A stretch of 39,446 nucleotides of DNA from an uncultured Sphingomonadales bacterium (GCA_964547755.1 CAZJPA010000001.1:1-39446); one strand, 5' to 3'. Positions 1-39,446 are shown, numbered from the stretch's first letter. Numbers and translations are program-made. The notes: generated by a model from the letters alone, not told the origin.

Positions 1-971
1 AAGGGCTCGCCGTCGAGCGCGGCGAGGAGGGCAGAGCGCGCTTCCTCCTCGCCCATCTCGGCCGAACAGAAAACGAGGCCGTTGCCGATGCGATGGCGCA
101 GAGGAATCCGCCAACGCCAACCGGCGGCATGGGCGTGGGCTTGCGTGTAAGGCGGAAGGGGGCCGCTCTCCCGGGATCCGACGGCCCAAGCCGCATCGCA
201 AGGCAGCCAATGGGACCAGTCCACGAAAGGCACGTCCAACGTCTCGCCGAGCAGCAGCGAGCGGAATCCCGAGCAGTCGATGAAAAGATCGGCTTCGATC
301 CGGCGGCCGTCTTCGAGAACAAGCGCGCAAACCCGACCATCCTGCGGATCACGCTCCACCCGACGCATCAGGCCTTCCACATGCGCCACGCCGGCCGCCT
401 CGGCCACCCGACGCAGCAGGCGCGCATAAAGGCCGGCATCGAAATGATAGGCCCAACGCAGACCGGCCAGCCCGGGAGCCGGCGGCTCCTCGCGCGGCAG
501 AAAGCGCCCGGTCGCGGCGGCCAGGGCATTGGGTGAATAGTCCCAGAACGAACCGGCCTCACCGGCGGCGGCAGCCCGCGCCCGCAACCAGTAGTGATGG
601 AAACCGACCTGGCCAAGGGTGACACCGATGTCGGAGAAGGCGTGGATATAGGAGTCTGCCGGCCGCGTCCAACCAATGAAGCGGATGCCGAGCTTGATGG
701 TGCCCTCGCTGGCGGCGAGCAACTGTGTTTCCGCGATTCCCAGGAACCGATTCAGATGCCGGATTTGCGGGATCGTCGCCTCGCCCACGCCCACGGTGCC
801 AATCGCCGACGACTCGACGAGCGTGATCGCGACAAGAGGCCCCAGTCCCTTCGCCAGCACGGCCGCCGCCATCCAGCCGGCCGTTCCGCCGCCGAGCACC
901 AGAACCCGCTTGGGCCGCCCCTGCCCGGTGGAAGGGTCGGTGCGGACGGGATCGCCCCCTTCTGTCGGCAT
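1..971 (-). CDS. Flavin-dependent (tryptophan-type) halogenase-like protein, paralogue 1. Only the 5' part is present; the gene runs off the left edge.
   Basis: Not in the ORF track because there is no in-window stop. My manual reverse-strand translation from the ATG at 971-969 gives MPTEGGDPVRTDPSTGQGRPKRVLVLGGGTAGWMAAAVL..GVGEATIP..GTIKLGIRFIGW..DCSGFRSLLLGE..GWRWRIPLRHRIGNGLVF. This shows the GxGxxG FAD motif, the conserved Lys and the WxWxIP motif. It is clearly paralogous to 7893..9542; nucleotides 1-140 align by eye with about 8504-8645. Confidence 0.85.
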   Translation of the reverse strand, partial: MPTEGGDPVRTDPSTGQGRPKRVLVLGGGTAGWMAAAVLAKGLGPLVAITLVESSAIGTVGVGEATIPQIRHLNRFLGIAETQLLAASEGTIKLGIRFIGWTRPADSYIHAFSDIGVTLGQVGFHHYWLRARAAAAGEAGSFWDYSPNALAAATGRFLPREEPPAPGLAGLRWAYHFDAGLYARLLRRVAEAAGVAHVEGLMRRVERDPQDGRVCALVLEDGRRIEADLFIDCSGFRSLLLGETLDVPFVDWSHWLPCDAAWAVGSRESGPLPPYTQAHAHAAGWRWRIPLRHRIGNGLVFCSAEMGEEEARSALLAALDGEP

Positions 972-1052
972 CGCTGCTATCCCTTCTCATGCCTGCTGAC
1001 GCGGGACACCCGCCTTACCCCCGCCGGTCGCCACGCTGGCACCAGCCTAGTC

Positions 1053-1089
1053 CCGGCGGCCGGAATCCGCAAAAGCGGTAGCCCGCCGG
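1053..1089 (-). other. Intercistronic stem-loop between the TonB-dependent receptor stop and the halogenase-like paralogue 1 start
   Basis: The outer arms CCGGCGG (1053-1059) and CCGCCGG (1083-1089) are reverse complements. The inner arms are CCGC (1067-1070), an AAAA loop, then GCGG (1075-1078). No U-tract follows on the transcribed (minus) strand. The 11-mer CCGCCGGTCGC also occurs twice (1021-1031 and 1083-1093). Confidence 0.25.
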
Positions 1090-1153
1090 TCGCGAAGGAC
1101 CAGCGGGCTCTCATCCGCAATCGGCAGCCGGACCGCATGCCGGCGAACGGGCG

Positions 1154-4024
1154 TCAGAAGCTGTAGGACGCGCCGAACAGATAGGTGCGCGAAAAGCTCT
1201 GATGATCAATCACCAGCCGCGGATCGGGCTCCTGGAAGGTCACGAAGGGTTCGTTGGTCAGGTTGTTGGCCTGAGCCAGCAAGGTCAGTCCCTGCAGGGG
1301 ACCGCTTTCGAAAGTGTAGCTGATCTGTGCGTCGATCACCGATTCGGACTTGACCGTGCGCAGGATGCGGGTCGCGCTGATGCCGGCCACCTCTCCCAGG
1401 AACTTGGTGCGGTAGCGGTGGCTGACGCGCGCCTGGAAACCCGCCTTTTCGTAGTAGACGGTGGAATTGACGACCCATTTCGACAATCCGGGCACGGTCA
1501 CGGGATCAGGGTTGTCGCCCAGAATCACCTTGCTGTCCGTGTAGGAGGCCGACAGAATCACGCCGAAGCCTTCCAGTGCCGGCGCCACCACTTCGAAAGG
1601 CAGGGTGATCGTGCCTTCAAACCCCTTGATATTGCCGTGACCATTGTTGGTCGGCCCCGAGACGATGCCCAGCGGCGTGCCCAGCATCGCCTGCTGTTCG
1701 GGGGTGAGGAAGTCCGGAATGAAGGCCGAGAAATCGAACAGGAAGGCGTCATTCGGATTGATGAAATCCTGCAGATCCTTGTAGAAACCCGCGATCGCGA
1801 TATAGCCCGCGCCATCGGCGAAATAGTGCTCGAAGGAGATGTCCACCTGATTCGAGATGGTGGGCTTCAGCCGCGGGTTGCCGCCGCCGGCGCTGAAGAA
1901 GGCCTGATTGGGATCGGTTGAGGTCAACCGCGTGAAATTGGCCGACAGCGCAAGCGAAGCGTTCAATTGATCCATCCGGGCGCGGGCCAGGGTGCGCGCG
2001 GCGCCGAAGCGGATCTGGGTGTTTTCGTCGATTCGCAGGATGAGGTTGAGACTCGGCAGAAAGCGCCAATATTTGTCACCGTCCTTGACGGGAATGAAGT
2101 CTCCCTCCGCGGTCCCGGCGCCGACTTCCGCACCCGCCACGCGGAAGCCTTGGGACGACTGATCGGTGTAAACCGCCTGGACGCCGACATTGCCGACCAG
2201 CTCCATGCCGCCCACCAAGGTATTGACGTCCCACTTGGTGAAGGCCACCAGCACGTCTTCCCGCACGGACCAGTCCTGCGGCACGTTGAAGGAGGACAGC
2301 TGGATCGGCACCGGCACATAGACGTTCTGGAGCAGATAGAGCGGATCATAGGTGACCTGGGCCGGAATGCCGAGGAACTTCAGCCCCGCGGTCTTCTTGA
2401 GCAGGGCGGCTTCGGGGATGGGCAGGCTCGTCGGCCCGCCGAGAGTGAGAAAGTTCTGGGCGATCCGCCGCTTCTTGTCGCGCCGCGACAGGTCGATCCC
2501 GATCGTCGCCTTGTCGAAGACGGAACTATCGAGAAAGCGATCGGCCGAAAAGCGCAGATGAGTCAGCTCATCGCTGGTCTTGGGCGCATTGATGAATCCG
2601 GCTTGTGTGAGCGGATTCGGCTTGGCGCCGCCGCCCCAACCCTGCGGGTCGGTCAACACGAACAGACTGGTATCCGCATAATCCAGCGTGGGATCATAGG
2701 TGAACACGCCGCTCTTTTGCTGCTGGAATCCGAGGGTGTCCGTCGCACCCATGCCGGCCGGGCCGGTGCCGGAATAGGATTCGAGCAACCGGTCCTTGCG
2801 GTCGGCCCGCGAGTAGCTGATATCGGTCTCAAACCCCCAGTCCTCGGCGAAATCGTAGCGCAGGTTCCAGCCGACGTTGAAGAGATCGGCGTTGCGGTCG
2901 TTGCGGTCGTTGCGCATCACCCCCTTCACGCCCGCGAAGGCGCCGTCGGTGATCAGGCCGTCGCTGGCCGTGTATCCGGGCTGCAGCTGGGCGGCCGACC
3001 AGAACAGCGGAAACTCGATCCCGCGCAGGATCTGGGTTTCGTCGAAATGAGAGTAGGAAATGTCGAGCGTGGTGTGCAGCGTGTCGCTGGGCGCAAACTC
3101 GATGGTTCCAAGCGTGCCGATGCGCTTGAGGTCATCGGACTTCACGAAAGGCTTCGAGCCGCCCAGCACGAGATTGCCGTCGGGCGCGGTCGGATAGCCC
3201 CAGGCGTTGAACTGTTCGATCTGGGTGGGCGTGGACTGGATCGCCACCCCAAGCGTGACCCCAAGGCGATCCTCCATGAACTGATCGACATAGGTCACAC
3301 CCACGCGATAGCCGAGGGCGGAGGCATCGGGGTTGAGAGAGCCGTCCTCATTGAATTCGGCCCGCGCGATCGCCGTCAGCCGTCGCCGGCCGAAGGCGAG
3401 CGGCCGGATCGTGCGCAGATCCACCGTGCCGGCCAACCCTTGGCCGATCAAGGTGGCGTCCGGTGTCTTGTAGACGACCACGCCACCCAGCAGTTCGGCC
3501 GGATACTGGTCAAACTCGACACCGCGGTTATCGCTGGTCGTCACCTGCTCACGGCCATTGAGAAGCGCGGTGCTGAAATCCGGACCCAGCCCGCGGATGC
3601 TGATCACCTGGGCACGACCTTCGAGCCGCTGGGCGGCCAGACCGGGCAGACGGGCCAATGTTTCGCCGATACTCACATCCGGCAGCTTACCGATGTCCTC
3701 GGCCGAGACCGCCTCGATGATGGATGTGGACATCTTTTTGAGCTCGATCGCGCGCTCGATGCTCGGCCGAAAGCCCCGCACGACGATCTCTTCGATCGCC
3801 GGCTTTTCATCCTTGCGCCCGCGACCCTCGTCACGCCCGGTCTTCTTGCCTTCGTCCTGCGCCTGATCCCGCGCGGCCTCCTGAAGAGGGGCGAGCGCAC
3901 CCGCCGCCTCGGCCGCCTTTGCCGGCGCCGCCACGCCGAGCCCGGCACCGGCATCGATCAGCGCCAGAATCGCCGCGCCCGACACACAAGCAAGCAAGCG
4001 ACCCGGATTCCTGCGATTCGCCAT
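1154..4024 (-). CDS. TonB-dependent outer-membrane receptor, Xanthomonas/Caulobacter carbohydrate-type subfamily (MalA/SuxA-like)
   Basis: Track ORF 1154..4189. It has a signal peptide (MANRRNPGRLLACVSGAAILALIDAGAGLGVAAPAKA), a TonB-box-like IEEIVVRGF, plug motifs (ISIRGLGPDFSTALLNGRE) and a C-terminal barrel ending in ..LFGASYSF. I moved the start to the ATG at 4024 because AGGGAGGAGA lies 6-7 nt upstream. The additional 55 codons in the track lie in the promoter region. Confidence 0.93.
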   Translation of the reverse strand: MANRRNPGRLLACVSGAAILALIDAGAGLGVAAPAKAAEAAGALAPLQEAARDQAQDEGKKTGRDEGRGRKDEKPAIEEIVVRGFRPSIERAIELKKMSTSIIEAVSAEDIGKLPDVSIGETLARLPGLAAQRLEGRAQVISIRGLGPDFSTALLNGREQVTTSDNRGVEFDQYPAELLGGVVVYKTPDATLIGQGLAGTVDLRTIRPLAFGRRRLTAIARAEFNEDGSLNPDASALGYRVGVTYVDQFMEDRLGVTLGVAIQSTPTQIEQFNAWGYPTAPDGNLVLGGSKPFVKSDDLKRIGTLGTIEFAPSDTLHTTLDISYSHFDETQILRGIEFPLFWSAAQLQPGYTASDGLITDGAFAGVKGVMRNDRNDRNADLFNVGWNLRYDFAEDWGFETDISYSRADRKDRLLESYSGTGPAGMGATDTLGFQQQKSGVFTYDPTLDYADTSLFVLTDPQGWGGGAKPNPLTQAGFINAPKTSDELTHLRFSADRFLDSSVFDKATIGIDLSRRDKKRRIAQNFLTLGGPTSLPIPEAALLKKTAGLKFLGIPAQVTYDPLYLLQNVYVPVPIQLSSFNVPQDWSVREDVLVAFTKWDVNTLVGGMELVGNVGVQAVYTDQSSQGFRVAGAEVGAGTAEGDFIPVKDGDKYWRFLPSLNLILRIDENTQIRFGAARTLARARMDQLNASLALSANFTRLTSTDPNQAFFSAGGGNPRLKPTISNQVDISFEHYFADGAGYIAIAGFYKDLQDFINPNDAFLFDFSAFIPDFLTPEQQAMLGTPLGIVSGPTNNGHGNIKGFEGTITLPFEVVAPALEGFGVILSASYTDSKVILGDNPDPVTVPGLSKWVVNSTVYYEKAGFQARVSHRYRTKFLGEVAGISATRILRTVKSESVIDAQISYTFESGPLQGLTLLAQANNLTNEPFVTFQEPDPRLVIDHQSFSRTYLFGASYSF

Positions 4025-4187
4025 CGGCTGTCTCCTCCCTGCCACCACGGCCATACCCGCATCCAAACGGGCTTCCAACACGCACGACCGACCGTATCGT
4101 CGTGAAGCGCCCGCAAGCGCGCATCGGTAAGGCGCCAAGACGAGAGAACGGTCGCCCTTCCCTGCGCCCAAGCGACCTTGGTCGACC

Positions 4188-4258
4188 ATGCATTTGCATT
4201 TATAACGTCACAACAATGCAAATTGCAAGGGCAAAATGCCCTCATTTGCGGCAAAACA
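4188..4258. promoter_or_regulatory. AT-rich operator/promoter cluster upstream of the TonB-dependent receptor gene (candidate LacI-family operators)
   Basis: The sequence is ATGCATTTGCAT (4188-4199), then TGCAA-A-TTGCA, a perfect 11-bp palindrome (4217-4227), then GGGCA-aaa-TGCCC (4229-4241), then ATTTGCGGCAAAA. It lies about 165-230 nt upstream of the receptor start. The 14-mer AATGCAAATTGCAA (4215-4228) recurs exactly at 9859-9872. Confidence 0.45.
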
Positions 4259-4547
4259 TCATGAATCTTTCTCCGCATCCCCGATCCGCCTTGGACTCTT
4301 CGCGGCATTTCCCGAGAGCAGGAGAAGGGATGCGCCAAACGCCCAACCGCATCGCACCGCCACCCCATATTTGGCCTTCCCCTTGCTATCATAGAGGAAT
4401 TATGCGCCCTTCAGAGACCTTCGCCCACCCTTCCGCCAGGATCACACCACCTCTCCCCAACCAATCCCGCTGCCCGAGAAGACGTGTGTTTGCGGCGCAG
4501 GCGGTTTCTTCCTTTCATCACATGCCTTCCGGGAATCGGAAAGGGCA

Positions 4548-4575
4548 TTGCAAGAAAGCTCTTGCAATATTGCAA
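4548..4575. promoter_or_regulatory. Overlapping palindromes upstream of the alpha-glucosidase gene (candidate operator)
   Basis: TTGCAATATTGCAA (4562-4575) is a perfect 14-bp palindrome. It overlaps an inverted repeat with arms TTGCAAGA (4548-4555) and TCTTGCAA (4560-4567). That puts three TTGCAA hexamers within 28 bp of a GC-rich genome. Confidence 0.5.
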
Positions 4576-4775
4576 AAAGACGGCAAAATGACACGGCCGC
4601 TGGCAGCGAAAGAGGCTGCCGAGTCTTCTCCTTCCGCCATTGGGATGCGGAACCGGGCGGCGGTTTGCGCGGCGGAAAGGCAAAGCGACACCCGGATGAG
4701 CGTGAAAGGCGATGGCTCTAAAGTCGATGCTCTGACGGGACCGGCGGCAGCCGCAGCAGGAAAGGCGACGATTGG

Positions 4776-6437
4776 GTGAAAGGGGAGAGCGTGGCCGAAC
4801 AGGAGGGCAATGGATGCGCACCGCACGCCTGGTGGCGCGGCGCCGTCATCTATCAGGTCTATCCGCGTAGCTTCCGCGATTCGAACGGCGACGGGATCGG
4901 CGATCTGGCGGGTGTGCGTGCCGGGCTCGATCATATCGCCTCGCTTGGTGTCGATGCGATTTGGCTGTCGCCCTTCTTCGTCTCGCCCATGCATGACGGG
5001 GGCTATGATGTTTCGGACCATTGCGACGTCGATCCGATCTTCGGCACGCTCGCCGATTTCGACGGCCTGCTCGCCGACGCCCATGCCCGCGGCATGCGCG
5101 TGATCATCGACCAGGTCTATTCCCACACCTCTTCCGCCCATCCCTGGTTTCAGGAGGCGCGCAGCGGCCGCGATGCGCCCCGGGCGGACTGGTATGTCTT
5201 CGCGGATCCGCGTCCCGACGGCACGCCGCCCAACAACTGGCAGTCTCTGTTTACGGGGCCGGCCTGGAGCTGGTGTGCCGAACGGCGCCAGTATTATCTG
5301 CACAATTTTCTGGCCGAGCAGCCGGATCTCAATCTCCACAATCCTGCCGTGCGTGAGGCAATCGCGGACATCGCCCGGTTCTGGCTGACGCGCGGTGTGG
5401 ATGGGTTTCGTCTGGATGCGGTCAACTTCTACTGTCACGATCAAGCCTTGCGGGACAATCCGCCGGCCGGCGTGCCCGCCGCTGACCGGCCCTATGACTA
5501 TCAGCGTCATCTCTACAACCGCTCGCGCCCGGAAAGCCTAACCGTCGTGGAGGCGCTGCGTGCCCTTGCGGATCAGTTCGGTGAGCGGTTTCTCGTCGCC
5601 GAGGTGGGTGACAACGCGCCGATCAGCGAGACGATCGCTTACGCCTGGTCCGGTCAGCCGCGGCGCTGTCACAGTGCCTACGACTTCGCCTTTCTCAACG
5701 GCCCGCGGATTTCGGCCGAGCAGGTTCATGCGGCCATCGAGGCATGGAACGAGTCGCAGGAATCCGCCTGGCCATCCTGGGCCTTCAGCAATCACGACGT
5801 CCCCCGGGTCGTCAGCCGCTGGGCGGCCAGCGAAGCGGAAGAGGAAGATCCGCGTTTCGCCTCTATGCTCAATGCGCTCCTGCTCGGCTTGCGGGGCACG
5901 ATCTTCCTTTATCAGGGGCAGGAGCTCGGCCTGCCGCAGGCGCATCTTGCTCGCGAGGATCTGCAGGATCCGGAAGCGATCGCCAACTGGCCGGCGACCT
6001 TGGGGCGTGACGGCGCCCGCACGCCCATGCCCTGGCAGGCGGAAGACCCGCATGCCGGCTTTTCCTCCGCCCGCCCCTGGTTGCCCGTGGACCCGCGCCA
6101 TCGGGCACGGGCCATAAGCCGTCAGGAACAGGAGGGGCGATCGGTGCTCGCGATCACCCGCGCTCTGATCGCCCTGCGGCGGCGACAACCAGCCTTGCGC
6201 CATGGAGACTATCACGCGCTCGCACAGGCGCCCGCCCCCCTGATCGCCTTCACCCGCACGCAAGGGGACGCCAGCCTGTTGTGCCTCGTCAATCCGGCGG
6301 CCACCCCCTTGGACTGGCGTGCGCCGGAGCTCACCCGGCGCTGGCGTCTGCCTCTGCTGAGTGCGGATGGCGCACGGCTTGCGGACGATCATTATGTGCT
6401 GCCCGCCTATGGCTGGGCCTTCTTCGCCAGCGCGTGA
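4776..6437 (+). CDS. GH13 alpha-glucosidase (oligo-1,6-glucosidase / AglA-like), cytoplasmic
   Basis: The track protein has WWRGAVIYQVYPRSFRDSNGDGIGDLAG.., GVDAIWLSPFF, VIIDQVYSHTS, GVDGFRLDAVNF (nucleophile Asp region), FLVAEV and FSNHDVPR. There is no signal peptide. The start is either the GTG at 4776 or the GTG at 4791 (AGGGGAGAGC lies just upstream of the latter). Confidence 0.92.
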   Translation: MKGESVAEQEGNGCAPHAWWRGAVIYQVYPRSFRDSNGDGIGDLAGVRAGLDHIASLGVDAIWLSPFFVSPMHDGGYDVSDHCDVDPIFGTLADFDGLLADAHARGMRVIIDQVYSHTSSAHPWFQEARSGRDAPRADWYVFADPRPDGTPPNNWQSLFTGPAWSWCAERRQYYLHNFLAEQPDLNLHNPAVREAIADIARFWLTRGVDGFRLDAVNFYCHDQALRDNPPAGVPAADRPYDYQRHLYNRSRPESLTVVEALRALADQFGERFLVAEVGDNAPISETIAYAWSGQPRRCHSAYDFAFLNGPRISAEQVHAAIEAWNESQESAWPSWAFSNHDVPRVVSRWAASEAEEEDPRFASMLNALLLGLRGTIFLYQGQELGLPQAHLAREDLQDPEAIANWPATLGRDGARTPMPWQAEDPHAGFSSARPWLPVDPRHRARAISRQEQEGRSVLAITRALIALRRRQPALRHGDYHALAQAPAPLIAFTRTQGDASLLCLVNPAATPLDWRAPELTRRWRLPLLSADGARLADDHYVLPAYGWAFFASA

Positions 6438-6608
6438 GGGATGCCGCCGCGTCGCGGATCGCGTTCTGACAGCAGCGGGTTCCGCCCAAAAGATCGAGAC
6501 GGAAAGACCGGCCAAAATGCGTTTGTCTGCGGATCCGCGTCCTCAGCAGACGACGCGCTCTTCGTTTCGTCTCCTCGTTTCATTGCGTATCCGGCCGGTC
6601 GCGGACCG

Positions 6609-7757
6609 TCACGCGCCACAGGATTCGCGCACGATGAGTTCGGTGGCCAGACATTCGGAAGCCGCCGTCTCGCCACGCAACAAGGCGAGCAGTTTGCGCA
6701 GCAGCAGACGGCCTCCGAGCGTGACATTCTGACGGATCGTGGTCAGCGCCGGGCTGGCATAGGCGGCGAGCTGAATATCGTCATAGCCCACGACGGCCAG
6801 ATCCTCAGGCACCGTCAGCCCACGGCGTTTGGCGCCTTGGATGATCCCGAGGGCCAGCAGATCCGAGGCCGCCACCACGGCGTCCACGCCGGTTTCGGCG
6901 TCGATCAGCCGCTGGATCGCCTCCATCCCTGAATCGAGTCCCAGATCCGCCGTCACGAAGAGAGCCGGATCGAAGGCGACGCCCGCCTCTTCGAGAGCCG
7001 AACGATACCCCTGGAACCGCAGCGCGATTTCTGGCGCCTCGGTATTGCCGATGAAAGCGATGCGCCGCCGTCCGAGACGCAGAAGATGGCGGGTCGCCCG
7101 CACGCCGCCGCGCAGATTGTCGCTGCCGACGGTGACATAGCGTTGGTCGGGCAGCTCGGCGCCCCAAACGACGAAGGGCATGCCGCGGTCATGATAGGCA
7201 TTGAGATGGCGATGAATGGTGCTTTGTCCGAGAAAGATGACTCCATCCGTGCGCCGATGTTCGAGGATTTCCAGAGTCCCGACCTCGTCGGCCGGCATGA
7301 TGTGCGAAATCAGCAGATCACAGTCATGCTGGATGGCGCTGTCGGCGAGAGCACCCAGCAGTTCGAGGAGGAAAGGATCCGACACCCGACGGTCCCGCCC
7401 CTGCGGAGGGGGAATGACGACCGAGAGCGCGGGCGTTCTCGTCAGCTCGGACGTCCGGGCTGCCGTGCGGCCGCGGAAGTCATGCATGCGGGCGAGCTGA
7501 AAAATCCGCCGCTTCGTCGCTTCGGCGACCAGCGGGCTGTCCCTGAGCGCCCGCGAGACCGTGGAGACCGACACGCCTGCAATCCGCGCGAGATCCTCCA
7601 GCCGATAGAGGCGACGGCCGCGCGCGCCTGCCGCCTCTGGGCGCCGGACCGCTTCTTCCGTCGCCGGCTCTGTCCTCTCGTCTTCCGCTCCCGCCGGGAC
7701 CGATGTCCGGGACCCGTTACCCACGATGACACTCCCCGTCCATTGCGCCGTCACCAT
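6609..7757 (-). CDS. LacI-family transcriptional regulator, the likely regulator of the alpha-glucan locus
   Basis: It has the helix-turn-helix YRLEDLARIAGVSVSTVSRALRD followed by a periplasmic-binding-protein-type sugar-binding core. I chose the ATG at 7757 (AGGACAGGG lies upstream) over the GTG at 7778. Either start leaves an unusual extension of about 50 aa before the helix-turn-helix. Confidence 0.9.
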   Translation of the reverse strand: MVTAQWTGSVIVGNGSRTSVPAGAEDERTEPATEEAVRRPEAAGARGRRLYRLEDLARIAGVSVSTVSRALRDSPLVAEATKRRIFQLARMHDFRGRTAARTSELTRTPALSVVIPPPQGRDRRVSDPFLLELLGALADSAIQHDCDLLISHIMPADEVGTLEILEHRRTDGVIFLGQSTIHRHLNAYHDRGMPFVVWGAELPDQRYVTVGSDNLRGGVRATRHLLRLGRRRIAFIGNTEAPEIALRFQGYRSALEEAGVAFDPALFVTADLGLDSGMEAIQRLIDAETGVDAVVAASDLLALGIIQGAKRRGLTVPEDLAVVGYDDIQLAAYASPALTTIRQNVTLGGRLLLRKLLALLRGETAASECLATELIVRESCGA

Positions 7758-7892
7758 CCCTGTCCTGTGCAGACCCACTGCATGCGAGCCATTGCGAAGA
7801 TGTCACGGCCCGCCGGTCTCGGCAAGGCCCGGGACAGGAAGAGCCGGCCCGCGCCCATCCCCGCCATCGATGCGTATCGGCCCGCATCCCTC

Positions 7893-9542
7893 TCACCCGC
7901 CCGCTTGTGTAGCAAGCGCGCGCAGGTCCTCCTGTGCATCCGCGGCAATGCCGCCGATCCGCGCAAGCGCGCCGGCGTGCTCGGGCATGGCCATCGCCGC
8001 TTCGCGCACGAGACGGCGCAGGTGGGCGAGCTTCGCATCCGCATCGACCCGCCCGGCCCTGAGGTCGGCGAGCGGGTCACATGCCTGTGGAATCACGCCC
8101 TGGCCCGTATAGACCGCCAGCCAGCTCGGATTGAGAAACAGCTCAGGGCCCGGCGAGACGAGCCGGCCGCAGGCGCGCCAGGCGGCAAGACGTTCGGCAA
8201 GTTCATCCGGCACCGCCATCGCCGCAAGCCGGCGCCAGAAGGGCTCGTCGCGCCGATTGGCGTGATAGTGGAGGATGATGAAATCCCGGATCCGTTCGTA
8301 TTCCTCGGCCGACAGGCGATTGAACTCGCGCGCCGACGTCTCGTCGGATGGCGACAGCGGCCAGAGTGCGAGCAGCCGGAACAGGGCCGATTGGATGAGG
8401 TGAATAGAAGTCGATTCCAACGGCTCCAGAAATCCGCCGGCCAGCCCGATGGCGACACAGTTCTTCTCCCATAGTCGCGCCCGGCGCCCGGCCGTGAAGC
8501 GGATCAGGCGGGGCTCGGCGAGCGGCTCGCCGTCGAGTGCGGCGAGCAGGGTGTCGGCGGCCTCCTCGTCCGACATCTCGGTGCTCTGATAGACGATGCC
8601 GTTGCCGATGCGGTGCTGCAGCGGGATGCGCCAGCGCCAGCCGGCGCGGTGGGCGAAGGACTGCGTGTGCGGGGTGAACGCACCACCCGCCTTCGATGGC
8701 AGCGCCACCGCCCGGTCGCAGGGCAACCAATGCGACCAATCGAGAAAGGGGACCGCCAGCGCATCGCCCAGCAGCAGTGAGCGGAAGCCCGAGCAGTCGA
8801 GAAAGAAGTCGGCCGCCAGCCGCCGGCCGTCGTCGAGGACGAGGCGGGCGATGCGTCCCGTCTCGCCGTCGCGTTCGACGCCCGCGACCCGGCCTTCGAT
8901 CCGCCGGACCCCGCGTTCTTCGGCATAGCCACGCAAAAAGGCGGCATAGCGCGTCGCATCGAGATGATAGGCGTAGTCGAAGCTGCTCTGGATGCGGCGC
9001 GGATCGGTGATCGGCCGGTCGGCGCGCCCCAGACGCGCGGCGACGGCGGCCAGCGCATATTCCTCGATCGCGCCGACGTCATGGCCCAGCGCCCGCGCCC
9101 GCAGCCAATATTGGTGCAAGGGCACGATGTCGAAGTCCACCGCATAGCGTCCGAAGGGGTGGATATAGCGTTCGCCCGGCGCACCCCAGCCGATGAATTC
9201 GATACCCAGCTTGATGCTGCCGCGCACCGCGCGCAGGAATGCGCCTTCATCGATGCCGAGGCGGTGGTTGAACAGCTTCAAGGGCGGGATCGTCGCCTCA
9301 CCGACGCCGATGGTGCCGATCGCGGCCGACTCGACGAGGGTGATCGCGATCCGAGCCCCCAAAGTCTCGGACAGGATCGCCGCCGCCATCCAGCCGGCCG
9401 TGCCGCCGCCCAGGATCAGAACCGAACGGATGCCGCCGACCGCCGGCGCGGATCGGGCGCCGCCCTTCCCACCGGCCTGTTGGGCGTCGCATCCCTCTGC
9501 ATCCCGATGTTTCCGCTGTCCGTCCTGTTCGACTCCAGCCAT
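7893..9542 (-). CDS. Flavin-dependent (tryptophan-type) halogenase-like protein, paralogue 2
   Basis: Motifs present are GGGTAGWMAA (FAD binding), GVGEATIP, GSIKLGIEFIGW (Lys equivalent to PrnA K79), GWRWRIPLQHRIGNGIVY (WxWxIP) and GGFLEPLESTSI (Glu equivalent to PrnA E346). I moved the start to the ATG at 9542, which is preceded by GGGGAGGA. The track ORF extends to 9596. Confidence 0.88.
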   Translation of the reverse strand: MAGVEQDGQRKHRDAEGCDAQQAGGKGGARSAPAVGGIRSVLILGGGTAGWMAAAILSETLGARIAITLVESAAIGTIGVGEATIPPLKLFNHRLGIDEGAFLRAVRGSIKLGIEFIGWGAPGERYIHPFGRYAVDFDIVPLHQYWLRARALGHDVGAIEEYALAAVAARLGRADRPITDPRRIQSSFDYAYHLDATRYAAFLRGYAEERGVRRIEGRVAGVERDGETGRIARLVLDDGRRLAADFFLDCSGFRSLLLGDALAVPFLDWSHWLPCDRAVALPSKAGGAFTPHTQSFAHRAGWRWRIPLQHRIGNGIVYQSTEMSDEEAADTLLAALDGEPLAEPRLIRFTAGRRARLWEKNCVAIGLAGGFLEPLESTSIHLIQSALFRLLALWPLSPSDETSAREFNRLSAEEYERIRDFIILHYHANRRDEPFWRRLAAMAVPDELAERLAAWRACGRLVSPGPELFLNPSWLAVYTGQGVIPQACDPLADLRAGRVDADAKLAHLRRLVREAAMAMPEHAGALARIGGIAADAQEDLRALATQAGG

Positions 9543-9708
9543 CGCATCCTCCCCGATCGGTGCGCCGCGCGGCCCGCGATCCGATGACAGCCGCACTCCG
9601 GCCCGAGCGATGCTGCGTTGCCGGCCGGGCCGGCGTCAATGCAGGGGCGCCGGTCAGAGCAAAGACGGCCGACCAGATCGCTGCCCGCACCACCAACGCG
9701 ACGGGTAG

Positions 9709-9745
9709 TTTGCATTTTTCTTGCGCATAGTGCAATTATTTGCTT
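9709..9745. promoter_or_regulatory. AT-rich phased TGC(A/G) array in the divergent halogenase-2 / GH97 control region
   Basis: The sequence is GTTTGCATTTTTCTTGCGCATAGTGCAATTATTTGC. TGC cores start at 9711, 9722, 9731 and 9741, a spacing of 11, 9 and 10 nt (about one helical turn). An extremely AT-rich stretch follows at about 9796-9828 (GAAAATTTCTTGATATATTAGAATATGTTATGAG) and holds several -10-like hexamers. Confidence 0.4.
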
Positions 9746-9856
9746 CGCTTTCTGCGCGGATTGACCGATATTGATTCGGGTGGTGGAGCCGTGAGAAAAT
9801 TTCTTGATATATTAGAATATGTTATGAGACTACCGCTCATGGCGGTCTCGTCTCCG

Positions 9857-9912
9857 AAAATGCAAATTGCAAATGATTCTTGTCGGTTTGCAAATAATGA
9901 GCGGCAATTTGC
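9857..9912. promoter_or_regulatory. Candidate operator cluster at the 5' end of the GH97 gene
   Basis: It contains TGCAAATTGCA (9861-9871), the same perfect palindrome as at 4217-4227. It also contains TTTGCAAA (9887-9894, a palindrome) and GCAATTTGC (9904-9912). Confidence 0.45.
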
Positions 9913-12040
9913 GGCGGTGACTTGCCGCCACGGCGGCCGGCGCGCCGGGCTTGTTGGCCTGATCCTGATCGCCGTCTTGACGGCCGTCGGCACCGGCGGG
10001 GCCGCGCTTGCGCGTCCTGATGATGCGGGCGGGACAGCCGTTTGTGCGCCCTGTCGGCTGCGGTCCCCGGACGGGTCCTTGATGGTGGAGGTCCGCCTCG
10101 ATGCACAGGGGCGGCCGTTCTGGCGGTTGCTGCGGTTCGGCGAGGAGGTGATCGCGCCTTCGCGTCTCGGTCTGCGGCTTGCCGGCGAGCCATCGCTGGC
10201 CGACGGACTCGTCATGCATGCGCATGCGACGCGGGAGGTGGACGAGACCTGGCAACCGGTCTGGGGACAATGGGCGCGCATCCGCAACCATTATCGAGAG
10301 CTCGTCGTCTCGCTCGCCCGCGCCGGCACACCGGAGCGCACCGCGCTGACGATCATCTTCCGTCTCTTCGATACCGGCGTCGGATTCCGCTATCATGTGC
10401 CGGCGGGCACAGCGGGCGCCGATGCGCCGCGCATCGTCGAGGACGAGCTCACCGAATTCGCCCTTGCCGGTGATCACACGGCCTGGTGGATCGGTTCCTA
10501 TCTGCCGAATCGCTACGAATACCTTTATCGCCGCGGTCCGGTCTCGGCGATCCGCGGGGCGATCACGCCGCTGACCATGAAGACGGCCACCGGGATTTAT
10601 CTCTCCATTCATGAGGCCGCGCTCGTCGACTATCCCGAAATGACCCTCTCGCGTGAAACGGGTACCACCCTCAAGGCCGATCTCGTGCCCTGGAGCGACG
10701 GCGCAAAGGCCCATCTTGCGGGCGGCTTCCGCACCCCTTGGCGGACGCTGATCGTCACCGATCGCGCGGTCGATCTGATCGCAGCCGCCGCCATCACCTT
10801 GAATCTCAACGAGCCGAGCCGGATCGCCGACACCTCCTGGATCCGGCCCGGCAAATATGTCGGGGTGTGGTGGGAGATGCACATCGGCCGCTCCACCTGG
10901 GCGACCGGTCCACGCCATGGCGCCACCACCGAAAACGTCAAGCGCTACATCGACTTCGCCGCCGCCCATGGTTTCGACGGCGTGTTGGTGGAGGGCTGGA
11001 ACGTCGGCTGGGACGGCGACTGGATGGCGAACGCCGACCGCTTCGCCTTCACGACGCCGGCACCCGACACCGACTTCGACGCGCTCGCCCGCTACGCCGC
11101 CGAAAAGGGTGTCCGGATCATCGGCCATCACGAGACCTCGGGCGGAATCGAAAACTACGAACGCCAATTGGAAGACGCCATGGCCTATATGGCCGCGCAC
11201 GGCGTGCGGGTGGTCAAGACCGGCTATGTCGCAGTCAACGGCCACATCCGCCGCCACGACGAGATGGGCCGCGAGCGCCGGGAGTGGCAGCACGGGCAAT
11301 ACATGGTCCGCCACATGCAAAAAGTTCTGGAAGTGGCGGCCCGCCACCATATCGCCATCGACACCCACGAACCGGTCAAGGATACCGGGCTGTCCCGCAC
11401 CTGGCCGAACTGGATGACGCGCGAAGGCGCACGCGGGCAGGAGTACAACGCCTGGTCGGCCGGCAATCCGCCCGACCACACCACCATCCTGCCCTTCACC
11501 CGCTTGCTCGCCGGACCGATGGATTTCACGCCCGGCATCTTCAAGCTGCGTTTTCATGGCCCCGACTCGCCGTTCCGCGTGCACACGACGCTGGCCAAGC
11601 AGCTGGCGCTTTATGTCGTCATCTACTCGCCGCTGCAGATGGCCGCCGACCTGCCGGAGAACTACGAGGCGCGGCCGGATGCCTTTCGCTTCATCGAGGA
11701 CGTGCCGACCGACTGGCGCGACACCCGCGCGCTGATGGGCGAGATCGGCGATTACCTGGTGGTCGCGCGCGCCGACAAGCGCAGCCGCGACTGGTATCTC
11801 GGCGCGATCACCGACGAGCACGGCCGCCGCCTCGTCGTCGATCTCGGCTTTCTCGAATCCGGTCGGCGCTATCGTGCCGACATCTATCGCGACGGCGAGG
11901 ATGCCGACTGGCGCACCAATCCCGAATCGCTGGCCATCGAGCATCGCATCGTGACGTCCGCCGACCGGCTGATCCTGCAGTTGGCGCCGGGCGGTGGCAC
12001 GGCGATCCGCTTTGCGGCCCTGCCGGCGAAGACGCCCTGA
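9860..12040 (+). CDS. GH97 alpha-glucosidase (SusB-like), exported
   Basis: GH97 hallmarks are present: FRLFDTGVGFRYHVP, GFDGVLVEGWNVGWDGDW, IGHHETSGGIENYE, VKTGYV and REGARGQEYNAW. The N-terminus has an RR-containing signal sequence (GGRRAGLVGLILIAVLTAVGTGGAALA). The start is uncertain. The ATG at 9860 overlaps the operator palindrome, and the in-frame GTG at 9917 would give MTCRHGGRRAGLVGL... The track's 9740 start lies in the promoter. Confidence 0.9.
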   Translation: MQIANDSCRFANNERQFAAVTCRHGGRRAGLVGLILIAVLTAVGTGGAALARPDDAGGTAVCAPCRLRSPDGSLMVEVRLDAQGRPFWRLLRFGEEVIAPSRLGLRLAGEPSLADGLVMHAHATREVDETWQPVWGQWARIRNHYRELVVSLARAGTPERTALTIIFRLFDTGVGFRYHVPAGTAGADAPRIVEDELTEFALAGDHTAWWIGSYLPNRYEYLYRRGPVSAIRGAITPLTMKTATGIYLSIHEAALVDYPEMTLSRETGTTLKADLVPWSDGAKAHLAGGFRTPWRTLIVTDRAVDLIAAAAITLNLNEPSRIADTSWIRPGKYVGVWWEMHIGRSTWATGPRHGATTENVKRYIDFAAAHGFDGVLVEGWNVGWDGDWMANADRFAFTTPAPDTDFDALARYAAEKGVRIIGHHETSGGIENYERQLEDAMAYMAAHGVRVVKTGYVAVNGHIRRHDEMGRERREWQHGQYMVRHMQKVLEVAARHHIAIDTHEPVKDTGLSRTWPNWMTREGARGQEYNAWSAGNPPDHTTILPFTRLLAGPMDFTPGIFKLRFHGPDSPFRVHTTLAKQLALYVVIYSPLQMAADLPENYEARPDAFRFIEDVPTDWRDTRALMGEIGDYLVVARADKRSRDWYLGAITDEHGRRLVVDLGFLESGRRYRADIYRDGEDADWRTNPESLAIEHRIVTSADRLILQLAPGGGTAIRFAALPAKTP

Positions 12041-12109
12041 GCCGATCGGCCGCCGCAGCAAACCTGCACGCAAGGGGATATCGTCAAACAGTCACAGGAG
12101 GAGAGGAAC

Positions 12110-14305
12110 ATGACCAATCCATCACGAATGTCTGGATCGACACCCAGCGCCACGAGACCGGCGCACAGCCGCATCGCCTCTTTGCGCCGCCGGCTTGGTG
12201 CCGGCTTGGTGCTCGGACTGCTGGCGGCCGGCGCGCTCGCCCCGGCGGGCCGAGCCGGCAATGTTTCGAACGACGTCGATTACACCCGTGACGTCGTCTA
12301 CCAGATCGTCACCGACCGCTTCGTCAACGGCGACCCCACCAATGACGCGACCGGCGCGCTGGCGAGCCCGGGGTGTGCGGATCTGCGCAAGTATTGCGGC
12401 GGCGACTGGGCCGGCATCGTCCAGAAGATCCAGGACGGCTATCTAACAGACATGGGGGTGGGCGCGATCTGGATCTCGCAACCGGTCGAGAACATCTTCG
12501 CGGTCACGCCGGATGCCACGGGAGCCACCTCGTATCACGGCTTCTGGGCGCGCGACTACAAGCGGCCCAACCCCTTCTTCGGCTCGATGGCCGACTTCGC
12601 CAATCTGATCGCGGTGGCGCATGCCAACGGCATCAAGGTGATCATCGACTTCACGCCGAACCACACCTCACCCTCGCGCGAAGGCGATCCCTCCTATATG
12701 GAGGACGGCGCGCTCTACGACGACGGCATCTTCATCGCCTCTTTGAACAACGACCCGACGGGGCTCTTCCATCACAATGGCGGCACCGATTTCTCGACCT
12801 ATGAAGACGGCATCTATCGCAGCCTCTTCGACCTTGCCGACTATGACCAACAGAACCCGACCCTCGATTCCTACATGAAGGCGGCGATCGCGCTCTGGCT
12901 GGACATGGGCGTGGACGGGGTGCGCGTCGATGCGGTCAAGCACATGCCACCGGGTTGGACGAAGAATTGGGTGGATGCGCTCTATGCGCATCGCGCCGTC
13001 TTCACCTTCGGCGAATGGTTCTTGGGCGTCGGCGAGGTCGATCCGCTCAATCATCGCTTCGCCAACGAGAGCGGTATGAGCCTGCTCGACTTCCGCTACG
13101 GCCAGACGATCCGGCAGGTGCTGCGCGACGGCACGGCCAGCTGGTACGACTTCGACGCCATGATCCAGGGCACCGCGGCCGACTATGACGAGGTGATCGA
13201 CCAGCTGCCCTTCATCGACAATCACGACATGGCGCGCTTCCATCAGCCGGGCGCCGATCCGCGCCGCACCGACATGGCGCTCGCCGTGTTGCTGACCTCA
13301 CGCGGCACACCGGTCGTCTATTACGGAACCGAGCAATACATGACGGGTTCGGGCGACCCCACCAATCGTGCGATGATGACCGGTTTCGATCGCACCACCC
13401 GCGCCTACCGGATCATCCAGACTCTCGCGGCCTTGCGTCGCAGCAACCCGGCGCTCGCCTGGGGCACGACGCAGCAACGCTGGATCAACAACGACGTCTA
13501 CATCTATGAACGGCGGTTCCGCGGCCATGTCGTGCTGGTGGCGATCAACCGTTCGACGAGCGCGACCGTCACCATCACCGGCCTCTATACGGCCCTGCCG
13601 GCGGGCGGCTATGCAGACGTGCTCGGCGGCCTGCTCGACGGCAATGCCATCACCGTCAACGCCGACGGCTCGGTCGTGCCTTTCGCGCTCGCGCCCGGTG
13701 AAGTCGCCGTCTGGCAGGCCAATGCGCCGGCAAGCGGCCCGGCGATCGGCCATGTCGGCCCGATGATGGGGCGCGTCGGTGCCACCGTCACCATCGACGG
13801 CGAGGGCTTCGGCGCGCAGGCCGGTCAGGTCCTCTTCGGTGCGACCGCAGCATCCGTTCAGAGCTGGTCGGACAGCCGGATCACGGTCACGGTGCCGAAC
13901 CTTCCCGGCAGCGTCCAGGACATCACGGTGAAGACGAGCGGTGGTGTGACAAGCGCGCCCTATCCCCGTTTCGAGATCCTGACAGGACCACAGGTGTCGG
14001 TGCGCTTCATCGTCGACAACGCCACCACCTTCTTCGGTCAGAACGTCTATCTGACGGGTTCGGTCCACGAGCTCGGAAACTGGAGTACGGCCGACGGTGT
14101 TGCCATCGGCCCGTTCTTCAATCAGGTGGAGGAAGCCTATCCGAGCTGGTATTTCGACGTCAGCGTGCCGGCCGGACGATGGATCGAGTTCAAGTTCATC
14201 AAGCGTGACGGTGCCGGCAACGTCGTCTGGGAGGGCGGCTGGAACCACGGCTTCACCAGTCCGGCGAGCGGCACGGCGACGATCCGGGTGAACTGGCAGA
14301 ACTAA
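12110..14305 (+). CDS. Cyclomaltodextrin glucanotransferase-like GH13 enzyme with five domains A-E, including an IPT/TIG-like domain and a C-terminal CBM20 starch-binding domain; secreted
   Basis: From memory, it is collinear end to end with Bacillus CGTases. Matching segments are [101 protein letters not shown] and [49 protein letters not shown] strong Shine-Dalgarno sequence (AGGAGGAGAGG) precedes the ATG at 12110. The signal peptide has an RRR n-region. Confidence 0.88.
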
Positions 14306-14323
14306 CCCGGGAAGGGTTGTCGG

Positions 14324-14354
14324 CGGGACCGGGCGCGCATGGTGCCCGGTCCCG
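14324..14354 (+). other. GC-rich stem-loop between the CGTase-like gene and the first symporter gene (possible attenuator or mRNA stabiliser)
   Basis: CGGGACCGGGC (14324-14334) pairs perfectly with GCCCGGTCCCG (14344-14354), giving an 11-bp stem that could extend two more pairs. No U-tract follows, so it is not a canonical intrinsic terminator. Confidence 0.35.
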
Positions 14355-14409
14355 GCACCGAATTCACCGGCACCGATTCAAAAGGGACGTTTCAACGGGG
14401 AGGAGGTCC

Positions 14410-16020
14410 ATGAAAAGCCATCTGGCCGCTGTCGACTGGGCGATTATCGCCGTCTATTTCGCGATCGTCTTCGCGGTCGCGGCGTGGGCCCGCTGGGGAG
14501 GGCGCCATACCCGCGACACCGAAGACTATTTCCTCGCCGGACGCAAAGCCGGTTGGCTGGTGATCGGGGCGTCGCTGTTCGCTTCCAACATCGGTTCCGA
14601 ACATCTCGTGGGGCTTGCCGGCTCGGGTGCGGCCAGCGGGGTTCCGGTCGCCCAGTTCGAGATCATCGCGGGACTCGTGCTTCTTCTGCTCGGCTGGCTG
14701 TTCGTCCCCTTCTATTTGAGGAGCGGCGTCTTCACGATGCCGGAGTTCCTCGAGCGCCGCTATTCATCGGGCGCGCGCACCTATCTCGCGGTGATCTCGA
14801 TCGTCGGCTACGTGCTGACCAAGATCGCGGTCACCATCGCCGCCGGCGGCATCATCTTCGAGTCGCTGATGGGGATCGACTTCTGGACCGGCGCCCTCGT
14901 CGTGGTGGCGGCGACCGGTCTTTATACCCTGGCCGGCGGTCTCAAGGCGGTGCTCTATACCGACCTCGTTCAGACCGTGATTCTGCTCGCCGGTGCCGGT
15001 ATCGTCACCTGGCTGGGGCTCGATGCGGCGGGCGGCTGGGATGGCGTGCGGATGAGCGCGGGCAGCGCGCATTTCGATCTCTGGCGCACGCTTTCGGATC
15101 CGGAATTCCCCTGGACCGGGATCCTCTTCGGCGCACCGATCCTGGGGGTGTGGTACTGGTGCACGGACCAGTACATCGTCCAGCGGGTGCTGTCCGCCAA
15201 GAGCGAGACGGATGCGCGCCGCGGCACCATCCTCGCCGGTTTCCTGAAGCAGCTTCCCCTCTTTCTCTTCGTCCTGCCGGGCATCGTCGCCTTCGCGCTC
15301 GCCCAGCAGGGTGCGATCGTCCTCGATCGATCCGACGCCGCACTTCCCGCCCTCATCGGCCATGTCCTGCCGGTGGGGCTCAAAGGGGTGGTGGTCGCCG
15401 GATTCCTGGCCGCGCTGATGAGTTCGCTGTCTTCCGTCTTCAACTCCTGCGCCACCGTGTTCACGATCGACATCTACAAGCGTCTACACCCGCGCGCCGG
15501 CGAGCGCCATCTCGTCGTCGTCGGGCAATTGGCGGTGCTGGCCCTGATCGGCCTCGGAATCGCCTGGATCCCCTTCATGGGGGCGATCTCGGGCCGGCTG
15601 TTCACCTATCTGCAGAGTGTCCAGGCCTATATCTCGCCGCCGATCGCCGCCGTCTTCCTGGTCGGCGTGCTGTGGCCGCGGGCCAATGCGCGCGGTGCGG
15701 CGGCGGCGCTGGCGGTCGGCTTCGTCGGCGGGCTCGCGCGGCTCGTGGCCGAGTTGGCTGAAGCGCATCTTTCCGGCTGGTGGCTTGCCTTCGCGCAGGT
15801 CAACTTCCTGCATATCGCGATTGGTCTGTTCACGCTTTCGGTCTTCGTGCTGGTGATGGTCAGCCTGACGAGCGCGCCGCCGCCTGAAGACGTGCGTCGG
15901 CTGACCTTCGCCGGCGGCCTGCGCCCCGGCGGAACCGCGTCCGCGCGCCGCGCCGATCTCGCCTTGAGCCTGCTGCTCGTCGCCCTCATCGGCGCCGTCT
16001 GGCTCACCTTCAGCGGGTGA
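14410..16020 (+). CDS. Sodium:solute symporter (SSS family, SGLT-type sugar transporter) 1
   Basis: Family signatures are DYFLAGRKAGWLVIGASLFASNIGSEHLVGLAGSG and TMPEFLERRYS, and the protein is polytopic throughout. I moved the start to the ATG at 14410, preceded by GGGGAGGAGG. The track ORF begins at 14317. Confidence 0.9.
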   Translation: MKSHLAAVDWAIIAVYFAIVFAVAAWARWGGRHTRDTEDYFLAGRKAGWLVIGASLFASNIGSEHLVGLAGSGAASGVPVAQFEIIAGLVLLLLGWLFVPFYLRSGVFTMPEFLERRYSSGARTYLAVISIVGYVLTKIAVTIAAGGIIFESLMGIDFWTGALVVVAATGLYTLAGGLKAVLYTDLVQTVILLAGAGIVTWLGLDAAGGWDGVRMSAGSAHFDLWRTLSDPEFPWTGILFGAPILGVWYWCTDQYIVQRVLSAKSETDARRGTILAGFLKQLPLFLFVLPGIVAFALAQQGAIVLDRSDAALPALIGHVLPVGLKGVVVAGFLAALMSSLSSVFNSCATVFTIDIYKRLHPRAGERHLVVVGQLAVLALIGLGIAWIPFMGAISGRLFTYLQSVQAYISPPIAAVFLVGVLWPRANARGAAAALAVGFVGGLARLVAELAEAHLSGWWLAFAQVNFLHIAIGLFTLSVFVLVMVSLTSAPPPEDVRRLTFAGGLRPGGTASARRADLALSLLLVALIGAVWLTFSG

Positions 16021-16026
16021 GGCGAC

Positions 16027-17622
16027 TTACCGGAAGGCCGTCACGACCCAGGCGGTGGCAGCGACCAGCACGAGCGCCAGCACCCGGTAGTTCCGCCACC
16101 AGGGCTTGGCCTTGAGCTCCGCGCTTTCGGCTGTCCAGGTCTCGCGCGACCAGAGGAGATCGGCGATCGCCATTCGCTCGGGCGCCGGTGCGGTGAGGCT
16201 CGCGATCGCCAGCACCACGGCCGAGACGAGAAAGAGGATCGGCGCGACATAGAGGAAGTGGATGATCCGCTGATCCGCCCAGACCTCGTTGACGAGCAGC
16301 AGGACGATCCCGGCGATGCTGCCGACGACGAGCGCCCAATGCGCGCCGCGGGCGTTGGCGCGCGGCCAGAAGACGCCCATCACATAGAGCGCGACGATCG
16401 GCGGCACCGTGTAGGCGAGCATCACCTGAAGATAGCGAAACAGCGACTCAAAGCGGGCGATCTGCGGCGCCCAGGCGACCGCCAGCACCATGACCACAAC
16501 GGTCGTCACCTGACCGACACGCATCAGCCGATGAGCATCGAGATCGGGACGCAGGCGCCGCACGAAATCCATCGTCACGAGCGTCGAGGCGGAATTGAGC
16601 GTGGAATCGATCTGCGACATGAGCGCAGCGACGAAGCCCGCCAGCACCAGCCCCAGCATACCGGCCGGCAACAGGTCGAACATCAGTGTCGGATAGACGA
16701 GATCGGCGCGCGGCAAGTCCGGATAGAGCACGAGCGCGAAACTGCCCGGCAGCACCATGATGAACAGCACCGGCAGTTTCAGCGCACCGGCGAACAGCGC
16801 GCCGAAGCGTCCGTGATCGATCGTTTTTGCCGCAAGCACGCGCTGGACCATGAACTGATTGGCACACCAGAAATAAAAACCGAGCAGAAAGGCGCCGGTC
16901 ACGAGCCCCGGCCAGGGCATCGCCGGATCATCGGCGGGACGGATGAGGCTGAGCTTGTCGGCCGGCACGGCGGCCGTCATCGCTTCCCAGCCGCCGGCTG
17001 CCTGCCAGGCGGCCACCGAGATCACCACGGAGCCGGCGATCAGCAGCACCGCCTGCAACACATCGGTCACCATCACCGCCTTCAGCCCGCCGAAAGCCGT
17101 ATAGATGCCGGCCGCCAGCGCCAGGCCGGCGACGATCAGCGGGATCGACAGATCGGGGAAGATCATCTTCAAGATCAGACTGCCGGCATAGAGGCCGCCG
17201 GCGGTGTCCACGACGATGTTGAGAAACAGGGTCAGCCCGGCAAAATAGGTCCGCGCGCCCTGCGAGTAGCGCCGGGCGAGAAATTCCGGCATGGTGTAGA
17301 CCCGTGCCCGCAGGATCACCGGCAGAAAGAAGACCGCGAAGACGACCAGCACAACCGCCGCCATCCATTCGTAATTGTAGACCGAAATCCCGGCGCCATA
17401 GGCGTCACCCGCCAGACCGACGAGGGTGGAGCTCGAGATGTTGGAGGCAAACAGCGAAAAGCCGATCACCGGCCAGACCATGCCGCGCCCGGCAAGAAAG
17501 AAGTCTTCGGCCGTCTCGTGACGGCGGCCGAGCCAGATGCCGAGCGCGATGGTGCCGACGAGATAAAGGGCGATCACCGTCAAATCGAGCCCGCTCAGCC
17601 CATGAATCACGCCTTCCATCAT
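16027..17622 (-). CDS. Sodium:solute symporter (SSS family, SGLT-type) 2, paralogous and convergent to the first
   Basis: Family signatures are DFFLAGRGMVWPVIGFSLFASNISSSTLVGLAGDAY and TMPEFLARRYSQGARTY. I moved the start to the ATG at 17622 (MMEGVIHG..), preceded by GGAGGGAGGAG. The track ORF extends to 17757. Confidence 0.9.
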   Translation of the reverse strand: MMEGVIHGLSGLDLTVIALYLVGTIALGIWLGRRHETAEDFFLAGRGMVWPVIGFSLFASNISSSTLVGLAGDAYGAGISVYNYEWMAAVVLVVFAVFFLPVILRARVYTMPEFLARRYSQGARTYFAGLTLFLNIVVDTAGGLYAGSLILKMIFPDLSIPLIVAGLALAAGIYTAFGGLKAVMVTDVLQAVLLIAGSVVISVAAWQAAGGWEAMTAAVPADKLSLIRPADDPAMPWPGLVTGAFLLGFYFWCANQFMVQRVLAAKTIDHGRFGALFAGALKLPVLFIMVLPGSFALVLYPDLPRADLVYPTLMFDLLPAGMLGLVLAGFVAALMSQIDSTLNSASTLVTMDFVRRLRPDLDAHRLMRVGQVTTVVVMVLAVAWAPQIARFESLFRYLQVMLAYTVPPIVALYVMGVFWPRANARGAHWALVVGSIAGIVLLLVNEVWADQRIIHFLYVAPILFLVSAVVLAIASLTAPAPERMAIADLLWSRETWTAESAELKAKPWWRNYRVLALVLVAATAWVVTAFR

Positions 17623-17730
17623 CTCCTCCCTCCTGCCTTCGCCCTGTGAGCCTGCCCTATGAGTCTGCCCTGTGAAACTGTCGGCGCGGCCGGCGCCATC
17701 TTGCCGCCAGCTAAGCGGAATCCCGCGCGA

Positions 17731-17770
17731 TTTGCAAGAATTTTGCGAAATATGCACAAGGATTGCAAAA
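17731..17770. promoter_or_regulatory. AT-rich phased TGC(A/G) array in the divergent symporter-2 / amylase control region (candidate operators)
   Basis: The sequence is TTTGCAAGAATTTTGCGAAATATGCACAAGGATTGCAAAA. TGC cores start at 17733, 17744, 17753 and 17764, a spacing of 11, 9 and 11 nt. Palindromic TTGCAA hexamers sit at both ends (17732-17737 and 17763-17768). Confidence 0.4.
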
Positions 17771-17835
17771 AACCGCAGCCGCGACTAGCATTCTCCCGCG
17801 TGCGATTCGATCACCGGAAAGGGAAGACAGTCAGC

Positions 17836-20181
17836 ATGCTGGATGGCAAGGGGACGGCGAAAAGGAAGAAGACGGCGAAAAAGCGAAGGAACGGCGTCGC
17901 GGCGATGCGTTGGGCGGATCGGATGCGCCGGGCGGATCCTGCGCGGATGTCCTGCTGTTTCTCCTTCGCATTGCTGATCTTGCCGTTGCTTGCCTCCGGC
18001 CCCGGACCGGCACAGGCACAAGGAGGTGATGGCGGGTTCTCGCCCGTCACGGTGCCGGCGAATCCGATCCGTGATCCGCGCCGGGATGTCGTCTATTTCG
18101 TCATGCCCGACCGCTTCGCCAATGGCGATCCGACGAACGATCGCGGCGGGATCGCAGGCACGCGCACCGATCACGGCTTCGACCCTACCCACAAGGGCTT
18201 CTTTCACGGTGGCGATCTGAAAGGGCTGGAAGAGCGCCTCGACTACATCGCGGGGCTGGGGGCGAACGCGGTCTGGGTGACGCCGATTTTCAAGAACAAG
18301 CCGGTCCAGGGGCCGAAGGGCGCGGAATCGGCGGCCTATCACGGCTACTGGATCACCGACTTCACCCAGGTGGACCCCCATCTGGGCACGAACGCCGACT
18401 TCGCCCGGCTGGTCCGGGCGGCGCATGCGCGCGGGATGAAGGTCTTCATGGACATCGTCGTCAACCACACCGCCGACGTCATCCAATATCGCGAATGCGC
18501 GACCAGCGGCGACATCATGAGCGGCGTCCCAGCGGCCGGCTGTCCCTATCGTGCGATCGCCGACTATCCTTGGACGACGGTCGGCGGCCCCGACGGCCCG
18601 CCGATCAACGAAGGATTCCTTGGCGATGATCCGGTGCATCAGACGCCGGAGAACTTCGCGCATCTCACCGATCCGCGCTGGGCCTATACACCCTTCGTGC
18701 CGAAGTCCGAACGCCGGGTGAAGGTGCCGGGCTGGCTCAACGATCCGATCTACTACCACAACCGCGGCAATTCGACCTTTGAGGGCGAAAGCTCGACCTA
18801 TGGGGACTTCTTCGGCCTCGACGATCTCTTCACCGAACATCCGCGGGTGCGCGCCGGCATGATCGCGATCTTCCGTGACTGGATCCGGCGTTTCCGCGTG
18901 GACGGTTTCCGCATCGATACCGCCCGCCATGTAGACGATGGCTTCTGGCGGGTCTTCCTGCCGGCGATGCTGGCGGAGGCGAAAAAGAGCGGCATTCCCG
19001 ATTTCGCCATCTTCGGCGAGGTCGCGCATCACGATCCCCGCTATCTCGCCCGCTTCGTGCGCGCGGTCGGCTTTCCTGCGGTGCTCGATTTCCCGTTCGC
19101 CTATGCGGCGCGTGCAGCGATCGCCGGCACCGGCTCGCTGCGTCGGCTCGCCGATGTCTTCGCCGCCGACGACCTCTACACCGCGCCGGGCCGCGGCGCC
19201 GATCAGCTGTTCACCTTCATCGGCAATCACGACATGGGCCGCTTCGGTCATGCGATCCGCGCCGCTCTCGGCGACGATGCGGACCCGCGCGAGATGCTGG
19301 CGCGTGCGACACTCGGCCACGCCCTGCTGTTCTTCGCGCGCGGCACCCCCGTCGTCTATTACGGCGCCGAGCAGGGGTTTACCGGCGATGGCGGCGATCA
19401 GTTGGCGCGCCAGGACATGTTCGCCTCGCAAGTTGCCGTCTACAACGACGATCCGGTCATCGGGGGCGCGGTCGGGGCGACCGCGCGCGACAATTTCGAC
19501 GTCACGCACCCGCTCTATCGCCGCATCCGCGCAATGGCGAGGTTGCGGCGCAGCGCATCGGCGCTTGAGAGCGGCATTCAGATCACGCGCTTCGCCGACG
19601 ATGGGCCGGGCCTGTTCGTCTTCTCGCGCATCGATCCGCAAGCGGGCCGTGAATTCGTCGTCGCCCTCAATACCGCGCGCGAGAGGCGCACGGCCGAATT
19701 CACCACCGCCGCCGCCGGTCCCTGGGCCCTGCGGCAGGCGACAGCCGACCTCGGCGGCCGAGTCCGGGCCGAGGCCGCCGGCGATCCGGCACATCCCCGC
19801 CTCCACCTGTCCTTGCCGCCACTTTCCTATGCGGTCTTGACAGCCGAGATCGCAAAGCCGTCCAAGCTGCCGCCCCCACATGTCTCGCTGCATCTGCCGA
19901 AGCCAGGTGCGGCGGGATATGCGCGCGTGGAGATCACCGGCCCGGCGGGCGCAGCAGCGGCGCGTGGGCAGATCCCGATCACCATACGTTTTGTGGCCAC
20001 GTCCGCCGATGGCCGCCGTTGCCCGCTCGGTGAAGACCGGGCCGCGCCTTGGCGCATCTGGTGGGATCCGGCGGAAGAGCTGTGTGCTCAGGCTGTCGCG
20101 CTCACCGCAGAAGCCTTGCTGCCCGACGGCCGGGTCCAGACGGTGACAGCCCCGCTTGCGCCACCGGCAGCCGCTCCCTAG
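17836..20181 (+). CDS. Large exported GH13 alpha-amylase-family enzyme with a C-terminal extension of about 190 aa and unknown function
   Basis: GH13 motifs are [59 protein letters not shown] and FIGNHDMGRF. The hydrophobic signal core is MSCCFSFALLILPLLASGPGPAQA. I chose the ATG at 17836 because it has the best Shine-Dalgarno sequence (AAGGGAAG). The in-frame ATGs at 17905, 17923 and 17947 are alternatives. Confidence 0.88.
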   Translation: MLDGKGTAKRKKTAKKRRNGVAAMRWADRMRRADPARMSCCFSFALLILPLLASGPGPAQAQGGDGGFSPVTVPANPIRDPRRDVVYFVMPDRFANGDPTNDRGGIAGTRTDHGFDPTHKGFFHGGDLKGLEERLDYIAGLGANAVWVTPIFKNKPVQGPKGAESAAYHGYWITDFTQVDPHLGTNADFARLVRAAHARGMKVFMDIVVNHTADVIQYRECATSGDIMSGVPAAGCPYRAIADYPWTTVGGPDGPPINEGFLGDDPVHQTPENFAHLTDPRWAYTPFVPKSERRVKVPGWLNDPIYYHNRGNSTFEGESSTYGDFFGLDDLFTEHPRVRAGMIAIFRDWIRRFRVDGFRIDTARHVDDGFWRVFLPAMLAEAKKSGIPDFAIFGEVAHHDPRYLARFVRAVGFPAVLDFPFAYAARAAIAGTGSLRRLADVFAADDLYTAPGRGADQLFTFIGNHDMGRFGHAIRAALGDDADPREMLARATLGHALLFFARGTPVVYYGAEQGFTGDGGDQLARQDMFASQVAVYNDDPVIGGAVGATARDNFDVTHPLYRRIRAMARLRRSASALESGIQITRFADDGPGLFVFSRIDPQAGREFVVALNTARERRTAEFTTAAAGPWALRQATADLGGRVRAEAAGDPAHPRLHLSLPPLSYAVLTAEIAKPSKLPPPHVSLHLPKPGAAGYARVEITGPAGAAAARGQIPITIRFVATSADGRRCPLGEDRAAPWRIWWDPAEELCAQAVALTAEALLPDGRVQTVTAPLAPPAAAP

Positions 20182-20341
20182 CGTCCGCCCCACGCCCCCT
20201 GCAGTCCCTGGAATCGATCGCCGCGATCCGCCGAAGTGCTGGCTGGCGCGCGGTCCGGCGATCTGGCATGCTGGCGTGCGGAGATTATCTGCGGCCGCAG
20301 GGTTGGGTCGGCTTTGCGCGTATAGAACCCATGAGGACTGG

Positions 20342-20923
20342 ATGATGCGGCAAGCGTGGATGCGCAAGGACGAATTTCCGGCCGACGGCCGCACATGCTG
20401 CGACGAGGAGCTGGTGGCGGCTGTCGCCGGCGCGCGGGATGCGGCGGCCTTTCGCGTCCTTGTCGATCGTCATGCCGCGCCCGCCCTGCGAATCGCCGAA
20501 CGCATTCTCCAGAACCGAGCCGATGCCGAAGATGCGGTCCAGGAAGCGTTCCAGCGGCTCTGGCGCGAGGCGCGGCGCTTCCGGCCCGACCGCGGCCGGT
20601 TTCGCAATTGGTTCATCCGGGTGCTGATCAATGTCTGTCGGGATCGGCAGCGCCGGTTGCGGCGACGACCGGCGACCGGCTCCGTGGACCTGACGGCGGT
20701 GCCCGCGGACTGGCAGGGCGTCGAGCGGCTGGACCGCGTGCATGCGGTCCGCCAAGCGATTGCCGCCTTGCCCGAGCGTCAGCGATGGGCGGTGGTGCTC
20801 ACCACTTACGAGGGCCTGTCCAATCGCGAGGCGGCGAGGGCGATGGGTGTTTCCATCAAGGCCCTGGAAGCGTTGCTCGTGCGGGCGCGGCGGCATCTGG
20901 CGCTCACCCTCACGAAGGGATAA
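20342..20923 (+). CDS. ECF-type RNA polymerase sigma factor (sigma-70 family, regions 2 and 4)
   Basis: Region 2 is FRVLVDRHAAPALRIAERIL.NRADAEDAVQEAFQRLW. Region 4 is LPERQRWAVVLTTYEGLSNREAARAMGVSIKALEALLVRARRHL. The start is the ATG at 20342, preceded by GAGGA. The track ORF begins at 20156. Confidence 0.9.
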   Translation: MMRQAWMRKDEFPADGRTCCDEELVAAVAGARDAAAFRVLVDRHAAPALRIAERILQNRADAEDAVQEAFQRLWREARRFRPDRGRFRNWFIRVLINVCRDRQRRLRRRPATGSVDLTAVPADWQGVERLDRVHAVRQAIAALPERQRWAVVLTTYEGLSNREAARAMGVSIKALEALLVRARRHLALTLTKG

Positions 20924-20942
20924 GGGAAAGGACGAATAGTCC

Positions 20943-21392
20943 ATGACCGACAGGAAGGCGATGAGAATGCGGTGGATGCGGATTCGACCATGGCGCGCCG
21001 CCAGGATCCGCTTGGAAAGAAGCCGCGGTCAACCGCACCCGACCGCGGCGGCGGATAAGGATGAGCTCGCGTCCCTCCTTGCGCACTGGCCGGCCCCTCG
21101 CCCCCCCGATGCCGCCTTTCTCACCCGATTGAAGCGTATTCCGGAAGCCGACGCCGCCGCCCGGCAGAACGCCGGAACGGATGGAAACCCGATGGATGAT
21201 CTGGTCCGTTGGTGGCAGGATACCTGCCTTCGTCCCCTGATCTTGGGCCATGCGGCGCTCTTGCTGGTTGCGCTCATCGCCGGCATCGTGATCGGCAGTC
21301 TGGAGCGACGGCCGGTGATCACGCTCGACGTCACACCGCTGATCACGGCCGAGCTGCCGCTGCCCGACAGCTGGCCGGAGGGACGCATCTGA
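20943..21392 (+). CDS. Putative single-pass membrane anti-sigma factor
   Basis: The call rests on position immediately downstream of the ECF sigma gene and on one predicted transmembrane helix (LILGHAALLLVALIAGIVIG). Its stop overlaps the next gene's start. I recognise no zinc-binding HxxxCxxC motif, so the function is assigned by context only. Confidence 0.45.
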   Translation: MTDRKAMRMRWMRIRPWRAARIRLERSRGQPHPTAAADKDELASLLAHWPAPRPPDAAFLTRLKRIPEADAAARQNAGTDGNPMDDLVRWWQDTCLRPLILGHAALLLVALIAGIVIGSLERRPVITLDVTPLITAELPLPDSWPEGRI

Positions 21393-22093
21393 TGGACCGG
21401 CGCAGCCGCATCCTCCTGACCGTGACCGCCCTGTCCTTGGCGACGAATGTCTTCGTGCTCGGTCTGTGGCTGGGCGGGGCTTGGCATGGGGACAATGCCG
21501 AATCCGGCACGACGCGGCGTTTCATCGTGGACTTCACGATACCGGAAGAAGCCTTGCCGCCGGATCTGCGCGCGCCCTTCCTGGCGAAGCTGCACCATGA
21601 GAACAGCGCCTTCGCCCGGGATCTGGCCGAGCTACGCGCAGCACAGGAAGCCGTGCAGGCGGCTCTGACAGCCGAACCTTTCGACAGACAGCGGCTCGAT
21701 GCCGCCTACGCCCGTTTGCGGCGGGCCCAGGAGCGACTGCAAGCCAAGATCCAGCGCAATCTCGCAACCGCCGTGGCCGGCCTCGATCGTGAGCGCCGCC
21801 GGATGCTCGCCCAGCGGCTGCGGGCGCTCGGTGAACGACAGCGCGCGCTCATGGAACGGCGGCGGGCGTTGCAGGAGCGGCGGCGCATCCTTCATCAGGC
21901 CGGCGCAGAAGAAGCGTTCGATGACCGGCTGTTGGCGGTGCTCTCTCCCCGATACGAGCGGCTCAATACCGAATTCGCCCACCTCCAGGCCGAATTCACC
22001 CGCCTTCAGGCCGAACTGCGCGCATTGGAAGAGCGTGCCCCTCTGGAAGAGCACCCCTCCCCGGCGCCCGATCGCCCGCAGCCACCGCATTGA
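21392..22093 (+). CDS. Periplasmic CpxP/Spy/'heavy-metal-resistance'-type helical protein with a long Arg/Glu-rich coiled-coil C-terminal extension
   Basis: The ATG at 21392 overlaps the upstream TGA as TGATG. The N-terminus has a signal/anchor (MDRRSRILLTVTALSLATNVFVLGLWLGGAW). The helical core is FLAKLHHENSAFARDLAELRAAQEAVQAALTAEPFDRQRLDAAYARLRRAQERLQ. The tail repeats ERQRALMERRRALQERRRIL and EFAHLQAEFTRLQAELRALEE. The track ORF begins at 21209 in the same frame. Confidence 0.6.
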   Translation: MDRRSRILLTVTALSLATNVFVLGLWLGGAWHGDNAESGTTRRFIVDFTIPEEALPPDLRAPFLAKLHHENSAFARDLAELRAAQEAVQAALTAEPFDRQRLDAAYARLRRAQERLQAKIQRNLATAVAGLDRERRRMLAQRLRALGERQRALMERRRALQERRRILHQAGAEEAFDDRLLAVLSPRYERLNTEFAHLQAEFTRLQAELRALEERAPLEEHPSPAPDRPQPPH

Positions 22094-22119
22094 CCGTTTC
22101 GCCCCCCCGGCGGGCTTAC

Positions 22120-22147
22120 GCTATTCTTGGCTTGCTATTCTTGGCTT
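22120..22147. repeat. Perfect 14-bp tandem duplication (GCTATTCTTGGCTT x2) spanning the stop codon of the alpha/beta hydrolase gene
   Basis: I read this directly from the sequence: 22120-22133 and 22134-22147 are identical. Confidence 0.9.
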
Positions 22148-22905
22148 TCGGCCGCGACTGTCTCGAGAAGTTCCGCAAGCGTCGCTTGGAGACGCCGCAG
22201 ATCGCCCGGGCTGGAAAGGCGATGATCCCCGTCCCGCACCAGGGTGAGCGCCACATCTTCGGCCAGCAGCCGTTCCATCAGCTCGAACGACAGCTCCCAC
22301 GGCACGTCCTTGTCCCGCATGCCGTGAAGAATGCGCACCGGCACATGGATCGGGACCGGATTATAGCCCTTGAGCACGAGATGCTCTCGCGCCTCGGTGA
22401 TAAAGGCGTAGGAGATCACGAGCGGCTCCATGCCCTCCTCGGCTGCGGGCAATGTCAGATGACCATCGCGTTCGAGACGCGCGCGCTCTTCGCCTGTGAG
22501 CGCGTTCCAGATCAGCCGCTCGGTAAAATCGGGGGCCGGCGCGATCAACAGCAGGCCCCGCACCCGCTCGGGCAAACGGCGAGCGGCGAGCAGTGCCATC
22601 CAGCCGCCGAGCGAGCTGCCGACCAGGACCACCGGTCCCTCGCTCGCCGTCTCGATCACCGCGAGCGCATCCGCAAGCCAATGACCGATTCGCCCGTCCT
22701 CAAACCGGCCGGAGGAGGCGCCGTGACCGGAATAGTCCAGCCGCAGATACGCCTGTCCGCGCTTGCGGGCCCACTCGGCCAGAAAGCTGGCCTTGGTCCC
22801 GGTCATGTCCGAGCGCAGGCCTCCCAGAAACACGAGGGTCGGTGTCTCGCCCGGGACAAATTCATAGGCGATCCGGCGACCGGCGACTGCGACAAAAGAC
22901 GGCAT
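22135..22905 (-). CDS. Alpha/beta-fold hydrolase (ABHD10/esterase-like)
   Basis: It has the [13 protein letters not shown] segment, the nucleophile elbow GSSLGG and a C-terminal HG.RD..VP segment. The length is typical at 256 aa. Confidence 0.8.
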
Positions 22906-23164
22906 GACTCTGTATTCCGAGCGCGGTTCTTGGAATGTCTCAGTGCAATCTTACGGATTTTCTCACCTAGCGGATGCAGCGCCTTCTTGGCAAGCTGTGC
23001 GTTTTCGGCCGGTGCGGCAAACTGCGAGGCTTTGTCACCCGTCTTCGCGCAGACTTGACCGGGGATGTGGCGAAGGTTACTGCGGCGATCGGAAACCCGC
23101 TCAGCGCGATCTTGCGCGCAAAACAGGGCCGGGGAAAGCGGCGCCGGGCGGAATGCGAGAGAGC

Positions 23165-25111
23165 ATGGCGATGAGTGAAACGGCTGTCACCACAGATCAT
23201 GTGCGGATCACGCTTCCTGACGGCAGCGTGCGTGAATACGATCACGCGCCCACCGGCGAGGAAATCGCGCGCGACATCGGTCCGGGGTTGGCGAAAGCAG
23301 CGCTCGCCGTCAAGGTGAATGGGCAGCTGCGTGATCTTTACCTGCCGATCACCGAGGATGCGGCGGTCGAGATCGTCACCCGCAAGAGCCCCGAGGCGCT
23401 GGAGCTGATCCGCCACGATGCCGCCCATATCCTGGCCGAGGCCGTCCAGGAGCTCTACCCCGGCACGCAGGTGACCATCGGCCCCACCATCGAAGACGGC
23501 TTTTATTACGATTTCGCGCGCGACGACCCTTTCACCCCGGAGGATCTGGAGCGGATCGAGCAACGCATGCACGAGATCGTGGACCGCGCCGAACCCATCC
23601 GCCGCGAGGTCTGGGACCGGGAGGAGGCGATCCGTTTCTTCCGCTCCATCGGCGAGGACTACAAGGCCGAGATCATCGCCGATCTGCCCGCAGACGAGGA
23701 AATCTCGATCTACCGCCACGGCGAGAACTGGCTCGACCTGTGCCGCGGCCCCCACATGCCGACCTCCCGGCACACGGGGCATGCCTTCAAGCTGATGCGG
23801 ATCGCCGGGGCCTACTGGCGCGGCGATTCCCGCAATCCCATGCTCCAGCGCATCTACGGCACCGCCTGGCGCGACGAGAAGGAACTCAAGGCCTATCTCC
23901 ACCGCCTGGAGGAGGCCGAGCGCCGCGATCATCGCCGGCTCGGCAAGCAGCTCGACCTCTTCCACCTTCAAGAAGAGGCGCCGGGCATGGTTTTCTGGCA
24001 CCCCAAGGGCTGGACCATCTACCGGGCGCTTCAGGCCTACATGCGCCGCCGGCTCGATGCCGCAGGCTATCAGGAGATCAACACGCCGATGATCGTCGAT
24101 CGCTCGCTCTGGGAGCGCTCCGGTCATTGGGAGAAGTTTCGCGAGAACATGTATGCGCTCGAAATCGACGCGCGCGATTTTGCGATCAAGCCCATGAATT
24201 GTCCCTGCCATGTGCAGGTCTTCAATCGCCGTATCCACAGCTACCGCGAGCTGCCGCTGCGGCTGGCCGAATTCGGCTCCTGCCACCGCTACGAGCCGTC
24301 CGGGGCCATGCACGGGCTGATGCGGGTGCGCGGCTTCGTGCAGGACGACGCCCACATCTTCTGCATGCAAGACCAGATCGAATCCGAAACCCGGGCGTTT
24401 ACCGAGCTGCTCTTCCAGGTCTACCGCGATCTCGGATTTGCGGATGTCACCATCAAATTCGCTGACCGCCCCGAAAAACGGGCCGGATCGGACGAAACCT
24501 GGGATCGGGCCGAGGCCGCGCTGCAAGATGCCGTGCGGGCGATGGGGCTCGCAGTCGAGCACAACCCGGGCGAGGGCGCTTTCTACGGTCCCAAGCTCGA
24601 ATTCGTGCTGCGGGATGCGATCGGGCGCGATTGGCAGTGCGGCACGCTCCAGGTGGATTTCGTGTTGCCCGAACGATTGGACGCCCATTACATCGGTGCA
24701 GACGGCGAACGCCACCGCCCGGTGATGCTGCACCGGGCGATCCTGGGCTCTTTCGAACGCTTCATCGGCATTCTCATCGAGCATTATGCGGGCTGGCTGC
24801 CGCTGTGGCTGGCGCCGGTGCAGGCGGCCGTGCTGACCATCACGAGCGATGGCGACCCTTGGGCGCAAGAAGTCACAGAAGCCTTGAAAAAGGCGGGCTT
24901 GCGCGTGGAAGCCGATCTGCGCAACGAAAAAATCAGCTACAAGATCCGCGAACACACGCTCGCCAAGGTGCCGCATCTTGTCATCATCGGCCGCCGCGAG
25001 GCCGAAGAGCGGCGCGTGACCCTGCGCAGCCGCGGCGCAGAACGCCAGGAAACACTCGATCTCGACGCGCTGGTGACCAAGCTCGCAGCGGCGGCCCACC
25101 CCCCGGCATGA
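23165..25111 (+). CDS. thrS: Threonyl-tRNA synthetase
   Basis: It has an N-terminal TGS domain ([14 protein letters not shown]), then [11 protein letters not shown], the class II motifs (FWHPKGW, RMAEFG-like [32 protein letters not shown]) and an anticodon-binding C-terminus. The start is uncertain among the ATGs at 23153, 23165 and 23171. The track ORF begins at 22904. Confidence 0.95.
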
Positions 25112-25294
25112 ACGTCTGCGCAGCCGTTGTTGTGACTTTTTTTCGCGATTGTGGCTTTTCGGTCACTCCCATTCGCGCAAACCTTGGGTTATGATGCCGT
25201 TTCCCGGCGCAGCAGACGCCGGGATGAGCGTGTTATGGGCTAAAGACGCAAACAGAAAAGGGAGAACCAGACAATCGCTGACGCGCGCCGCAGA

Positions 25295-25819
25295 ATGGGC
25301 CCGCAGCCCCGCTCCTCGGGACCGCGGGTCAATGACGCCATCACCGCACGGGAAGTACGCCTCATTGGCCCGGACGGGCAAAATCATGGCATCGTCGATA
25401 TCGGCACCGCCCGCAAAATGGCGGAGGAAGTGGGGCTCGACCTCGTCGAGATCGCGCCGCAGTCCTCGCCGCCCGTCTGCAAGGTGATGGACTTTGGCAA
25501 ATACAAATACGAGCAGCAGAAGAAGGCCGCCGCCGCCAGGAAAAAGCAGAAGACCCAAGATGTCAAAGAGCTCAAGATGCGGCCGACCATCGACGATCAC
25601 GATTTCGATACCAAGATGAAAGCGGCCGAGCGCTTCTTGACGAATGGTGACAAGGTCAAGCTCACGATCCGCTTCCGTGGCCGCGAGTTGTCACATCAGG
25701 AGCTGGGGCGCGACGTGCTCGAACGGGCGCAGGCCCGGCTGGACGCGCTCGGCAAGGTCGAGAGCGGCCCGAAGATGGAAGGCCGGCAGATGACGATGGT
25801 TCTGGCCCCCGTCAAATAA
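25295..25819 (+). CDS. infC: Translation initiation factor IF-3
   Basis: Matching segments are [69 protein letters not shown] and [12 protein letters not shown]. The ATG at 25295 has no Shine-Dalgarno sequence. An in-frame ATC at 25274 lies 9 nt downstream of AAAAGGGAGAA and may be the real, non-canonical start (see findings). Confidence 0.93.
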
Positions 25820-25999
25820 GCCTGCGTCTTAAGCGGCCGTCTCCTCCGTTCTTCCGCGCATGGCAAAGATCGGGATCCCACACGGGTCCGTCACCGATTC
25901 CGTCTGTGTGCGCCTGCGGTCTGGCACGCCTTATCCTTGGCAGACCCCCGATCTTCATGAGAAAAGAAGCCGACTGCGCGCAAGAGGGAGAGGAGGGGC

Positions 26000-26872
26000 G
26001 TGCCGCGATCGCTCGCATTTTCGTTCGGTCGGCCATGTTCGCATCGCTGGACGCTGGCCGGGTTGCTGGTCGCGCTGGTCTGGCTGGCCGGCGGGAATCC
26101 GGTGTTGGCCGTCGATGCTTGCCCCCAGCAGGCCGTCGAAGAGCTCTTAACGGCCGGTGACTACGACGCAGCGGTGGCGCAGGCCGTAAAGAGCCCCTGT
26201 GCGCCGGTGCTGGCGCTTGCCGCCCGGGCCCTGCTCGCCAAGGGGGCCTTCCTGCCCCCCGGCAAGGCGCGCAGCCGCCTCCTCGCTCGCGCGATCGCGC
26301 TCGCCGAACGGGCGCTCGCGCAGGATCCGGAGAATCTGACCGCCCTTCTCCAGGCGGCCGCTGCCTATGGCTTTCGCGCCGTCACCAGCCGGCGCATCGG
26401 AGACGTCCGCCGCGCCTGGACGCTCCTGGCCCGGGCCCGCAAGCTGGCACCCAAGGATCCCTACGTCCTGGCTGCGATCGGAACCTGGCATGGCCGCACG
26501 CGGCTTGGAGCCGGCGGCCTCGTTGCGCCCCTGCTCTTCGGGGCGACGAAGGGCGCCGCGCGCCGTCTTTTCTCCGAAGCCCTGGAGAGGGCGCCGGATG
26601 CGCCGGCGATCGTGATCGGCGCCGGTCTGCTGCTGGTCGCCTTTGGCGGCGAAGACATGCGAACCGGCCTTGCTCTGTTGCGGCGCGCCCACATGTTGCC
26701 CGCGCGCGATGCCTTCACCCGGATCCTGAAGGAGCGGGCGATGGCTCTTCTCACCGCGGTGCAAGAAGGCCTGGAAGGCCGCGCCCTGCGCCGCCTCGCC
26801 CGCCGTCTGCAGCCCTATGCGGACAATCCGCCAGCAGGCCCGAGCCGGCAGGAGACCGGATCAGCCGGGTGA
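26000..26872 (+). CDS. Hypothetical exported helical (TPR-like?) protein
   Basis: The GTG at 26000 is preceded by GAGGGAGAGGAGGGG. It has a signal-like N-terminus ([21 protein letters not shown]), high third-position GC and an Ala/Leu-rich helical composition. I recognise no family. Confidence 0.6.
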
Positions 26873-27565
26873 TTGTTCGTCGAGATAGTAATGCGTGATG
26901 GGCCGCAGCCGGTCATCCAGGCGATACAGCAGGGGACGACCGGTCGGGATTTCGAGCCCGGGGATGTCCGCATCCGAGATGCCATCCAGATATTTGACGA
27001 GCGCGCGCAGGCTGTTGCCGTGCGCGGCCACCAGCACGGTCTCGCCGGCTTTGAGCGTGGGGGCGATCCGCTCCTCCCACAGCGGCAGAAACCGCTGGAC
27101 GGTGTCCTTCAGGCTCTCCGTGCGGGGCAGCAGAGCCGGATCGACATCCCGATAGCGCGGGTCGCCATGCGGCAGACGCGGATCGTCGGCGTCGAGCGGC
27201 GGCGGCGGCACATCATAGGAACGGCGCCAGATACGCACCTGCTCTGCGCCGACCTTGTCCGCCATCTCCTTCTTGTTGAGCCCCTGCAGCGCCCCATAAT
27301 GGCGCTCGTTGAGTCGCCAATGCTTCTCCACCGGGATCCACATCCGTTCCATGGCATCGAGCGCCAGACAGGCCGTGCGGATCGCCCGGGTCAACACCGA
27401 GGTGAAGCAGTAGCTCGGCAACAGCTCATGGGCGGCCATCAGCTCGCCGGCGCGCCAGGCTTGTCGGCGGCCTTCCTCGGTCAGATCGATATCCGTCCAG
27501 CCCGTGAAGCGATTTTCCAGATTCCACTGGCTCTGGCCATGACGCAGTAAGACGAGATCAGGCAT
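26861..27565 (-). CDS. gpmA: 2,3-bisphosphoglycerate-dependent phosphoglycerate mutase
   Basis: It has [20 protein letters not shown] (the RHG catalytic motif), ERHYGALQG, and [18 protein letters not shown]. Confidence 0.95.
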
Positions 27566-27701
27566 ACCCGCAACCCCTGCTCATGTATTCGTGATTCTGT
27601 GGGCGACGCCCGGACGAGGACGTCGGATAGCGGAGGGCTTTCGCGCCTCGGGCCTGCGCTTGTGCCCGAGCAGGCCGGCTGTCGTCAAGAATGGCGGCCG
27701 C

Positions 27702-28628
27702 TCACGCCAGCGTGTCCTTGAGAAAGCCGGCGATCGCCCCGCCGATGGCGTGGGGGCTGTCTTCCTGGATGAAATGCAGCCCCGCGACGGTGACCGTCCG
27801 CTGGGCAGGCAGGCCTGCGCACAGTTCCTTCACGCGCCCTCTCACCACCACACCCGGCTCGGCGAGCACGAGCAGTTTCGGAATGCGGCTGGTCTTGAGA
27901 AAAGCGAGATTGTCCGCCAGCACCCGATGGGTCTCGGCGGGCTCCCCATCGAAAGGCACGGCCCGCGGCCAGGAGAGCGTCGGCCGCCGGTCCTCGCCCG
28001 GTTGCGCATAGGGGCGGCGGTAGACGGCCATCTCCTCCGGGCGAAGCCTGCGCATCACGCCGGCCGGCAGGATGTTTTCCACGAACAGGTTCTGCTCCAG
28101 GATCAGTTTCTCGCCTTCGGGCCCGCGCAGAGCCGCAAAGATGCCGCGTGCGGCCTCCGGCCAATCCGCCCAAGCAAGCGGCGCCACCAGCCCTTCCATA
28201 TAAGCGATGGCGACCACCCGTTCTGGATGGCGACGCGCCCAGTCGATGCCTAAGGCCGTGCCCCAGTCATGCAGCACCAGAACCACCGGTCCGGCGGGCA
28301 CGACCTGGTCGAGAAAAGCGTCGAGAAAGCGCCGGTGGACGGCGTAGGAATAGCGGTCCGGATCCGCGCCCGGCAACTTGTCGCTCGCCCCCATGCCAAT
28401 AAGGTCGGGCGCCACCACCCGGCCGAAGGGCGTCAGATGGGGCATGACGTTGCGCCACAGATAGCTGGATGTCGGATTGCCGTGAAGCGCCACGATCGTG
28501 GGTCCTGCGCTTTCTTCCGTCACCACCGCGGCCATTCGGCGATCCAGAACCGGAACGTACCGGTGGGGCGGCTCATCGGATGCGATCGCCGTGAGCGCAT
28601 CCGGCCCGAGAATGGTTTCCTGTGTCAT
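27702..28628 (-). CDS. Haloalkane dehalogenase-family alpha/beta hydrolase (HLD-II-like)
   Basis: It has LHGNPTSSYLWRNV (halide-stabilising Asn), VLHDWGTALG (nucleophile Asp and Trp) and GLHFIQEDSP (catalytic His). Confidence 0.85.
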   Translation of the reverse strand: MTQETILGPDALTAIASDEPPHRYVPVLDRRMAAVVTEESAGPTIVALHGNPTSSYLWRNVMPHLTPFGRVVAPDLIGMGASDKLPGADPDRYSYAVHRRFLDAFLDQVVPAGPVVLVLHDWGTALGIDWARRHPERVVAIAYMEGLVAPLAWADWPEAARGIFAALRGPEGEKLILEQNLFVENILPAGVMRRLRPEEMAVYRRPYAQPGEDRRPTLSWPRAVPFDGEPAETHRVLADNLAFLKTSRIPKLLVLAEPGVVVRGRVKELCAGLPAQRTVTVAGLHFIQEDSPHAIGGAIAGFLKDTLA

Positions 28629-28711
28629 CGCCCCTTTTCCTTTAGGCCTCCCTCCCCTTGCGCTTGGCGCGCGTCACAATCCTGCGCGCGCGCTGAAAAG
28701 CCGGACAGCTG

Positions 28712-29728
28712 CTAGAACCGGTAGCCCAGGGCGAAGACGAAGGTGAGGCGATTCGTGTCCCGCGTGACGGGAGAGCGGCGGGCACGACCGATCAGCGTTT
28801 CATAACGCAGCAGCGAAAACAGCGTCCAATGCGGCGCAAGGGGATAGGCGACTTGGAGCTTGCCGCCCACCCGCTCGAACCCGCTGCCGGGTCGAAACGC
28901 AGGCAGCCCCGTTGCCGCGCTTTCAAACCGATCGACGCCATAGAAGGCGTCCATATAGTCGCCTCCACCGAATCGCGCCTCAGGCCCGAGGCTGACGAGT
29001 GTTTCTCCAAAGGCCCGCAGCTTTCCCTGAAGAGCGAAGGTGATGAAGCTGCCGCCATGCCCCTGGTCGAGGGCATCCGTGTTCGTGCTGACATCAAGCG
29101 CGAGCGCGCCATAGCCCACCGTGCCCGACAGCTTGAGCAGCGCCGTCTTGCCCACCGGATCGAGGCCGGGAAACTCCTTGGCCGAGCGGTTCTCGAAACC
29201 GGGCGCAAGCGAGAGCTTGAGCTCGAAATAGGGGCTCCAGAAATCCCGCCCCTTATCCCGACGATAGAAGTAAAGCCCGATGCCGTCCGTGACATTGATG
29301 AAGTATTTGCGCTTGATCTCGACATCGAAGAACAGGATCGGACCAAGCTTGAGCTTGGCGGAACCGGGGTAGCGCGGCCGCAAGGCGAAGCCGGCGCCCA
29401 AAGACAGCTTGCGGGGCTGTTGCAGCACCCGCGCCCACCAACCCGGCAGCGGAAACTGGGGCGGAAGCTTGCGATAGCGCTCCTTTTGGTCCGTCTTCTG
29501 CGCCACGTCCTTCTGCGATTTGGCAGCGTTGCCCGACCGGCTGTCCGGAGCCGGCGCGGCTGTGACCGCCCAGCGCTCGGCCCGTGCGGGACCCTCCCGC
29601 TCCCCGGCCGCTGCACCCGCCGGCAGACCCACAACCGTCCAAGCCGTGACCACCAGCGCGGACATCCCGGCCCAACGCCTGCGTCCCGGCCGGATCACGA
29701 CGGGGTGATGGCTGGATACCGCTCCCAT
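28712..29728 (-). CDS. MipA/OmpV-family outer-membrane protein
   Basis: It has beta-barrel-like alternating sequence, a C-terminus of ..FVFALGYRF, and a signal peptide after MGAVSS.. or MSALVVTAWTVVGLPAGAAA. I chose the ATG at 29728, preceded by GGAGGAAGGGGGGAGA. The track ORF extends to 29785. Confidence 0.8.
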   Translation of the reverse strand: MGAVSSHHPVVIRPGRRRWAGMSALVVTAWTVVGLPAGAAAGEREGPARAERWAVTAAPAPDSRSGNAAKSQKDVAQKTDQKERYRKLPPQFPLPGWWARVLQQPRKLSLGAGFALRPRYPGSAKLKLGPILFFDVEIKRKYFINVTDGIGLYFYRRDKGRDFWSPYFELKLSLAPGFENRSAKEFPGLDPVGKTALLKLSGTVGYGALALDVSTNTDALDQGHGGSFITFALQGKLRAFGETLVSLGPEARFGGGDYMDAFYGVDRFESAATGLPAFRPGSGFERVGGKLQVAYPLAPHWTLFSLLRYETLIGRARRSPVTRDTNRLTFVFALGYRF

Positions 29729-29771
29729 TCTCCCCCCCTTCCTCCATATGCACAGCCACGCAGCCATATAG

Positions 29772-30281
29772 TCAGTGGCCATCACCTCCCCCGGCCCCTG
29801 ACGATACGAGTGGAATGCTCACCATGATGTCGGGGTGACGCTCGAATCGCAAGGTCAGATGCAAGACCGACGGCGGCGGCTGCGGGATGCGCGAGAGCAT
29901 CACATGCAGGCCGCCGGGCGCGAACCGGAGACGATCATGGGCGGGCACCGGCACGGTGGCGCGCGCGATCATACGCACCATTCCCTTGTCATGGCGCGAC
30001 TCATGGACACCGGCCAGCACGGGCGGCGCGGCGATCACATCAACGAGACGGTCCGCTCCCCCCTCGTTGACGAGTGTGAAATAGACCGCGCCCATGCCAC
30101 CCGTCGGCAGCAGCCGCGCTTGGGTATCCTCCACCCTGATCACCGAAGGTTCCGGCCGGCCGCAGGCGGTCAGAACCACCACAAAAGCGAGCGCCGCCAA
30201 GCGCGCGATCCGCGTTCCACCGGCGGCGGCCGGCATGGTCATCCGTCTCCCGCATGACGATAGGCCCACATGCTCAGCCAT
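29772..30281 (-). CDS. PCu(A)C-type periplasmic copper chaperone (DUF461), lipoprotein
   Basis: It has a lipobox (VVVLTAC), then YFTLVNEGGADRLV, then a His/Met copper motif (VHESRHDKGMVRMI....HVML). The start is either the ATG at 30281 or the ATG at 30242. The track ORF extends to 30353. Confidence 0.8.
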   Translation of the reverse strand: MAEHVGLSSCGRRMTMPAAAGGTRIARLAALAFVVVLTACGRPEPSVIRVEDTQARLLPTGGMGAVYFTLVNEGGADRLVDVIAAPPVLAGVHESRHDKGMVRMIARATVPVPAHDRLRFAPGGLHVMLSRIPQPPPSVLHLTLRFERHPDIMVSIPLVSSGAGGGDGH

Positions 30282-30328
30282 GGCTTGCTCTTTCCTTCTT
30301 CTCCGCCACGCCCGCCTGCGCGGCCGCT

Positions 30329-32416
30329 TCAGGAAGTGGTGCCCGTCAGCCAACCACAGCCGCCGGCGAGCGAGCGCGCCATCACCCGATCATAGAGGGC
30401 CATCTGGTCGGCGATGACGGCCTCGCGTTCTTCCGCCAACAGGAAACCTTCCTGGATCGCATGATCGACGGCGGCCGCAAAAGCCTCCCGATAGCCTTGC
30501 CTGTCGCCGTAGCGTTCCTCGATGGACGGACGCGGATCGAGCGAGGCCATGCGTTCGCGTTGCGTGCGTGGGAAAGGAATGAAACTGCCGAGCCAGCGCG
30601 AGATGATCTTGTGCCCGCCGGTCGCGGGGCTGCGGGGATTGAACCCGAGATGACTGCCGAGCGGCGCCAGAATCCAGGGCAGCGGCACCCCGCCCTGCTC
30701 ATTGCCGTCCCGTCGCGGCAAGGGCAGGAGAGCGCGATAATGGCCGGTGACCTTCGGCGGCACGACGTCCATGATCCCGGCTGTCCGAAAACGCGGCCCG
30801 AAATCCAGCCGCGGCGGCACCAGATAGCCTTCGGGCCGGGCCGGAGCGAAACCACGGGGAAGAGCCGCCAGATAGGTGGCCAGATCGCCCAACTCGCCGC
30901 GCGCCAGGGTCGGATAGCGGGAAGGCGGCGGCGGCGTGCCCTTGGTCACCCAGGCGGCGAGTGCCTTGAGCAGGGCGCGCGCCACCGGCCTCTTGTCCAT
31001 GGGATTGACGCAGTATTCGAGGCCGCGGGTGGTCGGCCAGCGGGCGAAGAAATGCTGGGCGCCGAGTAGTGCGTAGATGCGTGTGAACGGATCGGGCGGC
31101 AGATCCGCGCGGCCGTCGGCGGTCGTATGCAGCAGCGAAGCCGCGCGGGACCAGTATTCCGTCGAGCTGTTGGTGAAGATGACCTTCGGAACATATCCGA
31201 GAGCCCGCGCCTGATCGAACAGGCTGGCGCGCCGGCCGGTCAGGGGATCGACGCTGGGTGTCGGCGAGAAGGGGAACATATCGGTGGGGTAGATATGCTC
31301 CTCGAACTGGCTGAAATGGCGGGTGGTTTGGGCGAAGCGGAAATTGAAACTGCCCTTGCCGCCGCCGGCGACACGGATGAAAGCCCCGTCGAAGACCGCG
31401 CCCTTGGCATCCACGAACAGGCCGTCACGGATCATGGTCGCGATGAAGCGACCGGACTGGGAATGACCGAAGATAAGCGCATGGTGGATGGCGAGCGCCT
31501 CGTCTTCGCGGGCATGGCGGATCGCATCCCGCACCGCCGCAAAGCCGAGCCCCACGACCCGCGGATCCCGCACGGTCACGATAAGCTCGTAGATGCGCCC
31601 CGGCTCGAAAGCAAAATCGGCCGTGACGTGAAGATTGGCGGGCTCCTCGCGCCCGTCCGGCAACCGCTTCGTCAACCGATAGCGATCGGGCGGAATGATC
31701 ACGCGCTTGGCTTCCGGCCCGTCGCGCACGGTGAGCACCGGCTGCGGATCGGCTGCCAGCGGGTGACCCTTCGCGCTGATGCCCCCGACGAATGCGGTAT
31801 GCGTGGGGTGATCGACCGTGAATTCATAGGCGATCCGGCCGGTGATCGGGCTGCCGTCCGGTTGACGGGCGATCGGCAGGTCGATTTCAAGACGGTCGTT
31901 GCCACTGGGGACGTCCCAGTTCCAGGCGGCGGCCAGCAATGTGTAGCCTTCGCGCATCAGCCAGCCATTGCCGGCGGTCTTCGGATCGTTGCCGGCGCGC
32001 TCGGAATTGAAGATCGCCAGCGCCGTCAGATTGCCGCGGTTGGTGACGTCAAAAAGCAGAACATGATTGCCGCGCGCCGGGTCCCGCGGACGGATCAGCA
32101 CGAAGTCTCCCGTAAAGCGCACCAGCCCGTCGTGATCGCGCGGCGCAAGGTCGATGTCCCGAATGGCCCGATTGAAAACCGCCTTGGGATCGACGGCGTA
32201 GACGAAGCGCCCCCGGATTTTCTCATACGGGCCGACTTGCCCGAAGGACCGGCCCCCTGCGAAAGCTTCACGGGAGGTGATCTCGACCCGCTCGACCCGC
32301 GCCCAGGCGGACCCGCCGATCGCACAACAAGCCGCCAGAATGACCGACCAGGCCAACACCCGCCAGAACCGGCTTTTTCCATCGTCGGCCCTGGTGCGAA
32401 TCGTCCTTTCTGTCAC
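30329..32416 (-). CDS. Large uncharacterised exported alpha/beta-hydrolase-domain protein (about 695 aa)
   Basis: It has a signal sequence (FWRVLAWSVILAACCAIGGSAWA) and a nucleophile-elbow-like GHSQSG within IFGHSQSGRFIATMIRDG. I chose the GTG at 32416, which lies 6 nt downstream of AGAGGAAGG. The track's start is the GTG at 32491. Confidence 0.65.
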   Translation of the reverse strand: MTERTIRTRADDGKSRFWRVLAWSVILAACCAIGGSAWARVERVEITSREAFAGGRSFGQVGPYEKIRGRFVYAVDPKAVFNRAIRDIDLAPRDHDGLVRFTGDFVLIRPRDPARGNHVLLFDVTNRGNLTALAIFNSERAGNDPKTAGNGWLMREGYTLLAAAWNWDVPSGNDRLEIDLPIARQPDGSPITGRIAYEFTVDHPTHTAFVGGISAKGHPLAADPQPVLTVRDGPEAKRVIIPPDRYRLTKRLPDGREEPANLHVTADFAFEPGRIYELIVTVRDPRVVGLGFAAVRDAIRHAREDEALAIHHALIFGHSQSGRFIATMIRDGLFVDAKGAVFDGAFIRVAGGGKGSFNFRFAQTTRHFSQFEEHIYPTDMFPFSPTPSVDPLTGRRASLFDQARALGYVPKVIFTNSSTEYWSRAASLLHTTADGRADLPPDPFTRIYALLGAQHFFARWPTTRGLEYCVNPMDKRPVARALLKALAAWVTKGTPPPPSRYPTLARGELGDLATYLAALPRGFAPARPEGYLVPPRLDFGPRFRTAGIMDVVPPKVTGHYRALLPLPRRDGNEQGGVPLPWILAPLGSHLGFNPRSPATGGHKIISRWLGSFIPFPRTQRERMASLDPRPSIEERYGDRQGYREAFAAAVDHAIQEGFLLAEEREAVIADQMALYDRVMARSLAGGCGWLTGTTS

Positions 32417-32498
32417 CGTCACCCTTCCTCTTGTCCCGCTCTCTGCCGGCGATCGCAATCGCCCCCGCCCCGACACCGTAAACAGAAACACCGACCCG

Positions 32499-33479
32499 TC
32501 AGCCTACCCGCGCCGCCATGGTATCCGTCGCCTCCACCAGTTCGTGGGTGATCGTCGCCTCGAAGGCCGAATGGCCGGCCAGGGTCACCAGTCTCAGCTC
32601 CGCCTGAGACAGGGCTTGCTTGAGTTCGAAAGCCGCCTCCGGCGGGCAGATGGCGTCATAGCGCCCCTGGACGATGATCACCGGTGTCTCCTGTAGCGCA
32701 CCCGCTTCGCTCAGAATCTGGTCCGGCCGGCGCAGAAAAGCGCGGTGAAAGAAATAGTGGCATTCGATGCGGGCCAGCGCGAGGGCGAAGGCGTCCGACT
32801 GGGAATCGGCCTGCTGGCGCGTGCCGGGATCCAATGTCACCGTGCTGGCCTCCCAGCGGGCCCAGCGATGGGCCGCCATCAGCCGTACCTGCTCGTCCGG
32901 CGCTGTCAGCAGGCGGTAGTAGGCGGCGACGACGTCGCGCCTGTCGGCCGCCGACAGCGGTGCCACGAAGCGGGCATAGCTTTCCGGAAAGAGGCGGCTG
33001 GCGCCATCCTGATAGAACCAGTGGATCTCCCGTGGGCGGGCGAGAAAGATCCCCCGCAGCACGAGTCCCAGCACCCGTTCGGGGTAATGCTCGGCATAAA
33101 GCAGCGCCAGCGTCGATCCCCAGGAGCCGCCGAAGACGACCCAGCGCGCGACGCCGAGATGGGTGCGCAGCCGTTCGATATCCGCGATCAGATGCCAAGT
33201 GGTGTTGGCATGAAGGGCGGCATGCGGACGCGAGCGCCCACAGCCACGCTGATCGAACAGGACGATGCGATAGCGTCCGGGATCGAAGAAGCGGCGCTGG
33301 GCGGGCGCGGTGCCGCCGCCCGGTCCGCCATGGAGAAAGAGCACGGGAATGCCGTCGCGCCGGCCCGACCACTCCCAATAGATCCGATGGCCGTCACCGA
33401 CATCGAGCATGCCTGTTTCTTCCGGCGAAATCGCCGGATAGAGCTGGCGCAGGCCTTGCCGGCCGTCTCCCCGTGACAT
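32499..33479 (-). CDS. pip: Proline iminopeptidase (prolyl aminopeptidase)
   Basis: It has VLFLHGGPGGG, FDQRGCGRS, GGSWGSTLAL (Ser nucleophile), and QGRYD..CP..A. Confidence 0.92.
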   Translation of the reverse strand: MSRGDGRQGLRQLYPAISPEETGMLDVGDGHRIYWEWSGRRDGIPVLFLHGGPGGGTAPAQRRFFDPGRYRIVLFDQRGCGRSRPHAALHANTTWHLIADIERLRTHLGVARWVVFGGSWGSTLALLYAEHYPERVLGLVLRGIFLARPREIHWFYQDGASRLFPESYARFVAPLSAADRRDVVAAYYRLLTAPDEQVRLMAAHRWARWEASTVTLDPGTRQQADSQSDAFALALARIECHYFFHRAFLRRPDQILSEAGALQETPVIIVQGRYDAICPPEAAFELKQALSQAELRLVTLAGHSAFEATITHELVEATDTMAARVG

Positions 33480-33605
33480 TGCGCCCTCTTTCCTGCCGAC
33501 CGTTGCGGGATCGCCGTCACCTTACGCACCCCCCGCCGACCCCCAGCCGAGATGAAGGCCGGTTTGACCAGGAAAGTCAAGGCGTCACAACCTGTTGCGG
33601 ACAGA

Positions 33606-34148
33606 TCATCCCGGTTGCTGACCGGACTGGGCGGAAACGATCTTCCAGCTTCCGTCCGGTTGCCGGCAAGCGGTACCATAACCGGTGACTTCCTTGCCCC
33701 CGACATAGATGGTCTGGGTGAATTCGCGGCAGTATTGGCCTTCCTCGTTCTTGTATGCCGGCTTGGGCTCCACCCAGCCATGATGGCCGGTGTCCGGATT
33801 CACCCATTCCGAGCGCTGACCAGAGGGGGTGCGCTCCAGCGCCTCGTATTGCGCCCTCTCAAGCGCCAGCCGGTCAGCGCGATCGAGCGACTTGCCGATC
33901 TCATTGCCGATGGCCGCCCCCAGGAAGGTGCCGAGGGCCGCTCCGATCACCTTCGAGTCGCCATGCCCACCAAGCTCGGCGCCGAGCAAGCCGCCGAGCG
34001 CGCCGCCGATGATGGTGCCGGCCGCCTCCTTCTCGCCTTGGCCCGTGGCCGTGCAGGCGCCGGCCAGCAACGCCACGGCGAGCACGATCGGATGGCGCAG
34101 GCGCCGCATGAGTCCGGACTGCTTCTTAAGCGTATTGCCATCTGTCAT
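33606..34148 (-). CDS. Glycine-zipper '17 kDa surface antigen'-type lipoprotein with a C-terminal domain
   Basis: It has a lipobox (LLAGAC) and a glycine zipper (GTIIGGALGGLLGAELGG..GAALGTFLGAAIG). The ATG at 34148 is preceded by AGGGAGA. Confidence 0.75.
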   Translation of the reverse strand: MTDGNTLKKQSGLMRRLRHPIVLAVALLAGACTATGQGEKEAAGTIIGGALGGLLGAELGGHGDSKVIGAALGTFLGAAIGNEIGKSLDRADRLALERAQYEALERTPSGQRSEWVNPDTGHHGWVEPKPAYKNEEGQYCREFTQTIYVGGKEVTGYGTACRQPDGSWKIVSAQSGQQPG

Positions 34149-34307
34149 GACCGATCTCCCTGTTCTCTCGCTGCCGTGCGGGGGCCGTAACCAGCTTCCT
34201 CAACCATAAACGCACGCGCGCCGCATCCGTTCTATTCCCTTGATGTGTTCTGCCATCTTGCGACTTAATCACGGCTGAACGAAGCCCAAGGCCGTGCAAT
34301 CCGAATC

Positions 34308-35759
34308 TCACCGGCCTTCGGATGTATGCGCGCGCGCCATCGGCTGGGCGGCCGGCAGTTCGAGGCGCACCCGCAAGCCCCCGAGCGGGGAATCAGAAAG
34401 CGCGACCGTCCCGCCGTAGAGGCGCGCGATATCCATCACGATCGCCAACCCCAGTCCCGAGCCGGGTTGGGATTCGTCGAGCCGGTGGCCACGGCGGAAC
34501 AGATCGGCGCGCTTGGCCGCCGGTACGCCGGGGCCGTCATCCTCGACGAGGAGGGCGAAACAGGCTCCCTCCTCCCGCTCGGCCACCGGAAAAGCCGTCA
34601 CTGTGACCGTATGCCGCGCCCATTTGCAGGCATTGTCCAGAAGATTGCCCACCATCTCCTCGAGATCCTGGCGTGTGCCCCGAAAGACGAGGGAATCAGG
34701 AATGTCCATGGTAATCGTGACGGCGCGGTCCGCGTGGATCTTGCGCATTGCCCGCACGAGGCGGGCGATCGTCTCCCGCACCGGTGTGCGGGCGCGTCTC
34801 AACGGCCCGGCGCCGCCAGCCCGCGCGCGTTTGAGATGGTGGTCGATGTGGCGCTCCATCACCCGAATCTGCTCGCGCAGCAGCACGGCCAGATCGCCGC
34901 TTGCGCGCGCGGCGGCATTGGCGAGCACGCTCAAGGGTGTCTTCAGGGCGTGGGCGAGATTGCCGGCGTGTCGACGGGCGCGCTCGACCAGTTCTTCGTT
35001 CTGAGCGATGAGGGCGTTGACCTCGCGCACCAGTTCCCCGATTTCGCTCGGAAATTTGCCGCTGAGATGGTCGGCCGCGCCGGCCCGTACCCGACTCAAT
35101 CCCCGCCGGACGGCGCGCAGGGGCCGCAAGGCGATGAGCAGCTGCACGGCGATCACCGCCGCCAAGGCCAGAGCGAATCCCGCCATCGACAGGAAGACGA
35201 GATGACGAAAGGCCGCAATATCGGCCCGCATTTCCCGCAGATCGGCGGCGACCATGAAGCGGAAGGTGACGTCAGAGCCGGGCAGCTCGACATCCTGCAT
35301 GGCCACCAGCAGGGGCTCGCTGGCCGGTCCCACGTCTTCTTGGATCACCACTTTGTGCGCGGCTTGCGTCCAATGGGGATCGAGCGCATGGTCCCAAAGC
35401 GAGCGGGACCGGAAAGCCGGCTGGTCGGCCGCGGAGATCTGCCAGTAGCGGCCTGAGTAGGGCTCGGCATAGCGCGGATCCTCGAGCGCCCGGGAAAAGC
35501 GGATTTGCCCCAGCTCGTCTACTTCGGCCGCGCCGATCAGGGCATCGAGGCGGCGCATCAGGTCGGCTTCGAACTTGTCCTCGACATAGTTTTCGAAGGC
35601 AAGTGTGAGGACGTAGCCCCCGGCAAGCAACGTCGCCGCCACCCACAGCAAAGAAGAAAAAAAGAGCCGGCGCGTGAGCGAGCCGCGGATGGTGACCCGC
35701 GCCGATTCCCGCGGCGGCGGCCGTTCCGGACGTTCGCCCTCGCCTTGCGCACTGGTCAT
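34308..35759 (-). CDS. Sensor histidine kinase (PhoQ/EnvZ-type, two transmembrane segments with a periplasmic sensor domain)
   Basis: It has an H-box (HAGNLAHALKTPLSVL), an N-box (VGNLLDNACKWA), and G-boxes (VEDDGPGVP and GSGLGLAIV). The start is the ATG at 35759, which overlaps the regulator's stop as ATGA. The track ORF extends to 36095. Confidence 0.9.
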   Translation of the reverse strand: MTSAQGEGERPERPPPRESARVTIRGSLTRRLFFSSLLWVAATLLAGGYVLTLAFENYVEDKFEADLMRRLDALIGAAEVDELGQIRFSRALEDPRYAEPYSGRYWQISAADQPAFRSRSLWDHALDPHWTQAAHKVVIQEDVGPASEPLLVAMQDVELPGSDVTFRFMVAADLREMRADIAAFRHLVFLSMAGFALALAAVIAVQLLIALRPLRAVRRGLSRVRAGAADHLSGKFPSEIGELVREVNALIAQNEELVERARRHAGNLAHALKTPLSVLANAAARASGDLAVLLREQIRVMERHIDHHLKRARAGGAGPLRRARTPVRETIARLVRAMRKIHADRAVTITMDIPDSLVFRGTRQDLEEMVGNLLDNACKWARHTVTVTAFPVAEREEGACFALLVEDDGPGVPAAKRADLFRRGHRLDESQPGSGLGLAIVMDIARLYGGTVALSDSPLGGLRVRLELPAAQPMARAHTSEGR

Positions 35760-36478
35760 CTTGTCGCGGCGCTTCCCGCCCCGTCCGACGCCTCCCGATC
35801 CGCATCGCCATGCGCGGCGTCCGGTTCCTCGAGCCGATAGCCGAGGCCGCGGATCGTGCGGATGACGGGCACACCGAGTTTCTTTCTGATGCGATTGATG
35901 AAGACCTCGATCGTGTTCGAGTCGCGGTCGAAATCCTGGTCGTAGATGTGCTCGGTCAGTTCGGTGCGTGAGATCACCTTGCCGGGATGATGCATCAGAT
36001 AGCTGAGCAGCTTGAATTCCTGGGCGGTGAGGCGCACCGGCCTGCCGTTCACGGTCACCTCGGCCTTGCGGGGATCGAGACGCACGGGACCGCATCCAAG
36101 CACCGGTTCGGCGTGACCGCTCGCGCGCCGGATGAGCGCTCGCAACCGCGCCAGCAACTCGGCCAGCGCGAAGGGCTTGGTCAGGTAATCGTCGGCCCCG
36201 GCGTCGAGGCCGTCCACCTTGTCCGACCAGGAATCGCGGGCGGTCAGAATCAGGACCGGTGTCGTCACCCCTTGGGCGCGCCAGGCTTTGAGCACACTCA
36301 CCCCGTCAATCACGGGCAGACCCAAGTCGAGGACGATGGCGTCATACGGCTCCGTCTCGCCCAGAAACTGCGCCTCCTCGCCGTCGGGCGCGACATCGAC
36401 GGCATAGCCCGCCTCGCTCAAGGCTTGCCGCAATTGCGCGGCGAGCGCCGCATCGTCTTCGGCAATCAGGACCCGCAT
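35756..36478 (-). CDS. OmpR/PhoB-family response regulator
   Basis: It has MRVLIAEDD..DAIVLDLGLP (receiver domain with the phospho-acceptor Asp), TARD, and the winged-helix segment LT..EF.LL..L....G.V.SR..L... Confidence 0.93.
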   Translation of the reverse strand: MRVLIAEDDAALAAQLRQALSEAGYAVDVAPDGEEAQFLGETEPYDAIVLDLGLPVIDGVSVLKAWRAQGVTTPVLILTARDSWSDKVDGLDAGADDYLTKPFALAELLARLRALIRRASGHAEPVLGCGPVRLDPRKAEVTVNGRPVRLTAQEFKLLSYLMHHPGKVISRTELTEHIYDQDFDRDSNTIEVFINRIRKKLGVPVIRTIRGLGYRLEEPDAAHGDADREASDGAGSAATR

Positions 36479-36522
36479 GGCTGTCTCCCATGCTCGTCAC
36501 CTGCCCGCCTGTGCTCGAACCC

Positions 36523-36906
36523 TCACCGCCGGCGGATCGCAAGAATGCGGCCGGTATGCGCATCGACGAACACGATGGCGACCTTCCCGTCACCGCGCAG
36601 AATCTTGAGCCGATAGACATAGCGTCCCGACCTGCGCTGCCGCAGCTCCTGATCCACGATCCGCCCCGGAACGGCCTGCAGGGCCTCACGGCGAATACGG
36701 CCATAGTCGAGAATGCGGCCGGCCTCGCGTTGCCGGCGGGCCTCCTCCTGGTCTTGGTTCTGCGCCGCCGGCGCCGGCGTCGCATGCACCGACACTCGCC
36801 CCTTGACCGCCCCCCAAGCCAAAACGAGCGCAAGAGCGACGAGCCCTCCTGCAAGAGCACGACGATTACCTCTTGCCGCTCTTCTCCCCGTGCCCGTCTC
36901 GCCCAT
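36523..36906 (-). CDS. PepSY-domain protein (small, membrane-anchored or exported)
   Basis: The N-terminal hydrophobic segment is ALAGGLVALALVLAWGAV. The C-terminal PepSY-like segment is ALQAVPGRIVDQELRQRRSGRYVYRLKILRGDGKVAIVFVDAHTGRIL. It sits upstream of the two-component pair. Confidence 0.7.
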   Translation of the reverse strand: MGETGTGRRAARGNRRALAGGLVALALVLAWGAVKGRVSVHATPAPAAQNQDQEEARRQREAGRILDYGRIRREALQAVPGRIVDQELRQRRSGRYVYRLKILRGDGKVAIVFVDAHTGRILAIRRR

Positions 36907-37161
36907 GTTCCACAACCGCTCTCACCACATACCAGCAGACCCCCCGCAGCCGATCTGGTCCTTCGGTCCGGCGGCAGGCCATCGATTCGCTCGCGCTGAT
37001 TTGCCTTCACTCTTTCAGAAGCGGCGTGAATGGTCAATGAACCGGGAAATCTTGATCTCGCTCAAGGACGAATCCGCCCGCTTGACGCAGACTGTTCAGC
37101 GTATGACGATGGAAACGGCCGCGGTATTCTCCTGCGGCTTCAAGAGGGTGAGGAGCGGGTG

Positions 37162-38046
37162 ATGATGCGCATGATCTATCTGCCGGTCACGGATGCCGGC
37201 GACCTGGCGGACTGTCTGGATGAAGCCTTGCCGCTGGTGCAGGCCTTTCGAGGCCATCTGTGTGTGGACTTCATCCGTCCCGACCCACGCGGCAGCATTC
37301 CCTTCGTCGGGGAAGGTTTGACGGCGGACGTCATCCAGGATCTCGTGGAAGCGGCCGAGCGGGAGGGACGGGCCCGGGCGGATCGGGCGCTCGCCGTGTT
37401 CCGGGACCGGCTCGCCGCCGCCGGCGTTGCGACCGAGAAGGGTGAACCCATCCGCGATACGGCGAGTGCGCGTTTCCACGAATCGGTGGGGCTGATCACC
37501 GAGCGGGTCGGCCGCATGGCGCGTGTGCATGATGTGAGTGTCGTGCCGCGTCCGGGAGGCGATCACCGGCCCGAGGCGGGCGAACTGTTCGACGAAGCCC
37601 TGTTCCGCTCGGGCCGGCCCGTGCTCCTGGCGCCGCCGCGGGGCGCAGACGAGCGCCCGGAGGATACCGGCCGGTCTTCCTATCACCATGTCGTGATCGG
37701 CTGGAACGGTCGGGCGGAAGCTGCCCGCGCCGTCGCCGACGCCCGGCCTCTCCTACAGCGGGCCGACCAGGTGGATGTCGTGACGGTCGGCGACGAGCAT
37801 CCCGAGCGCCCCAGCGCCCAGAGCCTGCAGCGCTATCTGGAACGCCACGACATGACGGCCCGCCTCGTCCGGCTCCCGGCCACGCATGACGTGGCAGAAG
37901 CCCTGTTGGGACATGTCCGCGAGGAGGGAGCCGATCTTCTGGTTCTGGGCGCCTACTCCCATAGCCGGTGGCGTGAGATGATCGTGGGCGGCGTCACCCG
38001 CCATATGGTTCATCATTGTCCAATCGCGCTGTTCATGAGCCACTGA
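37162..38046 (+). CDS. Universal stress protein (tandem Usp-type)
   Basis: The C-terminal Usp motif is DLLVLGAYSHSRWREMIVGGVTRHMVHHCPIALFMSH. The start is the ATG at 37162, preceded by GAGGAG. The track ORF begins at 37030. Confidence 0.8.
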   Translation: MMRMIYLPVTDAGDLADCLDEALPLVQAFRGHLCVDFIRPDPRGSIPFVGEGLTADVIQDLVEAAEREGRARADRALAVFRDRLAAAGVATEKGEPIRDTASARFHESVGLITERVGRMARVHDVSVVPRPGGDHRPEAGELFDEALFRSGRPVLLAPPRGADERPEDTGRSSYHHVVIGWNGRAEAARAVADARPLLQRADQVDVVTVGDEHPERPSAQSLQRYLERHDMTARLVRLPATHDVAEALLGHVREEGADLLVLGAYSHSRWREMIVGGVTRHMVHHCPIALFMSH

Positions 38047-38048
38047 GC

Positions 38049-39156
38049 ATGGAGACGACGCGGCCCAGGACGGCTTGCGGAAGCCGGTGGCGTCTTCGCC
38101 TGACGACGGGTGTGGGCGCGCTGGTGGCGACACTCCTGGCAGGCGCCCTCGCGCCGGCGGCCGAGCCGCTGCCCGATCTGCCCGAGCCGCTCACGAACAA
38201 CGCCGTCGCCTTGCTCTGCCATCGCGGCCATCGCCTGATCCTGTCGGTTTATGGACTGGGGCGCGGGCGGCGGGCGAAGGATATCACGCGCCGGGTGCTG
38301 CTGCTTGATCTCGATACCCCCCGACCGGCCTGGGAGCGGCTTCCCGATGCGCCGATGACACCGCTGCGACTGGCCGCCAGCGCCGTTGCGATCGGCGGCC
38401 GGTTTATTGTGCTCGGCGGCTATTCGGTCGCCCCCGATGGCCATGAGACCACCCATGGCGATCTGTGGTCTTTCGATCCGGCGAGTCGGCGATGGCACCG
38501 ACTTGCGGACATGCCGGTGGCCGTCGATGACAGCGTGGCTCTCCCTTATCGCGACCGTTGGATCTATCTCGTCTCGGGCTGGCATCAAGACGGTAACACG
38601 CCCGCCGTCCAGCTCTACGATACCCGCACCGACCGCTGGCGGCGGTTAGCCGACTTTCCCGGCATCCCCGTCTTCGGCCATGCGGCCGGCATCGTGGACG
38701 GGCGGATCGTGATCATCGACGGTGTGGCCGTGGTCAAGCGCGATCAGCGGGGCCGTCGCCGCTTCCGGCTGATCGCCCAAGCCTGGCAGGGCCGGATCAG
38801 CTGGCAGCGGCTGCCCGATCATCCGGGGGGGCGTCTATCGGGCCGCAGCAGCGGGAAGCGAGAGAACCGGCCTTGCCGTCTTCGCCGGGGGTGGCCGCAG
38901 AGCCTACAACTACGACGGCATCGCCTATGAAGGCGGCCCCGTGCGCCCCTCGGACCGGATCTTCGGCTATGACGTCCGACAGGCGCGCTGGATCGTCCTT
39001 GCGCGCCTGCCGCAGGCCAGCATGGATCACCGCGGCCTTCTGCTCACGGGGTCGCAGGCGGTGATCGTGGGCGGCATGCGCGAAGGGCCCGAGGTGAGCG
39101 CGAAGCTGACCGCCGTCGACCTCGGCCGGCAGCTGCGTGCGGACTGCCGCCGCTGA
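38049..39156 (+). pseudogene. Kelch-repeat (NanM/beta-propeller-like) exported protein gene interrupted by a +1 frameshift in a G7 homopolymer
   Basis: Frame A (38049..38930) reads as Kelch-like up to ..ISWQRLPDHPGG and then degenerates to RLSGRSSGKRENRPC.. Frame B from the same G-run reads GGVYRAAAAGSERTGLAVFAGGGRRAYNYDGIAYEGGPVRPSDRIFGYDVRQARWIVLARLPQASMDHRGLLLTGSQAVIVGG.. through to the stop at 39156. Removing one G from 38825-38831 joins the two frames into one 368-codon ORF. Confidence 0.8.
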
Positions 39157-39446
39157 CAGCTTCCCTCCCCCTCGCCGTCCGCCACCACGCGTCGCCCCCA
39201 CGCTTCCCACCGCCGCCTCTCTCACTACCTGACCACCGCTGCCCTCTTTCTCTCTTCGTCACGCCACCGCTCTTTCTCTTCGTCATCCGCCGCCACTCTC
39301 GTCTCATCATCCGCCGGCACCTCCCCCTCTCGTCATCCGCCCCTCCTCTCCCTCTTCGTCATCCGCCGACCCCGGGTCGCGGCCCGGGGCAGGCTCGACC
39401 GGCGGGTCCAGCCCTCCCCTTCGTCATCCGCCGGCTCGACCGGCGG
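39157..39446. repeat. Pyrimidine-skewed degenerate tandem array (24-26-nt period, core CGTCATCCGCC) with embedded GC hairpins; continues beyond the right edge
   Basis: The ATCCGCC cores start at 39285, 39309, 39335, 39361 and 39426, with a degenerate copy (CGTCACGCC) at 39257. One hairpin is CCCCGGG (39371-39377) paired with CCCGGGG (39384-39390). GGCTCGACCGGCGG occurs twice (39392-39405 and 39433-39446). Confidence 0.85.

Follow-up and report, generated by a model that had tools for sequence, protein, structure and literature searches.

The window, the whole 39,446-nt stretch of DNA analysed here, comes from an uncultured Sphingomonadales bacterium and carries an alpha-glucan uptake locus (Table 1). 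Calls for several of the genes are also given in an identical Logan contig (L002). The locus comprises a TonB-dependent receptor (TBDR) that scores 542 bits against TIGR01782 (cutoff 310) and 28 bits against the siderophore subfamily, three GH13 enzymes, one GH97 enzyme, two SSF symporters and a LacI-family regulator, the composition of a carbohydrate-utilisation (CUT) locus. It is syntenic throughout in a related locus, L085, whose receptor is 95% identical to that of the window (dN/dS 0.051). The arrangement supports the assignment of two flavin-dependent halogenase genes, hal-A and hal-B, to the same sugar-uptake locus. As the preliminary description had it, hal-A lies directly downstream of the receptor gene and hal-B upstream of the LacI gene: hal-A, the final gene of the locus, starts 182 bp past the receptor stop codon on the same strand, and the regulator gene follows the end of hal-B by 135 bp, again on a common strand. 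The locus revealed no substrate and no gene for a flavin reductase or for precursor synthesis. Starch itself offers nothing aromatic for halogenation.

Table 1. Genes and sequence features of the alpha-glucan uptake locus (positions counted from the first letter of the window; protein lengths marked L002 are as called in that contig).
Feature	Position	Strand	Remarks
hal-A	1..971	-	Flavin-dependent halogenase, A-type paralogue; N-terminal 323 aa, gene cut by window edge; GGGTAGW 873-893, GEATIP 768-785, IKLGI (K93) 684-698, GWRWRIP 102-122
Hairpin	1080..1109	-	12-bp GC-rich stem, between TBDR stop and hal-A start; short U tract 1071-1074
TonB-dependent receptor (TBDR)	1154..4024	-	Plug and TonB_dep_Rec_b-barrel domains; Xanthomonas/Caulobacter subfamily
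AT-rich TTGCA/TGCAA-type cluster	4186..4260		About 190-200 bp upstream of TBDR start
Three TTGCAA sites	4543..4590		About 200 bp upstream of the first GH13 gene
GH13 alpha-amylase-family enzyme, alpha-glucosidase-like	4776..6437	+	PF00128 E=3.9e-117; C-terminal DUF3459 and Malt_amylase_C
LacI-family regulator	6609..7757	-	LacI HTH and Peripla_BP_1/3; 382 aa (L002)
hal-B	7893..9542	-	Complete flavin-dependent halogenase, B-type paralogue, 549 aa from ATG at 9542; ORF extends upstream as far as GTG at 9596; GGGTAGW 9390-9410, GEATIP 9285-9302, IKLGI (K111) 9201-9215, GWRWRIP 8622-8642, LEPLES (E376) 8412-8429
Conserved half-site block	9705..9745		About 165-200 bp upstream of hal-B ATG; candidate operator or promoter element
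GH97 glycoside hydrolase	9839..12040	+	GH97_N, Glyco_hydro_97, GH97_C; divergent from hal-B; called from 9839 (733 aa, L002), GTG at 9917 may be true start
GH97-side cluster	9855..9912		TTGCAA at 9867 and 9888; 14-mer at 9859-9872
GH13 with TIG and CBM20 starch-binding domains	12110..14305	+	
Sodium:solute symporter (SSF)	14425..16020	+	Candidate inner-membrane sugar transporter; PF00474 E=3e-85; 531 aa (L002)
Second SSF symporter	16027..17637	-	PF00474 E=4e-72; 536 aa (L002)
Third GH13 enzyme	17836..20181	+	PF00128 E=3.7e-63; TTGCAA at 17732 and 17763 upstream

Both halogenases, which are 56% identical to each other over 314 aa, match PF04820 far above its 21-bit cutoff (hal-A: 385.6 bits, E=4.5e-115, profile positions 1-299 of 458; hal-B: 591 bits, E=2.2e-177, positions 2-455). 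Regular expressions located the FAD motif, the GEATIP segment, the lysine of IKLGI and the WxWxIP motif in both copies, and LEPLES in hal-B. In a phmmer alignment to PrnA (2APG, native numbering), on which positions were counted by hand, hal-B K111 corresponds to K79 and E376, the second Glu of LEPLES, to E346; hal-A K93 aligns to the K79 position as the hal-B lysine does. The Glu segment of hal-A falls beyond the window edge; its 84%-identical syntenic orthologue in L085 (517 aa, with ProRS as the next gene) reads GFLEPLEST. The sequence marks of PF04820 membership (profile match, GxGxxG, WxWxIP, catalytic Lys and Glu) are present, the hal-A Glu via the orthologue only, and both copies look catalytically intact from their sequences. 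The preliminary description had reported two halogenase paralogues at these positions, with these motifs in both and the E346-position Glu in hal-B, and the profile search, motif scan and PrnA alignment agree with it on each count. Neither protein has a signal peptide, GxGxxG lying 27-45 residues from a polar N-terminus. Values of dN/dS relative to L085 are 0.136 for hal-A and 0.139 for hal-B, the GH13 and GH97 genes giving 0.14-0.19; purifying selection on the halogenases equals in strength that on the adjoining glycosidases.

Within the family, the two proteins fall close to BrvH and Xcc4156. The best PDB matches of hal-B are 6Y1W (9e-138), followed by 9LUQ and 6FRL (3e-135 each), PrnA scoring 5e-84; those of hal-A are 9LUQ (best, 3e-91), BrvH and Xcc4156. 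The phylogeny and structure comparison against tryptophan halogenases that had been proposed as checks gave concordant answers: a neighbour-joining (NJ) tree places PrnA and AbeH outside as outgroup, with Xcc4156 and 9LUQ among the A-type copies (monophyly of the B clade being recovered in only 58 of 100 bootstraps), and an AF2 model of hal-B has its best fold matches in BrvH and Xcc4156 (TM 0.80/0.88) rather than in tryptophan halogenases. Motif variants (ATIPPL and HPFG in hal-B, ATIPQI and HAFS in hal-A) are of the same ATIPxx/HxFG type as ATIPTI/HPFGL in BrvH and ATIPPL/HSFGD in MHal4. These traits are those of the "indole halogenase" clade, or group C, whose enzymes lack Trp-binding motifs (PMC8269204). 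Where AbeH has its C-terminal Trp-binding motif PHYHGFESYSY, hal-B carries PGPELFLNPSW in the alignment. With that motif missing and hal-B clustering with BrvH, Xcc4156 and 9LUQ, an identity as strict tryptophan halogenases of the PrnA/RebH/PyrH type was rejected; by sequence, hal-A and hal-B are members of the BrvH/Xcc4156 clade.

Crystal structures of BrvH and Xcc4156 have been solved, and both enzymes halogenate indole derivatives in vitro, with a preference for bromide, while leaving tryptophan untouched (PMC5945002, PMC7336383, PMC8269204). The activities reported in vitro for these relatives are low, and their native substrate is probably something other than indole (PMC5945002); for Xcc4156 it is given as unknown (PMC7336383). 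Action of hal-A and hal-B on free tryptophan is unlikely, in line with the earlier suggestion of a substrate other than tryptophan: the characterized relatives reject it and the C-terminal motif is gone from hal-B. The companion statement, that no function is established for receptor-linked halogenases, holds for physiology; for biochemistry it does not, the indole chemistry of BrvH and Xcc4156 being on record (PMC5945002, PMC7336383).

Exact TTGCAA sites number eight in the window, all inside four intergenic regions of the locus, a total that is not above chance (eight or more sites in 13 of 100 shuffles). The 14-mer AATGCAAATTGCAA, at 4215-4228 in the receptor-side cluster, has a second copy in the GH97-side cluster. 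Of the eight, the two that fall between hal-B and the GH97 gene are nearer the latter. The claim that the hal-B control region shares the sites of the glycosidase genes must be amended to this extent: the exact sites belong mainly to the GH97 promoter side, while hal-B has a degenerate conserved block of its own, reading AGCAAATAATTGCA-N-GCAA-N-ATGCAAA on the hal-B strand. This block is the best-conserved part of the hal-B upstream region in a comparison of the window with L085, L001 and L084, and its distance from the start codon (about 200 bp) resembles the spacing at the TBDR and GH13 genes. The region of the hairpin downstream of the receptor gene folds at -40.6 kcal/mol (z=-2.98), with 1 of 200 shuffles as stable. 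It was not called by a simple terminator scan and is possibly an attenuating terminator. Since so strong a hairpin parts the receptor gene from hal-A, membership of hal-A in the receptor operon is uncertain.

Two protein searches returned at least 8000 candidates each. A TBDR gene is located no more than 600 bp from a halogenase gene in 57 of 80 species-level loci, and no more than 3.5 kb away in 69, against a background of 5 TBDR genes per 324 kb (Pfam confirmed the receptor calls in 5 of 5 cases checked). The adjacency spans Alpha-, Beta- and Gammaproteobacteria; of 61 adjacent pairs, 38 have the halogenase gene downstream of the receptor gene and in the same orientation. Co-occurrence, another of the checks originally put forward, thus turns out conserved, and because it is, the grounds named for abandoning the proposed link do not apply. 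Glycoside hydrolase genes occur at a distance of 4 kb or less in at least 51 of the 80 loci, and the regulators are of the LacI, GntR and ROK sugar types. Orthologous alpha-glucan loci (TBDR, GH13, LacI, GH97) with an A-type and a B-type halogenase number about 20; where such a locus could be read to its end, two halogenase genes were present in most cases, and the copies fall into an A and a B group. The A-type and B-type genes are old paralogues that accompany the TBDR, as a pair, in alpha-glucan loci from several orders of Alphaproteobacteria. A 96%-identical relative of BrvH immediately follows a TBDR gene, in a GH3-TBDR-HAL-HAL-LacI locus. Other loci have JmjC/Cupin_8, DUF6445 and TPR-2OG oxygenase genes beside the halogenases, and the number of halogenases and their partner set vary with the glycan class of the locus. 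Among 149 receptor-linked paralogues the catalytic Lys is kept in 140 and the Glu in 137, the His and Phe of the aromatic-stacking pair (PrnA H101/F103) in 138 and 144, respectively, and GxGxxG and WxWxIP in nearly all; four-gene arrays include a conserved position-2 paralogue without the catalytic Lys and/or Glu.

Linkage of halogenases to receptors was already published in 2010, and the window pair is a further case. Iyer et al. described a conserved alpha/gamma-proteobacterial neighbourhood, sporadic in distribution and with signs of lateral transfer, of one to three tryptophan-halogenase homologues (Rossmann fold intact, lysine conserved) and a TonB-class receptor nearest to siderophore receptors, with SapC and JmjC also present; a siderophore-like product was predicted (PMC2938197). 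The window shares with it the intact halogenase adjoining a TonB-class receptor and differs in its surroundings, which are those of a CAZyme/LacI sugar locus and make a siderophore cluster implausible. SapC was not among the Pfam matches of the scanned window genes, tblastn with representatives of DUF6445, TPR-2OG and Cupin_8/JmjC matched nothing in the window, and the gene after hal-A in L085 is ProRS.

On balance we consider it probable that hal-A and hal-B are clade halogenases of a starch regulon which act as a pair on an aromatic substrate other than tryptophan. Both would be cytoplasmic enzymes dependent on FADH2, O2 and halide, expressed within a LacI-controlled starch/maltodextrin regulon: hal-A by read-through from the receptor gene or just after it, hal-B from the conserved cluster of sites in front of it, perhaps on one transcript with lacI. 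By way of enzyme-bound hypohalous acid or a lysine haloamine, each may halogenate an electron-rich, indole- or phenol-like target distinct from free tryptophan, with the two paralogues presumably cooperating, either by serving two different positions or steps or by assembling into a hetero-oligomer. It is a guess of low confidence that the product is a halogenated aromatic metabolite, made only during growth on the polymer and serving competition or signalling, not glucan breakdown; a role tied to the receptor system is equally allowed by the evidence.

Such a role could go further. Receptor-linked halogenases and the Cupin_8/JmjC, DUF6445 and TPR-2OG oxygenases may form an unrecognised accessory module for glycan uptake, hetero-oligomeric, with a dead subunit in the four-gene arrays and a composition that follows glycan class, serving the receptor system and not secondary metabolism; its job might be covalent modification of a protein component, or provision of a halogenated cofactor or ligand for glycan capture or sensing. 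We regard this as a rather unlikely extension. The specific version in which halogenases and oxygenases are hetero-oligomeric modifiers of proteins or peptides, acting on Trp, Tyr or other residues of the TBDR before export or of another uptake component, strikes us as doubtful as well. The TBDR is the sole near-universal partner gene, the partner families typically hydroxylate proteins (one has TPR repeats), the conserved Lys/Glu-less paralogue suggests a non-catalytic subunit of a complex, the open active site of BrvH could take larger substrates (PMC5945002), and weak, sub-threshold similarity was seen to QhpG, a flavoenzyme acting on peptidyl tryptophan. All these enzymes, however, lack signal peptides, whereas the receptor is an outer-membrane protein, and the window is devoid of any oxygenase partner by tblastn. 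We know of no halogenated or hydroxylated TBDR. Since halogenase genes adjoin some glycan TBDR genes only, they cannot be a general requirement.

Iyer et al. predicted a halogenated product resembling a siderophore, which the cell would secrete and re-import through the adjacent receptor; this prediction draws on the published association with SapC, JmjC and a receptor nearest to siderophore receptors (PMC2938197). Applied to the window it is very unlikely in view of the TIGR01782 assignment of the receptor, the glycoside hydrolases and sugar regulators of related loci, the lack of SapC among scanned genes and of Cupin_8/JmjC by tblastn, and the fact that neither the scanned genes of the window nor the recurrent neighbour-gene clusters of annotated related loci showed an NRPS, ligase or exporter. 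Embedding of the genes in catabolic sugar loci of several specificities, with no aromatic substrate in the locus, could speak for repurposed flavoenzymes that oxidize or hydroxylate an imported sugar or derivative without halogenating it, an option for different flavin chemistry raised in the preliminary description. It is disfavoured and seems to us highly improbable: Lys, Glu and WxWxIP, which holds the substrate off the flavin, are kept in about 92-94% of the 149 paralogues, the PrnA-type stacking pair is likewise retained, and relatives halogenate in vitro (PMC5945002, PMC7336383). Least credible is co-transfer with receptor genes and no functional tie to the locus, which would suit the hairpin before hal-A and the sporadic, laterally transferred neighbourhood (PMC2938197) but not the adjacency kept across three proteobacterial classes, halogenase counts and partners that follow glycan class, A/B orthologues retained in about 20 alpha-glucan loci, purifying selection on the window genes, or the resemblance of the conserved hal-B upstream block to sites near further promoters in the locus.

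In proteobacteria from soil, fresh water and marine habitats, thousands of genes annotated as "tryptophan halogenase" adjoin genes for TonB-dependent receptors. In the papers found, two literatures stand unconnected: one treats BrvH and Xcc4156 as biocatalysts of "unknown native substrate", the other concerns glycan uptake and is represented by PMC1790865, whose main text has no occurrence of the word "halogenase". The present analysis adds the 96% BrvH relative in a GH3-TBDR-LacI locus and the conservation of paralogue sets, each specific to a glycan class. These results point to growth on the cognate glycan as the condition that would induce the genes, and to Brevundimonas, Caulobacter and Sphingomonas as genetic systems in which native substrates could be sought. 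If it were true that the enzymes serve the uptake system itself, the view of proteobacterial polysaccharide-utilisation loci would change.

Among known systems, BrvH (Brevundimonas sp. BAL3; 6FRL) resembles hal-B at 46-48% identity and in fold, shares GGGTAGW, GEATIP, the Lys, WxWxIP and LEPLES, and is likewise adjoined by a second halogenase paralogue (PMC5945002). It differs in belonging to a GH3 beta-glucoside-type locus, and in that its activity has been measured: it brominates indole at C3 and does not act on Trp. Xcc4156 (Xanthomonas campestris B100; 6Y1W) and 9LUQ (Pseudoalteromonas sp. L11), the best PDB sequence matches, are from gammaproteobacterial hosts. PrnA, RebH, PyrH and AbeH have the fold, the FAD and halide machinery and the catalytic Lys79/Glu346 in common with the window pair; they are only 33-40% identical, form the outgroup of the tree and come from antibiotic biosynthetic clusters, not sugar loci. 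As to the locus, Caulobacter MalA, a maltodextrin receptor, exemplifies TonB-dependent CUT systems. Proteobacterial CUT loci such as the Xanthomonas SuxA locus (PMC1790865) also unite a TBDR, glycoside hydrolases, an inner-membrane transporter and a LacI-type regulator; the locus described here differs from them in having two halogenases as conserved parts.

Both halogenase genes of the window match the PF04820 profile very strongly (E=4.5e-115 for the partial hal-A, E=2.2e-177 for the complete hal-B), and their products are 56% identical. As the preliminary description had it, the motifs GGGTAGW, GEATIP, IKLGI and GWRWRIP are found at defined coordinates in both, and LEPLES in hal-B. When hal-B was aligned with PrnA (2APG, native numbering) and the residues were counted, K79 of PrnA fell on the Lys of GSIKLGI and E346 on the second Glu of LEPLES, bearing out the equivalence proposed for these two positions. 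The Glu region of hal-A lies beyond the window edge; the orthologue in L085, a relative in which the order of the entire locus is unchanged and hal-A is 84% identical, reads GFLEPLEST there. Both proteins lack a signal peptide; a short polar N-terminus leads into the FAD motif. Measured against L085, dN/dS is about 0.14 for hal-A and hal-B, equal to that of the GH13 neighbour (0.14) and near that of GH97 (0.19), indicating that both are maintained genes.

The nearest solved structures by sequence are Xcc4156 (6Y1W), a Pseudoalteromonas enzyme (9LUQ) and BrvH (6FRL), with E around 1e-135, followed by the tryptophan halogenases PrnA, RebH and PyrH (1e-75 to 1e-84). An AF2 model of hal-B gave the same ranking by fold, with TM 0.80/0.88 to BrvH and Xcc4156; the model is moderate (pLDDT 70.8, 13-sequence alignment) and serves as a basis for the fold match only, not for the pocket. 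Where 5-halogenases have the Trp-binding motif HYHGFESYS, hal-B has PGPELFLNPSW. BrvH and the Xanthomonas enzymes form "group C", which is devoid of Trp-binding motifs, halogenates indole derivatives with a preference for bromide and does not accept tryptophan (PMC5945002, PMC7336383, PMC8269204). The likeness in sequence, fold and motif places hal-A and hal-B in that clade, and experiments on these relatives already lend support to the suggestion of a substrate other than tryptophan. Judged by sequence, the window is shown to carry two intact, selected and predicted cytoplasmic halogenases of the BrvH/Xcc4156 clade. No NCBIfam model is dedicated to this clade, which is very large. Matches of hal-A and hal-B to the NCBIfam model for QhpG, a flavoenzyme modifying a peptidyl tryptophan, are weak (E 1e-6 to 6e-9; 28-35 bits, cutoff 240). 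The QhpG and CmlS matches, far under their cutoffs, were set aside as signs of function.

Coordinates of the genes of the sugar locus and of examples of degenerate second-position halogenase genes (HAL) in arrays beside a TonB-dependent receptor (TBDR) gene; L numbers denote related loci.
Feature	Coordinates	Strand	Remarks
hal-A	1-971	minus	cut by window edge
TBDR	1154-4024	minus	Plug and barrel domains; TIGR01782 'TonB-Xanth-Caul', 542 bits vs cutoff 310
GH13 enzyme	4776-6437	plus	
LacI-family regulator	6609-7757	minus	
hal-B	7893-9542	minus	
GH97	about 9839-12040	plus	
GH13 enzyme	12110-14305		TIG and CBM20 starch-binding domains
Two SSF symporters	14425-17637		tail to tail, 6 bp between
Third GH13	end at 20181		
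Position-2 degenerate HAL	L036:10244-11731		
Position-2 degenerate HAL	L030:8454-9971		
Position-2 degenerate HAL	L044:8385-9986		
Position-2 degenerate HAL	L053:6754-8505		
Position-2 degenerate HAL	L055:8580-9998		
Position-2 degenerate HAL	L057:4802-6508		
Position-2 degenerate HAL	L054:8527-10008		
Position-2 degenerate HAL	L065:6923-8473		

The first 20 kb of the window (G+C about 65%) form a single sugar locus. The remainder is unrelated to the halogenase finding: it encodes a protein with a Metal_resist (heavy-metal resistance) domain, ThrRS, hydrolases, MipA and a histidine kinase. An SSF pair takes the place of inner-membrane transporter in the window, an MFS gene in many related loci.

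A search of species-representative genomes yielded at least 80 loci with products 49-59% identical to hal-B, 59% being the best among the matches listed. The 80 loci listed come from Sphingomonadales, Caulobacterales, Maricaulis and Hyphomonas, and also from Gamma- and Betaproteobacteria. TBDR genes were detected with iterated profiles over six-frame ORFs. A profile seeded by the window receptor alone (48 hits) left 37 loci seemingly receptor-free; on inspection, ORFs of about 850 aa with SVKYSF-type termini were seen, and re-seeding the profile revealed a second subfamily, for 80 ORFs altogether. All five calls sampled for a Pfam check were confirmed. Of the 80 loci listed, 57 have a TBDR no more than 600 bp from a halogenase gene and 69 have one no more than 3.5 kb away; among the other eleven, six are truncated contigs. 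The background, counted beyond 6 kb on either side of halogenase genes, is 5 TBDR genes per 324 kb. Most often, as with hal-A, the halogenase gene immediately follows the receptor gene in the same orientation (38 of 61 adjacent pairs). The linkage to receptor genes is thus clearly conserved in related genomes, and is a property of the whole family.

Neighbouring genes were clustered and cluster representatives were annotated with Pfam, and they point to a setting of sugar catabolism. Partners related to glycans recur (GH13, LacI, MFS, GH97, GH32, GH10, GH68, GH31, ROK and GntR), a glycoside hydrolase being located 4 kb away or less in at least 51 of the 80 loci listed. Three families of oxygenase partners recur as well: DUF6445, a TPR-2OG-FeII_Oxy_5 protein and Cupin_8/JmjC; none of the three was found in the window. 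By eye, DUF6445 presents an HxD...H pattern, which hints at a 2OG oxygenase. Across the 80 loci, the number of halogenase genes and the oxygenase partners track the glycan class. Sucrose/fructan loci (GH32/GH68/ROK) have one halogenase gene and TPR-2OG-FeII_Oxy_5; alpha-glucan loci (GH13/GH97) have two, with DUF6445 present or absent; xylan and beta-glucan loci (GH10/GH43/GH67, GH3/GH5) have four in tandem, plus Cupin_8 and DUF6445.

About 20 of the loci listed are orthologues of the window locus, combining a TBDR 35-58% identical to that of the window with GH13, LacI and GH97, and most of the fully read ones have two halogenase genes. In a neighbour-joining tree with PrnA and AbeH as outgroup, the alpha-glucan halogenases fall into a B-type group, containing hal-B, and a looser A-type group, containing hal-A, Xcc4156 and 9LUQ. 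Identity is 61% within the B-type group against 51% between groups, all 14 members are nearer to hal-B than to hal-A, and bootstrap support for the clade is moderate (58/100). The recurrence of this split across orthologous loci indicates an old pair that has been kept, an argument against redundancy of the two copies. These data show that hal-A and hal-B represent a conserved A/B pair that forms part of the receptor module in alpha-glucan loci.

Most tandem halogenase arrays next to a TBDR comprise three or four genes. In the loci listed, each of the 12 paralogues devoid of the catalytic Lys and/or Glu stands second in its array, and the degenerate copies often have lost the second Trp of WxWxIP too. 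Array order 1-2-3-4 is orthologous in Caulobacter and Sphingomonas; this, together with the degeneracy at position 2, is expected for a non-catalytic subunit, and the second gene looks like a conserved pseudo-enzyme with such a role. Halogenases and oxygenase partners may serve the uptake system itself, for example through protein modification. Suggestive of this main alternative are the position-2 pattern, the TBDR being the sole near-universal partner, and the partner oxygenases belonging to families that typically act on proteins; against it, the enzymes are all cytoplasmic and the receptor is not.

The window has eight exact TTGCAA sites, all of them confined to four intergenic regions of the sugar locus; their total is not above chance, and the case for regulation rests on placement and conservation. 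A nearly palindromic 14-mer (TGCAA-A-TTGCA), AATGCAAATTGCAA, occurs identically upstream of the TBDR (4215-4228) and in the hal-B/GH97 intergenic region (9859-9872) and is a likely operator of the locus regulator. An ATG at 9839 in GH97 would put the TTGCAA sites at 9867 and 9888 inside the coding sequence. An in-frame GTG at 9917 precedes signal-peptide-like sequence (VTCRHGGRRAGLVGLILIAVLTAVGTGGAALA); this GTG is probably the true start, leaving the sites in the promoter or leader. The preliminary description assigned TTGCAA-type sites to the control region of hal-B, which stands in part: the exact sites are on the GH97 side, whereas the hal-B side has a block of related half-sites (9705-9745). 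This block, about 165-200 bp from the ATG, is the best-conserved stretch of the hal-B upstream region in four relatives, and spacing is similar at the TBDR and GH13 genes. It is kept in L084, one of these relatives (L084:1-4824; hal-B 84% identical), in which RidA-like and acyl-CoA dehydrogenase genes replace LacI downstream. Conservation and shared spacing make co-regulation of hal-B with the sugar locus plausible. In L085:9300-10000 the block (AGCAAATAATTGCA...GCAA...TGCAAA) is present twice in a longer intergenic region. A 12-bp GC hairpin followed by a short U tract between the TBDR and hal-A could lower read-through from the receptor gene.

In the explanation that we favour, hal-A and hal-B would be expressed with the LacI regulon, each copy, by way of enzyme-bound hypohalous acid or else a lysine haloamine, would halogenate an electron-rich aromatic compound that is not free tryptophan, and the two would act jointly. 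Our guess is that this yields a halogenated metabolite while the polymer is being consumed.

Our literature search turned up no experiments on the physiological role of receptor-linked halogenases; it yielded BrvH/Xcc4156 enzymology, passing transcriptome mentions (Colwellia CPS_3734/CPS_3737) and a 2010 neighbourhood paper. In the latter, Iyer et al. described a conserved alpha- and gammaproteobacterial neighbourhood of one to three tryptophan-halogenase homologues together with a TonB-class receptor, SapC and JmjC/2OG dioxygenases, and remarked that the homologues keep the Rossmann fold intact and the lysine conserved (PMC2938197). Their prediction that it makes a halogenated siderophore-like compound (PMC2938197) fits these loci poorly, because the window receptor is a member of the TIGR01782 subfamily, which is of the carbohydrate type, the loci are rich in glycoside hydrolases and sugar regulators, and neither the window nor the annotated recurrent neighbour clusters showed genes for peptide synthesis or export. 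The preliminary description, largely sound otherwise, thus overstated the novelty of the association. The window is a further and in itself ordinary case of a known, widespread, still unexplained gene association, which has become easier to test because we can now point to inducing glycans and tractable hosts.

Neither the BrvH paper nor that on Xcc4156 uses the word "TonB" in its main text. A cluster representative 96% identical to BrvH lies on a Brevundimonas contig (L083:4414-14205) in the order GH3 - TBDR - HAL - HAL - LacI. The locus of this BrvH relative thus shares the architecture of that in the window, with one halogenase gene after the receptor and one beside LacI.
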